A stretch of 64,000 nucleotides of DNA. Origin: Pseudomonadota bacterium (GTDB taxonomy: Bacteria; Pseudomonadota; Alphaproteobacteria; Micavibrionales; UBA2020). Below the pieces are notes generated by a model, which did not search any database, was not told where the DNA came from, and was given only the letters and a program-made list of their open reading frames with translations. How positions within the stretch are numbered: position 1 is the first letter of the stretch; each line of letters begins with the position of its first letter. Made by a program: the position numbers and the translations under genes. Below are positions 1 to 64,000 of this stretch, one piece after another. The DNA is taken from positions 92 through 64,091 of the forward strand of contig JACQAA010000054.1 of assembly GCA_016195185.1 (NCBI GenBank). Reading direction: 5' to 3'.

Positions 1-146
1 TCGCCATAGTTTTTGACCGCGGTGTCAAACATCTCGCTCATCGTCTTGGCGGCAATCTCCGAATTATAATCAATACCGGGTGGATATGACTTGAGCCACG
101 GGGACAGGGGGGGCGGCGTAGAGGCATCGTCGGGAATCATCGTCAT
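1..146 (-). CDS. acyl-CoA synthetase (long-chain-fatty-acid--CoA ligase, FadD-like); 5' end only, gene continues beyond the window start
   Basis: A reverse-strand ATG lies at 146..144. The translation is MTMIPDDASTPPPLSPWLKSYPPGIDYNSEIAAKTMSEMFDTAVKNYG. This follows the W-L-x-x-YP-x-x-(I/V)...EI...S(L/M)x(D/E)MF(E/D)x(S/A)VxxY opening of E. coli-type FadD. It is partial and so absent from the ORF track. Confidence 0.5.
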   Translation of the reverse strand, partial: MTMIPDDASTPPPLSPWLKSYPPGIDYNSEIAAKTMSEMFDTAVKNYG

Positions 147-341
147 GGTTTCTCTTCCTAAAACATTGGCCAAATTAATCTGTAATCATAGCAGGTTAAG
201 TGCATTTAAAACTCATCGCGCAATCATGATTAAGACAAATTTTTATCAGAAGATGAGCGGCGAGTCAAGTTTTTATTGACATATTTATTTTCCCGATATA
301 ATAATGGAATCGCAAAATTACAACGAATATCAGGTCAGGTA

Positions 342-1433
342 ATGGGAAAACTGTGGCATAGAGTAGCAAACGATCAGGGAAAGTTCGATCTTCGTGAAGT
401 TGACATGAGTCAGCTCAAGATCGACCAGCCGACCATTGTGTACCTGTCCGGCTTTCTTACTAACAATAACCGTCCGGGTTATGTGGCCGGGGGCATTAAG
501 TGCATGGAAGAGCTGCTCAGGAACCGTCCTGAGTGCCCTGTACCGCCCAAGGTCTATGCCTGGTCGCACTCAGGCCTGCGCAATCTCTTCAACCTCGCCG
601 TCTATAATACCTTCCCCTCCTCGCGTTCATCACAGGCCGGCTATGACATCGGCGCCGGCGTGTTGATGCCGCTCGTGACAAAGGGATTCGCAATCGACAA
701 AAGGGGGCATGTTTCCGGCACCCCGATTCCACTCGAGGAAGCCAAGAAAAATGTCATGAATGTCACTCTCTTCGGATATAGCGCAGGTGCAATCGTGGCG
801 CAGGAAACCTTTAACGCCACATTGAAAATGATGAAAGACGTCGGGTATAACGAAAAAGACGCCCGTGAAGTACTGAACGAAGTGGTATTAGTGGCCACCG
901 GCGTGTTTTCCCGCTATACCAAAGAGGCGAACCGTTTTACGACGCTCTATCTGGCTGCCACCAATGACCGTATGATGCGGGCCAAGAACTGGATCTGGGG
1001 CACAACCGGGACATTGCTGCGGACAACCTTCACCGGCTATGCCAACAAGCAGCGGTCTCTGACCGTTCGCCCTCTGTCAGATACCAGTGTGTATATTACA
1101 GCTCCGGTCCGACCCTCTGATTATGAATGGAAATATGATGACAGCGGCAGACCGGTTGAGAAGAAACATTTCGGCCTCCTCTATCCACGCTGGACCGGGC
1201 TGCGCAGTTATCACGAACTGCAGCACTACCTCACGACGGATGAGAAAAACAATTCATTTGCCAACATTGCGCTGTATGCCCTGATCAATGCCGTCAATCG
1301 CCAGGGCACGGTCAAGCCGATGGACCTGATCCAGCCTCCCCCCGCCAATCAGAATGCCTCCGAGGCCTATCGCGCCAAAATAGCCGCGGCCATACGCCCG
1401 ATGCCCCAATCCCTGAAGCGCAAAAACCCTTAA
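342..1433 (+). CDS. hypothetical protein, possible alpha/beta-hydrolase (GYSAG nucleophile-elbow-like motif)
   Basis: The ORF track gives 276..1433 with a TTG start. The first ATG is at 342 (MGKLWHR). LFGYSAGAIVAQE matches G-x-S-x-G. I recognise no other family signature. Confidence 0.45.
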   Translation: MGKLWHRVANDQGKFDLREVDMSQLKIDQPTIVYLSGFLTNNNRPGYVAGGIKCMEELLRNRPECPVPPKVYAWSHSGLRNLFNLAVYNTFPSSRSSQAGYDIGAGVLMPLVTKGFAIDKRGHVSGTPIPLEEAKKNVMNVTLFGYSAGAIVAQETFNATLKMMKDVGYNEKDAREVLNEVVLVATGVFSRYTKEANRFTTLYLAATNDRMMRAKNWIWGTTGTLLRTTFTGYANKQRSLTVRPLSDTSVYITAPVRPSDYEWKYDDSGRPVEKKHFGLLYPRWTGLRSYHELQHYLTTDEKNNSFANIALYALINAVNRQGTVKPMDLIQPPPANQNASEAYRAKIAAAIRPMPQSLKRKNP

Positions 1434-1471
1434 ACTATCTCGGGGGCAGCCCCAGGCAGAGATTGACAGAC

Positions 1472-1495
1472 GGGGCATACAATATAATATGCCCC
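1472..1495 (+). terminator. stem-loop GGGGCATA-N8-TATGCCCC downstream of the hydrolase-like gene
   Basis: A perfect 8-bp stem is seen in the sequence. There is no clear U-tract after it. Confidence 0.3.
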
Positions 1496-1568
1496 CTATA
1501 ATAATATCGGCTGGAACAAGCCTTAATGGCTGAAGCCTGAGCGCCTCTGTTTAACAAGGAGTCTTCCA

Positions 1569-2756
1569 ATGGTAAATCATGTTGCTGTGGTCGGCGTCGG
1601 AATGACCCCCTTTGTAAAACCCGGGACAAGTGACGCCTACCCGGACATGGGCGCGGCAGCAGGGCGCATGGCATTGAAGGATGCCGGTATTGATTTCAGC
1701 AAAATCCAGCAGGCTTATGTCGGCTGGGTTTACGGCGATTCGACGGCGGGGCAAGCGGCCGTCTACAACCTGGGGCTCACAGGTATCCCCGTCGTGAACG
1801 TGAACAATAACTGTTCCACAGGATCAACGGCGCTTTTTCTGGCCCGTCAGGCTGTGGAGAGTGGCGCCGTGGAGTGCGCGCTCGCACTGGGATTCGAGCA
1901 GATGGCTCCCGGCGCGCTGGATGTCGTGTTTCACGATCGTCCCAGCCCGCTGCAAAAATTCCTCGACATTGCTAACGCCAAGTTCGAGGGTGCGGAAAAA
2001 ATACCCATGGCGATACGCCTGTTTGGCGGCGCCGGTTATGAGTATCAGAAAAAATACGGTGCCAGGACCGAGACCTTTGCCAAGGTTCGCGAAAAGGCAG
2101 CACGTCATGCCGCTACCAATGAACGCGCGCTCTTTCGCAAGCCTATCACTGTCGCAGATGTGATGGCGGAGAAGCCCATCTTTCTCAATATCACCAGACT
2201 GCAATGCTGCCCGCCCACCTGCGGGGCGGCGGCGGCCATTCTCTGTTCGCCAAAATTCGCCCGCGAAAATGGCCTGCGCACTGATGTGGTGATCAGGGGA
2301 CAATCAATGGTGACCGATTTCTCCTCGTCTTTCACGGAAGGGTCCATGATCAAGGCGGTCGGCTCAGACATGACCCGCGCTGCCGCCAATCAGGTGTATC
2401 ATCAGGCCGGGGTCAGCCCGGGAGATGTGGATGTCGTCGAACTGCATGACTGCTTTGCGACCAACGAGGTCATTACCTACGAAGGACTTGGCCTCTGTGG
2501 CACCGGCGAAGCGGAAAAATGGATCTGGGACGGACAAAACACCTATGGCGGCCAGGTCGTGACCAATCCCTCGGGAGGGCTACTGTCCAAGGGGCACCCT
2601 CTCGGCGCTACCGGTCTGGCGCAATGCTTTGAACTGGTCCAACAGTTGCGTGATAACTGCGGTGCGCGGCAGGTGGCAAATGCCAAGATCGCTTTGCAAC
2701 ACAACCTGGGCCTCGGCGGTGCCGCCGTTGTTACCCTGTATCAGAAACAGGGATGA
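1569..2756 (+). CDS. SCP2/SCPx-type thiolase (lipid-transfer-protein-like 3-ketoacyl-CoA thiolase)
   Basis: The protein is 395 aa. Motifs seen are [25 protein letters not shown] (nucleophile Cys) and [11 protein letters not shown]. The overall layout matches SCPx/Ltp-type thiolases rather than the FadA/AtoB type. Confidence 0.8.
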
Positions 2757-3898
2757 CCGGCCCGCTCAAGGGACTGAAGGTTCTCGAATTCGCGGGTATC
2801 GGCCCCGGCCCCTTTTGCGCGATGATGCTGGCCGATATGGGAGCCTCGGTTATCCGCATAGACCGCCCCGGTGGCGCCGGCATCGACGGAATAAACATGA
2901 GCCGGGATATCACAGGTCGCGGGCGGCGGTCTCTGGCGCTTGACTTAAAGAAACCGGCGGCAACGGATATAGCCCTGAAGTTAGTTGAACAAGCGGACGC
3001 CCTGCTCGAGGGGTATCGCCCCGGCGTGATGGAAAAACTCGGTCTCGGTCCGGAGGTGTGCCGGATACGGAATCCCCGCCTTGTCTATGGCCGTATGACG
3101 GGATGGGGCCAGACAGGACCACTGGCCAGCACGGCGGGACATGACATCAACTACATCGCATTGTCCGGGGCCCTTTATGCGATGGGCGATCCCGCTCAGC
3201 CGCCCACACCGCCGCTCAATCTGGTCGGTGATTATGGCGGCGGCGGTTTATTGCTGGCGTTTGGCATGGTCTGCGCCCTGCTGGAATCGCGTCAGTCGGG
3301 ATTGGGTCAGGTAGTGGATGCGGCGATGACGGACGGTTCAGCCCTGTTGATGACGATGATCTATGGCTTGAAAGCCTCTGCGACCTGGAATAATGCCCGG
3401 GGGAAAAATTTTCTTGACGGCAGCGCGCCATTTTATGGGTGCTATGAATGTGCCGACGGAAAATATGTGGCAATCGGGGCACTGGAACCGCAATTTTACG
3501 CGCAGCTGCTGGAAAAAATTGGTCTCAGTAATCACGGCCAGCAATACGATTCATCCGCCTGGCCCGCACTGAAGGGCGAATTCGCCCGCCGCTTCAAGAC
3601 AAAGACGCGCGAAGAGTGGTGCGATATCATGACAGATGCTGATGTATGTTTTACCCCTGTCCTCAACCTTGACGAGGCACCGGGTCATCCTCATAACGCA
3701 GCGCGAAAAACATTCCTCTCTTCTGACAGGGTAACGCAGCCAGCCCCCGCCCCACGCTTCAGCCGCACGGCCGCCACACTCCAGCATGGTCCGCCCATGA
3801 TAGGCAAACACAGTTTCAATGTTCTGCAGGAGTTCGGTTTCAGTGAAGATGATTGCCACGACCTGGTGAGAAAAGGCGTTGTGTTTACCGCCTCGTGA
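2753..3898 (+). CDS. CoA-transferase family III protein, alpha-methylacyl-CoA racemase-like
   Basis: [35 protein letters not shown] and [15 protein letters not shown] are CaiB/BaiF family signatures, and the closest resemblance is to AMACR/Mcr. An ATGA overlap (2753-2756) joins it to the upstream thiolase. Confidence 0.8.
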
Positions 3899-4187
3899 AA
3901 AATGGTTGAGAGCGAATCACCACCGTTGGTGATAACGGCGAGAACATTTAAAGACGGATAGGCATTGGGATTATTTTTTTAATTCCCAGAAAAATAGTTG
4001 TCAGAAGAGCAAACGAAGGCTGTCTTCAGAAATAACCGCAAGGCCGTCACGGCGGCTTAATTTCTGAATATTTTCCGTGACAAGCGGGCACAGAATTCCA
4101 AAAAGAAAAACGGTTCCCGTCTACTTTGGTTTTATAGTTCTGAAAAAGAAATTATCTATCATATAGAAAATTAGTATTGGCTATTGA

Positions 4188-4207
4188 TAACATTATTGAT
4201 AATGTTA
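4188..4207. promoter_or_regulatory. perfect palindrome TAACATTAT-TG-ATAATGTTA, candidate operator upstream of fadA
   Basis: A 9-bp perfect inverted repeat with a 2-bp spacer sits in an AT-rich 330-bp intergenic region. It ends 55 bp before the fadA ATG at 4263. Confidence 0.35.
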
Positions 4208-4262
4208 CTGAAATTAAAAACCACCTGACGTGAATCAGCGCATCAACCGAAAGAGGCTCCCC

Positions 4263-5438
4263 ATGACCGAAGCGAGAAAAGTTGTTATTGCCGGATATGT
4301 ACGCTCCCCCTTTACTCCCGCAGGCAAAGGAGAACTAAAAGATGTTCGCGCCGATGAGTTGATGGCGCAAACGGTGGCTGGCCTCATTAAGCAAACAGGT
4401 GTTGACCCCAACCTGATCGAAGATTTCAAGCTGGGCTGCTCGATGCCGGAAGGCGAGCAGGGCCTCAATGTTGCGCGGCACGTGATATTTGCGGCACATC
4501 TTCCCACGACGATTCCAGCCATCACTATCAACCGCTTCTGTGGTTCATCCATGCAAGCGATCCATGATGCAGCCGGGGCCATTGCCATGGGCATGGCCGA
4601 TGCCGTGATTGCGGGTGGCGTTGAATCCATGAGCCGCGTGCCGATGGGCGGATTTAATCCGCTCCCGAACCCACAGCTCTACAAAGAGTATCCCGCAGCC
4701 TATATGGGCATGGGCGAGACGGCGGAAAACGTGGCTGATCGCAAGGGCGTGAGCCGAGCAGATCAGGAAAAGTTTTCCCTGTCTTCCCAGTTCAAAGCGG
4801 CAGCGGCCAAAAAAGAGGGCAAGTTCAAAGAAGAAATCGTACCTATCGTCAAGAAAGACGGTAAATCCGTGACGGAAGACGGTTGCCTGCGCCCCGAAAC
4901 AACGCTGGAGGGTCTGGCAAAACTGAAGCCGGCCTTCAAAACAAACGGCTCCGTAACCGCGGGCGCCTCTTCACCAGTGACGGACGGCGCCTCCGCAGTA
5001 TTGGTCTGCTCTGAAGAATTCGCGAAGAAGCACAACCTGACTATTCTTGCAGAAATAAAATCTTTCGCCGTTACCGGCCTCGACCCGGACATGATGGGCA
5101 TGGGGCCCGTGAGCGCGGCTAACAAAGCACTGGATAAGGCAGGCCTGACCATCAAGGATATTGATATTTTTGAGCTGAACGAAGCCTTTGCCTCGCAATC
5201 TATCGCCTGCATCAGGGAACTCGGCCTCGATCCCGAAAAAGTCAACAAACAAGGGGGCGCCATTGCGCTCGGCCATCCGCTCGGCGCTTCCGGCGCGCGG
5301 ATTACCGGCAAGGCGGCAAAACTGCTGCATGACGAGGGCGGCGAATATGCCATGTCCGTGATGTGCATCGGCGGCGGTCAGGGTATTGCGACTATCCTCA
5401 AAAAACCCGACAACAGTCACAAGGCGCCGAAACCTTAA
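4263..5438 (+). CDS. fadA: acetyl-CoA C-acyltransferase / 3-ketoacyl-CoA thiolase
   Basis: Motifs seen are NRFCGSSMQA (active Cys), GHPLGASGARI and CIGGGQGIA. The ORF track starts at a GTG at 4230, and the first ATG is at 4263 (MTEARKVV). The protein ends with an extra tail, KKPDNSHKAPKP. Confidence 0.9.
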   Translation: MTEARKVVIAGYVRSPFTPAGKGELKDVRADELMAQTVAGLIKQTGVDPNLIEDFKLGCSMPEGEQGLNVARHVIFAAHLPTTIPAITINRFCGSSMQAIHDAAGAIAMGMADAVIAGGVESMSRVPMGGFNPLPNPQLYKEYPAAYMGMGETAENVADRKGVSRADQEKFSLSSQFKAAAAKKEGKFKEEIVPIVKKDGKSVTEDGCLRPETTLEGLAKLKPAFKTNGSVTAGASSPVTDGASAVLVCSEEFAKKHNLTILAEIKSFAVTGLDPDMMGMGPVSAANKALDKAGLTIKDIDIFELNEAFASQSIACIRELGLDPEKVNKQGGAIALGHPLGASGARITGKAAKLLHDEGGEYAMSVMCIGGGQGIATILKKPDNSHKAPKP

Positions 5439-5463
5439 AAGAAATATATAGGGAGTCCGAAAC

Positions 5464-7974
5464 ATGGCGATCAAAAAAATAGCGGTTATCGGCGCAGGCG
5501 TTATGGGGGCGGGAATTGCCGCCCAGGCAGCAAATGCGGGGTATGATGTAGAACTGCTGGACCGCCCGGCACCCTCTGGCGCTAACCGCAGCGCTATTGC
5601 GGAGGGCGCTCTTGAGAAGCTGCTGAAAACGAAGCCCGCGCCCCTCATGCATCCTAAAAATATCAAAAAGATTCGCGCCGGCAACATGGAAGACGACGCA
5701 GCGCGCCTGAAAGAGTGTGACCTGATTATCGAGGCCGTGTTTGAAGATCCCAAAGTGAAGTTCGACATCTTCCAGAAAATCGACGCCAACCGCAAGGAGG
5801 GCTCGATTGTCGCCTCCAACACCTCAACCATTCCGCTCCATGATCTGATCAATGGCCAGTCCGAGGCCCTCAAGAAAGACTTCGTGATCACACACTTTTT
5901 CAACCCGCCGCGCTATATGCAGCTGCTGGAGCTGATCACCTCCGAATATAATGACCAAGGGAAAGTGGCCGAGCTGACTCAGTTCCTGGACGAAAAAATG
6001 GGCAAGGGCGTTATCCCCTGCAATGATACGCCGGGCTTTATCGGCAATCGCATCGGCACCTTCTGGATGCAGTGCGCGATCAATGAGGCCTACAATAAAA
6101 ATCTTACCATCGAGGAAGCGGATGCCCTCATGGGCAAGCCGCTGGGGATTCCCAAGACCGGCGTATTCGGCCTGCTCGATGTGGTGGGGCTGGACCTGAT
6201 TCCACATATCAGCAAAAGTTTGATATCGAAACTCCCCGTTGACGATGGCTATTGCAAGGGTACTGTTGCCCATCCAGTTATCGACAAAATGATCGCGGAT
6301 GGTTTTACAGGCCGTAAAACCAAGGCAGGGGGTTTCTATCGCCGCACCGAGGCAAAGGAAGATTTATCTGTTGACCTCAATACCGGCAAAACGCGGCCTA
6401 AGAAAAAATCCAAGTTACGCGCGGTCAGCAATGCCGAAAAGAAAGGCATCCGCGGACTGTTGGATACGAAAGACAAAAACGGGGAATATGCCTGGTCGGT
6501 CATGAAGCAGACCCTGTGCTATGCCGCCGAACATGTGCATACGATTACCGGGAATATCACTAATCTCGATCAGGCCATGAAGCTTGGTTATGGGTGGAAA
6601 TACGGCCCCTTTGAGATGATCGACAAGATGGGGACGGACTATTTCATCAAACGCCTTAAAGCGGATGGCGATACCGTTCCCGCCTTCCTGCAGAAGGCAG
6701 CCGGACGCACGTTCTACAGCGTTGCAAATGGCAAACAGCAATTCCTTAACAAAGACGGCAACTATGAAGAAGTGCAGCGTCCTCCCGGCGTGTTGCTGCT
6801 CTCTGACGTCAAGCTGGCGGCAAAGCCGGTGAAAAAAAATGCCTCGGCCAGCCTCTGGGATATCGGCGATGGCGTGCTGTGCCTGGAATTCCACACCCCC
6901 GGAAACACGCTGGATAAAAAAATCTTGAAAATGATCAACCATGCCTGCGATACCATCGGTGATGGCAAGGGAAAATACAAGGCACTCGTCATCCATAATG
7001 AAGGTGAAAACTTCTCCGCCGGCGCTAACCTGAAAGCGGCCGTCGCCGCAGTCAAAGCCAAGCAATATTGGCTGGTGGAGCGACTGGTCAAATTGGGCCA
7101 GAATACCCTGAAACGCCTCAAATACGCACCGTTCCCCGTCGTATCTGCCCCGTCCGGGCCGGCGCTGGGCGGCGGCTGTGAAATCCTGCTCAACAGCTCC
7201 CGTGTCCAGGCCCATGCCGAGACTTATGCCGGACTGGTGGAAGTCGGCGTCGGCCTGCTGCCCGGCTGGGGCGGCTGCACAGAAATGCTGACCCGCGCGA
7301 AACAAAACAAAAGACTGCCGGGGGGGCCCCTACCCGCCGTGGCCACGGTATTTGAAACCATCAGTACCGGGAAAGTCGCCACTTCTGCCTTTGAAGCGAA
7401 AGACCTTTATTTCCTGCGCCAGACCGATGGCGTGACGATGAATAAGTCCCGCCTGCTGGCCGATGCAAAGGCCCAGGCGCTTGAGATGGCGAAAAATTTT
7501 ACTCCCGAAAAACCGTTCGACATGGAGTTGCCCGGCCCCGCAGGTCTTGCCGCGATTGATCTGGCAGTGGACGGCTTTTACCTGAAAGGTGCGGCCACGC
7601 CCTATGATGTCGTGGTGTCGGAGAGAGTGGCAAAAGTTTTGACAGGCGGTGATGACGCCGGCCCCGGTGTTAAACTCAGCCAGGACGATCTGCGTGCACT
7701 CGAGCGAAAGCACTTCATGGCGTCGGTGCGTGACAGCCGTTCATTCGATCGTATTATGCACATCTTCCGCACTAAAAAACCGCTGCGTGAAAAACCTATC
7801 GCCGGCAAGAAACCCGCCGATCTGCGCACGGAAGCTGATCGTCCTGGCGTTCTGACACGCACCCTGGAGCGCGGCAAGAAAACCGCCAGGCAAGCTTTCA
7901 AAGCCGTCTGTGCCAATGACAACAGACATCTGTGCAAAAGTAAAAAACCCAAGGCTCACAAGCCAAAGCCTTAA
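5464..7974 (+). CDS. FadN-type bifunctional 3-hydroxyacyl-CoA dehydrogenase / enoyl-CoA hydratase
   Basis: The N-terminus has the Rossmann motif IAVIGAGVMGAGIA (3-hydroxyacyl-CoA dehydrogenase). A C-terminal crotonase-like segment reads ALVIHNEGENFSAGANL. A further extension of about 60 aa, rich in Lys and Pro, ends in KKPKAHKPKP. Confidence 0.85.
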   Translation: MAIKKIAVIGAGVMGAGIAAQAANAGYDVELLDRPAPSGANRSAIAEGALEKLLKTKPAPLMHPKNIKKIRAGNMEDDAARLKECDLIIEAVFEDPKVKFDIFQKIDANRKEGSIVASNTSTIPLHDLINGQSEALKKDFVITHFFNPPRYMQLLELITSEYNDQGKVAELTQFLDEKMGKGVIPCNDTPGFIGNRIGTFWMQCAINEAYNKNLTIEEADALMGKPLGIPKTGVFGLLDVVGLDLIPHISKSLISKLPVDDGYCKGTVAHPVIDKMIADGFTGRKTKAGGFYRRTEAKEDLSVDLNTGKTRPKKKSKLRAVSNAEKKGIRGLLDTKDKNGEYAWSVMKQTLCYAAEHVHTITGNITNLDQAMKLGYGWKYGPFEMIDKMGTDYFIKRLKADGDTVPAFLQKAAGRTFYSVANGKQQFLNKDGNYEEVQRPPGVLLLSDVKLAAKPVKKNASASLWDIGDGVLCLEFHTPGNTLDKKILKMINHACDTIGDGKGKYKALVIHNEGENFSAGANLKAAVAAVKAKQYWLVERLVKLGQNTLKRLKYAPFPVVSAPSGPALGGGCEILLNSSRVQAHAETYAGLVEVGVGLLPGWGGCTEMLTRAKQNKRLPGGPLPAVATVFETISTGKVATSAFEAKDLYFLRQTDGVTMNKSRLLADAKAQALEMAKNFTPEKPFDMELPGPAGLAAIDLAVDGFYLKGAATPYDVVVSERVAKVLTGGDDAGPGVKLSQDDLRALERKHFMASVRDSRSFDRIMHIFRTKKPLREKPIAGKKPADLRTEADRPGVLTRTLERGKKTARQAFKAVCANDNRHLCKSKKPKAHKPKP

Positions 7975-8004
7975 AGCACCCCCCTCGGGCTGAAGAGATC
8001 GCAT

Positions 8005-9240
8005 ATGTTTAGCGGGGATATGGATAGGGACAAGATCTCCCGCTTCTGGGATTTCGGCCCCGTCAACTACATGAACCATGGCTCTTTTGGCGCCTGTCCG
8101 CAGCCAGTGCGAGAATTCCAGCAGCAGCAACGCGAGACCCTGTTGAAAAACCCGATGGATTATTTTGCCAATGAAAATGATTCTCTCCTGACCGAAAATC
8201 GTCTCTTCTGGGCAGGCTTTGTTGACGCCGACCCGGAAGGCCTGGTGCATGTCGAATGCGCGACGCTGGGGGTCAATACAGTGATGAAGTCGCTGGCATT
8301 ACGCGGCTATTTCCGGCCCGGTGACGAGATCCTCCTGACCAATCACGGCTATAACGCCTGTAATAACGTGGCGCAGGAAATTGCCCATTTAACCGGAGCT
8401 AAAGTCGTTATTGCTCCTGTGCCATTTCCTATACAAACTTCCGCTCAGGTGACGGAAGCCGTTCTTGGCACGGTTACAAAAAAGACCCGGCTGGCCCTGG
8501 TCGATCACATCACGAGCGCAACAGCGCTCATCTTCCCGATCGAAGATATCGTGCGGGGCTTGAAAGAGCGCGGGGTGGAAACGCTGGTGGACGGAGCTCA
8601 TGCTCCCGCCCATGTATCACTGAGGCTACAGCAGCTTGGCGCAGCATTTTATACGGGGAACGGTCACAAATGGCTCTGTGCCGCACCTGGCTGCGCTTTT
8701 CTTTATGTGCGGGAAGACTTCCGCGACCGTATCCGCCCCATGACAACCAGTCACGGGGCCAATGATCCCAACCCCGATATTGCCGCCTTTCAAAAAGCTT
8801 TTGCCTGGCAGGGCACCAGGGACACCACACCCTGGTTTACCCCCAAGATAGCTTTTGAAACACTCTCCGGCCTGCATCCCAAAGGGATGCTGGGTCTGAT
8901 TGCGGATAATCGTCGGCTGGCGCACCATGGCTATCAACGGTTGCTGGATGCCTTGGGACAAAAACCCCATGCACCCGATCATATGCGGGGAAGCATGGCT
9001 ACGATTGTTATTCCCCCCGGAGATCCTGACCGGCTGCGCCATGATATTCGCGAACGGGAGCAGTTCGTAACCCAAATCGGGGCGATGCCGCCCCTGCTCG
9101 GGTCGGGGCGCATATTCCGGATCTCTGCTCAGGCTTATAACACGCCAAAACAATATGAGCGGCTGGCAGAAGTTTTGATCGAGACGCTGGAGCGGGAAAA
9201 GCGCGGCCAGCTTTTGGCGATGCCCGGCAGAAAAAACTAG
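8005..9240 (+). CDS. class V aminotransferase-fold PLP enzyme (isopenicillin-N epimerase / cysteine desulfurase-like)
   Basis: MNHGSFGACP opens the protein and TGNGHKWLCAAPGCAF carries the PLP lysine. Both are typical of this subgroup. Confidence 0.7.
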   Translation: MFSGDMDRDKISRFWDFGPVNYMNHGSFGACPQPVREFQQQQRETLLKNPMDYFANENDSLLTENRLFWAGFVDADPEGLVHVECATLGVNTVMKSLALRGYFRPGDEILLTNHGYNACNNVAQEIAHLTGAKVVIAPVPFPIQTSAQVTEAVLGTVTKKTRLALVDHITSATALIFPIEDIVRGLKERGVETLVDGAHAPAHVSLRLQQLGAAFYTGNGHKWLCAAPGCAFLYVREDFRDRIRPMTTSHGANDPNPDIAAFQKAFAWQGTRDTTPWFTPKIAFETLSGLHPKGMLGLIADNRRLAHHGYQRLLDALGQKPHAPDHMRGSMATIVIPPGDPDRLRHDIREREQFVTQIGAMPPLLGSGRIFRISAQAYNTPKQYERLAEVLIETLEREKRGQLLAMPGRKN

Positions 9241-10091
9241 AACCCGATTGTCCAAGACCGTTCGGCATAAACATCCCGACCCGATATGGTACGTTCATAT
9301 GCGAAGCTGTCTCTGATAAAATTATCGTAGTCTTTATAGATATATTTCATTTGGCTGGTATAGAGGCACAGACAGGCATGAAGCTTTCTCAATTCCGCAG
9401 CCGTCGCGATGAGTACATCGCCGCTTGCCTTAAAAGCCGCGGAAGATTCTTGATTCAGAGCGGCGACGTAGAGGGATAATGCTTCACGCCGGTAATTACC
9501 CGTATCGGGGACGAAGTGCCGAAGATAATAATAGGAATTAATGGACTCCCGCATCATCTGCCCCGTCACCGGCGGCAGAGCGGCATTGCTGCCGATTTGT
9601 TGCATCCGGCTCTGCAAAACACCCGGCCAGAGAATATAGGGCCGGTCTTCGTAGAATTTGACCGGCACGGTCTTGATACGCTTGCCCACCTCAAAAGCGA
9701 TTCGGTGATCAATATGCGTCCCGGCAGCCAGAGGGAAATAGGCGATCTCAACTTTGTTCAGGGAGAAAAAATCGCTCAGCCGCTTCCCTAGCTGGTCAAT
9801 ATACGACTCATCCTCTGTGGTCAGTGGGCTGAAAAACAGATTTTTCAGCGGCTTATATTTCGAATTTCGATCCGGCGCATCCAGCTCGTCAAGGTAAAAA
9901 GGGCTGGCGCCGATTTGTTTTTGGGCCAGCAAGTCTTCTTGTTTTCTATTCTCTGAATTCGTCCCGGCTGAAAAAATATTCAGGACAGACACCTCATCCG
10001 AAGCTGCCACATGCCTCTGCATCAAAACACCACAAGAGAGAATGGCATCATCGAGATGCGGAGAGACTATGCATATCTTTTTCATACACAT
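9237..10091 (-). CDS. PIG-L/LmbE family N-acetylglucosaminyl deacetylase
   Basis: The N-terminal ICIVSPHLDDAILSCG motif (PH-x-DD) and a downstream HIDH match the family. The gene is visibly more AT-rich than its neighbours. Its 3' end overlaps the convergent upstream gene by 4 nt. Confidence 0.7.
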   Translation of the reverse strand: MCMKKICIVSPHLDDAILSCGVLMQRHVAASDEVSVLNIFSAGTNSENRKQEDLLAQKQIGASPFYLDELDAPDRNSKYKPLKNLFFSPLTTEDESYIDQLGKRLSDFFSLNKVEIAYFPLAAGTHIDHRIAFEVGKRIKTVPVKFYEDRPYILWPGVLQSRMQQIGSNAALPPVTGQMMRESINSYYYLRHFVPDTGNYRREALSLYVAALNQESSAAFKASGDVLIATAAELRKLHACLCLYTSQMKYIYKDYDNFIRDSFAYERTISGRDVYAERSWTIGF

Positions 10092-10130
10092 ATTATATAC
10101 TAAGTCAAATTTCTGAGGTAAGCTATTTTT

Positions 10131-11114
10131 ATGTTCTCAGGATCGCCCTATTCTCTTGTCAGCGAGATGCTGGAAGCTCCCGGTCTGCTGCGCCATTTTG
10201 ATGAAATGCAGGGGGCTGATTGGCGGCGGGCCATCGCAGATAAAAAGAAATTGCTGATCACGGGAGAAGGCTCAAGTCGCATTTTTCCCGCAAAGAACAT
10301 GATCGACCTTTCTCTCAAGCAAGGTGGGGCATGGCAGATCTGCACTGAAGGCGCCCGGCAAGCAGCGGAATATGAATTAGGACAATTTATCGTCATCGGC
10401 GCCAGCAACAGCGGGCGCACACGTGAGCTGATCTCCCTGTTTGAGAAACTGACACATAAAAACATTACCCGTTACGGAATCACGGCAACCGCAGGCAGCA
10501 GGCTGACAGAAATTGTGACTGACCTCCGCTTGCTGAACTGCGGCCAGGAAAAAGCCACTGCCGCCACAAAAAGCGTGGTTGAGCAGGCGCTGGTGTATCA
10601 GTCTCTTCTAGCTGGCGCAGAATGGCGGCATAAACACCGGGCGGCCGACTATTGCGAAAAGGTTTTGGGGCAAACCGTCTCCCCGGATATAACCGATAGC
10701 GTCAGGAATGCCCCGGTTGTTTATTTTTCCGGCCGCAACAACGGGGTCGCAGAAGAACTGACATTGAAAACCAACGAAATCGTCAGAAAAAGGAGCGACT
10801 ACCTCGAAGGCACCTACGCCGTTCATGGCATCGAGGAGGTCATGGGTAAAGATGACGCCGTGATTCTGATAGAGCCGTTTCAGGAAGAGATTGAAAAATA
10901 TCAGAGCATATTGGCGACCGGAATCGGGGTCAAAATAATCGCCGTTGCCTCCTTTGATACGCCCTTCCCGATGATCAAAGTTCCTGCGCTGCCGGGTTTT
11001 GATGGATATTTTCAGCTTCTCGCCGGCTGGAATGTTCTGGTGGCAGCAGGTCTGGCCAATGGCGTGAATTTGGACCGGCCAAAGCGTGCCCGTAAAGTAG
11101 GTAATGAAATCTGA
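10131..11114 (+). CDS. SIS-domain sugar-phosphate isomerase/deaminase (GlmS C-terminal / AgaS-like)
   Basis: LLITGEGSSRIFPAKN and VIGASNSGRTRELISL are SIS phosphosugar-binding motifs. The length of 327 aa fits two SIS subdomains. Confidence 0.7.
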   Translation: MFSGSPYSLVSEMLEAPGLLRHFDEMQGADWRRAIADKKKLLITGEGSSRIFPAKNMIDLSLKQGGAWQICTEGARQAAEYELGQFIVIGASNSGRTRELISLFEKLTHKNITRYGITATAGSRLTEIVTDLRLLNCGQEKATAATKSVVEQALVYQSLLAGAEWRHKHRAADYCEKVLGQTVSPDITDSVRNAPVVYFSGRNNGVAEELTLKTNEIVRKRSDYLEGTYAVHGIEEVMGKDDAVILIEPFQEEIEKYQSILATGIGVKIIAVASFDTPFPMIKVPALPGFDGYFQLLAGWNVLVAAGLANGVNLDRPKRARKVGNEI

Positions 11115-12669
11115 TAACATAAAAAATAAGGCACGTGTCAGGGCAGAGCATTTTCTCCAGTCCGCCCACGCGTTTCAGCTTGGCGATCTGCCCACGGAAC
11201 AAAGGCACCCCCTTACCTACGAGCTGGCCGATCTGTCCCGCCACAATATCACCGCTGCCCTGGACATTCTGAAAGAAATTGATCTCGGCGTGGTGGCGAA
11301 GGTGGCGGCCGAGGCGAACGCCCTCGCCCGCCTTGAGCGAGCAATTGCACAGACTCTTCAGGCCGGACAGCGGGTTTTTCTCTATGGCTGCGGCGCTACG
11401 GGTCGTCTTTCTCTCTCTATCGAACATATCTGGCGCCGCCTGCACCACGACCACCCCGCCGCCGGCACCGTACGGGGCTTCATGAGCGGCGGTGATCTCG
11501 CGCTTGTGCACTCGATCGAGAATTTTGAGGACCATCCTGAATTCGGCGCGCGTCAGCTCCGGGAGATCGGCTTTGGGCCGCGCGACTTGCTGATCTGCAG
11601 CACTGAGGGCGGGGAAACGCCTTCCGTCATCGGCGCTACGGAGGAAGCAGCGCGCCGGTCATCGCGTCCGCCGTTTTTTCTTTATTGCAACCCTGACCAT
11701 GTCCTGCATGAGCAGGTGGAACGCTCCCGGCGGGTGCTGGAAAATCCCGCCATTGAAAAAATAGGCCTGTTTGTGGGTCCCATGGCGCTGTCCGGCAGCA
11801 CACGGCTGCAAGCCAGCACGGCGCTGATGCTGGGGGTCGGCATCTCTCTCTTGAAATCCGCAGCACGGGGCGCTCCGGCGCCGCAACTCGCCGAGCTGGT
11901 TTCCATTATGAAAGAGATAGATTTTTCCTTCCTGAAGCCCTTTATTGAAGAAGAGTCCCGTATTTATGCCGAAGGCGGCTATGTCCTGTATGAAACGGAT
12001 GACTATGGCATAACAATCCTGACAGACACGACCGAGCGGGCGCCCACCTTTTCTGTGCAGGGTTTTGAAAATCAGAACGACCCGGCGCGCATCCCTGCCC
12101 TGTCCTATCTGCGTCTTCCCAAGACCAAGGGCGCCCAGGAGGCGTGGAAAGCGATCTTGCTGCGCGAGCCTGTTCCGCTCGAATGGGAGGAGCTGAAATC
12201 CATCGCCGGACGCGATCGACTATTCGGTTTTGATTTCTCTACGCAAGCTCTGCACCAACGTGAGAAACTCATAGCACCAGCACAGATGCACCGATTTCGG
12301 ATCGAGCGACATGACCGTCAATTATATTTTGAGCTGGGTTCCTGCCGTCACCACATAGACTTGCATGGTCTGCCCCCACTGTTTGAGCATGTCCTGCTGA
12401 AAATGATACTCAATATGCATTCCACCCTGCTGATGGGGCGTTATGGGCGCTTTGAAAGCAACGTGATGACCTGGGTAAAGCCCAGCAATAAAAAACTGAT
12501 CGACCGCACCATCCGCTATGTCGAATATCTGCTCCACCACCACAATATCCTGGGGTTTTCATACCAGGACATCTGCTACCAGCTGTTCGAGGAAATGGAA
12601 CGCATGTCTTCTACCCAGTCCGTGGTGCTGATGACGGTGGAAAGCCTGAAACAACGGCGGGGAACCTAA
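11104..12669 (+). CDS. MurQ/GckR-family SIS protein (N-acetylmuramic acid 6-phosphate etherase-like, long form)
   Basis: PTEQRHPLT, LYGCGATGRLS, STEGGETPSVIGA and GSTRLQASTALML parallel the MurQ motifs. At 521 aa it is much longer than MurQ (about 300 aa). It overlaps the upstream SIS gene by 11 nt. Confidence 0.65.
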   Translation: MKSDNIKNKARVRAEHFLQSAHAFQLGDLPTEQRHPLTYELADLSRHNITAALDILKEIDLGVVAKVAAEANALARLERAIAQTLQAGQRVFLYGCGATGRLSLSIEHIWRRLHHDHPAAGTVRGFMSGGDLALVHSIENFEDHPEFGARQLREIGFGPRDLLICSTEGGETPSVIGATEEAARRSSRPPFFLYCNPDHVLHEQVERSRRVLENPAIEKIGLFVGPMALSGSTRLQASTALMLGVGISLLKSAARGAPAPQLAELVSIMKEIDFSFLKPFIEEESRIYAEGGYVLYETDDYGITILTDTTERAPTFSVQGFENQNDPARIPALSYLRLPKTKGAQEAWKAILLREPVPLEWEELKSIAGRDRLFGFDFSTQALHQREKLIAPAQMHRFRIERHDRQLYFELGSCRHHIDLHGLPPLFEHVLLKMILNMHSTLLMGRYGRFESNVMTWVKPSNKKLIDRTIRYVEYLLHHHNILGFSYQDICYQLFEEMERMSSTQSVVLMTVESLKQRRGT

Positions 12670-12676
12670 GCGCCGC

Positions 12677-14026
12677 CTACAGCAGGGTCCCGTGCAGAAT
12701 GATGCTGGCAATTGTAAAATAAATGACGAGCCCAGTGACATCCACCAGCGTGGCAACAAACGGCGCAGAGGCGGCTGCCGGGTCAAAGCCAATGCGCCGA
12801 AGAACCATCGGCAACATGGAGCCCATCAAGGCCCCCCAGAGCACGATCCCGACCAGGCTGCACCCGACCGCCATGGCGATCAATGGATAATGCAACCCAT
12901 AGAGCGTCTCACGTGCCGGCCAGAAAAATATCCGCATGGTGCCTACCACTCCCAGAATGAGGCCTAATATCAGGCCGGAAACGGCTTCCCGGCAAAAAAC
13001 CCGCCACCAGTCGTTAAGCCGCACCTCCCCCAGCGCCATCGCACGGATGATCAGTGTCGTCGCCTGTGATCCAGAATTACCTCCGGACGAGATAATCAGC
13101 GGCACAAAAAGCGCCAAAACAACCGCTTTTTCAATTTCGTGCTCATAGAAGCCCATCGCCGTGGCGGTGAACATTTCGCCAATAAACAGGGCCAATAACC
13201 AGCCGGCGCGTTTTTTAATCATGTCACCCATGCCGATTTTGAAATAGGGTTCATCCAGCGCTTCCATACCCCCCATTTTCTGCATGTCTTCCGTAGCCTC
13301 TTCCTGCACGACATGCACAACGTCATCGATGGTGATAATCCCTTTCATGTGCCCTTCGGCATCCAGCACCGGCAGAGCCCGGTGCTCCTTATTGGCAAAG
13401 ACCCGGGCAATCTCTTCCTGCGTCTGTGTTTCCCGGACAAAGACAACCTTATCTGCCGTGGTCATCACCTCATCCAATTTTTTATCAGATGGAGCATTAA
13501 ACAGCTCCCGCAGGGAGACTGCGCCCAGAAGCGTCTGATGACGGTCCAGAACATAAGCGTAGTAAATCGTTTCGACTTGTGCCCGGGTTTGCTCACGCAA
13601 ATAGCGGAGGGCCTCATCCACCGTTATGCCGGGACGCAAACGGGCATAGCGGGGGTTCATGAGGCCGCCCGCGACATCCTCCTTATAGGCCATCAGGCCC
13701 AGAACTTCGAGACGGGTTGGATGGTCCAGAAGATCGAGGGCATGGTGGCGGCCCGCTTCGGGCAATTCCTGTATCAGGTCAGCCGCATCGTCGGGTGGCA
13801 GCAGACGGATCCACGACTTGCGGTCAAATTCGGGAAGACAGAAAAAAAGCTCCGCCTGAGCATGTCCGTGCACCCTGAGGAAAAGCTCTTCCGCGCTGCG
13901 ACGATCCAGCGTTCCAAAAATTCTCTTCTGTTTGTTATCAGAAAAACTGTTCCAGTCCGCCAGCATCTTTTCCAATCCCTGCTCGGACAGCGAAAGGGGT
14001 TTTTTGGATCCTTTTCTGGATGGCAT
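12677..14026 (-). CDS. mgtE: magnesium transporter MgtE
   Basis: An N-domain and a CBS pair are followed by a C-terminal membrane domain with SSGGNSGSQ and PFVATLVDVTGL. Confidence 0.9.
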   Translation of the reverse strand: MPSRKGSKKPLSLSEQGLEKMLADWNSFSDNKQKRIFGTLDRRSAEELFLRVHGHAQAELFFCLPEFDRKSWIRLLPPDDAADLIQELPEAGRHHALDLLDHPTRLEVLGLMAYKEDVAGGLMNPRYARLRPGITVDEALRYLREQTRAQVETIYYAYVLDRHQTLLGAVSLRELFNAPSDKKLDEVMTTADKVVFVRETQTQEEIARVFANKEHRALPVLDAEGHMKGIITIDDVVHVVQEEATEDMQKMGGMEALDEPYFKIGMGDMIKKRAGWLLALFIGEMFTATAMGFYEHEIEKAVVLALFVPLIISSGGNSGSQATTLIIRAMALGEVRLNDWWRVFCREAVSGLILGLILGVVGTMRIFFWPARETLYGLHYPLIAMAVGCSLVGIVLWGALMGSMLPMVLRRIGFDPAAASAPFVATLVDVTGLVIYFTIASIILHGTLL

Positions 14027-14126
14027 AGGTCTTCTCCACGGGATGCGTCATATAGAAACAACGCCCCCAGTGTAACAGAGGAAGTGTGGATTGTGCCCCA
14101 AAAAATGAAAAATCGGCTGGTCACAG

Positions 14127-15194
14127 CTACTGCGCCGGACCCTTCAGTTTGCCGGATAAAAGACCAATGGAAGCGGCAAAATTAACCGATTTATTCCAGC
14201 TCATAATGACACGAAAGTTGTGATAGACAGCATAAGCGGGGGTGCCGGGACCATCGGGCTGGATAACGGATACATCAGACGATGTTTCGGGCGGCAAGAA
14301 GCCTCCGTCGGACAGTTTCAGACCCTGATCATTCCAAAACTGCAAGGAACAACCCTGATCTAATCCCAGCCGGGTCCTGTCAAAAGATACCGGAAGCTCA
14401 ACACGCCGCAAACAGGGCTCGCCCCTTTGCCAGCCGTTTTTGGCAAGGTAATTGGCGGTGGAAGCAAATACGTCCGCCCGTGTTCCCCAAATGTCATGGC
14501 GACCGTCGCGATCAAAATCAACAGCATATCGAAAATAGCTGGAGGGCATAAACTGGCATTGACCGATGGCCCCCGCCCACGATCCTTTCAGGGAAGAAGC
14601 CGGCATATGTTCCTGTTCAAGGATTTCCAGCGCCTTGAAAACCTCGCCTCGGAAAAACTCGCTGCGGCGACCGTCATAGGCAAGCGTCACCAGAGCACTC
14701 ACGACATTAAAGTCACCGGTAGTTCTGCCGTAACCGCTTTCAGCACCCCAGAGCGCGACAATGACTTCCGGCTCGACCCGGTAGTGATCACCGACGGCTT
14801 GCAGCAATGCCCGACAGGAATCTATTTTCTGAATACCCTTACTGACACGGCCTGGGCTGACGGCATAGTTCAAATATTCTGCCAGCGTTTTCTTACGCTC
14901 TGGTTGTTTATGGTCAAGCTCCAGAACGCGCGAGATGGGTTTCAATGTGTCCGGGAGGGCTTCCTGAATTACTTTCTGAGAGATTCCTTTTTCTGCTGCC
15001 TCCGCCTTAAGCTCTTGCAGCCACGTTGAAAAGTGTTTCTCGGCTTTTGTTTTTGTTGAGAGGGACTGGGCCGCCGCCGTCCTGGTACCTGTCGCAGCGG
15101 CAGGGGGTGACGCCGGCCTGGCCCCCGCCAGTTCCGGTGCCAGGAGACAAACGCACAAAAAAGCGTTTCTCAACAATCCTTTCAAATTTCTCAC
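14127..15194 (-). CDS. lytic murein transglycosylase (MltB/SLT_2 family)
   Basis: WGAESGYG and AIGQCQFMPSSY are family motifs. The ORF track start is 15242. I prefer the GTG at 15194, which has an AAGGGGGA Shine-Dalgarno and gives a signal peptide (RNLKGLLRNAFLCVCLLAPELAGA). Confidence 0.8.
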   Translation of the reverse strand: MRNLKGLLRNAFLCVCLLAPELAGARPASPPAAATGTRTAAAQSLSTKTKAEKHFSTWLQELKAEAAEKGISQKVIQEALPDTLKPISRVLELDHKQPERKKTLAEYLNYAVSPGRVSKGIQKIDSCRALLQAVGDHYRVEPEVIVALWGAESGYGRTTGDFNVVSALVTLAYDGRRSEFFRGEVFKALEILEQEHMPASSLKGSWAGAIGQCQFMPSSYFRYAVDFDRDGRHDIWGTRADVFASTANYLAKNGWQRGEPCLRRVELPVSFDRTRLGLDQGCSLQFWNDQGLKLSDGGFLPPETSSDVSVIQPDGPGTPAYAVYHNFRVIMSWNKSVNFAASIGLLSGKLKGPAQ

Positions 15195-15333
15195 TCCGGA
15201 ATCCCCCTTGGGCACAATAATACAATTTTCATATTGTAACACTCTTGCTCCATTCGGGCAACAGGTTTTTTCGCTTGGCAGAGGCTAAAAAGGCCTTAAA
15301 ATAAGGGAAAACAAGCAGAAAGATACAAATTCA

Positions 15334-15939
15334 ATGTCGTTATTCGACCGTGTTGCAGACGCCGCCCGGAACCTGTCCTTTCTCAAGACGCTTATCAAGG
15401 CCGTCAATAAAGGGAACGTCGGGGCCGTGAAGGCTCTGTTGGCGGAAGGGGCTGATTCGAACCAAAAAGATGGTGATGGCAACACGGCCCTGATCTGCGC
15501 GGCAATTGGCAATCGTGCAGGGATTGTGAAGCTATTGCTCGACAAGGGCGCTGACGTCAATGCACAGAATAATGCCGGTGACACCGCTCTGATCGTGACG
15601 GCGCGCAAGGGTTATACGGAGATTGCGCGCCTCCTCCTTGATAAGGGCGCAGGACTCGACAAACAGAACAATCTCGGCGACACGGCATTGATTTTGTCAG
15701 CGGGGAATGGTCATGCCAAAATCGTGCGGCTGCTGCTCGAGCGCGGTGTCCGTCTCTATGACGAGAATAATAACCGCAGCACGGCGCAGATCAAAGCGCT
15801 GCGGAACAATGATGCGGAGATTGTGCAAATGCTGAACGAAGAACACAGGGCACGGCAGCAACTGGCTGAGGAAAAAGCCCGCGCCAAAATCAGGGCCAAG
15901 GCGGAAGAGCGTGAAGGCAAGAAGTCAGGCGATGCCTAA
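15334..15939 (+). CDS. ankyrin-repeat protein
   Basis: There are four or more tandem repeats of about 33 aa (GNTALICAA..G...IVKLLLDKGADVNAQNN). These are followed by a charged helical tail. Confidence 0.85.
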   Translation: MSLFDRVADAARNLSFLKTLIKAVNKGNVGAVKALLAEGADSNQKDGDGNTALICAAIGNRAGIVKLLLDKGADVNAQNNAGDTALIVTARKGYTEIARLLLDKGAGLDKQNNLGDTALILSAGNGHAKIVRLLLERGVRLYDENNNRSTAQIKALRNNDAEIVQMLNEEHRARQQLAEEKARAKIRAKAEEREGKKSGDA

Positions 15940-15969
15940 ACGGCGATGTCCACCGCCTCCGGTTAAGAC

Positions 15970-16134
15970 TAATCAGTCGCCCTGTTGCAGGCTTCCTGTT
16001 CTTTTCTGGTCAGCTTGCCCCGCTGTGCCTCGGTTACTACAGAGAGCCGGGGGCCTTGTGGCTGAGGAGGAGAGATGTCAGTTTCCCGGAGCAAGGGTTC
16101 TTTATGCTGGAGAGAGCTGAATTTGTTATGCATG
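15970..16134 (-). CDS. small hypothetical protein (54 aa), not in the ORF track
   Basis: The ATG at 16134..16132 is preceded by AAAGGAGG with a 6-nt spacer. The translation is MHNKFSSLQHKEPLLRETDISPPQPQGPRLSVVTEAQRGKLTRKEQEACNRATD. I recognise no family. Confidence 0.35.
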
Positions 16135-16350
16135 GTGTGCCTCCTTTATTGTCCTCTAAAAAATGTAATCTACGCCTAAAAACAGCAGAAGTATTTGACA
16201 AGAGTTAAATAACGATCAAACAGCAATGCTGAATTTTTAGCAGCTTCAACACGATTTTACAATGCATTTGCGGTTTTCGCGGATATGGCATTCTGCGGCG
16301 CACAAAAGAATACTGCCGTATTCAGCAACAACGCTACCGTGAAAGCCTGT

Positions 16351-17508
16351 CTATTCGTCGATAGTGCGTTCAGAATCAACTGTTTTTTTGGCGCGCACGC
16401 TGGCGGATTTGAGCTGGCCGCAGGCGGCCAGAATATCGCGGCCGCGGGGTTTGCGCACGGGGGCGTCATAGCCGGCTTTCTCGAGAAGGCGGGCGAAGGA
16501 ACTGATTCGCTCCTCCGCAGAACACTCAAAGCCGCTGCCCTCCCAGCCATTAAAGGGGATGATGTTGACCTTGCACGGCATATCCCGCAACAACACCGCC
16601 AGACGTTTCGCATCCTCATCCGTGTCGTTCACCCCTTGCAGCATGACGTATTCGAAGGTGATACGCCGGATGTCACTGACGCCGGGATAGGTGCGGCACG
16701 CCTCCAGCAGTTCCGCCAGCGGATATTTATTGTTGATCGGCATGATCTCCGAGCGCTGCTCATCCGTGGTCGCGTGCAGGGAGATCGCGAGATTGACGCC
16801 CAGTTCCTCGCCGCAGCGCCGGATCAGCGGCACCACGCCGGAGGTCGAGAGCGTGATGCGGCGTTTGGAAATGGCCAGACCATCGGCATCCATGCAGATT
16901 TTCAGGGCCTGCGCGACATTATCATAGTTATAGAGCGGCTCGCCCATCCCCATCATGACGATATTGGTGAGATCGCGTCCCTCCGCTGAGTGTGTTTCGC
17001 CGGACTGGGGCCACTCGCTTAGCACGTCCCGCGCATACATGATCTGCTGGAGAATTTCATGAGCGCCGAGATTGCGCACCAGCGGCTGGGTCCCCGTATG
17101 ACAGAACTTGCAGGTCAGGGTGCAGCCGACCTGCGAGGAGACGCAGAGCGTGCCCCGCCTCGCCTCGGGGATAAACACCGTTTCGACCTGCTGACCATCT
17201 GACAGCGAGAGCAGCCATTTGATCGTGCCGTCCGAGGAGCGTTGCTCCGTCATCACCTTCGGGCGCTCTATCGAATATTTTTCACTCAGTAATTGCCGCA
17301 TATCCCTGGGCAGATTGGCCATGTCCACAAAATCCTGCACGCCGCGCTGGTACATCCAGTGCCAGACCTGCTTGGCACGAAAAGCAGGCAGGCCATGCGC
17401 TGCCAAAGTCTCCTGCAAACGTGACAGGCTCAGGCCGATCAGCGGCGCGCGCCCTCGCGCATCGGCGGGCGGAGCAGAAAATCTGACGGCATGGGACACA
17501 ACACTCAT
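16351..17508 (-). CDS. rlmN: 23S rRNA/tRNA (adenine-C2)-methyltransferase RlmN (radical SAM)
   Basis: The radical SAM motif is [12 protein letters not shown] and the RlmN opening is [12 protein letters not shown] place the start at the ATG at 17508..17506, which forms an ATGA overlap with the upstream gene's stop. The ORF-track start at 17646 would overlap that gene by 142 nt. Confidence 0.9.
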
Positions 17509-19400
17509 CGCGGCCCCGTATCCGTCGGAGTTTTCTTGTGAGGAGGGGGTGCGGGCCAAGGCGACACGCTCCGCACGCATCGAACAGCCGCCTGAGAATT
17601 CTGCGGCTGCGTCAATTGGGATCCATCGGTAAACATTTTCTCCCACACTCTATCCGGGGGGGCGGGCGGTACTGAGGAGGAGATATACCAGTCGCCAAGG
17701 ATACTATGGCTCCCCCAGTGACCATAGTTTTTACGGACCCCCTCGTTGTAGGTTCCTTTAAATGCCCCGGCACGCCTTGCCTCGTACATGGCCGCCAGAA
17801 TATCCTTGTCCGGCAGGGCCCAGTCATGATGCCCGTGCGCTCTCAGGTGTTTGGTAAGGTCTACCGCCCGGTTAAAAAATGTGCTTAGTTGGTCATCGCC
17901 TGAGAGATCATTGCTGGAGAAATATGTGTCCGGCGCATCCTTGGCCGTGACATACCAGTCCCGGCCCTTATGACAGCCGAGATAGATTGAGCCATCAATG
18001 GCCACATCCCCCGGTTTCAGCAGATCTCCTGATTCCGGGCACACTTCCCAGTCCGGATATTTCTTGCACAGGCGCTCCAGATGGCCGGGGGCTGCCGTTT
18101 TTCCCTCATTCAGCATGATCTGCTTATTCGTGACATCACGCTGGAAAGCCGCTGTTGTTGTCAGGCCATGGCCGTTATAGGCGATCTGGCAAAAACCAAA
18201 ATCAAAATCCTTGATCAGCCTCTCCGCAAAAACGGCCGGCGGCGCCTGAGCCTGGCCTCCCTCTACAAAAATAATATTGTATTCCGTGTTTTGCGGACCA
18301 GCCATAATGATCCAGCTTTCCGAGATTTTTTTCTTGGTCAGCAGGGATGTTTTCATTGTGGTCACGACGGGATCCGAAATATTTTCCGTGGTCCCTCTCT
18401 CAAAATAACCATTTCTGTAACCAGCTATCTTCGTCGGCACAATACCCAGCCCCGCCACGGCAAAGGCCCGTTCCAGAAATTGCTTGTTTTGTTTTTTATC
18501 ACCGCGAGTCTTGAGAAAAATATCCACGTCCTTGACCGGGCGGCCATTCAATTTGTCGCGCAGGGCGCCGCCAGCGATCACGGCCTCTGGCGCCCCAATA
18601 TTCTGCACCGCGGCCAAAACCTGCCACCACTCTTCCGTGGGCAGAGACCTGATCAGCCCTTCCAGGGATTTCTGCACGGGATCTTCCACGGCGACAGGCA
18701 CCTTCTGTACAGGTGCCGGCGCGGCAGTCTTTGCTGCAACGGCGGCGGCCTCCACAACAGCGGCATTCATCCCGCACTCACGCAGAATTCTGGCGTAGCG
18801 CGCGTATTTGTCGGCAGGTATCCCGGCCAGTTGTTCGGGGCTGTCCGGCGCCTTGGCGCCCCAGGTGACCAGCAGGCGCATCATGGGTTTATCTTCGCGC
18901 AAGAGCGCTATCTTCAGATGGTCCCAGCCGGGCACGATCTTGTGGTTGTCCCAGAATGCCCGATCGAACAGCTCCCGTGCCCGCTCACAGTTCCCGCTTT
19001 TGACAGCCGCGGTCAGCGCATCATCCAGTTCAGATGTCGGAAGGTGCGGCGTGAGAGCCGTGGCTTCTTTACCGGCAGGCGGCACATGGGCTTTTACCAT
19101 TTCTGCGAGCTCTGTATTTGTGGGGGGGACGACCAATAGCGCCTGGGCGAGCTTATCAACAACAGCGCCGTTTTCCAGGAGCACAGTCACCATTTTTTCA
19201 TCATTTCTAACGACAGCCCAATCCAGCGCGGTCCAGCCGGCTGAATCCTCCTGATTAATGTTGGCGCCCCGCTTCAACATCGACCGGACAGCGCCAATTT
19301 CTCCCCTAAAGACGGCGTGTTGCCACGCCGCAGGAGTGGGCGGCCCCTGGAATTTGAATGGATTACCTGGGAGTTTTTTGAATATGCGACCGATGCCCAT
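17505..19400 (-). CDS. ankyrin-repeat / Pol-beta-type nucleotidyltransferase / DUF1566-like fusion protein
   Basis: The N-terminal ANK repeats include [35 protein letters not shown]. The middle has [21 protein letters not shown] (G[GS]...DxD, as in the CCA-adding/poly(A) polymerase head) and later [11 protein letters not shown]. The C-terminus has [16 protein letters not shown]...WYISSS...AAVRCVRS, which resembles the DUF1566/Lcl C-terminal domain. Confidence 0.6.
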
Positions 19401-19541
19401 GTTTAATTAACTCACGCGTAACTGACTGTTGCTGCAAATTGGACATAATAAATGATTTAACTAATATGTCAACCATAATTCATGATTACTATTAGTTTTC
19501 AAATGGATAGACTAAGAATAACGATCCTGTTGAGAAAGCTG

Positions 19542-20279
19542 ATGAACCCCATCATCCTGATTCCGGCCCGCATGGCCTCGACCCGGCTGCCGAACAAACC
19601 ACTGGCCGATATTCATGGCAAGCCCATGATCGTGCATGTGATGGAACGCGCGCAAGAAGCAAGGCTGGGGCGCGTCGTGGTTGCCTGCGCCGAGCCGGAA
19701 ATTAAAACGGCGGTGGAAAAAGCGGGCGGCGAAGCCGTGCTGACTGACCCTATGCTTCCTTCCGGATCTGACCGGATTCTGGCCGCGCTCAAAACAATCG
19801 ATGCCACAGGGCAGCACAAAGCCGTGATCAACGTACAGGGCGACCTGCCAACGCTGGACCCGACATTGATAAAGGTGGCCTTCGATTTACTATCAGGCCC
19901 GACAACGGATATCGGCACGCTGGCCGCCCTCATCGTCAAGGAGGCTGAAAAGACCAACCCCAATGTGGTCAAGGCGATTGCCGAGATCGATTTTGGCAAA
20001 AATCAGAAAACCGGCCGCGCTCTTTATTTCAGCCGCACTACAACCCCCTGGGGCGAAGGGCCGCTGCTGCATCACATCGGCCTCTATGCCTATAAGCGTC
20101 CGGCTCTGGAAAAATTTGTGGCAGCGCCACCATCAGTGCTTGAGAAACGGGAAAAACTGGAACAACTGCGCGCCCTGGCGCTGGGCCTGCGGATTGATGT
20201 GGCCCTTGTCGATACGGTGCCGCTCGGCGTTGACACTCCCGACGATCTGGAAGCGGCGAGAAGAGCGCTACAAAGATAG
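19542..20279 (+). CDS. kdsB: 3-deoxy-manno-octulosonate cytidylyltransferase (CMP-KDO synthetase)
   Basis: The translation opens MNPIILIPARMASTRLPNKPLADIHGKPMIVHV. I place the start at 19542, inside ORF 19482..20279. Confidence 0.9.
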   Translation: MNPIILIPARMASTRLPNKPLADIHGKPMIVHVMERAQEARLGRVVVACAEPEIKTAVEKAGGEAVLTDPMLPSGSDRILAALKTIDATGQHKAVINVQGDLPTLDPTLIKVAFDLLSGPTTDIGTLAALIVKEAEKTNPNVVKAIAEIDFGKNQKTGRALYFSRTTTPWGEGPLLHHIGLYAYKRPALEKFVAAPPSVLEKREKLEQLRALALGLRIDVALVDTVPLGVDTPDDLEAARRALQR

Positions 20280-20948
20280 GCCGTTGTCATCCTGACCGGT
20301 ATTTTCGACGCTGAAGCCGGCCTGAAAGATTTTTTTGTCCGGGTCATACAGGCGCACATTTCTGGCGTCGGCAGTTATTCGAATGATGGCGCCATTGTCT
20401 ATCTCGTTATGCGCGACGTAAACACGAAGAGCTGCCATCAATTCCCGTGGAGAGAGCTGCGGACATTCCAATAAAAAACGTAAAGTATGCATGATGCGAC
20501 CATGTGCAAAAACGGCAATAAAACTCTCAGGCGCAGATTGCAGGCGATTGAGCCCAGTCCTGATCCGGGACAGCATCATGTTGAAAGATTCGGCGCCAGC
20601 GCCATCTATGTGGTCGGGATCGAGGCGTTGCCAGTAAGACAGCACCCGGGGCGCTCGTTGAAGAGAGGTGGTGTTCGTGTAGTTTGCAAAAGATAGACAG
20701 GCAAACTCCTGCAGCGGCCATATCTCACGCCTTGTCGAAGGGAAACGCTCCAGCGTGGGGGCAGCCGTCTGCTGGGTGCGCATATAAGGCGTCACCACCA
20801 CCAAATCTGGCGCTGTTGTGAAAGCCTTGCTGATCTCGATCGCCTGCGCCTGACCCCGCGTCGTTAAAGGAACTGTAGCGGTGTTTTCTACGACATGACC
20901 AGCATTTGACATGCTTTCACCATGACGGATAAACCAAACCTCAGCCAC
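20268..20948 (-). CDS. histidine phosphatase family protein (phosphoglycerate mutase-like)
   Basis: The RHG motif VWFIRHGESMSN is at the N-terminus, and there is a later H in FAHGRIMH. Confidence 0.7.
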   Translation of the reverse strand: MAEVWFIRHGESMSNAGHVVENTATVPLTTRGQAQAIEISKAFTTAPDLVVVTPYMRTQQTAAPTLERFPSTRREIWPLQEFACLSFANYTNTTSLQRAPRVLSYWQRLDPDHIDGAGAESFNMMLSRIRTGLNRLQSAPESFIAVFAHGRIMHTLRFLLECPQLSPRELMAALRVYVAHNEIDNGAIIRITADARNVRLYDPDKKIFQAGFSVENTGQDDNGLSL

Positions 20949-21071
20949 GTTACTGTCCCGCCCGCCTTTTAATTTTTATACGTGTAAAATATGCTATGAA
21001 AAAATAATTTTGTCAATTTATGATTTGAAACTATTCGGCGCGCCGAGTCATACTGTACCGCAGGAGAAAAA

Positions 21072-21920
21072 ATGACCAAGAAAATCGCGTTTCAAGGCAA
21101 GAACGGCGCCTACTCGCACACCGCCTGTCTGACGGCATTTCCGCAGTTACAGCCGCTGCCCTGCCCGACCTTTGCCGAAGCCTTCAGGGCCGTGGAAACC
21201 GGACGGGCCGACATGGCAATGATCCCCATCGACAATTCAATTGCCGGGCGCGTCGCCGATATTCACCAGCTGTTGCCGACCTCAAAACTATCCATCATTG
21301 CCGAACATTTTATACCGGTGCGGCACTGCCTGCTGGGCGTCCCCGGCGCCAGGGTTTCTGATATCAAAACCGTCTACAGCCATATTCATGCACTGCCACA
21401 GTGTAAAAAAATCATTGCCAAACTAGGATTAAAACCGGTGGTATTTGAGGACACGGCGGGATCGGCGCAGAAAGTCGCCGAGATGAAGAACGTCCGTCAC
21501 GCCGCCATCGCGTCGGCGCTGGCGGCGAAGCTCTACGGCCTCGCCATCCTTAAAAAAAATATCGAGGACGAAGCTGACAATACGACGCGCTTTATCGTGC
21601 TGGCGAAGTCAGCCCGGACACCCGCGCAAAAAAAAGGCCAGAAATATTTGACCTCGATTGTTTTTGAGGTCCGCAACATTCCGGCCGCCCTTTATAAGGC
21701 GCTCGGCGGCTTTGCCACCAACAACATGAATATCGTCAAACTGGAAAGTTATCTGGAGGGCAACAAATTTCAGTCCGCTTCTTTCTATGGCGAAGTCGAA
21801 GGCCACCCCGACGAACCCGGATTCAGGCGGGCCATGGACGAATTGCATTTTTTTGCCACCCGCATCCGCACGCTCGGCACTTATCCCACCCATAATTATC
21901 GCAACAAAACCCCTATATAA
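21072..21920 (+). CDS. pheA: prephenate dehydratase
   Basis: Motifs seen are IAFQGKNGAYSH, TTRFIVLAK and an ACT-like segment TSIVFEVRNIPAALYKALGGFA. Confidence 0.9.
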   Translation: MTKKIAFQGKNGAYSHTACLTAFPQLQPLPCPTFAEAFRAVETGRADMAMIPIDNSIAGRVADIHQLLPTSKLSIIAEHFIPVRHCLLGVPGARVSDIKTVYSHIHALPQCKKIIAKLGLKPVVFEDTAGSAQKVAEMKNVRHAAIASALAAKLYGLAILKKNIEDEADNTTRFIVLAKSARTPAQKKGQKYLTSIVFEVRNIPAALYKALGGFATNNMNIVKLESYLEGNKFQSASFYGEVEGHPDEPGFRRAMDELHFFATRIRTLGTYPTHNYRNKTPI

Positions 21921-22017
21921 TTTTTTCATAAGATTAAAATCAGGTTTCCCGTGACCGGGTTACTGTCGCATGCTAGGGTTTTCAAGACGCAACTTGTTGT
22001 CAGGGAGTCCCCTTAGA

Positions 22018-22218
22018 ATGGCCACATATGCCCATCTTGCTGCCAAGCTTTTGCGGGACGCCGCTACTTTTTTCAGAAATGTCGGCGCGCAAAATCAGCC
22101 CCTGAAAGAGCAGATGGACGACAATGCCTCCGTCTATGAACAGGTGGCGGACCTTCTTGAAAAAGACCCGATGGGCATCCTCGACCTCGGGGATGACGCC
22201 ACCGCGAAAAAGAAATAA
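22018..22218 (+). CDS. small hypothetical protein (66 aa)
   Basis: This uses an internal ATG of ORF 21970..22218 (MATYAHLAAKLLRD...). I recognise no family. Confidence 0.35.
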   Translation: MATYAHLAAKLLRDAATFFRNVGAQNQPLKEQMDDNASVYEQVADLLEKDPMGILDLGDDATAKKK

Positions 22219-22343
22219 TCCTAACGCCGATTATTTGCCTCCACCCCTGTCCGTTCCGCGACGAGAAGGACGGGAATTTATGTGCGCTCTCAGCAAAAAT
22301 ACGCTAACATACAGAGGGTCGGTTTTCAGAGGGAAAGATAACG

Positions 22344-24746
22344 ATGGCATTCTTCTCGGGCGCGTCATCACGCAAATTCAAATTCAAAGTTAAAAAATAT
22401 AACTCCCTGCCGTTGCTGCCCGCCTCGATGCACAGTTTTATCGCCAACCGCCTGACGGATCTGGGCGGCATTGGTCTGGCGGCCGCTGGCGTCAGTCTGG
22501 CCTTAATGCTGTATACGTTCAATGTCAAAGACCCCTCTTTCAACACTATTTCTTCCGGCGGCACCATCCACAATCTTCTTGGCAAGCCCGGCGCCTATAC
22601 CTCTGACCTGTTGCTCCAGACGATGGGATTGTCTTCCTATCTTTTTGCAGTAGCCTTTGCCATTTGGGGATATCGCCTCCTCGCCAGAAAATCTCTCGGG
22701 CCTTTGAGTATTAAAATACCCCTGTTGGTCGTCTCCGTTCTCAGCGCGGCGATTACGCTGGCACGCATCCCCGCCTATGATGCCTGGGGGATTGGCGTTT
22801 ATCTTGGCGGCAGCGCCGGCTCCCTGATCTTCACCACCCTGGGAAACCATCTGCAGCCCTGGCTGGGCACGGCCGCCTTCACCGCCGTCGCCGTCGCCGC
22901 ATTTTCGGTTTTCATGATCTGCTATATCCTCTCGCTCGGAATCAGTGTCCGTGGGTGGAAGAGGGGGCTGGGTCAGACCCGCGATGGCGCCGCGACATTC
23001 GGCTCTTTTGTGAGAGAATGTCTGATGCGCCTTCGTGAATGGCACAGCCGGCATACGGCGGAGGCCGTCCCGCTGCGCAAGCCGCGCATTCGCCTTGATG
23101 AAGACGCAGTAGCAGAACCCCTAGCGACCGGTTCGGAAACGGCCAATACTTCTGTCGCCGCGTGCCGCAAGCCGGTTGTCTCGCCGCGTGCCGACAAACC
23201 GAAGGAAGACCGGCAAAAAAAACTCAACCTGCGCAGCTCTGATGAGGAATGGCAATTGCCCTCTCTGGATATTCTGGAGGACCGCGTCAATACCGGCAAT
23301 TATAAACTCGATGAGGCGGCGCTACAAAAGAACGCCGAGCTGCTGCAGTCCACCCTGCATGATTTCGGCGTTGAGGGCGAGATTTTAAAGGTGAGCCCCG
23401 GTCCGATCGTCACCCTGTATGAGATGGAACCGGCGCCCGGCACCAAGACCTCCCGCGTGATCGGCCTGTCGGACGACGTTGCCCGCTCGATGAGCGCCAT
23501 ATCCGTCCGCGTCGCTGTCGTACCCGGCAAAAATGTCATTGGCATTGAGCTGCCCAATGCCAAACGTGAAACGGTGTTTCTGAAGGATATGCTGTCCGCC
23601 CGTGACTATCAGAAGACGACCTGCAAACTGCCCCTTGTTCTGGGCAAGAATATCGCCGGCGAACCGGTCATCGCCGATCTGGCCCGGATGCCGCACCTGC
23701 TGGTGGCGGGCACCACCGGGTCGGGCAAGTCGGTTGCGGTCAATACCATGATTTTATCGCTGCTCTACCGTCTCTCTCCCGAACAATGCCGTTTTATCAT
23801 GGTTGACCCGAAAATGCTGGAACTCTCCGTCTACGACGATATTCCCCACCTGCTGACCCCGGTGGTGACGGAAGCGCATCGCGCCGTCACCGCGCTCAAA
23901 TGGGCTGTGCGCGAGATGGAAGACCGCTACCGCGTCATGTCCAAGCTCGGCGTGCGTAATATCGACGGCTTTAACGAGCGTATCCGCGACGCCCGCGCCA
24001 AAGGCGAGGTGCTGATGCACAAACTCCAGACCGGGTTTGACTCAGAGACGGGAAAGCCCGTCTTTGAAGAGCAGCCCATTCCGCAGGTCGAGCTGCCCTA
24101 CATTGTCATTCTTGTCGACGAATTTGCCGATCTGATGCTGGTGGCCGGCAAGGACGTGGAGGGCTCCATCCAGCGGCTGGCGCAAATGGCGCGCGCAGCG
24201 GGCATCCACCTGATCATGGCGACACAACGCCCCTCGGTCGACGTCATCACCGGCGTCATCAAGGCCAATTTCCCGACCCGGATCAGCTTTCAGGTCACCA
24301 GCAAAATAGACAGCCGCACCATCTTGGGTGAAGGCGGAGCTGAACAGCTGCTGGGCCAGGGGGATATGCTGTATATGGCTTCCGGCGGGCGGGTTACCCG
24401 TGTGCATGGGCCCTTTGTAACTGATGATGAGGTAGAAAAAATTGTCAAATACCTGCGCTCTCAAGGCGCTCCAAACTATGTTGACGGCGTCACCGTTGAT
24501 GATGAAGAAGAAGGCGGAGAAGGTGAACCGGTCACAACAGGCGGCGTGGCGGATGAGCTTTACGATCAGGCCGTCGCGATCATCCTGCGTGAGCGCAAAG
24601 TATCAACCAGCTTTGTCCAGCGGCATCTGCAGATTGGATACAACCGGGCCGCCAACATTATCGACCGCATGGAAAAAGAGGGGCTGATTAGCGCCGCCAA
24701 CCACGTTGGCAAGCGCGAAATCCTGTCAGGAAATTACGGCACGTAA
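22344..24746 (+). CDS. ftsK: DNA translocase FtsK
   Basis: N-terminal transmembrane segments are followed by the Walker A motif AGTTGSGKSV and MATQRPSVDVITG. The C-terminal gamma domain reads STSFVQRHLQIGYNRAANIIDRME. Confidence 0.95.
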   Translation: MAFFSGASSRKFKFKVKKYNSLPLLPASMHSFIANRLTDLGGIGLAAAGVSLALMLYTFNVKDPSFNTISSGGTIHNLLGKPGAYTSDLLLQTMGLSSYLFAVAFAIWGYRLLARKSLGPLSIKIPLLVVSVLSAAITLARIPAYDAWGIGVYLGGSAGSLIFTTLGNHLQPWLGTAAFTAVAVAAFSVFMICYILSLGISVRGWKRGLGQTRDGAATFGSFVRECLMRLREWHSRHTAEAVPLRKPRIRLDEDAVAEPLATGSETANTSVAACRKPVVSPRADKPKEDRQKKLNLRSSDEEWQLPSLDILEDRVNTGNYKLDEAALQKNAELLQSTLHDFGVEGEILKVSPGPIVTLYEMEPAPGTKTSRVIGLSDDVARSMSAISVRVAVVPGKNVIGIELPNAKRETVFLKDMLSARDYQKTTCKLPLVLGKNIAGEPVIADLARMPHLLVAGTTGSGKSVAVNTMILSLLYRLSPEQCRFIMVDPKMLELSVYDDIPHLLTPVVTEAHRAVTALKWAVREMEDRYRVMSKLGVRNIDGFNERIRDARAKGEVLMHKLQTGFDSETGKPVFEEQPIPQVELPYIVILVDEFADLMLVAGKDVEGSIQRLAQMARAAGIHLIMATQRPSVDVITGVIKANFPTRISFQVTSKIDSRTILGEGGAEQLLGQGDMLYMASGGRVTRVHGPFVTDDEVEKIVKYLRSQGAPNYVDGVTVDDEEEGGEGEPVTTGGVADELYDQAVAIILRERKVSTSFVQRHLQIGYNRAANIIDRMEKEGLISAANHVGKREILSGNYGT

Positions 24747-25438
24747 TGCAAAACAAGCCTCTCATATACAGCCTTCTCGGCATCTCTCTTGTTGCCGGCC
24801 TCCTCCTCTCTGTTTCCGCGCCTGCGGCACAAAACCCCATCGATTACCGCCGCACGCTCTTTGTCCGTGCCGGACAAAAAACTCTGGTGTTCGAGGCGCC
24901 CCAGAGGATGTGTTTTCTGGACAAAACCCAACCGTTTGAAAGCGCCCTGTATAATGCCTTCCAAGGACAGGTGCAGAAAAACAACGATCGGGTTCTCCTG
25001 GCCGTTTTCTCTGACTGCGATGCCATCGCCAGTTTAGGCGGAGCATCCGGCACTAACAACATTCCACTTAACTCCGGCACTATCAGCTGGCTGGCACAGT
25101 CTGTCGGTGAAACGACCCCCCTCGACCGCGGAGACTATTTAGATATGCGGGGATCTTCTTTGCCGCAGTACCTCAAGAACAGCCCGGTATATTCTTCTCA
25201 ACTCAAACTGGATGAAACCACGCACCGCACTCCTGAGAACGTTTCTCTCGGTATGAGCGGAGAGATGAGAACAAGCTATGAAAAGCAGCACGGCATTGTC
25301 GTGATAGCGACGACCACTCTCCGTCATATGCCGATTGAAACGATGATCCGCTTTACCGGGAAAAATGCGGCCACCCTTGAAAAAACTTATCAATTGATGG
25401 ATAAGTTCATGATGCAGCAAATTGCCCTCAACGAATAG
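24746..25438 (+). CDS. hypothetical secreted protein
   Basis: The signal peptide is MQNKPLIYSLLGISLVAGLLLSVSAPAAQ. A TAATG overlap joins it to the ftsK stop. I recognise no family. Confidence 0.5.
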   Translation: MQNKPLIYSLLGISLVAGLLLSVSAPAAQNPIDYRRTLFVRAGQKTLVFEAPQRMCFLDKTQPFESALYNAFQGQVQKNNDRVLLAVFSDCDAIASLGGASGTNNIPLNSGTISWLAQSVGETTPLDRGDYLDMRGSSLPQYLKNSPVYSSQLKLDETTHRTPENVSLGMSGEMRTSYEKQHGIVVIATTTLRHMPIETMIRFTGKNAATLEKTYQLMDKFMMQQIALNE

Positions 25439-25458
25439 AAAGCACCGGAACTTACCTC

Positions 25459-26073
25459 ATGCGTTATTTATTGACTCTCGCCTTTTTGTGCATGTTCTTA
25501 CCAGCAGCTCTGGCTGCCAAAAAATCCGAGCCCTTGCCAGACAGCCCAACGATTGAAGCCTATCTGAACAGCCTTTCCACCCTCAAATCCCGCTTTGTCC
25601 AGACTGATAACGACGGCAAACAGGTGACGGGGACTTTTCTGCTGAAGCGCCCCGGCCGGCTCCGCTTTGAATACGACCCCCCCGTCAAGGATTTTATTGT
25701 CGCCGATGGTCTGCTTGTTCACTACTACGATGAAAAAATGAAGCAGCAAAGCTCCATACCCATCAGCAAGTCTCTGGCAGACTTTTTTCTGCGGGCGAAG
25801 ATGCAGCTGTCAGGGGATATTGCCGTGTCCGGTATCGCGCGTATGGATGGCTTGCTGCAATTGACACTGACCCAAAGCAAGGATCCGCTTGCCGGCTCCC
25901 TCACTCTCCTGTTCGGTGAAAAGCCGCTACAGCTCCAGAAATGGCGCATTGTCGATGCACAGGGACTGACAACCACTGTCGCGCTATATGACACCCAGTC
26001 AGGAATCGACCTCAACGGTGAGCAATTCCACTACTATGACCCGGAAAATAAAAAATCCTTTACGAACAAATAG
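25459..26073 (+). CDS. lolA: outer-membrane lipoprotein carrier protein LolA
   Basis: A signal peptide is followed by FVQ....G.F.LKRPGRLRFEY. The position after ftsK is the conserved one. Confidence 0.8.
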   Translation: MRYLLTLAFLCMFLPAALAAKKSEPLPDSPTIEAYLNSLSTLKSRFVQTDNDGKQVTGTFLLKRPGRLRFEYDPPVKDFIVADGLLVHYYDEKMKQQSSIPISKSLADFFLRAKMQLSGDIAVSGIARMDGLLQLTLTQSKDPLAGSLTLLFGEKPLQLQKWRIVDAQGLTTTVALYDTQSGIDLNGEQFHYYDPENKKSFTNK

Positions 26074-26144
26074 ATAAACGATATTAAGGATAATTAATTG
26101 CTATTTTCCGAAAGATTTGATACAATCCGCTGGTACGTGTAATC

Positions 26145-27989
26145 GTGATTTTTCCGGCGGGGCGATTCCTAATGACACCAGACAACTTAGATTCCAACGT
26201 AATGCCCGGTATCAGCAACGGGGCGGCTCCACCCCCGGTGGCGGCAGATCAAACAGAAGAGCCGTCTGCCCTCAACCGGACCAGAACAAAACTGCATGGG
26301 GTGATTAATGAACTGTGGGGCTACAACTGGCTGCAGGATGATCCTTATTTTTATCTCATACACTATGCCAACCCGGACAAAACCAAGAAAACCAAAACAG
26401 GGTTTAAACTGAAACTGCTGGATGGCGGAGAGATCAATTGGAATCCCCCCTCTGAGAGATCCCCCGAAATGATCAGCGGCGTCTCCCGGCATTTTAACCA
26501 GGCCAGTGCCGAGGCTATCGTCGCCCTGGCACGGCTGCGCGGCTGGAAGACGCTGGATGTGCACGGCACCCCTGCGCAAAAAGAAATGCTGTGGCTGGCG
26601 GCCCAGCGTCAGAATTTGCAAGAGAAAGAAGCTTACGAGCGCAACCCGTGCGTGGATGACAAGGGCAATAAGGTCCCGTTTCAACCCCTTGTCGTGACGA
26701 ACTTCGCGCCTTTGGCCGACTCCAGGGCTTTTGTGCAATGGAAACAGGAAGAAGCAGCATATAATACACAGCATCCTCCCGTGCCCGCCATTCCGCCAGA
26801 TCCACCCACCCCCGCCCCCGAAGAAAAGAAAGCGGCCCCTGTTTCCGCCAGTCAGTTTACAAACGCAGCGCCCCCGCCCCCAAAACCCGTACCACCGTTG
26901 GTTCCCTGGGGTTCTGATCCAAAAAAGACCGTTATTGTGTACCACGCCAACTGCATCGACGGTTCAGCCTCTGCCTTCATCGTGGCGCAAGCAAAACACC
27001 TGACACCGGATGACAAGAACGTGGCTTATATCCCCTATGAACACTACATGCGCGCCGACGCGGAAAACAAAATTCGTTCTGCCTTGCACTCGGAAAGCGA
27101 AATCTATTTCGTCGACGTTTCTCCGGAAAAACCCTTTCTCGACCAAATACTGGCGGAGGTGCAGCCCAAAGAAGTGCATGTTTTTGACCACCACAAGAGC
27201 GCAGCGACGGCTTTGAAGGGCTACTCTGCGCCGCCTGAATCCACCACGCCTGTACTTGACATCAAGATTGCCGAGGACAGCCCGTCCAACGCACTGAATC
27301 TCTGGAAGCAGATGATGCCCGACCAGGCGCCGCCGGCCTTCTTACAGGCAATCAACTACATGGACGGAGATGCCAAGGGATTGACCACCTCGGACAATAG
27401 CGGCCTTACCTCTCACGAGAAACAGGCGGCAGCCGCCTACCTCGATTCCCAGGACACGCGCACACCGCTAAAAGCCTCCCAGTTTTTTAAAGGCATGCTG
27501 AGCCAGACGTTTAATGAAGTGTCCGCAAGAGGCGCGCCGATCCTCGCAGATCAGGATATAAAACTGACCAAGCTCATGGATCAGACGATACATATCGACC
27601 TGCAAATTTTACCTGATGCACCACCCGTGCGCGTACCTGTCACGAATGGTAACGTGCAGAATTTTGGCCGGGACATCTCGGAGCGCATGATCGATCTGGC
27701 CCAGAAAGACGGCGGCGGCGTTTCTCTGGCCTGGTTTGTCACGAAACAGGGCGGAGTTGAAGTCAGCATGCGCTCGAACGGCAGCCCGGATCTCACCCGG
27801 GTGATCGACCATTTGAAGAAAACCACCGGTTGCGGCGGCGGCGGTCATGCCACGGCGGCGGTCATGCGCTTTTCTTCTCTGGAAGAGTTTGCGAAACATA
27901 TCCCGCTGAACAGCCTTCAGCCGACCGGCAACGCAGCTCCGCAAAACGCCACCAAACCAGCGGCAAAGGGAAACCCAAAACCCTCATAA
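26145..27989 (+). CDS. hypothetical protein: LPD7-like N-domain, proline-rich linker, DHH/DHHA1-type phosphoesterase domain
   Basis: The N-terminal ASAEAIVALARLRGWKTLDVHGTPAQKEMLWLAAQRQNL resembles LPD7. The linker reads PPVPAIPPDPPTPAP...PPPPKPVPPLVP. The C-terminal half has VIVYHANCIDGSASAF, FVDVSP, VFDHHKS and GCGGGGHATAA (the DHH and DHHA1 GGGH motifs). The start is uncertain: GTG at 26145 or ATG at 26172. Confidence 0.5.
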   Translation: MIFPAGRFLMTPDNLDSNVMPGISNGAAPPPVAADQTEEPSALNRTRTKLHGVINELWGYNWLQDDPYFYLIHYANPDKTKKTKTGFKLKLLDGGEINWNPPSERSPEMISGVSRHFNQASAEAIVALARLRGWKTLDVHGTPAQKEMLWLAAQRQNLQEKEAYERNPCVDDKGNKVPFQPLVVTNFAPLADSRAFVQWKQEEAAYNTQHPPVPAIPPDPPTPAPEEKKAAPVSASQFTNAAPPPPKPVPPLVPWGSDPKKTVIVYHANCIDGSASAFIVAQAKHLTPDDKNVAYIPYEHYMRADAENKIRSALHSESEIYFVDVSPEKPFLDQILAEVQPKEVHVFDHHKSAATALKGYSAPPESTTPVLDIKIAEDSPSNALNLWKQMMPDQAPPAFLQAINYMDGDAKGLTTSDNSGLTSHEKQAAAAYLDSQDTRTPLKASQFFKGMLSQTFNEVSARGAPILADQDIKLTKLMDQTIHIDLQILPDAPPVRVPVTNGNVQNFGRDISERMIDLAQKDGGGVSLAWFVTKQGGVEVSMRSNGSPDLTRVIDHLKKTTGCGGGGHATAAVMRFSSLEEFAKHIPLNSLQPTGNAAPQNATKPAAKGNPKPS

Positions 27990-28019
27990 AAATTCTTGGC
28001 TCCCTCCCCGCTAAATCGA

Positions 28020-28048
28020 TTGGAAAAGAGGGGCCCGTCCGCTATAAT
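28020..28048 (+). promoter_or_regulatory. sigma70-like promoter TTGGAA-17 nt-TATAAT ending 6 nt before the recR ATG
   Basis: TTGGAA is at 28020-28025 and TATAAT at 28043-28048, and the recR ATG is at 28055. This geometry places the predicted transcription start at or next to the start codon. Confidence 0.35.
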
Positions 28049-28054
28049 CACGGG

Positions 28055-28648
28055 ATGATTGGCACCGACATAGAACACCTGATAAAACTCCTGTCCCGTT
28101 TGCCCGGTTTTGGCCCGCGCTCGGCGCGCCGCGCCGTTTTACATCTGCTGAAAAACCGCGAGAGCCTGATGCTGCCGCTGTCGCAAGGTCTCGGTAAGGC
28201 AGCAGAGGTCATCAGAGAATGTGCTATCTGTCGCAACCTGGATACAACCGGCCCCTGTTCCATCTGCGCCAATCTGCGGCGCGACGCTGCACTACTCTGC
28301 GTGGTTGAGGATATTTCCGATCTCTGGGCCATAGAAAAAACCGGCTCTTTCAGGGGGTACTACCATGTGCTGGGCGGCACCCTTTCGGCGCTCGATGGCA
28401 TCAGCCCGGATGACATCTCCATTCCACATCTGCTCGAACGCGCCCGCAACCCCGCCGTGAAAGAAGTGATCATCGCACTGAATGCCACGATTGATGGGCA
28501 GACGACAGCGCATTATCTCGCGGATTGTCTGCAACCCTCTGGCGTCAAAATTACCCAGCTGGCGCACGGCGTGCCGATTGGCGGGCAGATTGATTATATG
28601 GACGATGGCACCCTTTCGACAGCCCTGAAATCGCGCAAGGCGGTTTGA
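28055..28648 (+). CDS. recR: recombination protein RecR
   Basis: The opening is MIGTDIEHLIKLLSRLPGFGPRSARR (HhH). It is followed by the zinc finger CAICRNLDTTGPCSIC and a Toprim region. The start lies inside ORF 27830..28648. Confidence 0.9.
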   Translation: MIGTDIEHLIKLLSRLPGFGPRSARRAVLHLLKNRESLMLPLSQGLGKAAEVIRECAICRNLDTTGPCSICANLRRDAALLCVVEDISDLWAIEKTGSFRGYYHVLGGTLSALDGISPDDISIPHLLERARNPAVKEVIIALNATIDGQTTAHYLADCLQPSGVKITQLAHGVPIGGQIDYMDDGTLSTALKSRKAV

Positions 28649-29316
28649 TGGACCGCTTCCGGCACATTAATACCTGGGTCTTTGACCTCGACAATACCCT
28701 ATACGACGCCGAAACCGGTGTCTTTGCCCGGGTTGGCGATCGCATGACCAATTTTATTGTTGAAATCCTGAAAATATCCCCCGAAGAAGCCAATGCGCTG
28801 CGCAAGGAATATTGGAAAAAATATGGCACCTCCATGCGCGGACTGATGGTCGAACATAAGATCGACCCCTATCATTTCCTGGACAGAGTCCACGATGTGG
28901 ATATTACCGATGTGCCACAATGTCCCATTACAAAAGAATATCTCGACCGCCTGCCCGGCAAAAAAATTATCTTCACCAATGCGCCGCGGCCCTTCGCCAC
29001 GCGCATGACCAAGCATCTCGGGATTGACCATCATTTTGACCATGTGTTCACAATCGAAGATGCCGATTTTTTACCCAAACCGAACGTCGATACATACCAC
29101 ACCGTGATCAAAAAATTCAATTTTGAGCCGAAACATGCCTGCATGTTCGAAGATACTGCCGTTAATTTGAAACCGGCCTCTGATCTGGGCATGACAACGG
29201 TCTGGTTTCATGGCAAAAATCAGAGCTCAGAGGAACATCACCACCCGCATATCCACCATAAGGCCGGGAAACTCGCTGACTGGCTTCAACACACCGTTGG
29301 CCCCAGGAGAAAATAG
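28648..29316 (+). CDS. HAD-superfamily hydrolase, pyrimidine 5'-nucleotidase-like
   Basis: WVFDLDNTLY is HAD motif I, and FTNAP and FEDT come later. A TGATG overlap joins it to recR. Confidence 0.7.
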   Translation: MDRFRHINTWVFDLDNTLYDAETGVFARVGDRMTNFIVEILKISPEEANALRKEYWKKYGTSMRGLMVEHKIDPYHFLDRVHDVDITDVPQCPITKEYLDRLPGKKIIFTNAPRPFATRMTKHLGIDHHFDHVFTIEDADFLPKPNVDTYHTVIKKFNFEPKHACMFEDTAVNLKPASDLGMTTVWFHGKNQSSEEHHHPHIHHKAGKLADWLQHTVGPRRK

Positions 29317-29319
29317 AGA

Positions 29320-30150
29320 ATGTCAGAATACGCCGAGCTTGAAAATGCCGTCAACAACGTCTGGGAGCAGCGCGGGCAACTTTCCGAGAAAACAAAAATT
29401 CTCGGCAAGAATACCGTCGCTGGGGTGTTGCGGCTGCTGGGTGCCGGAAAACTGCGCATCGCCACCAGAGGCGACACCGGCTGGACCGTGCACGCCTGGC
29501 TAAAAAAAGCCGTGCTGTTGTCATTTCAAACCAATGACAATGTCGTGATGACCGGCGGCCCCGCCGGAACCAGCTGGTACGACAAGGTACCCTCGCGTTT
29601 TCAGGATATGGGAGAAAAAGAATTCAGGGAAGCTGGTTTCCGCGCCGTACCGGGGTGTTTTGTGCGCACCGGCGCTTACATTGCGCCGCAAGTGGTTCTG
29701 ATGCCCTCCTTTATCAATGTGGGTGCCTACGTCGATCAAGGCGCCATGGTGGACACATGGTCCACCATCGGCTCCTGCGCGCAGATCGGGAAGAACTGCC
29801 ATATCTCCGGCGGCGTTGGTATTGGCGGGGTGCTGGAGCCGCTGCAGGACAGCCCCGTCATCATTGAGGATAATTGCTTCATTGGCGCACGCTCTGAAGT
29901 CGCCGAAGGCGTTATTGTCGAAACAGGTTCCGTCCTGTCCATGGGCGTCTATCTTGGCGCCTCCACCAAAATTGTCGACCGCGACAGCGGCGAGATTTTC
30001 ATGGGGCGGGTCCCCGCCTATTCCGTCGTAGTGCCGGGCTCTCTGGCGGGCGCTGACGGAAAACCCGGTCTTTATTGCGCCGTCATCGTCAAACGCGTCG
30101 ATGAAAAAACCCGTGCCAAAACTTCTATCAACGAGTTGCTCCGGCTATGA
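29320..30150 (+). CDS. dapD: 2,3,4,5-tetrahydropyridine-2,6-dicarboxylate N-succinyltransferase
   Basis: The protein is 276 aa with a hexapeptide-repeat C-terminal half ([40 protein letters not shown]). It is adjacent to dapE. Confidence 0.9.
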
Positions 30151-31280
30151 TTGACCCCATTCGACTATTACAGGAACTGATCCGCTGTAAAAGCGTGACG
30201 CCACAAGAAGGCGGGGCGCTGACGCATCTTGGACAGCTCCTGTCAGCGCACGGATTTGAATGCCACCGCCTGACATTCTCGGCGCCAGATACGCCGGATG
30301 TGGACAACCTGTATGCCCGCTGGGGGAAAGAATCCCCACATATCTGCTTTGCCGGTCACACCGATGTGGTGCCGACGGGAGATATCAGCGCCTGGGCAAG
30401 CGATCCGTTTAATGGGGACATCCGAGATGGCCAGATCTACGGGCGCGGCGCTTGCGACATGAAAGGATCTATTGCCGCCTTTGTCGCAGCGGCGCTCAAC
30501 TTTCTGGACAAAAACCAGCCCACGGGATCCATCAGCTTCCTCCTCACCGGCGATGAAGAAGGCCCCGCCATTAACGGCACACGCAAAGTCCTGGAGTGGA
30601 TGGAAAAGCGCGGCGAGAAAATGAATTTTTGCCTGGTCGGCGAGCCGACGTCACGTGCAACCCTTGGCGATATGATGAAAATCGGACGCCGTGGCACGCT
30701 GACCGGAAGAATAGCCGTCAACGGCGTGCAGGGGCACGTTGCCTATCCACAGCTGGCCGATAACCCCATTCCCAAGCTGCTCACGCTATTAAGGGCGCTG
30801 GATGACCTGGAACTCGATAAAGGCACGGCGCAGTTTCAGCCCTCCAACCTGGAAATCGTCAATATTGATGTGGGTAATACCGCCGATAACATTATCCCGG
30901 CTGCTGCCCACGCCACATTCAACGTGCGTTTCAACGACCAGTACTCCGGCGCCAGTCTGGAAAAAAAGCTGCGCGCGACTCTCGATACCTGCCGTCTTCC
31001 CTACCAGATGAGCATACGGGTCGGCGGCGAAAGCTTTTATACGCCGCCCGGAAAATATTCCACCTTGGTGCAAAACGCAGTACAAAAAATAACCGGGCAA
31101 TCCCCGGAGCTCAGCACCACTGGCGGCACGTCGGATGCGCGATTTATAAAGAACTATTGTCCGGTGATCGAATTTGGCATCGTTGGAAAAACCGCGCATA
31201 AAGTCAATGAGTGCGTTGCCGTAAAGGACGTGACGGCACTCACCGAGATTTATGCGGAAGTTCTTAAATCCCTTTTTTAA
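30147..31280 (+). CDS. dapE: succinyl-diaminopimelate desuccinylase
   Basis: The M20 peptidase motifs GHTDVVP and LTGDEEG are present. An ATGA overlap joins it to dapD. Confidence 0.9.
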
Positions 31281-31292
31281 CGGAGCCGTGTC

Positions 31293-31955
31293 ATGCGGGA
31301 AACATGGGCCGCCGTTGACCAATACCTCGTAGATCTATTGGTGCCCCCTGACCCGGTTTTGGATATGGCCCTGCAGGACAGCCATGCTGCGGGTCTGCCC
31401 GCCCACAATGTGTCACCCCCTCAAGGAAAATTTCTGCAGATTCTGGCGAAAATTCAGGGCGCGCGACGTATTCTGGAGATCGGCACTCTCGGCGGCTACA
31501 GCACAATCTGGCTGGCCCGCGCACTCCCCGCCGATGGCCGCCTGATCACCCTTGAAGCGGAAGCGGATCATGCCGACATGGCCCGCGCCAATATCGCCCG
31601 CGCCGGGCTGTCCAGCATCGTTGAGGTGAGGCTCGGCAAGGCAATTGACACATTGCCACAGCTGGCTGCAGAAAATGCCGGACCCTTTGATTTTATATTT
31701 ATTGATGCCGACAAACCAAGCAATCCGGATTACTTTACCTGGGCGCTGCGGCTGTCACGCCCCGGCAGCCTCATCGTGATAGATAATGTCATACGCAATG
31801 GGGAAGTGATTGATGTGACCAGCAGCAGCCCCAGCATTTACGGCATCCGCCGCCTGAATGAGATGCTCGCAGCCGAGCTGCGCGTGAGCGCCACGACTAT
31901 TCAGACCGTCGGCAGCAAGGGATATGACGGCTTCACCATCGCCCGGGTACGCTAA
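31293..31955 (+). CDS. class I SAM-dependent O-methyltransferase (family 3, caffeoyl-CoA OMT-like)
   Basis: ILEIGTLGGYSTIWLA is the SAM-binding motif, and FDFIFIDADK is also present. Confidence 0.75.
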   Translation: MRETWAAVDQYLVDLLVPPDPVLDMALQDSHAAGLPAHNVSPPQGKFLQILAKIQGARRILEIGTLGGYSTIWLARALPADGRLITLEAEADHADMARANIARAGLSSIVEVRLGKAIDTLPQLAAENAGPFDFIFIDADKPSNPDYFTWALRLSRPGSLIVIDNVIRNGEVIDVTSSSPSIYGIRRLNEMLAAELRVSATTIQTVGSKGYDGFTIARVR

Positions 31956-31960
31956 CAACA

Positions 31961-33469
31961 CTACCCCTCCACCACAGCCTCTTTTCCCATCAGTTTCGCC
32001 AATGCCTGCAGTGCCTCCCGGATTACCTCTGCATTAAGGGCGGACGCTTTATCATTCAGCTTTAGATACAACTGTTTCGGTGTTGCCCTCAATTCCGTAT
32101 GCTGTAGCAGCCCCAACGCACCACCGGTCAGCAGATACCCGATACGCTGCGCCAGACCTGCGATCATGGCCAGATCAACCCAATCTCCATCCAGCAGCTT
32201 CTGTGCCGGTCGGGTCACCTCGGTTGGTTCCTGAGCCCGGCTCCCGCGGCGAAGATAGCCCCGATAACGGACAAACTGGGACACCGCTAGAAACGCGCGA
32301 TCGGCATGGTCGATGCCGTAAAAAGGCATCACCAGAATGCGCTCGAAAGCGTGATCCGCCTGATAATCTTCGCTCTCAAACCAGCTGGTATCGCTTAAAA
32401 GACAGCTGGCTTCCAGCAGCCGTTTAAACCCGGCGTCTTTCTTCTCAAACAGAGGCTGCGTCCAGGTGAACAGGTCCTTAAATCCCCGCAAGTCATCGAA
32501 ACGGCTGATTTTCAGGGCAATTTTTGTGCAACTGGCAATCAGCGCGTCTTGCCGCTGCGTGGCGGGTTTCAACTGGTCGAACAACAGGCCCTCGCGCAAT
32601 CCCGTACCGGAAAAAATCAGTTGCCGCGGACGGATTTTTTCAAAAAGGCATTCCATCGCCAGCGCCGCCACCCCCATGTCCTTGACGCGCTTCTTGGACA
32701 AGCCGACGATTTTTTCCAGCGACGCCATGCTCTGCCGAGAAATAAGAGCGGCAAACTCCGAGGCTTTCCTGCCGTCGATCTGGTAATGATCAAGCAGTTT
32801 GAGGGGATGCTTCGTCATGTAAATATGCGCCATCGCCATGGAACGCCACGCGCCGCCCATGGCATAGAAGTCCGCGCCACTGTAGTCCTTGAGAAAATCA
32901 ACATCGGTCAGGTGCGCGTCAATTTTTTTTATCCGTGCGCTGCGGCCTGCCTCCGCCAGCAGGCGGTGGGAGCCGAGCGGCAAGCTGGCTTTATGTTTCA
33001 CTTTATGATTTTCAACCACGATCAGCTCCAGCGAGCCGCCGCCATAATCGCCGATCACACCATTGCCGCCTAAACCGTTCGCAATCACCCCCTGCGCGGC
33101 CAGCCGCGCTTCCTCGTCTCCGTCGATAACCCTGATCTCCAGGCCGAACTCCTCTTGCACCCGATCAATAAAATCCCGCCCGTCTTTGGCATCGCGCATC
33201 GCTGCAGTCGCCACCGCCCGCACATTTTTGATCTTCATCGCCGTCAGCAGGCCGGAAAAACGGCTGATGGCATCGAACGCCTTTTTCACCGAATCCGGGT
33301 TTAAACGTCCGGTCATGGCCAGATCCGCGCCCAGATTGCACACAACTCTTTCGCTGTGAATTTTGAAAGGGGCGCGGTTCAACCCATCATAGACCACCAG
33401 CCGTACCGCATTGGAGCCAATATCAATGATAGCTACATAGTTTTTTGTATCCAGCCGCTGATCGGACAT
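31961..33469 (-). CDS. ppx: exopolyphosphatase / guanosine pentaphosphate phosphohydrolase (Ppx/GppA family)
   Basis: The N-terminal motif is AIIDIGSNAVRLVVY and DYGGGSLE follows. The length is 502 aa. Confidence 0.85.
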   Translation of the reverse strand: MSDQRLDTKNYVAIIDIGSNAVRLVVYDGLNRAPFKIHSERVVCNLGADLAMTGRLNPDSVKKAFDAISRFSGLLTAMKIKNVRAVATAAMRDAKDGRDFIDRVQEEFGLEIRVIDGDEEARLAAQGVIANGLGGNGVIGDYGGGSLELIVVENHKVKHKASLPLGSHRLLAEAGRSARIKKIDAHLTDVDFLKDYSGADFYAMGGAWRSMAMAHIYMTKHPLKLLDHYQIDGRKASEFAALISRQSMASLEKIVGLSKKRVKDMGVAALAMECLFEKIRPRQLIFSGTGLREGLLFDQLKPATQRQDALIASCTKIALKISRFDDLRGFKDLFTWTQPLFEKKDAGFKRLLEASCLLSDTSWFESEDYQADHAFERILVMPFYGIDHADRAFLAVSQFVRYRGYLRRGSRAQEPTEVTRPAQKLLDGDWVDLAMIAGLAQRIGYLLTGGALGLLQHTELRATPKQLYLKLNDKASALNAEVIREALQALAKLMGKEAVVEG

Positions 33470-33511
33470 GACAACCCCGCTCGGTTCTTTTATAGTCTAA
33501 ACAAGGTCAGA

Positions 33512-34015
33512 ATGAAAACACTTTATTTGTTACGACATGCTCACAGCCTGCCCGCCGCCCCGCGCCTGATGGGTGACTACGAGCGGATTTTATCCCCGCA
33601 GGGCATCGAGGAATCCCGGCTGATCGGGAGGTTCATGCAAGAACGCGGGATATGCCCGGAGTTTGTTCTCAGCTCCTCCTCCGTCCGCACCATTCAGACA
33701 GCTCAGTTTATTTTTGGCACCCTGTTCAGCAAAGTCGGGCTCAAGGTCTCCAGCCATTTTGACCGACATCTCTATCAGGCCTCGGCGCAGACCCTTCTCT
33801 CCGAGATTAAAAAAACAGACTCCACTATAAACCACTTACTTGTCGTGGCGCATAATCCCGGCGTGGCCGATCTGGCCATGACTCTGGGGGACGTACAGGA
33901 TTACGCGCCGGCCACCCTGACCATTTTCAAGGCGGAATGCCAGAACTGGTCTGAATTTTCACCAGATGATGTCCAGTTAGAGCAAGTTTTTTCACCCGCT
34001 GCCGGTGCCTTCTAG
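33512..34015 (+). CDS. sixA: SixA-like phosphohistidine phosphatase
   Basis: The protein opens MKTLYLLRHAHS (RHA motif) and has VVAHNP later. The start lies inside ORF 33356..34015. Confidence 0.7.
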   Translation: MKTLYLLRHAHSLPAAPRLMGDYERILSPQGIEESRLIGRFMQERGICPEFVLSSSSVRTIQTAQFIFGTLFSKVGLKVSSHFDRHLYQASAQTLLSEIKKTDSTINHLLVVAHNPGVADLAMTLGDVQDYAPATLTIFKAECQNWSEFSPDDVQLEQVFSPAAGAF

Positions 34016-36042
34016 AAGAAGCTCTGCGGATCAATATCCACCTTGACTTGGATGGTGCTGGGCGCCTTCAGAAGCGCCAGCCACTCATCTAAAAATTTCT
34101 GGATGGCAATTGACCTGTCTGCTTTGACCAAAAAACGGCGGCGGTGCTTGCCGCGCAAGAATCCAAGCGGCGCCGGCGCCGGGCCAAGAATACGGATATC
34201 GTCAAAACGCGGCGCTCTCTGCGCCAGGGCGCGGCAGAACTGATCCAGTTTCAGCTCATCGGCACCAGACAGAATGATCGCGGCAAGCCGGCCATAGGGC
34301 GGCATGGCCGCCTTTTCGCGCAAGTTCGCCTCGACGTCCAGGAAACGGTCACGGTCATTGGCGGCGAGGGCGCGAATGACGTTTTGCTCCGGCATAAAGG
34401 TCTGGATATAGACCCGCCCCGGTTTGGCCCCCCGCCCCGCGCGGCCGGACACCTGATGCAGGAGCTGAAAGGTGCGCTCGCCGGCCCGCAAATCACCGCC
34501 TGCCATCCCGAGATCCGCATCGACGACGCCGACGCAAGTCAGGTCTGGAAAATGATGCCCCTTGGCAATGATCTGCGTGCCGATGATCACATCGACTTCA
34601 TGGTCTTCAATCTGGCGCACCGCTTCGTTGATCATTTTCGGGCTGGTCACCACATCACTCGCCAGGATAAGCGTGCGGGCCTCCGGCAAAAGACTGGTGA
34701 CTTCTTCCTGAATACGCTCAACGCCGGGCCCACAAGCAGCCAGACTGTCCTCCGCACTGCATTCCGGGCATTGCCGGGGCAGTTGCTGGCTATAACCGCA
34801 ATGATGACACTGCATCCGCGCCTGTTTGCGGTGATCCACCAGCCAGGCAGCACAGGACGGACACTGAAAGCGATACCCGCAGTGACGGCATAGGGTCAAC
34901 GGTGCATAACCCCGACGGTTTAAAAACAATAACGATTGTTCCTGAGCGGCAAATGTCTCCTGCAGGGCCCGCTGCAACAGCGGCGACATGAATTTTCCAC
35001 GCCCCGGCGGCGCCTTGCGCAAATCAATGATCTGCACCTCAGGCATTTTCGCCCCCGCGTGGCGCGACGATAATAAGAGATAATGATATTTTCCCTGCTT
35101 AACATTGATCATGGTCTCCAGCGACGGGGTGGCCGATACCAGCACAATGGGAATATTGCCCAGATGCGCCCGCACAATCGCCATGTCCCGCGCGTGATAG
35201 AGAACACCCTCTTCCTGCTTGTAAGACGCCTCGTGTTCCTCATCGACCACCACCAGCCCCAGATTGGCATAGGGCAAAAACAGCGCCGAACGCGCACCGA
35301 CAACCACCCGCGTTACGCCGGATGTTACCCCCGCCCAGACCGTGCGCCGTTGCGCCGGCGATACTTCCGAATGCCACAGCGCCGGCAGGACGCCAAAGCG
35401 CCGCTCGAAACGCTCCAGAAATTGCGCGGAGAGGGAAATTTCCGGCAGCAAAATCAACACCTGCCGTCCTTGCCGCAGAGCCTCAGCGACGGCCTCAAAA
35501 TATACTTCGGTTTTACCGGACCCCGTCACGCCATCCAGCAAGACCGCGCTATAGCCGCGAGCCGCCACCAATTTTGTTAAAGAGGCGGCGGCCTGCTGCT
35601 GGGAGTCAGAGAACACCAGGCTATTGCTGGGTACGGCGTCAATCTGGCAGGGCGGCGTGATGAGCCGCGCTCGCTTGGGCGGAGCCAAAGCCCCGGGAGC
35701 ACTGAGACTCATCTTTAGAACAGATCCCGGATCCGCCATCGTATAGCGCGCCACCCATTCGATAAATTTCCGCTGCACTTCTGTCATCGGCGCGGCGGCG
35801 TATTTTTTTAAAACAAATTTTACTCTGGAAGGGTCGAGATCCGCATCACCCGCCAGCGACCAGACCACGCCCACTGTTTCCTTTTTGCCCAGCGGCACCC
35901 TTACATAATCCCCCAAGGACACATTCATTCCATCGGGCACCCGATAGTCATAGGCACGCGCCAAAGGATAGGGCACCAGCACTTGCGCCCGTGGTGCAGA
36001 ATCGTGCAGGAGAGAGCTTTGTTTTAAGCTGGATTGAGGCAT
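34012..36042 (-). CDS. priA: primosomal protein N' (replication restart helicase PriA)
   Basis: Motifs seen are Walker [18 protein letters not shown] and the zinc-binding [24 protein letters not shown] place the start at the ATG at 36042 (MPQSSLKQ), inside the longer ORF. Confidence 0.9.
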
Positions 36043-36088
36043 GTCAATTGAGTACACTAATACTGGATTTAAAGAAAGGGAGACCACC

Positions 36089-36757
36089 ATGAAATTCTTT
36101 GTCGACACGGCTGATCTATCAGAAATCAAAGACTTAGCCTCGACCGGCCTGCTCGATGGCGTAACAACCAATCCGTCACTGGTGGCGCAGGCGGGGGCGA
36201 AGAGCTTTATCACCCTCATCGAGAATATCTGCAAGGTCGTCAAAGGCCCGGTCAGCGCCGAAGTGGCAGCGACCGACTACCCAACCATGCTCAAAGAAGG
36301 CCAGCGCCTGGCTAAAATTGCCAAAAATGTTGCCGTGAAAGTTCCCCTCACGCCCGATGGCCTCAAAGTGTGCCGGCACTTAAGCGACAACGGCACCATG
36401 GTCAATGTGACCCTTTGCTTCTCGGCATCGCAAGCGATCCTTGCCGCCAAGGCGGGGGCCGCGTTTATTTCCCCCTTTGTCGGTCGGCTTGACGATATTT
36501 CGATGGACGGCATACAGCTGATCCGCGATATCGTGCAAATTTACCGGCAATATCCGTCTTTCAAAACTGAAGTGCTGGTCGCTTCAGTCCGCCACCCCCT
36601 TCATCTGGTCGAGGCCGCCAAGATTGGCGCCCATGTAGCGACGATTCCGCCAAAAGTCATCCGCCAGCTCTATGCGCATCCGCTGACCGACAAGGGTCTT
36701 GCCGCCTTCGTGGATGACTGGAAAAAAACCGGACAGACTATTCTGGATGCCGCGTAA
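36089..36757 (+). CDS. tal: transaldolase, type 3B / fructose-6-phosphate aldolase family
   Basis: [20 protein letters not shown] and VAVKVPLT are present. The length is about 222 aa. Confidence 0.9.
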
Positions 36758-36758
36758 T

Positions 36759-37460
36759 ATGAAAGAAGCTGCTGCCATGGCAAAAAATCTGGATGATGCC
36801 GACATCATCGCTTACTTAAAGGCGAATCCGGAGTTTCTGGGCGCGCATCCCGAGATTCTTGAACATCTCCAGGTGCCCGGCCGGCAACAAGGCAAGGGCG
36901 TGGTCGATTTTCAGCAGGTATTGCTGGAAAAGCTGAGGGCGGATAAATCACACTCCCAGCGCGCGCAGAGAGAGCTGATCGAGAATGTCCGCGCCAACAT
37001 GAATAACCACAACCGCATCCAGACCGCGGTGCTGATGCTGCTGGAGGCGGAAAGCTTTGAGGAATTTATTGAAACCATCACCCAGGATTTCCCGACACTG
37101 CTGGATGTCGATACCGTCAACCTGATCATTGAATCCACTTCCAAAGAAATCCCTTTCGTCAACCAGTCCGGCATCCGGTTTGCCAGACAGGGCACGGTAA
37201 AAAAATGGCTCGGCCCCGGCGATGCCCTGTTGCAGGACAACATCAGCGGCCATGAAGAAATTTTCGGCCCCGGCGCCGGTCTGGTCAAAAGCCACGCCCT
37301 GGTGCGCCTTGAAATCAGCCAGAACACGCCGGCGGGCATCATCGCTTTTGGCTCGCGCGATCCGGAGGCCTTCCATCCTCATCACGCGGTGGATCAGGTG
37401 GGATTTCTGGCGCAAGTGGTTGAACGTTGTTTCCGCATATGGCTGGACGTTCAGATCTGA
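36759..37460 (+). CDS. DUF484-family protein
   Basis: The N-terminus reads IIAYLKANPEFL..HPEIL, and the gene sits directly upstream of xerC. That is the conserved arrangement for DUF484 (yigA-like) genes. Confidence 0.65.
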   Translation: MKEAAAMAKNLDDADIIAYLKANPEFLGAHPEILEHLQVPGRQQGKGVVDFQQVLLEKLRADKSHSQRAQRELIENVRANMNNHNRIQTAVLMLLEAESFEEFIETITQDFPTLLDVDTVNLIIESTSKEIPFVNQSGIRFARQGTVKKWLGPGDALLQDNISGHEEIFGPGAGLVKSHALVRLEISQNTPAGIIAFGSRDPEAFHPHHAVDQVGFLAQVVERCFRIWLDVQI

Positions 37461-38401
37461 TCAGCAGCGATCCTTCTGCCGCCGCAGATCTGGCGGAACG
37501 TTTTGGCGACTGGATTCATTTTCTTCAGAATGAAAAACATTTTTCGCGCCATACCCTCCGCGCCTATAGCAAAGATTTGTTGTATTTCTTTGCATTCCTG
37601 ACTCAACATATCGGCCGCCCCCCCTCTTTAAACGACCTCGGCGGCACGACGCTGCAGGATTTTAGAAGCTGGCTGAGCAAACAGGTGATCGTTGGAAATG
37701 GCAATGCCACCCGCGCCCGTCACCTGTCAAGCCTGCGCAGCTTCCTGAAGTGGCTCGATAAGCAGGGCATCCTGCACAACCCCGCCATCCAGAGTATCCG
37801 GACACCCAAACAACCCAAGAAACTGCCCCGCGCCCTGCCGGTGCACCAGGCAAAAATGATCACCGGTGATATAGAAGGCATCAGTCGACAGGAGAAGTGG
37901 ATTGCCAGCCGCGACCGCGCCCTGTTCACGCTGCTCTATGGCTGCGGCCTGCGCATTGATGAAGCATTACAGCTCAACTACGGCGCCCGTCCGCACAACG
38001 GAGAACTGCGAGTCATGGGCAAGGGCCGCAAGGAGCGCCTGGTTCCGGTTCTCGATGTCGTCAAGCAAATGATCGACGCGTATATTGCCGAAAGCCCGTT
38101 TCCGTTCGAAAAAGACACGCCGCTCTTTCTGGGCAGCCGCGGGGGGCGCCTTCATCAGGGCGTGGCGCAACGGCAATTACGCATCCTGCGCAAAAAGCTC
38201 GGTCTGCCGGAAATCCTGACGCCGCACGCACTGCGCCATAGCTTTGCCACACATATTCTTGTGAATGGCGCCAACCTGCGGGAAATCCAGGAACTGCTGG
38301 GCCACGCCTCGATCAGCACGACACAGCGTTATACGGATTTTGATGACGCACAACTCATGGCAGTCTACAAGAAATCTCATCCCCGCGCGCGCAACCCCTA
38401 A
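37439..38401 (+). CDS. xerC: tyrosine recombinase XerC
   Basis: HTLRAYSKDL is in the N-domain. The catalytic region reads HALRHSFATHIL...LGHASISTTQRYT. Confidence 0.85.
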   Translation: MAGRSDLISSDPSAAADLAERFGDWIHFLQNEKHFSRHTLRAYSKDLLYFFAFLTQHIGRPPSLNDLGGTTLQDFRSWLSKQVIVGNGNATRARHLSSLRSFLKWLDKQGILHNPAIQSIRTPKQPKKLPRALPVHQAKMITGDIEGISRQEKWIASRDRALFTLLYGCGLRIDEALQLNYGARPHNGELRVMGKGRKERLVPVLDVVKQMIDAYIAESPFPFEKDTPLFLGSRGGRLHQGVAQRQLRILRKKLGLPEILTPHALRHSFATHILVNGANLREIQELLGHASISTTQRYTDFDDAQLMAVYKKSHPRARNP

Positions 38402-38486
38402 CTGCTGGTTTTCTATACAACCTATAGAAGAAAATTTATTTGTATACAACTATAAATTGTAGTATCTTTTAAGAAAGGATACTGCG

Positions 38487-38933
38487 ATGACTAGAATATA
38501 CACAACTATTGTACTGTTATTGCTGTGTTTTTCAGCAGCCGAGGCTTCCCCTCGACAAGAGGTGATTCGAGGCCCCGTGCCAGCGACGGTCTTACGCGTG
38601 ATCGATGGCGACACCGTCGCCGTCAAGGCGCATGTCTGGATCGGCGAGGAAGTGGAGACCAGCATCCGCATTGACGGCATTGACGCTCCGGAAATAAAGG
38701 GAAAATGCACACAGGAACGTGTGGCAGCGGAAACGGCGCGGCAGGAAGTCATTCGCCTTCTCAGCAACGGCAACGTGCGCATCTACAATATCCGCCTGGA
38801 AAAATATGCCGGCCGCGTGCTGGCGCAAATACGGACGGCCGATGGTATCAATATCGGCGAACATATGCTCGAGAAAGGCCTGGCACGTCCCTATCACGGC
38901 GAAAAACGCCAGTCGTGGTGCCATGCCGGATAG
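38487..38933 (+). CDS. secreted thermonuclease (staphylococcal nuclease-like)
   Basis: A signal peptide is followed by VIDGDTV, IRIDGIDAPE and YAGRVLA, which are SNase-fold motifs. Confidence 0.75.
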   Translation: MTRIYTTIVLLLLCFSAAEASPRQEVIRGPVPATVLRVIDGDTVAVKAHVWIGEEVETSIRIDGIDAPEIKGKCTQERVAAETARQEVIRLLSNGNVRIYNIRLEKYAGRVLAQIRTADGINIGEHMLEKGLARPYHGEKRQSWCHAG

Positions 38934-38944
38934 GCAACCACCTC

Positions 38945-39739
38945 TCATTTGAAATCGAGAATGACCGGTGCATGGTCGCTGGGCCGTTGCCAGCCGCGCA
39001 CTGCGCGTAGAATCTGCTGATTTTTCAAAGCGGGTTTTAAATCCTTCGTCACCCAGATATGATCGAGACGCCGGCCTTTGTCGGCGCCATTCCAGTCCTC
39101 GGCACGATAACTCCACCACGAATAAAGCTTTTCTTCTTCCGGCACAAAATGACGAATACCATCCACCCAGCCCACGGATCGATAAAATTTCGTGAATTTT
39201 TCAACTTCAATTGGTGTATGTGACACAACGTTCAGCATCTTCTTGTGATCCCAGACATCATTATCAAGCGGCGCGATATTGAGGTCTCCCACGACCACCA
39301 TCGAGCTCTTCGCTGACCTTTCCTGTGTAAACCAGCGCGTCAGCTCGTCGACAAAATCGAGTTTGTGTCGGAATTTATCACTGTTCAGGTCTGGCTCATA
39401 GCCGCCGGCGGGGATATAGATATTGTGCAGCTCGAATGTCTTGTCTTTTGTCGCAACCTTGACTGAAATATGCCGGCAGTCGTTCTTGCCGCAGCGCCTG
39501 TAAATCTGCGGATCGGACAGCGGCAGCTTTGAAAAAACCGCCACGCCGTTATATCCCTTCATCCCGGTGAAATGATGGTGTTTATATCCCGCGGCCACCA
39601 GCGCCTCCACCGGAAAAAACTCGTCGGGAGTCTTGGTTTCCTGAAGACAAAAAACATCGGGTTTCTGCGCCTCGAGCAGCTGGGTGAGCAGGTCGAGCCG
39701 AAGCCGGACAGAGTTGATATTCCAGGTCAGCAGGCGCAT
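38945..39739 (-). CDS. xthA: exodeoxyribonuclease III
   Basis: The protein opens MRLLTWNINSVRLR. CLQETK and a C-terminal SDHAPV follow. The start lies inside ORF 38945..39772. Confidence 0.9.
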   Translation of the reverse strand: MRLLTWNINSVRLRLDLLTQLLEAQKPDVFCLQETKTPDEFFPVEALVAAGYKHHHFTGMKGYNGVAVFSKLPLSDPQIYRRCGKNDCRHISVKVATKDKTFELHNIYIPAGGYEPDLNSDKFRHKLDFVDELTRWFTQERSAKSSMVVVGDLNIAPLDNDVWDHKKMLNVVSHTPIEVEKFTKFYRSVGWVDGIRHFVPEEEKLYSWWSYRAEDWNGADKGRRLDHIWVTKDLKPALKNQQILRAVRGWQRPSDHAPVILDFK

Positions 39740-39802
39740 GAGAGGCCATAAAGTCCAGCCGAAGCCAGACACAAGTGACGTTCCAGGTAAAAAGCCGCGG
39801 TG

Positions 39803-40420
39803 TTACGGTGCCGGCGGCTTAGGACCTTTTTTTGCGGCAGGGCCATTCTTGGCAGCTGCATCGAGCGCTTCCAGCGCGGCACGGGATTTGACCAGTGCCT
39901 CTTCAAAAATGGGGTCCAGACCAGAGTTTTGTCCTTTAACGGTGGCAAAATTCGTCTCCAGTCCTTTCAGGATATTCCAGCGCACCTGATGGTGCTTGTC
40001 GATCTTGGCGCGGCCGATGAGTTGATCATTCATGGTGGACAGACCCTCGACCAGAAAGAGGCGCGTCGCGTCGCGCGGCATATCCTGATCAAATTTCACG
40101 GCATCCATTCCCGCCATATACTTCATCAATTCTACGGCCCGGTCACCGAAAGTGTCACGCGCCTGCTGATCCAGTGCCGGCTCCAGCAAAAGACCTTTCG
40201 CCGGGCCCAGCAACGCCAGCGTCACCGACTCCTCAGACCAGTCGGCGCACTTGTCCATGATCAGTTTGGCCGCTGCGATCGGCTGATGTTCCATGAAGCT
40301 GGCAATGCGCTCAGGACCAAACATGCCCATGTTCTGGTTCAGCCACTCATTGCAGGTGCCGGCAGCGGCCTTCCATTTGTCATTGTCGGGAAGTCCGGAT
40401 GTTGAATAATCGAAAGGCAT
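39803..40420 (-). CDS. hypothetical protein with a Lys/Pro-rich C-terminal tail
   Basis: The ORF is 205 aa and I recognise no family. It ends AAKNGPAAKKGPKPPAP. Confidence 0.45.
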   Translation of the reverse strand: MPFDYSTSGLPDNDKWKAAAGTCNEWLNQNMGMFGPERIASFMEHQPIAAAKLIMDKCADWSEESVTLALLGPAKGLLLEPALDQQARDTFGDRAVELMKYMAGMDAVKFDQDMPRDATRLFLVEGLSTMNDQLIGRAKIDKHHQVRWNILKGLETNFATVKGQNSGLDPIFEEALVKSRAALEALDAAAKNGPAAKKGPKPPAP

Positions 40421-40452
40421 GTCTGTCTCCTATGGTCGTTAAGGGTTAAAAA

Positions 40453-40788
40453 TTAAAACGGCAGATCAAGACCGGCGGGCAGCCCGAGATCGGTCATGAT
40501 CTTCTTGGTTTCATCGCCCATCAATTGTTCCGCCTTGCGGCGCGCATCATTGACGGCGGCGACGATCATGTCTTCCATCACCTGTGCTTCTTGCGGTTTG
40601 ATCAGGGCGGGGTCGATTTTTATCGTCTTCAACTCGAAGCACCCGCTAATGCGGCACGTCACCATCCCGGTACCCGCTTCACCCGTCACTTCCAGCTGGC
40701 CTGCCCGCGTCTGCATCTCGCGCATCTTCTGTTTCATCTGTGACGCTTTTTGCATCATCTGGACGATATTGGTCACGGCTGACTCCAA
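40453..40788 (-). CDS. ybaB: nucleoid-associated protein YbaB/EbfC
   Basis: The protein is 111 aa with MQKASQMKQKMREMQ...VTGEAG.GMV. It sits immediately downstream of dnaX. Confidence 0.85.
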   Translation of the reverse strand: MESAVTNIVQMMQKASQMKQKMREMQTRAGQLEVTGEAGTGMVTCRISGCFELKTIKIDPALIKPQEAQVMEDMIVAAVNDARRKAEQLMGDETKKIMTDLGLPAGLDLPF

Positions 40789-40859
40789 AAATTTCCTTAA
40801 TATTAAAGTGTAAAAAAACTATACCCTATGACAAGACAGAGTCAAGGGGTCAGAAATCC

Positions 40860-42518
40860 CTATTTCTCGCTGATATTGGTGATTTTAGCGCCCGGAAATA
40901 GTCTCAGGACTTCACCGACCACGGGGTGCGCCTTCACGTCATTCAGAACACCCGCCTGCTGATGGCGCTTTGCCTCGGCCAACGTCGGCTCTCCCGCCTC
41001 GCGCGACAGGCCAATCATCCAGAGCTGCCCCGTCCACTCGTTGAGCTTCTTCGCCAGTTGCCCGGACAAATTATGCGGCGCCCCTTCGGCAAACCGAAGC
41101 GACAGGTGCCCCGGCTCAAATTTGACCAGATGCGCATAGTTGATAAGATGCGACTGCAAAACTGCCTCGCGGTGCTGGCCGCAGAGAGCCACAACTTCGT
41201 TAAAGCTGCTGACGTGGGCACGCGATATACCCGCATCAGGCTCGCCCAAGACCGGGGCTGGCGCCGCTGCTGTTCGCAACATAAGGGTTGTTCCCCGCGG
41301 TGCCCCGGAGGGCTGGGCCATACCGCCACCCAGGCTGACAGTCGAGCCGTCTTTCAATTGTTTCAGGACATCGCCCGGCACCGGCTGGTCGGAAACATAG
41401 AGCAGGCGAATGATCAGCATCTCTAAAGCCAATTGCGGATTAAAAGCATGCTGCACTTCCTGCACACCCTTCAACAACATCTGCCAGGTGCGCGTCAGCG
41501 ACGGCACCGGCAGGGTTTGCGCCAGACGCAGGCCACGCACACGCTCTGCTTCCGGCAGCGCCATGTCTTTGGCCAATTCCGGCGCGACCCGCACCTTGGT
41601 CAGGTAGTGAGTCAGATCCAGCAAATCCTGTAAAACCATCAGGGCGTCGGAGCCGCCCTTGTACAGGCTGTCAAGCAAAGCGAGGGCGGAAACACTGTCC
41701 CCCTTCATCATCGCCTCGAACAGGTCAAGAGTGACCGAACGATCGACCAGCCCCAGCATCTCGCGCACCTGCTGCCCGGTAATTTTCTTCGGCTCGCGTG
41801 AAATAGCCTGATCCAGCAGACTCAAACCATCGCGCGCCGAACCATCGGCGGCCCGCGCAATCAGCGCCACCGCCCCCTGTTCCGCTTCCACCTTTTCCCT
41901 GGACAGCAGCTCGGCGAAATAACTCTCCAGCACGTCAGCGCCGATCCTCCGCAGGTCAAACCGCTGGCAGCGCGACAGGATTGTCACCGGCACCTTGCGA
42001 ATCTCCGTGGTGGCAAAGACAAATTTGACGTGTTCCGGCGGCTCTTCCAGCGTCTTCAGCAGCGCGTTGAAAGCTGCTTTGGACAGCATGTGCACTTCAT
42101 CGAGAATGAAAATCTTGTACCGCCCCGCGACCGGCGCGTAGGGCACGGAATCGATAATCTCGCGGATTTCGTCCACGCCGTTATTGGACGCTGCATCCAT
42201 CTCCAGCACGTCGATATTGCGGTCCTCGGCAATGGCGCGGCATTGCTCACACTGGCCGCACGGTGTCACCGTGGGGCCCTTTTCGCAGTTGAGCGCCCGC
42301 GCGATAATCCGCGCCGTCGTCGTTTTGCCGACACCACGCACGCCCGTCAGCATATAGGCATGAGCCAGTCGCCCGGACTGGACGGCATTGGTCAGGGTAC
42401 GCACCAGGGCGTCCTGCCCCTTCAGCTCGGAAAAATTCTGCGGGCGATATTTTCGCGCCAGAACGCGGTACTCGGCAGGCCTTTTGTCCTCAGCGCTCAG
42501 CGACGGTTTTTTGGCCAC
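40860..42518 (-). CDS. dnaX: DNA polymerase III subunit gamma/tau
   Basis: Motifs seen are Walker A GVRGVGKTTTARI, the zinc module CEKGPTVTPCGQCEQC, and ILDEVHMLS. Confidence 0.9.
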   Translation of the reverse strand: MAKKPSLSAEDKRPAEYRVLARKYRPQNFSELKGQDALVRTLTNAVQSGRLAHAYMLTGVRGVGKTTTARIIARALNCEKGPTVTPCGQCEQCRAIAEDRNIDVLEMDAASNNGVDEIREIIDSVPYAPVAGRYKIFILDEVHMLSKAAFNALLKTLEEPPEHVKFVFATTEIRKVPVTILSRCQRFDLRRIGADVLESYFAELLSREKVEAEQGAVALIARAADGSARDGLSLLDQAISREPKKITGQQVREMLGLVDRSVTLDLFEAMMKGDSVSALALLDSLYKGGSDALMVLQDLLDLTHYLTKVRVAPELAKDMALPEAERVRGLRLAQTLPVPSLTRTWQMLLKGVQEVQHAFNPQLALEMLIIRLLYVSDQPVPGDVLKQLKDGSTVSLGGGMAQPSGAPRGTTLMLRTAAAPAPVLGEPDAGISRAHVSSFNEVVALCGQHREAVLQSHLINYAHLVKFEPGHLSLRFAEGAPHNLSGQLAKKLNEWTGQLWMIGLSREAGEPTLAEAKRHQQAGVLNDVKAHPVVGEVLRLFPGAKITNISEK

Positions 42519-42577
42519 AATGAAGATCCTGCCTGATGTTGAATGTCAGGCCTCAAGACTATCTGATTCAGGGAAAA

Positions 42578-42678
42578 GGTGGAAGGCTGGAAACGACCCG
42601 ACCTAAAACTCGTTACGGTTGCTGCCTTTCGGCCCTGGCCGGATTGGGAGACAGCCGTCCGCCCCCAACCTTCCGGCT
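42578..42678 (-). ncRNA. ffs: signal recognition particle RNA (small bacterial 4.5S type)
   Basis: The reverse strand reads ...GGAAGGUUGGGGGCGGACGGCUGUCUCCCAAUCCGGCCAGGGCCGAAAGGCAGCAACCGUAACGAG...CCAGCCUUCC. CAGGGCC-GAAA-GGCAGCA matches the conserved helix-8 core (E. coli CAGGUCC-GGAA-GGAAGCAGC) with a GNRA tetraloop. The 5' GGAAGGUUGG pairs with the 3' CCAGCCUUCC. It lies directly upstream of dnaX, which is the conserved position. The ends are approximate. Confidence 0.7.
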
Positions 42679-42775
42679 CCAGTATTGTCAGATTCTTCTT
42701 TTTGGGCAAGAGATATCTTGCCAAGAATGCCGCTTTGGGGTTATCTATATGAAATCATTATAGGAGTGCCCAAAA

Positions 42776-43153
42776 ATGGCGATCACGCTTGATGCTCTGG
42801 ACGGACAATACGAGGTGCGCTCCGAGGCCAACCACGGCGGCCCCTTCCTGCTGAAAGGGGATGGCATCACTGTCGTCAAAAACGGCCTGACCTACCGCAA
42901 AGATCAAAAAGGCTGTATCTGGGAGAGCGCGTTCAGCGTTATCGGCAACAACAAGGTGCAGATCGAGTCAACCGTCGACCCCAGCCACGCCGGAGACGAC
43001 GTGTATATTTCCGACGAAAACGGCAACCCCACCAAGTGCATCGTCACCTACAGATCGGTCCTCAATGCTCAGTCCGTCAATGGTAAGGTGGTCCTGAGCG
43101 GAGAAATCAAGCACGGCGCCGAAATCACCCATCTGACCATGACCCAGCTGTAA
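42776..43153 (+). CDS. hypothetical protein (125 aa)
   Basis: This is a clean ORF with an upstream GGAG. I recognise no family. Confidence 0.45.
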   Translation: MAITLDALDGQYEVRSEANHGGPFLLKGDGITVVKNGLTYRKDQKGCIWESAFSVIGNNKVQIESTVDPSHAGDDVYISDENGNPTKCIVTYRSVLNAQSVNGKVVLSGEIKHGAEITHLTMTQL

Positions 43154-43211
43154 GGCGTTGTGACGATTCTGCCTTGAAAGGGCCGCCCATTTACCCTATC
43201 CTCCGCCCCAG

Positions 43212-43287
43212 GCTGTTGTAGCTCAGTTGGTAGAGCACATCATTCGTAATGATGGGGTCGGAGGTTCAAATCCTCTCAACAGCACCA
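43212..43287 (+). tRNA. tRNA-Thr (anticodon CGU)
   Basis: A manual cloverleaf gives acceptor GCTGTTG/CAACAGC, D-arm GCTC-AGTTGGTA-GAGC, anticodon arm CATCA-TTCGTAA-TGATG, T-arm GGAGG-TTCAAAT-CCTCT, and an encoded CCA. Confidence 0.9.
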
Positions 43288-43344
43288 TTTTCGTTGTTTG
43301 ATCCCCAGGCCCTCCTCACAATGCCCGCTACCGATTCCAAAAGA

Positions 43345-43373
43345 TTGACATGGCAGGATTATTTATTATTTTT
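43345..43373 (+). promoter_or_regulatory. possible promoter for tRNA-Tyr (TTGACA followed by a T/A-rich -10 region)
   Basis: A consensus -35 TTGACA lies at 43345-43350. The best -10 is only TATTTT with a spacer of about 16 nt, which is weak. Confidence 0.25.
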
Positions 43374-43440
43374 TGTGCTTGCTGTTTTTATGGATCGTCG
43401 GTAGTCTTGGCACTCGATTTTTACCCGTAAAACTTCCTGC

Positions 43441-43525
43441 GGAGGGGTGGCCGAGTGGTCAATGGCAGCAGACTGTAAATCTGCCCTCTACGAGTTCGAA
43501 GGTTCAAATCCTTCCCCCTCCACCA
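43441..43525 (+). tRNA. tRNA-Tyr (anticodon GUA), long variable arm
   Basis: A manual fold gives acceptor GGAGGGG/CCCCTCC, anticodon arm GCAGA-CTGTAAA-TCTGC, a long variable arm, T-arm GAAGG-TTCAAAT-CCTTC, and an encoded CCA. Confidence 0.9.
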
Positions 43526-43647
43526 TTTTACTGTCCCAGACAGTTTCTCCAAGTACCCAGAAGTTTAAAAAACCATTGCAAAATAAGCGTTAAATGGCTT
43601 ATTCTGTACTTGTAAGTTTTTCTGTGCCTTTGCGTATCCCAAAAAAT

Positions 43648-43709
43648 TGGGGGTATGTGAGGGGGTAGAAAATCAGCATAAAATACATAAATAAGGAATT
43701 ATACCCCCA
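43648..43709. repeat. TGGGGGTAT motif pair (inverted) just upstream of int; candidate integrase arm-type sites
   Basis: TGGGGGTAT is at 43648-43656 and its reverse complement ATACCCCCA is at 43701-43709, abutting the int ATG. A variant, GAGGGGGTAG, is at 43659-43668. Confidence 0.5.
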
Positions 43710-44927
43710 ATGGCACTCACAGATATGGCCTGCAAAAACGCAAAACCCAGCACAAAACCTTATAAGAAAGCCGATTCCCACGGCCTCTATTTGTACGTCA
43801 CGCCAAACGGTTCACGGTATTGGAGGCTCAAGTACCGATTCATGGGTAAAGAAAAAGTGTTGGCGCTGGGGGTATATCCAGAAGTTTCCTTAATTGAGGC
43901 GCGAGATAGGCGGGAGGAAGCCCGTAAGCTGCTGGCTTCGGATATAGACCCGAACATGGCAAAACAACAACGAAAGCATATAGCCGCGATAAGCGCCGAA
44001 AACACTTTTGAAGCTATCGCCAAGGAATGGCATGAAAACCGGAAATCAAAGTGGTCAGTGAACTATGCCAGAGACATTCTGCACCGCATGGAACTGGATA
44101 TTTTTCCGGCGCTGGGCATAACACCTATCAGTACCATTACCGCGCCACAGTTCTTGTCCGTATTGAGGCAGATTGAAAAAAGAGGCGCGCTGGAGATTGC
44201 ACACCGTGCCATGCAGACCTGCGGACAGGTGTTCCGCTATGCCATAGCCACCGGGAAGGCCGATAGGAACCCCGCCGCTGACCTGCAAGGGGCGCTGCAA
44301 CCCGTCCGGCATACCCACTTTGCCGCGTTGGAGGCCAAAGACCTGCCGGAGTTTCTGCAAGCCCTTGAACGGAATGAGGCGCGGCTTTATCAGCAAACCC
44401 GCCACGCGGTAAAACTGCTCATGCTGACATTCGTCAGAACAAGCGAGCTGATTAACGCCAAATGGGAAGAATTTGATTTTGAGGCAAAGCGCTGGGAGAT
44501 TCCAGCTGAGCGCATGAAGATGAGAAAACCCCATATCGTGCCCCTTTCCCGGCAGGTTGTTGATATTCTGCGGGAACAGCAAAAACTGACCGGAAAATGG
44601 CAATGGGTATTCCCCAATCAGGTGCGCCCCATGAAGTCTATGAGCAATTGCACCGTCCTGAATGCGCTGAAGCGTTTGGGCTATAAAGACCGCATGACCG
44701 GACACGGCTTCCGCGCCCTTGCCATGTCCACCATCAAGGAAAAACTGAATTACAGGCATGAGGTTGTGGACAGGCAGCTTGCCCACGCGCCCCGTAACAA
44801 GGTGGATGCCGCCTATGACCGCGCCAAGTTTCTGGATGAACGCAGGAAAATGATGCAGGACTGGGCGAACTATCTGGACGCGGCTGCTTCACAGGGCAAG
44901 GTTATTGTGGCCAAATTTGGAAAGTAG
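43710..44927 (+). CDS. int: tyrosine-type integrase, P4-like (DUF4102 N-terminal arm-binding domain)
   Basis: The N-terminus LTDMACKNAKP..KPYKKADSHGLYLYVTPNGSRYWRLKYRF is the DUF4102 signature. The catalytic region reads HGFRA...LAH...Y. Confidence 0.9.
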   Translation: MALTDMACKNAKPSTKPYKKADSHGLYLYVTPNGSRYWRLKYRFMGKEKVLALGVYPEVSLIEARDRREEARKLLASDIDPNMAKQQRKHIAAISAENTFEAIAKEWHENRKSKWSVNYARDILHRMELDIFPALGITPISTITAPQFLSVLRQIEKRGALEIAHRAMQTCGQVFRYAIATGKADRNPAADLQGALQPVRHTHFAALEAKDLPEFLQALERNEARLYQQTRHAVKLLMLTFVRTSELINAKWEEFDFEAKRWEIPAERMKMRKPHIVPLSRQVVDILREQQKLTGKWQWVFPNQVRPMKSMSNCTVLNALKRLGYKDRMTGHGFRALAMSTIKEKLNYRHEVVDRQLAHAPRNKVDAAYDRAKFLDERRKMMQDWANYLDAAASQGKVIVAKFGK

Positions 44928-45031
44928 AAGATACGTCTCCCTGCTGGCACAAGCCGGGGGGTAGGGGTAAAAATCGACTATAGGGCGGGAAACCTCCTAA
45001 AGTACCTAAACTTAGGTTTAGCACCGCCTAT

Positions 45032-48000
45032 TTACGCCGCATCCTTTTTGATTGATTGAATATCCAGCTTCGGCAATGACCGGACTATTTTGAGAGTTTC
45101 GAGGCTGACGGTGATGACGCGCTGGAACAGCTTGAGGGAATAGGCTGCGTCGCCGACTGTTTCAATGGCATACAGGTTGGCGTCGTTGACGATGCCGCTA
45201 TCCTTGTCGTTTTTCACGCCTTGGCGTTCCATGACCCATTCGAGGGCTGGTTTGCCGTTGACGACGTAATCATAGGCTTCCACGGGAATGTCACGGATGG
45301 TGATATAGTCGTTATAGACGACGGTGGACTTGTCGCCCTTCGTGGTAAATTTCATTTTGGTGACGTAATATTCTTTTTCGCCCAGTTTGCGCCCGCCTGT
45401 TTCCAGTGTCACGTCATAGGGCTTCGCGGATTCATAGCCGACGTGCAGGTCGGCCAGCGCCCGCCCTGCCTTGCTGAAAGCCCAGAAATCCGCAGCCTTC
45501 TTCACACAAGGGATGCGAGGCAACTGTTTGGAGAGGTTATCGGCGTATTTCTCGCGATAGCCTTCGGAGTGCAGGAGGCCATAGATATAATAGAAAACGT
45601 CTTCCTTGCTGATTTTCTCGACGCCGGGATAGGCTGCCTTGAAATGCGCCAGTCCTGCGTCGGTGATTCCGTCTTTTCTGCCAGTGCTGTTACCTGCGAA
45701 CAAGCCGCCATCACTGTCTTCCTCGTCTTCATAAAGATAAAGCGGGAAGCATTGGCCTTTTTCAACCACCTCCAAATCAGGCATAGCATTGGTTACTATT
45801 GCGCTAAACCCCGCCCGTGCGCCAATACCGGAAACAAGGATTCCAAGGTTACTTGTGTCTTCATCTGGGAAGATACTTTGCATCTGGCCAACACGGTGGT
45901 TAAACATTTTATCGTAATAAACCCATTGCTTTGTGAAAGGACGGTAAAGGCTCTTATTTAAAGCACCCTTCCTGTAGTTTCCTTTAATCAGCTTTTCTAA
46001 CTTCGGAATAAGGCTGCTAGACCAACTAATTTTTTTAGAGTCTCTGTCAATAAAATCTTCTACAGAAAGTTTCGAGTTTTTAAACCCGTCAACCTGGCTG
46101 TTATAAAATTCAATCATCCTCTTCATATTTTTGGATACGGATTCTTTTGAGGAGTTGTAGCACCATGCATCACGATTTGTACCAAGGCCAAGGGAATAGT
46201 TTTTAAAAATGGTGGCATTAACATCATTTCTCTTATCCCCCATAGAAATATATCCATCAAACGCCACGTCGCGCTGACCAATCCAATCATTATATTTATC
46301 GGGTATAATTTTCTGCCACCCGTTTTGTTCTTGAATCCCATTTATGCTGCTTAAAAACTTTATACGGTTTAATTTATCTTCCGTGGACAATTCGTTGCCG
46401 ATATCATGATAAAAAATATTTCCATGAGATTTGGCTTTTGGATTCTTAACAAACAAGGAAATTGAAATTCCCGTCATGCTTCCAGAGCCAAAAATATTCC
46501 CACCTTCTTTTGCACGGCCTCTACTTAGCATATTTTTACGAACATCGCCCCGCAGGTTAAAGACGTAAATATTGGAATATTCTTCGGCAAGACATTTCCT
46601 CATGCCATCCGCGAATCCACGCTCAATCCATGCACCTCCAGAAACATAGGCCATGACGCCGTTTTCACCAATCCTCTCTGAACCCCAACGAATTGCGCGG
46701 ATATACGAATCCTTCAGCGCCTTTGTTGTGTTTGCAGTCGAGTGCGTGCCGTAAGTTTCATCTATCCTACTGTCCAAAAATGGATAGCTAATATTTGCCG
46801 CGTTATCATTTTCACTCTTTTGCCCGATAGAATAAGGGGGATTGCCGATGATGACACGAATATCCAGTGCCTTTTGCCTTTTACGGCGTGCGCTGTTGTC
46901 TTCCATTAAGACGCTCACCAAATCATCCTTCTCGTATAGTTGGAAAGTGTCTGTCAGTAGGATACCTTGAAAAGGCTCATAATCGCCACCCGCTATCCCG
47001 TGATAGGCTGCCTCGATATTGATTGCGGCAATGTAATAGGCCAGCAGGACAATTTCATTGGCATGGATTTCATACGCATATTTATGCGGAAGGTCTTTGG
47101 GGTCGATCAGACCGCTTTGCAACAGGCGCGTGATAAACGTGCCAGTGCCCGTGAAGGGGTCGAGGATGTGAACACCTTTACTGCCAAGCGTCTCGCCAAA
47201 TTCCTGTTGCAGAACGTCATTCACGGAATGAATAATAAAATCGACCACCTCGACCGGAGTATAAACGATCCCAAGTTTTTCCGACAATTTAGGGAAGGCG
47301 TTTTCGAAGAATGTACCATACAGTTCTTTCACGATCTTTTGTTTCGCAGCGGCAGAGTCAATACCGGCAGCGCGGCGTTTCACGCTGTCATAGAATTGCT
47401 CCAGCGTATCGGTTTCCTTGTCGATGCTGTGGTCGTGCAAGACTTCCAAGACATGTTGCATCGCCATTGACACGGGGTTATGGCTGGCAAAGCTGTATTT
47501 GTCGAACAGCGCGTCAAAGACAGGCTTAGTGATAAGGTGCTGGGCGAGCATTTCGATGACTTCATCATCGGTGATCTGCCCGTTCAGGTCGTCGCGCAAC
47601 TCTTCCACGAAAGAATGGAAGGCAGCGGATTCCTTTTCGTTCTTCGGATTCTTGACAATAGCGGAAATGCGCGTGATGTGGGTCTGGGCGATTTTAGCGA
47701 TGTCTTTCGCCCAGTCTTCCCAATAATTCCGGTTGCCGCATTTCTTGACGATTTTGGCGTAAAGGGCACGTTCGATTTCCCCCACCTCAAAGCGCATGGT
47801 AAATTGGCCGTCAGAAGTTTTCTTCTTTTCCGCTGTGCCGATAGTATTCGTCCCTCTGCCTGTGGGCTTGTTGCTGCCTTTCTTTTGCTTAGGCGCAATA
47901 TCCCCCGTGACGGCAATCACTTCCATGCGGCTGTTGTTCTTGCCGGTCAGGTCGAGTCTATTTATCGTGCCGTCAAAGCGGTCGTCATGCGAGCGCAGGG

Positions 48001-48550
48001 CTTGCAGGACTTCCCAAACGACGCGATAGGTATGGTTATCGTTCAAAGCCTCATGGGGTTCCACGTCTTCGGGGATGACCACGGGCAGGATGACGTAGCC
48101 GCGCTTTTTATTCGGCGCATTTCGCATGATGCGCCCGACCGACTGCACCACATCCACCTGTGAATTACGAGGCGTGAGGAACAACACGGCATCCAGCGCG
48201 GGCACGTCCACGCCTTCGGACAGGCATCGAACATTGCTAAGGATGCGACAGGTATTCTCCGGGGTCTTGGCTTTCAACCATTCCAGCTTTTCTTCTTTTT
48301 CGGAGGCGTTCATGCCGCCGTCGATGTGTTCGGCCTCACAAGTAAGCGTGTGGTGGTCGATTTCCTGCTTTTGGTATTCTTCCACGACCGCGCTAAACAT
48401 TTTTGCGATATTCGTGGAACTGACCTTGTGCGTTTTCGCCCCTGACTTTTGTTCGATGACTTGGCAGAAGGCCACGGCACGGCGCATGGGGTCAGCGAAG
48501 CCACAAGAATCATCAATGGCTGGACGAAGCCGGAGAAAAACTTTTTTCAC
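45032..48550 (-). CDS. Type ISP restriction-modification enzyme, 5'-truncated (RecA2 helicase lobe, N6-adenine methyltransferase and C-terminal specificity domain retained; nuclease and RecA1 absent)
   Basis: The translation begins inside the helicase C-lobe (CRILSNVRCLSEGVDVPALDAVLFLTPRNSQVDVVQSVGRIMR). It then has the methylase motif IIGNPPYSIGQK and a FPLYLYE-containing C-terminal domain. Walker A, DEAH and Mrr-like nuclease sequences are absent. Only a GTG start is available at 48550, and an in-frame TAA lies 3 codons upstream (48562-48560). Confidence 0.75.
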   Translation of the reverse strand: MKKVFLRLRPAIDDSCGFADPMRRAVAFCQVIEQKSGAKTHKVSSTNIAKMFSAVVEEYQKQEIDHHTLTCEAEHIDGGMNASEKEEKLEWLKAKTPENTCRILSNVRCLSEGVDVPALDAVLFLTPRNSQVDVVQSVGRIMRNAPNKKRGYVILPVVIPEDVEPHEALNDNHTYRVVWEVLQALRSHDDRFDGTINRLDLTGKNNSRMEVIAVTGDIAPKQKKGSNKPTGRGTNTIGTAEKKKTSDGQFTMRFEVGEIERALYAKIVKKCGNRNYWEDWAKDIAKIAQTHITRISAIVKNPKNEKESAAFHSFVEELRDDLNGQITDDEVIEMLAQHLITKPVFDALFDKYSFASHNPVSMAMQHVLEVLHDHSIDKETDTLEQFYDSVKRRAAGIDSAAAKQKIVKELYGTFFENAFPKLSEKLGIVYTPVEVVDFIIHSVNDVLQQEFGETLGSKGVHILDPFTGTGTFITRLLQSGLIDPKDLPHKYAYEIHANEIVLLAYYIAAINIEAAYHGIAGGDYEPFQGILLTDTFQLYEKDDLVSVLMEDNSARRKRQKALDIRVIIGNPPYSIGQKSENDNAANISYPFLDSRIDETYGTHSTANTTKALKDSYIRAIRWGSERIGENGVMAYVSGGAWIERGFADGMRKCLAEEYSNIYVFNLRGDVRKNMLSRGRAKEGGNIFGSGSMTGISISLFVKNPKAKSHGNIFYHDIGNELSTEDKLNRIKFLSSINGIQEQNGWQKIIPDKYNDWIGQRDVAFDGYISMGDKRNDVNATIFKNYSLGLGTNRDAWCYNSSKESVSKNMKRMIEFYNSQVDGFKNSKLSVEDFIDRDSKKISWSSSLIPKLEKLIKGNYRKGALNKSLYRPFTKQWVYYDKMFNHRVGQMQSIFPDEDTSNLGILVSGIGARAGFSAIVTNAMPDLEVVEKGQCFPLYLYEDEEDSDGGLFAGNSTGRKDGITDAGLAHFKAAYPGVEKISKEDVFYYIYGLLHSEGYREKYADNLSKQLPRIPCVKKAADFWAFSKAGRALADLHVGYESAKPYDVTLETGGRKLGEKEYYVTKMKFTTKGDKSTVVYNDYITIRDIPVEAYDYVVNGKPALEWVMERQGVKNDKDSGIVNDANLYAIETVGDAAYSLKLFQRVITVSLETLKIVRSLPKLDIQSIKKDAA

Positions 48551-48842
48551 AGCAGATGTTTACGGTGCTTGCTTTGCAGAGGTCTTGCTTAAACAAAGCG
48601 GGCGATAAGTGGAAAAAATTTATGAACCTTCTGGATGATATTCTGCCCAAAAAGGGAAAAGCAACTCAGTTAAAATTGCCTATTTTTCCTGATGACGGCG
48701 ACTGAAAAGGACGTGCCAATTTTTCTTGCGCTAATCTGAACAACTTAACCCCGCTCATAAGGCCGCCTTTAGGCATCCGCAATTAGCTCAATAAAAACGG
48801 ACATCACATCTGTTTGCTTGTGTATTTTTTTGCAGAGGACGC

Positions 48843-49547
48843 ATGACTAAAAAATATCTTCCTGAACTAAAAGTCTATTCAATTGAACAGTTTGCAAAAA
48901 AATTAGGCTGTACAACACGGGATATTCTCCACTATGGGAGAACAGGCCAATTAAAACTATCCGTTTTGAGTAAGGGATGGACACTTGAATGCGGCTACTA
49001 TGAAGAAGCAGATAATGATGGTGGTCTGAACTGCATCCCCTGCGGAAATGTTCATTGCAGCCCCGGCACGGTGCTGGGGCTTTGGCAGTGTGGCGCAATA
49101 GAACTTGCCGGGGACGGCTCCGCCGTTAACCCCTCTTTTTATTTTAAAGACTATTCATACGCTGTACTTCCTGAGGACGGCAGGAAAAAAGACGTGATTG
49201 TGAAAGAACAGGATGTTGTGATCACCATCAAGGACGCCCTGGATTTTGAAGCGTCAGCCTCGGATCAGGCTCTCTCTGGCAGTGATTCAGAGAACACAGC
49301 TTCAGACGGCTACCTTTCTACACCTTATACAGGAGACCCAGGACGTCCATCCAAGGCAGCCCATCTTTATTTGAAAAAGTTTAAAGACCTTTGCAAAGAG
49401 GGCCAGGTAGCAGCTACTCTCGCGGAACAGTCCCGCCACTTGTTGCAATGGCTAGAGACAGAGCATCCCAGTATTCCTCACCCTACAGTAAGAGTTATCG
49501 AGAACAGAATCCGCTCCCTATACAACAAAGCCAGAACAGCCTCATAA
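48843..49547 (+). CDS. hypothetical protein with N-terminal excisionase/MerR-like HTH
   Basis: YSIEQFAKKLGCTTRDILHYGRTGQLKL resembles HTH_17-type motifs. I do not recognise the rest. Confidence 0.45.
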   Translation: MTKKYLPELKVYSIEQFAKKLGCTTRDILHYGRTGQLKLSVLSKGWTLECGYYEEADNDGGLNCIPCGNVHCSPGTVLGLWQCGAIELAGDGSAVNPSFYFKDYSYAVLPEDGRKKDVIVKEQDVVITIKDALDFEASASDQALSGSDSENTASDGYLSTPYTGDPGRPSKAAHLYLKKFKDLCKEGQVAATLAEQSRHLLQWLETEHPSIPHPTVRVIENRIRSLYNKARTAS

Positions 49548-49552
49548 GAAAA

Positions 49553-49574
49553 CCACGATATTTTAATATCGTGG
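49553..49574 (+). terminator. stem-loop CCACGATAT-TTTA-ATATCGTGG after the HTH gene
   Basis: A perfect 9-bp stem starts 6 nt after the stop codon. It is followed by GGTATTT. Confidence 0.4.
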
Positions 49575-49669
49575 GGTATTTAGTGGCCTATATCATGGGC
49601 ATTGAACGGCCTTAGTGTTGAAACTGTGAGCAACGATCCGTTTCACAAAACAACATTAAGGAGTTTCAA

Positions 49670-49861
49670 ATGACGCAAAAAGCACACAGTATCAAAGCGT
49701 TCTGCGAGGCGCACGACATCTCGCGCAACCTGTTTTACACCCTAAAAAAACAGGGACTCGCCCCGAAGATGATTGCCCTTGGTAAACGCCGCCTTATCAC
49801 TGAGGAATCAGCAACAGAATGGCGGCATGCGATGCAAAGCCAATCCAATCCCAGTGCATGA
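49670..49861 (+). CDS. AlpA/excisionase-family small HTH DNA-binding protein
   Basis: The protein is 63 aa. It reads IKAFCEAHDISRNLFYTLKKQGLAPKMIALGKRRLITEESATEW. A strong AAGGAG Shine-Dalgarno precedes it. Confidence 0.6.
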   Translation: MTQKAHSIKAFCEAHDISRNLFYTLKKQGLAPKMIALGKRRLITEESATEWRHAMQSQSNPSA

Positions 49862-49942
49862 AAAAGAAAAACCCGATCATGATTTCAACATGACCGGGCA
49901 GGCTATTCAATCCCCTCCATTACAAAAAGAAAGAGAAAGAAC

Positions 49943-50740
49943 ATGATAAATATACCCCTTCCCCCTGATAAAAACAACCTTCCTACGGCGGCGCAAGCAT
50001 ACGCGGCGCATTTCATAGCTGTGTTCCCGCTGCATACACGCGGAAAAACTCCCCTGACACAGAACGGCTTCAAAGACGCCTGCAAAGACTCAACCGCCAT
50101 ATCTTCATGGTGGGCGCAATCACCGGAGGCGAATATCGGCATTCCTACAGGTATAATCAACAGCTTCTGGGCGCTGGACATTGACCCACGGCATGACGGC
50201 GAAAACACCCTGCGCGCGCTGGAACAGGAATACGGCGCATTGCCACAGACCGTCGAAGTCATTACAGGCGGGGGCGGGCGTCACCTGTATTTCACGCTAC
50301 CGGCTCAAGGCGTGATTAAAAACAGTGCCGGGCGGCTAGGGCAAGGGCTGGATGTGCGCGGTGACGGCGGCTATATCGTTGCGCCGCCTTCCATCCATGA
50401 ATCGGGGCGAACTTATGCCTTCTCCGTTGATAGTGGCGAGAATATAGCCCCCGCGCCTGAATGGTTGCTTGCCCTTGTGCAGAAGCCAGAAGCACAAGAG
50501 GCTTTTACTCCTGTTTCGGAGTGGCGCGATATTGTCAAAGGCGTAACTGAAGGGCAGCGCAATGACACGCTCGCCCGCATTGCCGGAAAACTTTTACGTT
50601 GCGGGCTTGATGCCTTTGTCTCTCTTGAGCTTTGCCTTGCATGGAATGACAGCCGCTGCAAACCGCCGCTGGGTCATGCCGAAGTCATAGCCGTCGTCAA
50701 CAGCATAGCAGGACGGGAACTTGCCCGCCGTGGAGTATAA
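49943..50740 (+). CDS. bifunctional DNA primase/polymerase (Prim-Pol N-domain plus PriCT-1-like C-domain)
   Basis: VFPLHTRGKTPLTQNGFKDA, NIGIPTG...WALDIDPRHDG, GGGRHLYF and LDVRGDGGYIVAPPSIHESGRTY are Prim-Pol motifs. The C-terminal GQRNDTLARIAGKLLRCG resembles PriCT. Confidence 0.8.
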   Translation: MINIPLPPDKNNLPTAAQAYAAHFIAVFPLHTRGKTPLTQNGFKDACKDSTAISSWWAQSPEANIGIPTGIINSFWALDIDPRHDGENTLRALEQEYGALPQTVEVITGGGGRHLYFTLPAQGVIKNSAGRLGQGLDVRGDGGYIVAPPSIHESGRTYAFSVDSGENIAPAPEWLLALVQKPEAQEAFTPVSEWRDIVKGVTEGQRNDTLARIAGKLLRCGLDAFVSLELCLAWNDSRCKPPLGHAEVIAVVNSIAGRELARRGV

Positions 50741-50742
50741 CA

Positions 50743-52030
50743 ATGGAAAACATACATAAAATGAATGACTTTGAGAACACGACCGAACAACCCCGCCCCC
50801 TCATGCGGGAAATTCCGCCCGCCCATCCTTTTCCAGTGGATGCGCTGGGGACTGCGCTGGGAAACGCTGCAAGGGCTATTCAGGACAAGATACAAGCGCC
50901 GATAGCCTTATGCGGCCAGTCCGTTCTTGCCGTCACGACATTGGCGGTGCAGGCGCATTGTGACATTCAGCTCCCCATCGGACAGATCAAGCCTGTCAGC
51001 AATTTTTTCCTGAGTGTTGCGGCAAGCGGCGAAAGAAAATCCGCCTGTGACTCAGAGGCGCTTTGGGCAATAAAGAAACATGAAGCGCAACAGCGCAAGG
51101 CATATGACGACAAAATACCGTCATATAATAACGAGGCGGCGGCATGGGCAGCCGAGCAAAAAAAAATCCTGAAAGATAAAAAGAAAGACCAGAAGGCAAT
51201 AAAGCAGGAACTCGACAAGCTGGGGGAGCCGCCCTTGTCCCCACTTAACCCTATGAGGCTATGCCCCGAACCCACTTTTGAGGGGTTATGCCGCCTCCTG
51301 AAAGAAGGGATGCCCAGCGTCGGGATATTCTCCGCTGAAGGCGGGCAGTTTATCGGCGGGCATGGTATGTCCGATGAAAACAAGCTGAGGACGGCGACGG
51401 GGCTTTCTTCCGTCTGGGATGGCGACCCCATCCGCCGCGTCCGTGCCGGGGACGGCATTCTCATGCTACCGGGGCGGAGAGTGGCCGCGCACCTTATGGC
51501 GCAGCCGGATATTGCCGCGCTCATGCTGAACGATCCCATGCTCATGGAACAGGGGCTTCTGTCCCGCTTCCTTGTATCAGCGCCAGAGAGCACTTCGGGA
51601 ACCCGCTTCTGGCATGAACCAGCGCCAACAAGTGACGGCCATATCAGAGGATTCAGTGCAAAGCTTCTTTCCATTTTGGAGATGCCCCTGCCTTTGACGC
51701 GGGGCAAACAAAACGAACTGACCCCCAGACCCTTGCCCCTGTCACCCGAAGCAAGAAAACTCCGGATCAGCAAAGCCAACCGCAATGTCCCGGATCAATC
51801 CTGATTTACGGCTTGCCCAGAAATTGCTTGTCTGGCTCCAAACAAAATGGCCGGAGTCCGGCATTTCCCTGCCCGATATATACCAGCGCAGCCTGAATGC
51901 TATTCGTGACAAAAGCACGGCTGAAAAGATTGTGACCATTCTTGAGCATCATGGCTGGCTGAGAAAGATGAAGGGGGCGCATGTTATTGCCGGAGAGCGC
52001 CGCCGGGATGTCTGGAGCATCATAAAATAG
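50743..52030 (+). pseudogene. DUF3987 (YfjI-like) protein gene interrupted by a +1 frameshift near 51785-51804
   Basis: ORF 50743..51804 (353 aa; FPVDALG..., VAASGERKS, PTFEGL...SAEGGQF) and ORF 51785..52030 (81 aa) overlap by 20 nt in different frames. Together they make about 434 aa, a typical full length for this family. Confidence 0.65.
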
Positions 52031-52047
52031 ATTTTTTATACGCCTTA

Positions 52048-52085
52048 TCTAAACCCCCTAAAGCATCTAAACTTTAGGGGGTTTA
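52048..52085 (+). terminator. 15-bp perfect stem-loop CTAAACCCCCTAAAG-N8-CTTTAGGGGGTTTAG
   Basis: It lies 18 nt after the stop of the DUF3987 C-terminal ORF. A decayed related sequence lies after int at 44994-45021. Confidence 0.45.
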
Positions 52086-52175
52086 GGCGCTTTAGCTCGC
52101 ATGGGTATAGAGTTAAAAAAACTGTATTGAAAAAATTTTGCACTGATTTTATTCACACCTCTTAGAGCCTGTGGT

Positions 52176-52200
52176 AAACTTGCTTTATGATTTCGTATCA
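52176..52200 (+). repeat. 25-bp direct repeat, copy 1 (AAACTTGCTTTATGATTTCGTATCA)
   Basis: It ends 14 nt upstream of the ATG at 52215 and matches 52848-52872 at 24 of 25 positions. Confidence 0.8.
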
Positions 52201-52214
52201 AAAACAGGTGCAAC

Positions 52215-52847
52215 ATGGGCGGCTATAGAGGAAAACAAACGGCGGTGGATGATTGCCGCTGTCTGAACATCAACCGCATGGTGAAGCTGGGAGCCATCCC
52301 TCAATGCGGCTGGCAGACGGGCAACTGGATATGGACGGACAAGGAAACCGGAGAGCAAAAATCCGCGATAAGCTATGAGGCCGACACCCGCGACCCCTAT
52401 AACGCCTTCTTGCGGATTCATTACACCCTCACGGACAGGGATAAAAAGATAGATTATAAAATCCGGCTGTCACGGACGGAAGCGCACTATGGCGGCGGAC
52501 GCTGGTGGTTTATTTGTCCCTCCAAAGGCAAGCGCGTTGCCAAGCTGTATCTCCCCTCCGGTGGCGAGATATTCGCCTCCCGTCATGCCTACCGCCTGAA
52601 ATATGCGTCACAAAGCGAATGTCCGGGCTCCCGCGCTAACAACAAAATGTGGAAACTTAAAAATAAGCTGGGCGGATATGATTTCTTCCCTCAAAGACCA
52701 AAGGGGATGCACGAGACGACCTTTGAGCGCCTTGTAAATAAAGCTGATGAGGCAGAAGAGGTTGCCGACTATTATTTCCTGCGCCGCTGGGAAGGGCTGG
52801 TCGGGCTGGAGTTTGACAGCGAGGGACGCCTGAAAACACCCCTTTGA
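52215..52847 (+). CDS. hypothetical protein (210 aa), island-borne
   Basis: This is a clean ORF containing GGGRWWFICPSKGKRVAKLYL...FASRHAYRLKYASQSE. From memory this resembles an uncharacterised family usually carrying a CxxC zinc ribbon at that position. Confidence 0.5.
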   Translation: MGGYRGKQTAVDDCRCLNINRMVKLGAIPQCGWQTGNWIWTDKETGEQKSAISYEADTRDPYNAFLRIHYTLTDRDKKIDYKIRLSRTEAHYGGGRWWFICPSKGKRVAKLYLPSGGEIFASRHAYRLKYASQSECPGSRANNKMWKLKNKLGGYDFFPQRPKGMHETTFERLVNKADEAEEVADYYFLRRWEGLVGLEFDSEGRLKTPL

Positions 52848-52872
52848 AAACTTGCCTTATGATTTCGTATCA
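52848..52872 (+). repeat. 25-bp direct repeat, copy 2 (AAACTTGCCTTATGATTTCGTATCA)
   Basis: It starts immediately after the stop at 52845-52847. It is followed by ATAGGCGGC..., a decayed copy of the gene start ATGGGCGGC... Confidence 0.8.
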
Positions 52873-53012
52873 GGGAGGGCGCATAGGCGGCGGGCGAGGC
52901 GCTTATGACAGGATATTGGCTAACAAGCAAACGGACATGATATTGCGAGAAGAATTTTGGGGTGCTATACAGGGGAAGGCTGACCGGCGCTTTTCCTAGC
53001 CGTTTTTCAGTT

Positions 53013-53033
53013 TGGGGGTATAAATGGGGGTAT
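53013..53033 (+). repeat. two direct TGGGGGTAT motifs near the right end of the island
   Basis: TGGGGGTAT is at 53013-53021 and at 53025-53033. This is the same 9-mer as at the int-proximal end. Confidence 0.5.
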
Positions 53034-53137
53034 TTCTCAAAATTATAGACTGAAATAGTATTAAAATACAAACAGTTAACGGATGAATACTAAGGCTTCC
53101 CCCCATTACATCCTCAGATCTCAAAACACTGTTCCCG

Positions 53138-53611
53138 TTATTTCACAATTTTCCAGGTGCCATCAGCCTGCTGGCAGGCGGTGCCGTATCCCTTTTGCTG
53201 TTTGTTATCGATCATAATGGTTTGTTTGTATTGGCGGCATTGGCGCCCCTTGCTGTCAGCTCCTTCCCGTGTGGCGATATAGGTTCCACTGTGACCACTG
53301 TCAGGATTTTTCCAACTGATTTTTTCACCGACGGGTGCAGAAAGTGACTCATCTCGGGCCTCTCTCATGGCCAGCCGGTCTGCCTTGTCAAGAGATTGAC
53401 CAATGCTGCTGCCAGCCAGCGCGCCGAGCAGCACTCCCGCGCCCACCGCCCATAAACGGCCGGAGCCTGAACCAACCATTGAGCCAACCAGGCCGCCCGT
53501 AACGGCGCCAACTCCAGTGCCGACGGTCTGGTTTGTACCCCAATCATCCGTTACACACCCGGAAACAGTCAGACTCAATACAATCACGCAGGCCGATATT
53601 TTTCTCTTCAT
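53138..53611 (-). CDS. glycine-zipper surface lipoprotein (17-kDa surface-antigen-like)
   Basis: The lipobox is LTVSGC. The glycine zipper reads GTGVGAVTGGLVGSMVGSGSG...GAGVLLGALAGSSIG. The C-terminal domain contains RQCRQY. Confidence 0.7.
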   Translation of the reverse strand: MKRKISACVIVLSLTVSGCVTDDWGTNQTVGTGVGAVTGGLVGSMVGSGSGRLWAVGAGVLLGALAGSSIGQSLDKADRLAMREARDESLSAPVGEKISWKNPDSGHSGTYIATREGADSKGRQCRQYKQTIMIDNKQQKGYGTACQQADGTWKIVK

Positions 53612-53865
53612 GAATAACCCCCCTGTTTTCAGGTTTCTCTTTTCGACCCTCGACGATACATACCCTTACCGTTTGAATTCACTCACGGCAACGTCTCCCC
53701 CGTGTCGTTTGATGGGCGTGAAAGCTGCAATGGAATGATCGGTGTATATGAAGGCGAAAATGCTTCCTTTACAGACCATTTTATCAAAGAATCGCTTAAG
53801 CGAAGGTTAAGCCTGCCCTGCCCGATCGGGGGGATTCATGGGGAGCCACGTGGAGAATACATCCT

Positions 53866-54219
53866 CTAGCCGGATACTTTTTTCACGAATTCCGATTTCA
53901 ATCCCATAGGGCCAATGCCCGGCACCTGGCAATCGATGTTGTGATCACTGTCGACCAGGCGGATGTTTTTGATTTTTGTGCCCACCTTTACAACGGTTGA
54001 CGATCCCTTGGCTTTCAGGTCCTTGATGACGGTCACGGTATCTCCGTCTTTCAGGACTGTTCCGTTGGCATCGCGCACGACGACACTGTCGCCGCCGCCT
54101 GCTTCCCCGGCTTTTTTCGTGGCGGACCACTCATGCCCGCAGGCCGGACAATTATAAAAGCCGCGATCCTCATAGGTATAGGCTGACTGGCATTTCGGGC
54201 AGGGCGGAAGCGAGTCCAT
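53866..54219 (-). CDS. zinc-ribbon protein YjdM/PhnA family
   Basis: [25 protein letters not shown] is the N-terminal zinc ribbon. The C-terminal half reads [30 protein letters not shown]. Confidence 0.85.
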
Positions 54220-54325
54220 GACGATCTAACTTGCTGTAATCTTATACCAATGCCCGCGATGGTACTACGACTATAGTTGTTTGGCAATCTCTATGACATG
54301 ACCACCCCGTGATGGCGGAGCGGGG

Positions 54326-54362
54326 GTAACAAGGGCCGGCAGCAGTACCCGGCCCTTGTTAC
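54326..54362 (-). terminator. 14-bp perfect stem-loop GTAACAAGGGCCGG-N9-CCGGCCCTTGTTAC downstream of hsp20
   Basis: It begins 9 nt after the hsp20 stop. It is GC-rich and has no obvious U-tract. Confidence 0.45.
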
Positions 54363-54370
54363 GCTGGCGC

Positions 54371-54880
54371 TCAGGCTGCTTTTTTAATCTGCAGTTTTTT
54401 AGGAGGTTGAACCGCCTCGGCCTTTTTTGGCACTTTGATCGTGAGAATCCCATTTTTAAACGAGGCCTCCGCCCCGTCGCTATTGGCCGTGTCCGGCAGA
54501 GTCACCTGGCGGTAAAAAGACCCGCTGGATGTTTCGCGCCGGATATAGTTCTCTTCCTTTTCCTCTTTCTCCTCTTTTCTTTCGCCCCTGATCGTGAGGG
54601 TATTGCCGGTAACAGAGACATCGACGGATTCGGGAGACATGCCGGGCAGTTCCACATCAACGCGGAAAGAATCGCTGCCATCGACGACGTTGAGGGCAGG
54701 CATCATGTCAGCCAGCTCCCTGTCCCATCTGGTCAGGTATACTTCCGAACCCCGGTACATATGCTCTAAAAAGCGGTTCAATTCTTCCTGTAAAGAGGCA
54801 AACGAGGGTACCGGCTGCCCTTTCTGACGCACCGGAATCCCGAAGGGGCGTTCCCAGCTCATTAAATCGCGCAGCGTCAT
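54371..54880 (-). CDS. Hsp20/alpha-crystallin family small heat-shock protein
   Basis: The alpha-crystallin core reads FRVDVELPGMSPESVDVSVTGNTLTIRGERK...FYRQVTLP...A.FKNGILTIKVPK. I place the start at the ATG at 54880 (MTLRDLMSW). Confidence 0.9.
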   Translation of the reverse strand: MTLRDLMSWERPFGIPVRQKGQPVPSFASLQEELNRFLEHMYRGSEVYLTRWDRELADMMPALNVVDGSDSFRVDVELPGMSPESVDVSVTGNTLTIRGERKEEKEEKEENYIRRETSSGSFYRQVTLPDTANSDGAEASFKNGILTIKVPKKAEAVQPPKKLQIKKAA

Positions 54881-54989
54881 GGCTATTCTCCTTCTTCTCT
54901 GGGTTGATATGTCAGGGTATTCCCCCAGTATAGGGTCCATTTGTTTAACTTTCTGTTATTCCGGGATTACCCATTTGGGCAAAGACATT

Positions 54990-55334
54990 TTATATTTTTC
55001 CCGTGGCGATTTTGGGCGATTGCGCCAATGCGCTCCGGAGCATGTGGCCGATCTCCGCGCGACCGTGATACCCCGCATAATCCAGCACACCCTTACCGTC
55101 ATTATTTCTTGCGCTGGGGTCGGCGCCGTGCTCCAACAGCAGCCGCACAATGTCTACATGGCCCTCTCGCACCGCCACGATCAGCGGGGTTTCTCCGTAG
55201 CCATTCTTTTCCTCGCTGTCAGCGCCTCTTGCCAGCAGATCTTTCACGATGGGCGCATCGCCGTCATATGCTGCGTCCAGCAAATCACCGGGACCCACGC
55301 TGGTCAGAAAATTCAATATGTTGTTGAACGGCAT
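54990..55334 (-). CDS. ankyrin-repeat protein (small, about 3 repeats)
   Basis: The repeats read DAPIVKDLLARGADSEEKNGYGETPLIVAVREGHVDIVRLLLEHGADPSARNNDG. Confidence 0.85.
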   Translation of the reverse strand: MPFNNILNFLTSVGPGDLLDAAYDGDAPIVKDLLARGADSEEKNGYGETPLIVAVREGHVDIVRLLLEHGADPSARNNDGKGVLDYAGYHGRAEIGHMLRSALAQSPKIATGKI

Positions 55335-55365
55335 GTTGCTTCTCCTCTTATTCCCGACACATTGT

Positions 55366-58125
55366 CTAGTTTTTCTTCCGCTGCGGCAGAGTAAAGAAGA
55401 AAGTCGTTCCCGCGCCCGGCCCTTTTGATTCCGCCCAGATCTGCCCGCCGTGCTGGTTGATGATTTTTTTAGCGATAGTCAGCCCCGATCCTGTGCCGCC
55501 GCCATAGGCATCGCGGGGGTGCAGTCTTTTGAAAATCTTGAAAATGGCCTCCAGATGCTGCGGGTCGATGCCGATGCCGTGGTCACGCACATAAAAAATC
55601 ATCTCCCCCGGCGCCCGCTCGTGTTTGTCGGTGCAGCCGATCTCTATCTTATTCCCCTTCTGGTCGCTGTATTTCAGCGCGTTGCCGATCAGGTTCTGAA
55701 ATACTTCGGCGATCCTGATGCGGTCACAGACCAGTGTCGGCAGATCACAGGTGATCTCGATGTTCGCCGCGGTCTCCTGCAACTTGATGGCGAAAAGTTC
55801 AATGACTGCCCGCACGACTTCATTAAGGTCAGTCTTGTTGATGGCCAGCTGGGTGCGCCCCAGCCGTGAATAATGCAACAGGCTGTCGAGCAGCTCGCTC
55901 ATTCTCTTGGTGAGATTGGAGATGGTATGCAGCTTGTTTTTTCCGTCTTCATCCAGCTTGTCGCTGTAATCCTCGAGCAGGAACTGAGAAAAACTTTGCA
56001 GCCCGCGCAAAGGCTCCTTGAGATCGTGGGAAACGATGTAGGAAAAATCGTCCAGCTCCTGGTTGCTGCGCTCCAGCTCCCTGGAATATTCGAGGATTTT
56101 TTCCTCGGCTTTTTTCAGGTGACTGATGTCCCGGATCACCCCGATCAGAAACTGTTCGTTCTTTTCGTTGAGAAAGGCGGTCTTTTTGGTCAACAAAATG
56201 CGGCGCTCGCCGTGCGCATCGGTGAAAAATTCCTCGCTGCTGTCCACCCCGCCGCTGGTAAACACCTTGTCGTCATGTTCCCAGAAATGATCCGCCTCCT
56301 CCTTGGGAAAAAAATCGTAATCGCTCTTGCCGATAAACTTCTCCTGCGGTCCGTTCATGAACTCCCAGAACGCCTTGTTGCCGCCGATCCAGCGGTGCTG
56401 GCGGTCCTTCATGAAAATGGGGTCGGGAATGTGATTCAGCACGTCATTGAGATATCTATGGGCGTCGCGCAGCTTGCGGCTGGCTTCGAGCCGCTCGCTG
56501 ATGTCGCGGGCGATCTTCGAGGCGCCGACCACCTTCCCCGTCGTATCCCGCACCGGGGAAATCGCCACCGAAACCTGAATCGGGCGGCCGCCCTTGGCGA
56601 CGCGCACAGTGTCAAAGTGCTCTACTCGCTTGCCAGAACTAACCTGCTCCATGATCTGCGCCTCTTCCTGCAAGCGGTCGGGGGGGATGATCAGGCTGAT
56701 GTGCTTGCCAACCACCTCGTCCGCCGTATAACCGAAGAGCCGCGCCGCTCCGGCATTCCAGGACGTAATCACGCCCTGCAGCGCCTCGCTGATAACCGCA
56801 TCTGAAGACGACTCAACAATCGCCGACAACAGCCCTCTGCTATTCCCTTCCTGCCGTTCCAGGCTGAGATCGCGGATAAACGCGGTAAAGAAATAATCCT
56901 GGTTTTTCTGCGCCGTGATCGAGAGTTCCACCGGAATGATCCCGCCTGACTTGGTCAGCGCCTGCATCTCAATCCGTTTGTTCAGGATATTTGACACCCC
57001 CTCACGCAGAAATTTGTTGACCCCGCGCCAGTGTCGCTCCCGGTAGTTGGCGGGGATAAGGGTGTCGGCCATCACCTTGCCCATGACCTCCGGCGCGCTC
57101 CAGCCAAAGATAATCTCGGCGCGCATATTCCATTCCGTGATCCGGCCATGGGCGTCGATGGAAATCACGGCATCCAATGAACTATCCAGGATCAGCCGCA
57201 TATGTTCCTGGCTGTCCAACAGCCGCTTCTGCGCATCCTGACGCTCGGCAATGGCAGCACCCAGCAGCAGCCCGGTCGCCGCCACCGTCATCATGAATAT
57301 ATCGAGCAGCATGAGATTTTCCTCGGTGGTGCCGCCGGTAAACAGCTCATACCCGCGCACCGAGGCCGCAATGGCGGTCGCGGAGATAAACAAGGTCAGC
57401 AAAGTCGTGCCACGCTGGCCAAAGCGCAGCGCCGCCCAGATGATGAAGGGGAAAACCGGATAGAGAAAGGCGTGTCCCGTCATGCCTAACAGCGGGATCG
57501 GGCTGAAAATATTGGTCGAGATGATCGACAACCAGAACGCCAGTGACAAAATCTCCGCAATCACGATCAGTCGCGGCCGGACATAAGGCCCCTGTGCCCA
57601 CGCCAGAATCGCCGGCGCGACAATCAGCGCCCCGCCGGCATCCCCCAGCCACCAGATTCTCCACAGCGCGCCAAAGGCTGACCAGGGCTGCACTCCCCCC
57701 AGGCACAGGCTTAAGGTGCCGATGCTGGCGCTGACCGCCGTGCCAAAGACGGCTGAACAGACAATCAGCCCGACAACATCCTTCAGCCGGTGCAACCGGG
57801 TATCCACCGCCACAAACCTCTGGAGCAGCCATACCGCCAGCACCGCCTCCAGCGTATTACCCGCCGCGATGCCTAGGGCGACGGCGACGGGCTCGTGGGT
57901 GGTCACATTGGCCAGAAAAGCCCCCAACAGAATGCCGGGCCAGAACTCCTGCCCTAACAGCAGCAAGGCCGCCATCGCGATGCCGGTCGGCGGCCAGATA
58001 ATGGTCACCTGTTCCGCCAGCATCGCCAGCCTGAGCCCGAGCTTGGCGGCCACCATATATATGGTGGCCAGCGCCAGGATAAGGGCGACCTTCTTAAGGT
58101 TTGTGAGCGTCATTTGAACTGCCAT
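55366..58125 (-). CDS. sensor histidine kinase: MASE1 membrane domain, multiple PAS domains, HisKA and HATPase_c
   Basis: The N-terminal IIWPPTGIAMAALLLLGQEFWPGILLGAFLAN is a MASE1 signature. At least three PAS-like segments follow. The H-box is SHDLKEPLR and the ATPase motifs are NLIGNALKY, DHGIGI and GGTGSGL. An alternative start at 58113 forms an ATGA overlap with the upstream gene's stop. Confidence 0.85.
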   Translation of the reverse strand: MAVQMTLTNLKKVALILALATIYMVAAKLGLRLAMLAEQVTIIWPPTGIAMAALLLLGQEFWPGILLGAFLANVTTHEPVAVALGIAAGNTLEAVLAVWLLQRFVAVDTRLHRLKDVVGLIVCSAVFGTAVSASIGTLSLCLGGVQPWSAFGALWRIWWLGDAGGALIVAPAILAWAQGPYVRPRLIVIAEILSLAFWLSIISTNIFSPIPLLGMTGHAFLYPVFPFIIWAALRFGQRGTTLLTLFISATAIAASVRGYELFTGGTTEENLMLLDIFMMTVAATGLLLGAAIAERQDAQKRLLDSQEHMRLILDSSLDAVISIDAHGRITEWNMRAEIIFGWSAPEVMGKVMADTLIPANYRERHWRGVNKFLREGVSNILNKRIEMQALTKSGGIIPVELSITAQKNQDYFFTAFIRDLSLERQEGNSRGLLSAIVESSSDAVISEALQGVITSWNAGAARLFGYTADEVVGKHISLIIPPDRLQEEAQIMEQVSSGKRVEHFDTVRVAKGGRPIQVSVAISPVRDTTGKVVGASKIARDISERLEASRKLRDAHRYLNDVLNHIPDPIFMKDRQHRWIGGNKAFWEFMNGPQEKFIGKSDYDFFPKEEADHFWEHDDKVFTSGGVDSSEEFFTDAHGERRILLTKKTAFLNEKNEQFLIGVIRDISHLKKAEEKILEYSRELERSNQELDDFSYIVSHDLKEPLRGLQSFSQFLLEDYSDKLDEDGKNKLHTISNLTKRMSELLDSLLHYSRLGRTQLAINKTDLNEVVRAVIELFAIKLQETAANIEITCDLPTLVCDRIRIAEVFQNLIGNALKYSDQKGNKIEIGCTDKHERAPGEMIFYVRDHGIGIDPQHLEAIFKIFKRLHPRDAYGGGTGSGLTIAKKIINQHGGQIWAESKGPGAGTTFFFTLPQRKKN

Positions 58126-59141
58126 TTAAGTAGTGATGAGGCCCGAACCACATTTTGCGGCTGCCCGGCCATATAAGCCTCGATATTTTCACCGGTCGTG
58201 CGCAATATCGACTCGACCGTTTCGTGTGTATAAAAGGCGCTGTGCGGCGTCACAATCACGTTTTTATGGCGCAGCAGCGCGTGCGAGGTCAGCACGGTGG
58301 CGGCATCATGGTGCTCGCTGAAGGATTCGCGCAGAAACTCCGCATCATCACGAATCGCCGGCTCATCCGGCAGAACATCCAGCCCGGCGGCCCGCACTTT
58401 GCCCTTGCTGAGCGCCTGCAGCAGGGCTTTCAGGTCGATGGCGCTGCCGCGCGACGTGTTGATGATCGTTGCCCCCTCCTTCATCAGGGAAAACTCCCGC
58501 TCGCCCAGGACGGGCCGGTTACCTGACGCCGTCGAGACATGCAGTGACACGACATCTGACCTGGCCAGCAATTCATCCAGGCTGACATAACCGAAGCCCA
58601 GTTTTTTGGCCGTGTCGGGCCTGACCTGGACATCGTGGCCCAGAACATTCATGCCGAAACCATGGGCAATTTCAATGGCCCGCAGGCCGATGGCGCCCGT
58701 GCCGATGACGCCAAACGTCTTGCCGTAGAGATCAAACCCCGTCACGCCGCGCAGCGAAAAGTTGCCTTCACGAGTCTGTTGCACCACTTTCGGCAGCTGC
58801 CGGTTAAGGGCCAGCAGCAAACAAAAAACGTGCTCCGCCACGGTGTGCTCGCCATAGGCCGGCACGTTTGAAACCGCGATGTCCTTCTCGGCGCAATAAT
58901 CGAGGTCTATGTGGTCAACACTGCGCGAGCGCGTCGTGATGAACTTCAGGTTCCTCAGTTGCTCCAGGGTTTTTCTGCTCAAATCCGAATAAATGAACGT
59001 GGAAATGATCTCCGCATCGACGCACCGCTTGGCATTATCCGCATTGAGCGGCTCTTTGAATACGTCGTAATCCAAATCACCGTAGAGCTTGAGCAGAGTA
59101 TCCGCCTCGAGTTCCTCGACTTCGCAAAAAATGGTCACCAT
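58110..59141 (-). CDS. D-isomer-specific 2-hydroxyacid dehydrogenase family (D-lactate/phosphoglycerate dehydrogenase-like)
   Basis: The NAD-binding motif is GVIGTGAIGLRAIEIAHGFGM, followed by NTSRG and TPHSAFYT. Confidence 0.8.
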   Translation of the reverse strand: MVTIFCEVEELEADTLLKLYGDLDYDVFKEPLNADNAKRCVDAEIISTFIYSDLSRKTLEQLRNLKFITTRSRSVDHIDLDYCAEKDIAVSNVPAYGEHTVAEHVFCLLLALNRQLPKVVQQTREGNFSLRGVTGFDLYGKTFGVIGTGAIGLRAIEIAHGFGMNVLGHDVQVRPDTAKKLGFGYVSLDELLARSDVVSLHVSTASGNRPVLGEREFSLMKEGATIINTSRGSAIDLKALLQALSKGKVRAAGLDVLPDEPAIRDDAEFLRESFSEHHDAATVLTSHALLRHKNVIVTPHSAFYTHETVESILRTTGENIEAYMAGQPQNVVRASSLLKWQFK

Positions 59142-59157
59142 GGGTCATCTCCTCTGT

Positions 59158-60852
59158 TCAATGGTTCAACGCTTTATGCACCGTGTAGACATCTCCTCCT
59201 GGCAAGTTCGCCGGGATTTTCAAGGCATCCATGATCTCCGTGCGCATGGCGGCACTGGTGCCGATCCCGTCGGAAAAGACCGCGGTGGCCCAGGAGCGCA
59301 GGTCTTCAATGTCATCCATGCGGTGCACGCGGGCGATCACGGGCAGCCGGGGATATTCGCTGCGCACCTTGTGCAGCAACTTGAGAGTGTGCACGTAATT
59401 GTCAAAGGTGATGACCAGGGCCCGCGCCCGCTCTATCTGCGCTGATTTGAGGGTTTTCAGGCTGGTGGCGTCGCCATAGAGCGCCTGACACCCCAGCGCC
59501 AGCGCCTTTTCCACCTGGGCCGGATCCGTGTCAATCGCCAGCAAAGGAATATGCGTTCCTTTCAGCATGTTCCGGATATTCTTCCCTGTTTCGCCGAAGC
59601 CGCAGAGAATGATATGGTGGCTGATGTGGCGCAGCGCTTCATCCTCCGAGGAATCCTCCTCCGGCCCCCGCTTCAGTTTGAGCAGCGACAGCACGAAAAA
59701 GGCCACCGGCTTGTTATAGAGGATAAATAGGGTGGAAACCATCAAACTCAAGACAAAAGCGATCAGCAGGATGTTGCCAAAGGCAGGGTCAATGATGCCC
59801 AGTTTCACTCCCAGCACGACCAGGATCAGGCTGAACTCATCACAGTTGGACAGCACCAGCCCCACGCGCAGGCCGTTGCCAAAACTGCGGCTGTACACGG
59901 AAACAATCAGCGTCGTCAGAGCCAGTTTGACCGCAAAGATGGCCGCCACCAGCAGCAGGATCAGCGGGAAATGCGCCGCCAGCACCGACAGCTTGAGCAG
60001 CGTGCCCATGACAATAAAGAATATGCCGATCATGATGTCATGAAAGGGGCGCAGATCATCCTCGACCTTGTGCCGGAATTCCGTTTCGCCAATGATCATG
60101 CCGGCCAAAAAAACGCCCAGCAGGGTGGGGAGCTGGAAAAGACTCGAAGCCCAGGCCGCGCCGATGATGGTCAGCAACGTCGTGAACACAAAAATTTCGT
60201 TGGATTTGAGCGCGCCGATGGAGCGCATCAGGGATAATTCAACCTTTTTGCCAAAAAAATAAATGCCGAACAGCACCAGGAGCAAGGCGCCGATGTTCAC
60301 CGCCAGATCATGCAGCATCGCCCGCGAGTTGTCCGCGTGCGCCAGCGCCGGCAGGCTGGCCAGAAAAAGGACGGCGGCAAAATCCTGAAACAGGGTGATG
60401 CCAAAGGCGATTCGGCCGTGACTTTCATAAAATTCCTTCTGATCTATCAGCTGCTTGCTGACGACCGCCGTCGACGACATGGAGACCGCGCCGCCGATTA
60501 AAAACGCCGCCGCCGCGCTGAAATGGCCGGTGGCGGACAACAGCCACATCGTCAGCGCGGTGATGGCCGCAGTGCAGGCGGCGCCGACACGCACCACCAT
60601 CCTGAGGTTGCGCTTGAGCTTGGGCCAGGAAAAATCAAGCCCGATCATGAACATCATCAGCATGATGCCGACGTCCGAGAGAATCCCGACTTCCCTCTGC
60701 GTATGCAGCAACCCCAGGGCTTCCGGGCCGATGATCATGCCCACCACCAGATAGCCCAGCACCGAGGGCAGCCCCAGCCTGGCCAGCAAAGCCAGCACGC
60801 CCGTCACAATCGCCAAAACGGTCGTCAGCTGATTGAGAAAATCAGAATCCAT
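59158..60852 (-). CDS. CPA2-family monovalent cation:proton antiporter with C-terminal RCK/TrkA-N domain (KefB/C-like)
   Basis: About 12 transmembrane segments begin LGLPSVLGYLVVGMIIGPE. The C-terminal Rossmann motif is HIILCGFGETGKNI. Confidence 0.85.
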   Translation of the reverse strand: MDSDFLNQLTTVLAIVTGVLALLARLGLPSVLGYLVVGMIIGPEALGLLHTQREVGILSDVGIMLMMFMIGLDFSWPKLKRNLRMVVRVGAACTAAITALTMWLLSATGHFSAAAAFLIGGAVSMSSTAVVSKQLIDQKEFYESHGRIAFGITLFQDFAAVLFLASLPALAHADNSRAMLHDLAVNIGALLLVLFGIYFFGKKVELSLMRSIGALKSNEIFVFTTLLTIIGAAWASSLFQLPTLLGVFLAGMIIGETEFRHKVEDDLRPFHDIMIGIFFIVMGTLLKLSVLAAHFPLILLLVAAIFAVKLALTTLIVSVYSRSFGNGLRVGLVLSNCDEFSLILVVLGVKLGIIDPAFGNILLIAFVLSLMVSTLFILYNKPVAFFVLSLLKLKRGPEEDSSEDEALRHISHHIILCGFGETGKNIRNMLKGTHIPLLAIDTDPAQVEKALALGCQALYGDATSLKTLKSAQIERARALVITFDNYVHTLKLLHKVRSEYPRLPVIARVHRMDDIEDLRSWATAVFSDGIGTSAAMRTEIMDALKIPANLPGGDVYTVHKALNH

Positions 60853-61079
60853 GTTTTTTCCTGTGGGCTGTTATCTCTTCATTCTAGCAGGAAAGTGTTT
60901 ACAGACGCTTCTTTTAGTTAAAACTTTATTTACTTCTACCCAAAGGGGTAGCCGCATCATAAGCAAGAGTTAAACATCCCGGCCTTACACTGGGAGATAT
61001 ATAGGGTGCACGGCATTACCTCCAAAGGATGATTGATTCAGGACCTGCCAGAAACTAACTCGGTGGAAAGGGGATTACC

Positions 61080-61538
61080 ATGACCATTACATTTTGCGTA
61101 AAAACAGTCAAAGACCTGATGACGCATAGCCCGGAAATGATCAGCCCCGGCGCCACTCTGCAGCAGGCGGCCCAAAAAATGGAGGCCATCAACTGCGGCG
61201 CGCTGCCGGTGGGCACCGCCAACAAGTTAAAGGGAATCATCACTGACCGCGACATCGTCATCCGCGCCCTGGCCAAAGGCAGGAACCCGGCGACCGAGAA
61301 GGTCGCCAACTATATGACCGATCGCGTCTACGCCTGCACGGAGAACGATACGCTGGAGGAAGCGGCCGAAAAAATGCACCGGATGCAGGTCAGCCGCCTG
61401 GTTGTCCGGGACAAGGAGGGCAAGGTCAGCGGCATTCTGTCGTTTGGCGAATCACTCCGCCATGACGCGGACCCCCGGGAGATCGCCGGCGTCATCAAGC
61501 ATTGCTGCGGCCCGGTCGTCGTTTACAAGGAGGCATAA
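61080..61538 (+). CDS. CBS-domain pair protein
   Basis: Two CBS motifs are present: VKDLMTHSPEMISPGATLQQAAQKMEAINCGALPV and the later RMQVSRLVVRDKEGKVSGILS. Confidence 0.8.
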   Translation: MTITFCVKTVKDLMTHSPEMISPGATLQQAAQKMEAINCGALPVGTANKLKGIITDRDIVIRALAKGRNPATEKVANYMTDRVYACTENDTLEEAAEKMHRMQVSRLVVRDKEGKVSGILSFGESLRHDADPREIAGVIKHCCGPVVVYKEA

Positions 61539-61895
61539 ATGGGACAAATGAATATCCGGACGAGACCGTTTGAAGCGCTGCCGTGCCTCGAACAGCTGCA
61601 TCTGTTCCGGACGGAACATGACGGCTTTATCCGCGACAACCGCGACCTGGCCAGCGACCTGGACCGGCTGGAATATACGCTGAAGGAGGCCGATCTGATC
61701 AGGTCGGCGGAAAACCAGCGCCGCTGCCAGAACGCTTACCGTCAGGCTTTGTTGCGGCTGGAGGAGATCGCCGAAGACCAGCAGCGGCTTTGCGATGAAA
61801 GCCCGCTGGTGCCAAAAATTGACGCCGTTTATCAGAGCACAAAGGTTTTTGAAGTGAAAAAGGATTTTGAAACCAGCCTTGCAGGCTTGCTGTAA
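61539..61895 (+). CDS. hypothetical protein (118 aa)
   Basis: The ORF starts directly after the CBS gene's stop (TAAATG). I recognise no family. Confidence 0.4.
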   Translation: MGQMNIRTRPFEALPCLEQLHLFRTEHDGFIRDNRDLASDLDRLEYTLKEADLIRSAENQRRCQNAYRQALLRLEEIAEDQQRLCDESPLVPKIDAVYQSTKVFEVKKDFETSLAGLL

Positions 61896-61937
61896 AAATT
61901 ACTATTTTTGATACTATCTTGTTTAATGGGAGGCGCC

Positions 61938-62087
61938 ATGCTGAGGATTTTGCCGATTGAAGACAGTGACACACACATCGTAGAAAAAGATGGGGGTACT
62001 TGGGTACTTGGGTACTTGGGTACTTGGGTACTTGGGTGCTTGGGTGCTTGGGTGCTTGGGTGCTTGGGTGCTTGGGTGCCTGAATAG
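61938..62087 (+). pseudogene. duplicated 5' fragment of the response-regulator gene running into an octanucleotide repeat (49-codon ORF)
   Basis: A GGGAGG Shine-Dalgarno and an ATG at 61938 give MLRILPIEDSDTHIVEKDG, then repeat-encoded GTWVLGYLGTWVLGCLGAWVLGCLGAWVPE*. The first 12 codons are nearly identical in DNA to the start of 62266..62760. Confidence 0.6.
61994..62080 (+). repeat. octanucleotide tandem repeat: 5 x GGGTACTT, then 5 x GGGTGCTT, then a partial unit
   Basis: I counted the units directly in the sequence. They start at 61994, 62002, 62010, 62018 and 62026 (TAC type) and at 62034, 62042, 62050, 62058 and 62066 (TGC type). A partial unit occupies 62074-62080. Confidence 0.95.
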
Positions 62088-62265
62088 TACCTTGAGAAGA
62101 AATTTGGTGATGGCAAAGATAATTTAGGGGGTATCGTATCCGCTCTGGAGTTTTTAAAAGAAAAGGCGGCACATTCCAAGTTAGATGATGTGGAAATGAT
62201 CATAGACAGTACTTTCAGGCTCTGTCTGTCGATTTACTGTCTCAGTTCAAGGGGGGAGTACATAG

Positions 62266-62760
62266 GTGTTGAGGATTTTACTGATTGAAGACAGTGACAG
62301 TGATGCCTATATCATCCAAAAGGCCATCCATGACCATGTCAAGGATGCCGTGTGCTCTCGCGTCGCTAACGCAAAGGCCGGCGAAGAATACCTGCAAAAG
62401 CGGCGTGCCGACATAATTCTGCTGGACCTGGGCTTGCCCGACAGCTCCAACCCCGCCGACACGTACACCCGCATTTGCCGGCACGCCGGGAAAATCCCGA
62501 TCGTGATTTCCACCAATATTCATGACCATGCTCTCGCCATGACCCTGGTGCATGAGGGCGCTGAGGATTATCTGAATAAAGACCTGATTGTCGACAAGCC
62601 GGAGCACGTCAGGGATGCCATTACCTTCGCGATTGAGCGCCATGCCCTGCTGCAAAAGGCCATGAGCGAGAAAGAGGAGGCCGTCAAGGAATCCGAGCAG
62701 AAGGACACCGTGCTCAATTGCTTCATGGGGGGCTATTCCGTATCGAATCGGAAAAAGTAA
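62266..62760 (+). CDS. single-domain response regulator (CheY-like receiver)
   Basis: RILLIEDSDSDAYII carries the acidic pocket, IILLDLGLPD the phospho-acceptor Asp, and IVISTN is also present. The start is a GTG with a GGGGGGAG Shine-Dalgarno. Confidence 0.85.
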   Translation: MLRILLIEDSDSDAYIIQKAIHDHVKDAVCSRVANAKAGEEYLQKRRADIILLDLGLPDSSNPADTYTRICRHAGKIPIVISTNIHDHALAMTLVHEGAEDYLNKDLIVDKPEHVRDAITFAIERHALLQKAMSEKEEAVKESEQKDTVLNCFMGGYSVSNRKK

Positions 62761-62766
62761 GCGCCC

Positions 62767-64000
62767 CTATGCCGCGCCCGCCGGCGGCGGGATGGTGAAG
62801 AAGAAAGTGGTGCCCTGCCCTTCTCCCGCCGATTCCGCCCACATCTCGCCACCGTGCTGCTTGATGATTTTCCTGGCGATGGTCAGTCCCGACCCGGTGC
62901 CGCCGCCATAAGCGTTCTTGGGATGCAGGCGGCGGAAGATCTTGAACACCTCTTCGATATACTCCTGGCGGATGCCGATGCCGTGATCGCGGACGTAGTA
63001 CACTTTTTCACCCGGGAAACGCCGGTGGTTTTCAACATAACCAACCTCGATCCGGTTGCCGTCCTTATTATTATACTTGATGGCGTTGCCGATCAGGTTC
63101 TGAAAGACCTCCGTGATCCTGACATGGTCGCAAACGATGGTCGGCAGCTGACGGGTAATGACAACCTCGGTGTTCTTCTCCCTGAGGCCGATCGAGAACA
63201 GGGCGATGATGCCCTGCACGACGGCGGTCAGATCGGTTTGGCGCACCGCCAAAGCGGTGCGGCCGAGGCGCGAATAATGCAGGAGGGCGTTCAGGCAGTC
63301 TTCCAGCCTTTTGGTCAGGTCGGAAATGGTCAGTAATTTTTCCTTGCCGTCAGCGCCCAGCTTGTCCGCATAGTCCTCCAGCAAAAACTTGGAGAAGTTC
63401 TGCAGCCCGCGCAGCGGCTCCTTCAGGTCGTGCGAAGCGATATAGGCGAAGTCATCCAGCTCGCGGTTGCTGATTTCGAGCTCCCGGAGATACGTCTCGC
63501 GCTCTTCCTCGGCTTTTTTGCGCGCCGTAATGTCGCGGATAATCCCGGAAAAATAGCGCTCATTCCCCACCTGAAAGGTGCTGATCGAAAGGTCGATGGG
63601 AAAGACGCTGCCGTCCTTGCGCTTGGCGGTCAGCTCGCGCCCGGGCGTGCCGATGATCTTGGCCTGCCCCGTCTCCAGATAGCGGGAAATATAGTGGTCG
63701 TGATTGCTATGATAAGGCTCCGGCATCAGCCGGTTGATATTCTGTCCCGCCACCTCTTTTTCCTGGTAGCCGAACATACGCTCGCAGGCGCGATTAAAGC
63801 TCTCAACGATCCCGCGGTCGTTAATGATGATCATGCCGTCAACGGTATTGTCAACCACGGCGCGCAGCTTGCTTTCCTGCTTGGCCAGCGCGCGTGTTGC
63901 CGTGGACAACTGCCTGGTTTTCTCCCGTACCTGCGCGTTCACCAGCAAAGACTGGCGTGTCTGCTGAAACGACAAAATACTGACCAGCCCCGTGAGCAAC
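62767..64000 (-). CDS. PAS-domain sensor histidine kinase (5' end beyond the window), paralogue of the 55366..58125 C-terminal module
   Basis: The H-box is SHDLKEPLRGLQNFSKFLLEDYADKL. NLIGNAIKY, DHGIGI and GGTGSGLTIA follow, with a PAS domain upstream. The ORF is open to the window edge. Confidence 0.85.
   Translation of the reverse strand, partial: LLTGLVSILSFQQTRQSLLVNAQVREKTRQLSTATRALAKQESKLRAVVDNTVDGMIIINDRGIVESFNRACERMFGYQEKEVAGQNINRLMPEPYHSNHDHYISRYLETGQAKIIGTPGRELTAKRKDGSVFPIDLSISTFQVGNERYFSGIIRDITARKKAEEERETYLRELEISNRELDDFAYIASHDLKEPLRGLQNFSKFLLEDYADKLGADGKEKLLTISDLTKRLEDCLNALLHYSRLGRTALAVRQTDLTAVVQGIIALFSIGLREKNTEVVITRQLPTIVCDHVRITEVFQNLIGNAIKYNNKDGNRIEVGYVENHRRFPGEKVYYVRDHGIGIRQEYIEEVFKIFRRLHPKNAYGGGTGSGLTIARKIIKQHGGEMWAESAGEGQGTTFFFTIPPPAGAA

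Follow-up and report, generated by a model that had tools for sequence, protein, structure and literature searches.

Gene structure and putative operon with rlmN

What might a protein that combines ankyrin repeats, a nucleotidyltransferase (NTase) core and a lectin-like domain be doing immediately upstream of the methyltransferase gene rlmN, and how real are its parts? The gene in question occupies positions 17505..19400 on the minus strand of the window, that is, the whole 64-kb stretch of DNA analyzed here, and encodes a 631-aa protein that is identical to the MAG protein HY052_03375 at NCBI and to the family member P0001. The protein is a modular enzyme of four blocks: a canonical ankyrin block, a second, ankyrin-like block, a compact NTase and a C-type-lectin-like Lcl_C domain. 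Two homologues, P0002 (42% identity) and P0003 (40%), have the identical full architecture, which rules out a fused-gene or frameshift artefact. The start codon is correct, because both homologues have the N-terminus MGIG(R/K).F in common with the 631-aa protein.

The TGA stop codon of the gene (17507-17505) overlaps the ATG of rlmN (17508-17506) in an ATGA at 17505..17508 on the minus strand, just as a preliminary description of this locus had stated. The identical 4-nt overlap was found in three other genomes (loci L003, L004 and L029), and the RlmN start, MSV(V/A/S)SHA, is kept in the relatives. The second gene of the putative operon, rlmN (16351..17508, minus strand), encodes the dual-specificity RNA methyltransferase, as identified by TIGR00048 with 408.5 bits against a cut-off of 290. 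By consensus match only, we located a sigma-70-like promoter candidate (TTGACA-16-TATTAT, 11 of 12 matches; 19445..19472, minus strand) ~45 nt 5' of the start codon, in the ~140-bp divergent intergenic region between the gene and kdsB. On the same consensus basis, a terminator-like hairpin followed by a T run was located 20 nt past the rlmN stop codon (16311..16330, minus strand). No other such site was found between these two, and the gene and rlmN appear to share one transcript, which would start from the gene's own sigma-70-like promoter. The surroundings are chromosomal and of housekeeping type, and the GC and GC3 values of the gene match those of its neighbors, which rules out a recent horizontal transfer.

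Two ankyrin blocks

The canonical ankyrin block comprises residues ~20-106 (19083..19343, minus strand) with 2-3 repeats. Both Pfam profiles scored above their curated cut-offs, Ank_2 over residues 25-82 with 39.6 bits (cut-off 27.3) and Ank with 28.3 bits (cut-off 21.1), and AlphaFold placed stacked helix-turn-helix pairs at residues 23-31/35-43, 58-64/68-76 and 83-88/96-105, so that the ankyrin repeats claimed in the preliminary description are real. The confidence of the model was high over residues 21-80 (pLDDT ~90) and lower over residues 81-110 (~65-67). This block was found only in the longer family members. A second, degenerate ankyrin-like block at residues 121-226 (18723..19040, minus strand) is conserved throughout the family, being kept in all 54 of 54 homologues; the family profile aligns it to the ankyrin repeats of Ankyrin-1/2, and it was modelled by AlphaFold with a pLDDT of ~80-98.

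The nucleotidyltransferase domain

Residues 253-463 (18012..18644, minus strand) are a compact NTase of the Pol-beta superfamily, a minimal class II-like domain of the Gad2/PHROG 1614 type; its fold and its motif A most resemble those of the head domain in class II CCA-adding enzymes and poly(A) polymerases. The PHROG 1614 profile ('nucleotidyltransferase') matched residues 260-457 with an E-value of 7.8e-17. The Pfam profile PolyA_pol reached only 19 bits over residues 274-304, below its cut-off of 23, and one family member, P0057, scored above that cut-off with 38.5 bits. The domain was modelled alone, as full-length Foldseek searches were swamped by designed ankyrin proteins. The best Foldseek matches of the AlphaFold model of residues 240-468 (pLDDT 88.8, pTM 0.85) were class II tRNA nucleotidyltransferases (E 1.4e-7, TM 0.51), and the top 46 matches at E <= 1e-3 were all CCA-adding, A-adding, PAP or TENT5 structures, in agreement with the NTase fold that had been proposed. 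An NTase-only alignment was likewise used for the PDB profile search, the whole-family profile being swamped by ankyrins, and it matched human TRNT1 with an E-value of 2.7e-4.

The G[GS]-x(9-13)-DxD signature reported in the preliminary description proved to be motif A. It reads GG-x12-DxD in the 631-aa protein (G277-G278...D291-V-D293; 18522..18572, minus strand), aligns to motif A of TRNT1 (DID) and contains candidate metal-binding carboxylates. G277, G278, D293 and D400 show no variation among the 54 homologues, and D291 is at least 90% conserved; in a wide alignment that included phage NTases and verified Gad2, the GG and both D residues of motif A were also invariant. D400, the candidate third carboxylate, lies in the motif F399-D400-F-G-F-C-Q (18186..18206, minus strand) at the position of class II motif B. 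This stretch had been likened to a downstream motif of CCA-adding enzymes, and its D indeed stays the same throughout the wider family, in verified Gad2 (FDFTVCMG) as well as in the phage NTases. Unlike the invariant D400, E373 in the TEYN strand is replaced by Q in Gad2 and P0112, and it was therefore set aside as third catalytic carboxylate.

Class II tRNA NTases and PAP I (PF01743 head) gave the best structural matches, namely 3wfr, 1vfg, 1miv and 3aql (E 1e-7 to 1e-4, ~220 aligned columns), and their motif A is nearly identical to that of the 631-aa protein, but the TM score was only ~0.5 and the identity 12-17%. The RR of motif B (RRD in CCA-adding enzymes and PAP) is replaced in the family by (I/L)xxFDxG(L/F)CQ, and the NTase domain stops at about residue 463 after ~210 aa, where the Lcl_C domain follows in place of the neck, body and tail that hold the tRNA in class II enzymes. 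Unlike these enzymes, the family also has a restricted phyletic distribution. A CCA-adding enzyme or poly(A) polymerase proper is ruled out by the short NTase domain, which lacks the tRNA-binding body and tail and the motif B RR, and because these parts are absent, the fold does not reveal which substrate is chosen.

Gad2-type NTases, named after the Gabija anti-defense protein 2 of phages, are known to overcome the Gabija defense system. The minimal NTases of the Gad2/PHROG 1614 type have the same NTase domain, with GG...DxD and an FD.(G/T).C motif, in a length of ~180-210 aa and, like the 631-aa protein, without a tRNA-binding body; the phage NTases of PHROG 1614 additionally have a C-terminal H..R..KYPD helix in common with it. 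The multiple alignment with verified Gad2 revealed a common set of invariant I, GG, D, D and D, and hhalign against the Gad2 of Brevibacillus laterosporus gave a probability of 79% and an E-value of 1.6e-5, a weak similarity that extends over only 45 columns. Verified Gad2 proteins belong to phages or prophages, are ~400 aa long and possess an unrelated C-terminal half but no ankyrin repeats. In contrast, the gene for the 631-aa protein is chromosomal and shares a putative operon with rlmN, and its product has ankyrin and Lcl_C modules. Giant viruses, for example Terrestrivirus (A0A3G4ZKD7), Megavirus baoshan (A0A3S8UYK4) and Pithovirus (A0A4D5XFC4), encode NTases joined to ankyrin, F-box, BTB or LRR modules, and these NTases also resemble the NTase model (Foldseek E 1e-6 to 1e-5, TM ~0.48), but at 11-18% identity this likeness to uncharacterized proteins of eukaryotic viruses is structural only.

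The C-terminal Lcl_C-like domain and tail

Residues 464-612 (17565..18011, minus strand) form an Lcl_C/DUF1566-like domain with the pattern DGSIYLG...HGHxDWxLP...FKGTYN...YxSS...VRCVR. Against the Pfam profile Lcl_C (PF07603, cut-off 34.9), the whole protein scored 27.7 bits and the isolated domain 31 bits (E 3.3e-7). All five of the five aligned C-terminal domains matched Lcl_C (best E 3.9e-12), their profile matched the solved Lcl-CTD 8q4e (E 1.7e-4), and the W-LP, YWSS and VRCVR core is visible in their alignment; the weight of evidence favors membership in Lcl_C despite the score below the cut-off, and the AAVRCVR end belongs to this domain, as had been suggested. A homologue search with the C-terminal domain returned two proteins only, and the AlphaFold model of this region was poor (pLDDT <50 from residue 545). 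With regard to the profile searches, the ankyrin part of the preliminary description stood on Pfam scores, while PolyA_pol (19 of 23 bits) and Lcl_C (27.7 of 34.9 bits) fell short of their cut-offs; with the structural and alignment evidence, all three domains are supported and the three-domain reading was borne out.

The same W-LP, YWSS and VRCVR core is found in the C-terminal domain (CTD) of Lcl, the Legionella collagen-like adhesin. Lcl-CTD adopts a C-type-lectin-like fold and has been proposed to recognize carbohydrates and/or to mediate trimerization (PMC11162425). Lcl itself is secreted and forms a trimeric adhesin with a collagen stalk, whereas in the 631-aa protein the domain sits behind an enzyme and a signal peptide is not apparent. 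The protein ends in a Pro/Lys-rich tail (17508..17564, minus strand) that is common to the three Lcl_C-bearing proteins and terminates with KKTxxxTGP(R/K); this tail could be functional or could be constrained by the translation-initiation region of rlmN, which it overlaps.

Family, distribution and synteny

The domain combination had not been recognized as a described family. However, the ankyrin-like block followed by the NTase is the basal build of a catalogued family, tagged PF26128 (Gad2)/PHROG 1614, whose ~70 clusters (50% identity) all stem from metagenome genomes that are Micavibrio-like or otherwise alphaproteobacterial; only the addition of Lcl_C is rare, being confined to three clusters (P0001-P0003). 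The PF26128 assignment relies on precomputed tags of the database, which list PF26128.2 for P0001 and most homologues and are strong in P0002, P0003, P0005 and P0039 and weak or faint in P0024 and P0006.

A total of 31 loci was found among 185,579 species genomes. They belong to Micavibrio, Alphaproteobacteria or Rhodospirillales MAGs, except for a few records labelled Bdellovibrionales, Patescibacteria group or 'bacterium', and tandem paralogues occur (L005/L009, L008/L034 and L036-L038). Only five related loci, a narrow clade, keep the position 5' of rlmN; most family members are located elsewhere, so that the proposed tie to rlmN holds for the overlap and for this clade and not for the family as a whole. 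At the syntenic site between kdsB and rlmN, RlmN is 79-83% identical, whereas the NTase core is only 37-53% identical and the proteins comprise 293 aa (core only), 656 aa or 631 aa; the 656-aa protein possesses many ankyrin repeats and a non-Lcl tail. The upstream neighbor in L003 and L004 is a methyltransferase gene of the PrmA/MTS type.

Possible function and alternative explanations

We favor, with a probability of roughly 50%, the reading that the protein is an active, ankyrin-targeted NTase that would act on a nucleic-acid 3' end in the context of inter-organism conflict. Judged from its motifs and fold, the NTase would be active, with D291, D293 and D400 binding the metals, and may use an NTP to add a nucleotide to a hydroxyl group, most likely at the 3' end of an RNA or DNA. 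Such a substrate is suggested because every one of the nearest solved structures is an NTase acting on RNA 3' ends (CCA-adding, A-adding, PAP I and TENT5), because P0104, another member of the family, carries a fused DEDDh RNase_T exonuclease and a phage homologue is encoded between primase and DNA polymerase genes, and because DNA-end sensing is among the triggers of Gabija and Gad2, the mechanism of which is unknown, among its countermeasures (PMC12904381, a 2026 review). The ankyrin blocks and, in this variant, the lectin-like domain may recruit the NTase to a particular partner or oligomerize it. The role would be an accessory, conflict-type one, in predation, in host or prey manipulation, or in countering nucleases as Gad2 does. 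Because the family is restricted to Micavibrio-like Alphaproteobacteria, multiplied in tandem, faster-evolving than RlmN and variable in its end domains, we read it as conflict-type and not as a housekeeping partner of RlmN, although conflict genes do not typically have native GC and GC3 values or sit beside a housekeeping gene in a conserved operon.

The family means that a small Gad2-type enzyme exists also outside phages, in a chromosomal, paralogue-rich setting in Micavibrio-like Alphaproteobacteria and always together with ankyrin-like repeats. It offers a second, independent setting for finding the substrate of Gad2-type enzymes, in which the ankyrin and lectin modules may serve as pull-down handles. 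If exported, the enzyme would represent a new effector chemistry for bacterial predators or symbionts; an action within the cell together with RlmN would instead hint at an RNA-end modification not yet known, and either result would help to assign a function to more than 1,000 clusters of small metagenome NTases.

The preliminary description had seen a candidate host-directed effector in the protein, an idea that had only the ankyrin repeats as its basis and that our analysis neither supported nor excluded. In this scenario, which we consider unlikely, the protein would be exported through a type IV or another contact-dependent system into a eukaryotic host or a prey cell, where the NTase would nucleotidylate a target located by the ankyrin repeats and the lectin-like domain. 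Three ankyrin proteins are encoded inside the window, but no secretion-system gene was found in it. The DotD homologue located 3 kb downstream of the orthologue in L003 is part of a trio of DotD, SLT and DsbC-like genes that is also typical of conjugation modules; none of the three turned up in the window, so that a type IV system close to the gene is unsupported. The NCBIfam models for Dot/Icm Ank proteins match the repeats only (residues 24-82, 34.9 bits against a cut-off of 600). Lcl_C domains usually lie outside the cell or on its surface (PMC11162425), and no Sec signal was seen by eye in the 631-aa protein. Variable end domains, expanded paralogues, a lineage that includes the predator Micavibrio and the fusion of NTases to ankyrin, F-box, BTB and LRR modules in giant viruses of amoebae would fit an effector as well; native composition and the sigma-70-like operon with rlmN speak against it, as does the finding that in bacterial predators ankyrin proteins may serve immunity in the cytoplasm or periplasm, the one of Bdellovibrio serving self-protection and not host targeting (PMC4686830). 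A more specific and still less probable version is that the protein is the first known representative of a bacterial class of ankyrin-guided Gad2-type NTases, which Micavibrio-like predators or symbionts would export into their prey or host to cap or tail nucleic-acid ends or to nucleotidylate a protein. The target range would then depend on which end modules (extra ankyrin repeats, Lcl_C lectin) are swapped in, and the proteins would have a counterpart in the ankyrin-, F-box- and BTB-NTase fusions of the giant viruses.

The likeness to Gad2 allows a further explanation, in which the protein is a domesticated Gad2-type counter-nuclease or immunity factor directed against a DNA-end-sensing nuclease of the cell itself, its prey or its competitors, with the ankyrin repeats binding the nuclease. 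The database tag PF26128 (Gad2), the GG, DxD and FD..C motifs common with verified Gad2, the observation that Gad2 is toxic or active in cells (10.1101/2023.05.01.538930) and the Bdellovibrio precedent of ankyrin-based self-protection (PMC4686830) are consistent with it. However, the resemblance to verified Gad2 is limited to the NTase core, the C-terminal half of Gad2 being absent with Lcl_C following the NTase instead, and no phage or prophage context was seen at the gene, with only two distant viral relatives in 2.9 million viral contigs. Neither Gabija nor other defense genes are adjacent, and the PADLOC defense models matched the ankyrin repeats only and not the NTase. We consider this explanation quite improbable. 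Finally, a housekeeping role in RNA maturation, in which the NTase would repair, or add tails to, the 3' termini of the tRNA or rRNA substrates of RlmN, has in its favor the class II tRNA-NTase-like fold, the coupling to rlmN kept in five genomes and the PrmA/MTS-type methyltransferase gene upstream in L003 and L004, but is very improbable for a family that is absent from nearly all RlmN-bearing bacteria (31 loci in 185,579 species), is mostly not adjacent to rlmN, lacks the tRNA-binding body and tail, carries ankyrin and lectin modules that have no role in known tRNA NTases, and has diverged to 37-53% identity in its core where RlmN is still ~80% identical.

A two-gene arrangement with rlmN

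The minus-strand ORF 17505-19400 yields a protein of 631 residues. Its coding strand ends in ...GGG CCG CGA TGA GTG..., and, as the preliminary description had reported, the TGA stop (17507-17505) overlaps the ATG of the next gene (17508-17506), with three bases in common. This next gene encodes RlmN (408.5 bits with TIGR00048, whose cut-off is 290), and its annotated start is real because the 10-residue N-terminus has counterparts in two related loci, MSVASHASKF and MSVSSHASRF. The 631-aa protein is identical to the hypothetical protein HY052_03375 of a metagenome-assembled genome (MAG) labelled 'Proteobacteria bacterium', and its N-terminus and complete architecture recur in two homologues (42% and 40% identity), which rules out a chance ORF or a fusion artefact.

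Some 45 nt before the start codon is a strong sigma-70-like site (TTGACA-16-TATTAT), and rlmN is followed by a hairpin and a run of T, both as consensus matches only; no promoter-like site was found between them. Together with the 4-nt overlap, these sites suggest a two-gene operon. The GC content of the gene (0.564) and its GC3 (0.622) are both inside the range of the neighbouring genes. Upstream lies the divergently transcribed kdsB, a layout found again in the related loci L011 and L029, and L003 and L004 have the gene paired with rlmN too, but with another upstream neighbour. A place ahead of rlmN is conserved in five loci, whereas family members elsewhere have unrelated neighbourhoods. 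Across the five loci, RlmN is 79-83% identical but the nucleotidyltransferase (NTase) core just 37-53%, and the protein ahead of it varies: 293 aa with the core only (L029), 656 aa with at least six ankyrin repeats and a tail not of the Lcl type (L011), or 584-637 aa in the form bearing an Lcl_C (DUF1566) domain.

The NTase domain resembles RNA 3′-end nucleotide-adding enzymes

The proposed NTase core with a GG/DxD signature was supported by both profile and structure comparisons. Pfam PolyA_pol gave just 19 bits at residues 274-304, under its cut-off of 23, and PHROG 1614 ('nucleotidyltransferase') spans residues 260-457 (E 7.8e-17). Residues 240-468, modelled alone (pLDDT 88.8, pTM 0.85), adopt a class II-like fold, and all 46 PDB matches at E <= 1e-3 were RNA 3′-end NTases, namely the CCA-/A-adding enzymes of Thermotoga, Aquifex, Bacillus, human and plant, E. 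coli poly(A) polymerase and TENT5 (top match E 1.4e-7, TM 0.51, ~220 columns). Human TRNT1 was matched by the NTase-only profile (E 2.7e-4), with 24 residues of our protein aligned opposite 24 of TRNT1.

G277, G278, D282, D293, D400 and K447 are invariant in 54 homologues, and D291 is conserved at >= 90%. When the alignment was widened by a 175-aa IMG/VR viral protein, a Ralstonia phage NTase, two verified proteins of the anti-Gabija type Gad2, two stand-alone metagenomic NTases and one exonuclease fusion, the invariant columns were an I, the GG, D291, D293 and D400 only. Motif B of class II enzymes reads RRDFTINA. The preliminary description had placed a similar motif correctly, since D400, within FDFGFCQ, falls at this position, but the two arginines are absent. 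The protein thus shows a conserved, apparently complete active-site signature on a predicted fold nearest to RNA 3′-end nucleotide-adding enzymes.

Two kinds of binding module flank the NTase domain

The ankyrin repeats recognized earlier exceed the curated cut-off at residues 25-82 (Pfam Ank_2, 39.6 bits versus 27.3), and residues 23-105 form helix pairs in the AlphaFold model, with high confidence to ~80 and lower confidence after. A second, confidently modelled helical block (residues 121-226) is kept in every homologue; in the family profile it aligns with the ankyrin repeats of Ankyrin-1/2, and a 21-residue segment within it is a recognizable repeat. Further canonical repeats occur in several family members (P0007, P0025, P0066, P0076 and P0084). 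A linker of low model confidence separates the ankyrin blocks, which most plausibly recruit a protein partner, from the NTase.

At the other end, the sequence evidence favours the DUF1566/Lcl-type assignment. The last 168 residues matched Pfam Lcl_C with E 3.3e-7, though at 31 bits, where the cut-off is 34.9; the same model was matched by each of the five homologous C-terminal domains aligned (best E 3.9e-12), and their profile matched the crystal structure of the Legionella Lcl C-terminal domain (8q4e, E 1.7e-4). The AlphaFold model is unreliable here because few sequences cover this part. By analogy with Lcl, whose C-terminal domain is C-type-lectin-like, trimeric and glycosaminoglycan-binding (PMC11162425), the domain may serve in glycan binding or in trimerisation. 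Within the family it is confined to the present protein (P0001) and two others (P0002 and P0003), and all three end in a common tail, KKTxxx(S/D)TGP(K/R), at 17508-17564 (-) in the window. This tail overlaps the stretch immediately upstream of the rlmN start codon, and what is conserved may be either the tail itself or the ribosome-binding region of rlmN.

A cellular clade with distant similarity to Gad2

The typical homologue has 350-420 aa and comprises just the ankyrin-like block and the NTase (residues 121-463). When 1.84 billion cluster representatives were searched exhaustively with a profile, 84 proteins fell below 1e-30, ~70 of them with the full core; more than a thousand came up at 1e-10, and among the matches listed these were mostly ~190-aa proteins with an NTase match only. 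A scan of 185,579 species, one genome each, gave 31 loci, all in Micavibrio, Alphaproteobacteria or Rhodospirillales MAGs except for a few whose records bear the label Bdellovibrionales, Patescibacteria group or just 'bacterium'. Several loci carry two or three tandem copies; such tandem or clustered paralogues occur in Micavibrio or alphaproteobacterial MAGs at L005/L009 (4007-6049 and 9150-10043), L008/L034, L036, L037 and L038, those of L005 adjoining an IS1 transposase and a PemK toxin gene. As 2.9 million viral contigs contained just two relatives, both distant (23-27% identity), the ankyrin-like NTase clade is cellular and not viral.

The preliminary description had not matched the combination to any described family. 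Ankyrin plus NTase is the norm for this Micavibrio-like alphaproteobacterial clade, and the enzyme core is part of a family already catalogued; the added Lcl_C domain and the conserved place ahead of rlmN are the uncommon variants. The core carries the database's own annotation PF26128, 'Gad2'. Gad2, a phage protein, abolishes defence by Gabija and is an AlphaFold-predicted NTase (10.1101/2023.05.01.538930), its mechanism still being given as unknown in a 2026 review (PMC12904381). The verified Gad2 of Brevibacillus laterosporus (supplementary table 10 of 10.1101/2023.05.01.538930) showed only distant similarity to the family (hhalign probability 79%, 45 columns), with the same catalytic motifs in the wider alignment.

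Possible substrate and role

The metagenomic protein P0104 (403 aa) fuses a DEDDh RNase_T-type 3′-5′ exonuclease (residues 5-175) to the same NTase domain (44% identity over aligned positions), and the T7-like Autographiviridae Ralstonia phage DU_RP_I (L042) encodes a small homologue (2980-3621) between the DNA primase and DNA polymerase genes of its replication module. From these two contexts, the structural neighbours and the DNA-end sensing included among Gabija triggers (PMC12904381), we infer that the substrate would be a nucleic-acid 3′ end.

Narrow distribution, tandem duplication, fast divergence and end-domain swapping, the usual marks of inter-organism conflict genes, make an accessory role of the conflict type seem to us more probable than a housekeeping function. 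A more specific proposal, that the protein is exported as a host-directed effector, appears rather unlikely. The ankyrin repeats with no visible signal peptide, the variable end modules and a domain type that is normally extracellular would fit it, as would a lineage that takes in the predatory Micavibrio, but the gene is native in composition and sits in a sigma-70-like operon with a housekeeping gene, and the Dot/Icm effector models match through the repeats only. In L003, a DotD gene lies 3 kb from the orthologue; however, the region downstream of the orthologous pair (9112-10992), encoding a DsbC-like protein, a small SLT transglycosylase and the DotD lipoprotein homologue, resembles a type IVB or conjugation-type module, and neither counterparts of this trio nor other secretion genes were found in the window. 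Structurally similar small NTases (BFVD matches) form part of annotated ankyrin, F-box, BTB or LRR proteins in amoeba giant viruses, namely Terrestrivirus, Megavirus baoshan, Pithovirus, Klosneuvirus, Orpheovirus, Pandoravirus and Cedratvirus, which again favours an effector, but an ankyrin protein of Bdellovibrio serves self-protection rather than host targeting (PMC4686830). Evidence of export or of a defined substrate would make the protein far more interesting.

Other features of the window

The window encodes three ankyrin proteins within its 64 kb. Just past rlmN, on the opposite strand, lies an ankyrin-repeat protein of 201 aa whose C-terminal tail is helical and charged (15334-15939, +); it matches PADLOC PDC-M72A and also MzaA in NCBIfam and PADLOC, the matches falling on its ankyrin-repeat region. 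The third, of 114 aa with two repeats (54990-55334, -), adjoins a MASE1/PAS histidine kinase gene. The region 43212-50000, where GC falls to 0.41-0.50, is likely a genomic island. In it, tRNA-Thr and tRNA-Tyr (43212-43525) precede a tyrosine integrase (43710-44927), after which comes a Type ISP restriction-modification enzyme (45032-48550), whose listed 1172-aa ORF starts in the helicase C-terminal domain.

Follow-up and report, generated by a model that had tools for sequence, protein, structure and literature searches.

The octanucleotide array upstream of a response regulator gene in the window (the 64-kb stretch of DNA analyzed here) is best explained, with a probability of roughly 60%, as a neutral, slippage-prone microsatellite in a dead, inserted gene fragment and not as a genetic switch. 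The array lies in a damaged fragment of a small gene that separates two copies of the regulator start, and all reading frames close shortly behind it. Given that all frames are closed, the array is most likely neutral, mutable sequence in dead DNA; it is its neutrality that we infer. The window makes up nearly all of its source contig, a 64.1-kb piece of a metagenome-assembled genome.

The regulator start and the inserted fragment of family X

The regulator is a single-domain protein of 164 amino acids (62266 to 62760, plus strand; Pfam Response_reg, E = 6.4e-14) that starts with GTG and is 100% identical to MBI3440881.1; the closest public regulators besides this entry are only 63% identical. 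The usual immediate upstream neighbor of this regulator family is a conserved hypothetical gene, which in the window is an open reading frame of 118 amino acids (61539 to 61895, plus strand; MBI3440880.1) with orthologues in the related loci L001 (49% identical) and L002 (38% identical). A Na+/H+ exchanger gene (TrkA_N), the gene for the 118-amino-acid protein, which has no Pfam family, and the regulator gene follow one another in the same order in the window (59158 to 62760), L001, L002, and the contig of the relative P0004, and the relatives that share this order are only 55 to 63% identical. A functional partnership between the 118-amino-acid protein and the regulator is probable. The gap between the two genes is 15 bp in L001, 50 bp in L002, and 15 bp in the P0004 contig, compared to 370 bp in the window.

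On its other side, the regulator is followed by a PAS-HisKA-HATPase histidine kinase gene (62767 to 63999, minus strand; open reading frame and Pfam) that runs off the window. The original prediction spoke of a regulator-kinase pair, and this adjacency is real and is kept in L002, where the arrangement is convergent as in the window; however, the kinase is on the minus strand and convergent with the regulator, and it is not an operon partner. The H-box region of this kinase (DDF.YI.SHDLKEPLRGLQ.FS.FLLEDY) is nearly identical to that of a second kinase in the window (55366 to 58125, minus strand), which has a MASE1-like membrane part, and in the P0004 relative a MASE1 kinase lies directly 3' of the regulator. 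Elsewhere in the window, the G+C content of positions 43000 to 50000, around a minus-strand open reading frame of 1172 amino acids (45032 to 48550), is 0.41 to 0.50 compared to about 0.55 in the remainder, and this region may be acquired DNA.

The 370-bp spacer holds a second copy of the regulator start. Positions 61939 to 61971 and 62267 to 62299 are identical at 30 of 33 positions, with 0.00 such matches expected from 100 shuffles, and 29 of 33 positions are identical when the two copies are aligned codon for codon from both start codons; the longest exact stretch that they have in common is 17 nt. The duplication that had been read from the sequence is thereby confirmed, as are both of its peptides: the left copy of regulator codons 1 to 11, found by direct-repeat search and alignment (61938 to 61970, plus strand), encodes MLRILPIEDSD, with a Leu6-to-Pro change in the beta-1 strand motif, and the right copy, which is the first 33 nt of the present regulator gene, encodes MLRILLIEDSD. 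The GGGAGG Shine-Dalgarno sequence ascribed to the left copy is likewise present (61928 to 61933, plus strand; direct reading), 4 nt before ATG 61938, and the context of this start (gggaggcgccATGCTGA) resembles that of the regulator start in L001 (ggagggccgccATGCTGA). The left copy also stands at the ancestral position, 42 nt after the 118-amino-acid gene. Given that it keeps both the ancestral Shine-Dalgarno-ATG context and the ancestral position, the left copy marks the ancestral start of the regulator; the present start lies beyond about 328 bp of added DNA. The added DNA is flanked by direct repeats of 33 nt and the relatives have the empty site, the pattern of an insertion with target duplication.

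The added DNA contains a fragment of a small protein family, which we call family X. A phmmer search with the 66 residues encoded at 62088 to 62285 against 1.8 billion representative proteins returned 18 hits, the best of which (P0112, 76 amino acids) was 71% identical (E = 3.5e-20), and a profile search extended the family to at least 89 members, all annotated as hypothetical and most of about 75 amino acids. In the reverse direction, tblastn with six family members matched the window only at 62091 to 62276. At the DNA level, the fragment is 72% identical to the P0112 locus (L123), and the alignment stops exactly at the GTG of the regulator. By phmmer, tblastn, and DNA alignment, the homologous core (YLEKKF...LSSRGEYI) spans 62088 to 62265 on the plus strand, and this homology over the conserved core places the window copy in family X.

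Proteins of family X are about 65 to 100 amino acids in size and share the motif IVSALEYLKEEA...EMIID..F.LCLS.Y..LRGEY. AlphaFold predicts two long helices (pLDDT 82). The members have no Pfam family, with the exception of P0200, which has a precomputed Pfam hit (PF24726); a search of PDB by sequence found no solved relative, and comparison by fold returned only generic helical hairpins. Family genes were located in L123 (632 to 862), L124 (4001 to 4231), L129 (4001 to 4231), and L125 (2570 to 2776), and all four of the readable genomic contexts are of the quorum-sensing type. The order is luxR-luxI-X in L124 and L128/L129, with the start of X overlapping the end of luxI; in Micavibrio, including Micavibrio aeruginosavorus, two luxR genes are followed by X (L125 to L127); and in L123, X follows an FA_desaturase gene, the same desaturase that flanks the lux genes in L124 and L129. 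Family X may comprise quorum-sensing accessory or anti-activator proteins.

Judged from its sequence, the window copy of X is a pseudogene: its start is gone, an in-frame TAG interrupts it, and its lux partners are absent. The TAG (62085 to 62087, plus strand) stands at the position of Lys9 (AAG) in P0112, the closest X relative. We considered that TAG might be a reassigned codon and rejected this, given that it is an ordinary stop that ends 14 of 46 long open reading frames. Of the start region of X, an alignable remnant is left (61971 to 61993, plus strand) with weak similarity to L123, in which either ATC (61977) or GTA (61980), according to the alignment chosen, appears to take the place of the native ATG. 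The first canonical in-frame start in the core is GTG 62190, in mid-domain; with this codon as its first start and the TAG at 62085, the window copy has no intact open reading frame with a start of its own. A nearly invariant Glu of the family is Lys in this copy, and the last codons of X are replaced by the 5' end of the regulator read out of frame. Searches with luxI, luxR, and FA_desaturase queries from L124 found none of these genes in the 64-kb window (tblastn, E < 0.01), and in their absence the X copy is stranded. The core has no frameshift and a dN/dS of 0.14 compared to P0112; given that dS is saturated at 1.48, this ratio mostly reflects the history before the insertion. When the array is left out, the distance from the left regulator copy to the firm X core is 30 nt, compared to 27 coding nt in P0112, and this collinearity suggests that the inserted piece starts at about the X start codon. 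The spacer had been taken as the upstream promoter or operator region of the regulator; it is instead an insertion scar, with a fragment of a conserved small gene in the 5' end of the regulator.

The octamer array and the reading frames around it

By direct reading, the array consists of five units of GGGTACTT (61994 to 62033), five units of GGGTGCTT (62034 to 62073), and a truncated GGGTGCC (62074 to 62080). Together these make up 87 nt, or exactly 29 codons, of the GGGTRCTT unit (61994 to 62080, plus strand). Tandem Repeats Finder reported 61994 to 62079 with a period of 8, 10.8 copies, 98% matches, and a score of 137, which is by far the top tandem repeat of the window, and a two-unit pattern with 1 mismatch allowed matched 10 times at the array compared to 0.02 times expected from shuffles. 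The 5+5 two-block structure that had been described is thereby confirmed. With 10.9 uninterrupted units at 98% identity, the array is long enough for slippage; published screens accept three or more octanucleotide units (PMC7383803). Most likely the array is hypermutable.

We did not find the array in any X relative, and no period-8 array occurs in the loci of these relatives; it follows that the array grew inside this copy of X. Its position corresponds by alignment to about codons 6 to 8 of X, which places it in the apparent former N-terminal coding region. Just right of the array, GTACCTTG resembles the unit GTACTTGG and may have been the seed. The two homogeneous blocks would be consistent with a base change in a single unit and subsequent slippage, and the suggestion of two successive expansions is a reasonable one, given that other GGGTRCTT arrays have an equal block structure. 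The array is single in the 64-kb window, which holds no dispersed GGGTRCTT family, and a search of the window for a mobile element or repeated insert found no second copy of the spacer other than the 33-nt duplicate.

The frame arithmetic of the original prediction was correct. A unit of 8 nt is not a multiple of 3, and no frame opens into a longer protein: the three frames stop after the array at TGA 62082 to 62084, TAG 62085 to 62087, and TAG 62125 to 62127, all within 47 nt. Given that all three are closed, no unit count can switch a protein on or off, and a change in unit number moves no functional open reading frame into or out of frame. Of the slipped-strand phase-variation architecture first proposed, the array that is able to slip stands, but there is no open reading frame for it to switch. 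From ATG 61938, an unannotated open reading frame of 49 codons (61938 to 62087, plus strand) runs through the copied regulator start, the 5' remnant of X, and the array to the TAG. We found no homologue and no Pfam match for it, its exact sequence is absent from a collection of 15 billion proteins, and the variable micropeptide once suggested exists only as this open reading frame without relatives. Both ATG 61938 and the X core are in frame with the array, and past the TAG this frame is open for 67 codons, to TGA 62286 to 62288, inside the regulator.

The insertion brought about 208 bp of X to a point after codon 11 of the regulator, and a duplication of the first 33 bp of the regulator on the right side left the regulator intact. 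Template switching, end joining with filler DNA, and homology-anchored illegitimate recombination are among the possible routes. The present regulator starts with GTG and takes its ribosome-binding site from the Arg-Gly-Glu codons of X; its Shine-Dalgarno sequence, AGGGGGGAG (62250 to 62258, plus strand; direct reading), is made of these conserved codons, the equivalents of which in L123 are AGAGGGGAC. The X fragment decayed to a pseudogene, and the octamer microsatellite would have grown in its 5' part by replication slippage, after which a unit variant with G would have arisen and been amplified, giving the two homogeneous blocks and 87 bp in total.

Some observations count against a neutral scar. 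The X core shares the frame of ATG 61938, the array has a length of exactly 29 codons, and the core retains its frame and a low dN/dS, three coincidences that fit a once-translated fusion protein. Accordingly, X may have decayed only very recently, or the TAG may be confined to one population as a variant. An uninterrupted octamer array of 11 units is unusual for neutral bacterial DNA. The hairpin predicted for its RNA is very stable and resembles a leader repeat of Haemophilus whose regulatory role is proven (PMC12721329). The only plausible effect of the array would be on the mRNA leader of the regulator, through its length, its G.U-rich hairpin, or its G3N5 runs.

Alternative explanations for the array

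The main rival reading, possible but unlikely, is that the array is a regulatory leader repeat, in which the transcribed hairpin or G-runs would set the processing, stability, or translation of the regulator mRNA and slippage would tune it stepwise. In the sense RNA, self-pairing of the array is predicted to give a hairpin of about 45 pairs with numerous G.U pairs (61993 to 62092, plus strand; -57.6 kcal/mol, z = -10.7), a fold that none of 200 shuffles matched. The sense strand is the G-rich one, and its 11 GGG runs with 5-nt loops fit a G-quadruplex motif by direct reading; when quadruplex energies were switched on in ViennaRNA, the minimum-energy fold was still the hairpin. As DNA, either strand of the array has weak predicted folding. 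However, the GGGTRCTT unit as RNA is always predicted to fold into long G.U-rich hairpins, and the hairpin is an automatic property of the unit and not evidence of selection.

For such a leader, the array would have to be transcribed, which is plausible. Consensus scans of the plus strand of 61896 to 62265 found no sigma-70-like promoter, the one promoter type covered, and no terminator motif, which suggests that the regulator is probably cotranscribed with a CBS-domain gene and the 118-amino-acid gene by read-through. Within this scope, the scan gives no support to the suggestion that the array may act by changing promoter spacing, and no Rfam family was found in 61400 to 62900 at E up to 1. 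Precedents also exist: the 7-nt repeat in the 5' untranslated region of Haemophilus hmw1A forms an RNA hairpin that is cleaved by RNase III, and its length sets expression (PMC12721329), and an octanucleotide, (GCATCATC)12-15, lies upstream of hmwA in Haemophilus influenzae biogroup aegyptius (PMC3309571). In isolates of other species, GGGTRCTT arrays often lie 11 to 260 nt upstream of genes, but they show no strand preference, with 13 in sense and 13 in antisense to the nearest gene. In the window, moreover, 185 nt lie between the array and the regulator start, and the array stands within a translated upstream open reading frame, where ribosomes would unwind the hairpin, and the relatives of the regulator (L001, L002, and the P0004 contig) manage without such a leader.

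We also considered that the chimeric open reading frame of regulator start, array, and X core was, or is, a phase-variable translational contingency locus, with 87 nt as the in-frame ON length and the TAG as either a knockout of recent date or a minority allele that became fixed in the metagenome-assembled consensus, and we regard this as improbable. The common frame of the start, the array, and the X core and the dN/dS of the core would agree with it, each frame of the unit yields one and the same hydrophobic repeat of 8 residues (GYLGTWVL), and one base change at 62085 would open an open reading frame of 116 codons. However, the assembled sequence contains the TAG, which serves as an ordinary stop in this genome, and the two in-frame coincidences together would occur by chance in about 1 of 9 cases. 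X has also lost its natural start, its lux partners, and its nearly invariant Glu, and a dN/dS taken over saturated dS is mostly pre-insertion history.

When one genome per species was searched for three GGGTRCTT units in a row, at least 119 stretches were returned (L003 to L121) from more than 40 species of many phyla. Among the matches listed, dozens are in the Planctomycetota metagenome-assembled genome G1-WW12-33, and single arrays are found in isolates of Burkholderia, Pseudomonas, Psychrobacter, Moraxella, Enterovibrio, Paenibacillus, and Actinoplanes; at least 12 arrays are in the complete Saprospiraceae chromosome OZ244050 and at least 9 in a Kiritimatiellia metagenome-assembled genome. 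It could be argued from this recurrence that (GGGTRCTT)n arrays are a class with its own biology and that the array in the window is one of a widespread type of hypermutable leader element that tunes a neighboring gene, here a two-component regulator of an uncultured proteobacterium, or was produced by a dedicated template-copying mechanism instead of chance slippage, a reading that we consider very doubtful. A viral collection gave a single GGGTRCTT match, too few for comparison with control octamers, and the at least 119 loci stand as a count and not as a measure of over-representation. The label "inside ORF" is unreliable for these arrays, given that none of the six frames of the unit contains a stop codon. 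A text search of the literature for doubled octamer units matched nothing, and single units matched only primers.

Several features of these other arrays may be recorded. They often consist of blocks of one-base variants (GGGTGCCT, GGGTGACT, GGGTATTT, and GGATGCTT) or abut arrays of other 7- to 8-nt units. Four unrelated low-GC contigs, three from uncultured Gammaproteobacteria and one from Cytophagales, contain exactly TC(GGGTACTT)4 with different flanks (L055, 3394 to 3429; L056; L103; L121). In Pseudomonas cerasi, (GGGTGCTT)3 (L092, 1844 to 1867) lies 25 nt upstream of an open reading frame (1892 to 3145) with reverse-transcriptase-like motifs (YVDD). At the end of contig JAVJTD010000193.1, the array of L120 (5750 to 5851) is followed directly by AGATCGGAAGAGC, an Illumina adapter, which points to adapter read-through in that assembly.

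It is highly unlikely that the duplicate start or the length of the array in the window is an artifact in which the metagenome assembly fused strain variants into a chimera. The contig is metagenome assembled, the two start copies differ as strain variants would, and the collections searched yielded no independent sequence of the organism, whether by exact-protein look-ups with the regulator and the 118-amino-acid protein or by a scan of JGI metagenomes with X. The sole locus returned by these searches (L130) was a spurious 20-residue match and was discarded. Against a chimeric join, the two copies share only 17 exact nt, which should be below the k-mer lengths common in assembly, both copies are linked by unique sequence of the X fragment, and the 87-nt array with its A/G block boundary should be shorter than a typical read.

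That the spacer arose by tandem duplication of the regulator and decay of the copy to a receiver-domain pseudogene can practically be dismissed: its first 11 codons match and ALEFLKEK...VEMIIDS in its translation looks receiver-like by eye, but a profile of 22 regulator homologues matches only residues 1 to 15 of the translation without the array and gives the remainder a score below zero, Pfam Response_reg has no match, and the same residues belong to family X.

Relation to known systems and significance

The array is like the (ATCTTTC)n repeats of hmw1A and hmw2A in that uninterrupted units of 7 to 8 nt, in more than 10 copies, lie upstream of a gene, in the window on the presumably transcribed strand, and form or are predicted to form a long RNA hairpin. 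It differs in that the hmw repeat is in a true 5' untranslated region beside the promoter and has been shown to vary in length, whereas the array in the window is not known to vary in length or to be processed and is part of a pseudogene fragment, at 185 nt from the gene and inside an upstream open reading frame. Contingency loci in coding regions include the (CTCTT)n repeat in the leader-peptide region of Neisseria opa and the tetranucleotide repeats of Haemophilus. Such loci have been reviewed (PMC11868660). The array shares with these loci a unit that is not a multiple of 3, a position few codons after a start, and a hydrophobic stretch in every frame. However, one frame of such loci reads into a functional protein, whereas the three frames of the array stop within 47 nt and the gene downstream is dead.

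Short tandem repeats can also be dispersed in a genome, as with the STRR heptamers of cyanobacteria and the TAACTGA repeats of Beggiatoaceae. In these, one unit occurs in tandem at many, mostly intergenic places, as GGGTRCTT does in the Planctomycetota, Saprospiraceae, and Kiritimatiellia genomes; the window, in contrast, holds a single array and no dispersed family. As for family X, TraM and QslA are small helical anti-activators of LuxR-type regulators. Anti-activators of this type are discussed in PMC13043044 and PMC5767178. The members of family X resemble them as small helical proteins that are encoded in luxR/luxI loci, but we found no sequence or fold relationship between them, and the window copy is a pseudogene away from lux genes.

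In summary, as it stands this locus illustrates clearly that what looks like a regulatory region can be a scar, made by the insertion of a gene fragment, a 33-bp duplication that rescued the target, and a microsatellite in dead DNA. For annotation, it means that an unannotated 370-bp spacer can hold a recognizable pseudogene. If the array were length-variable and tuned the regulator, it would extend control by repeats in leaders from host-adapted pathogens to an environmental bacterium and to a signaling gene. Perhaps worth more than the locus itself are two by-products of this work, a family of small proteins tied to luxR and luxI and the recurrence of one octamer across phyla.
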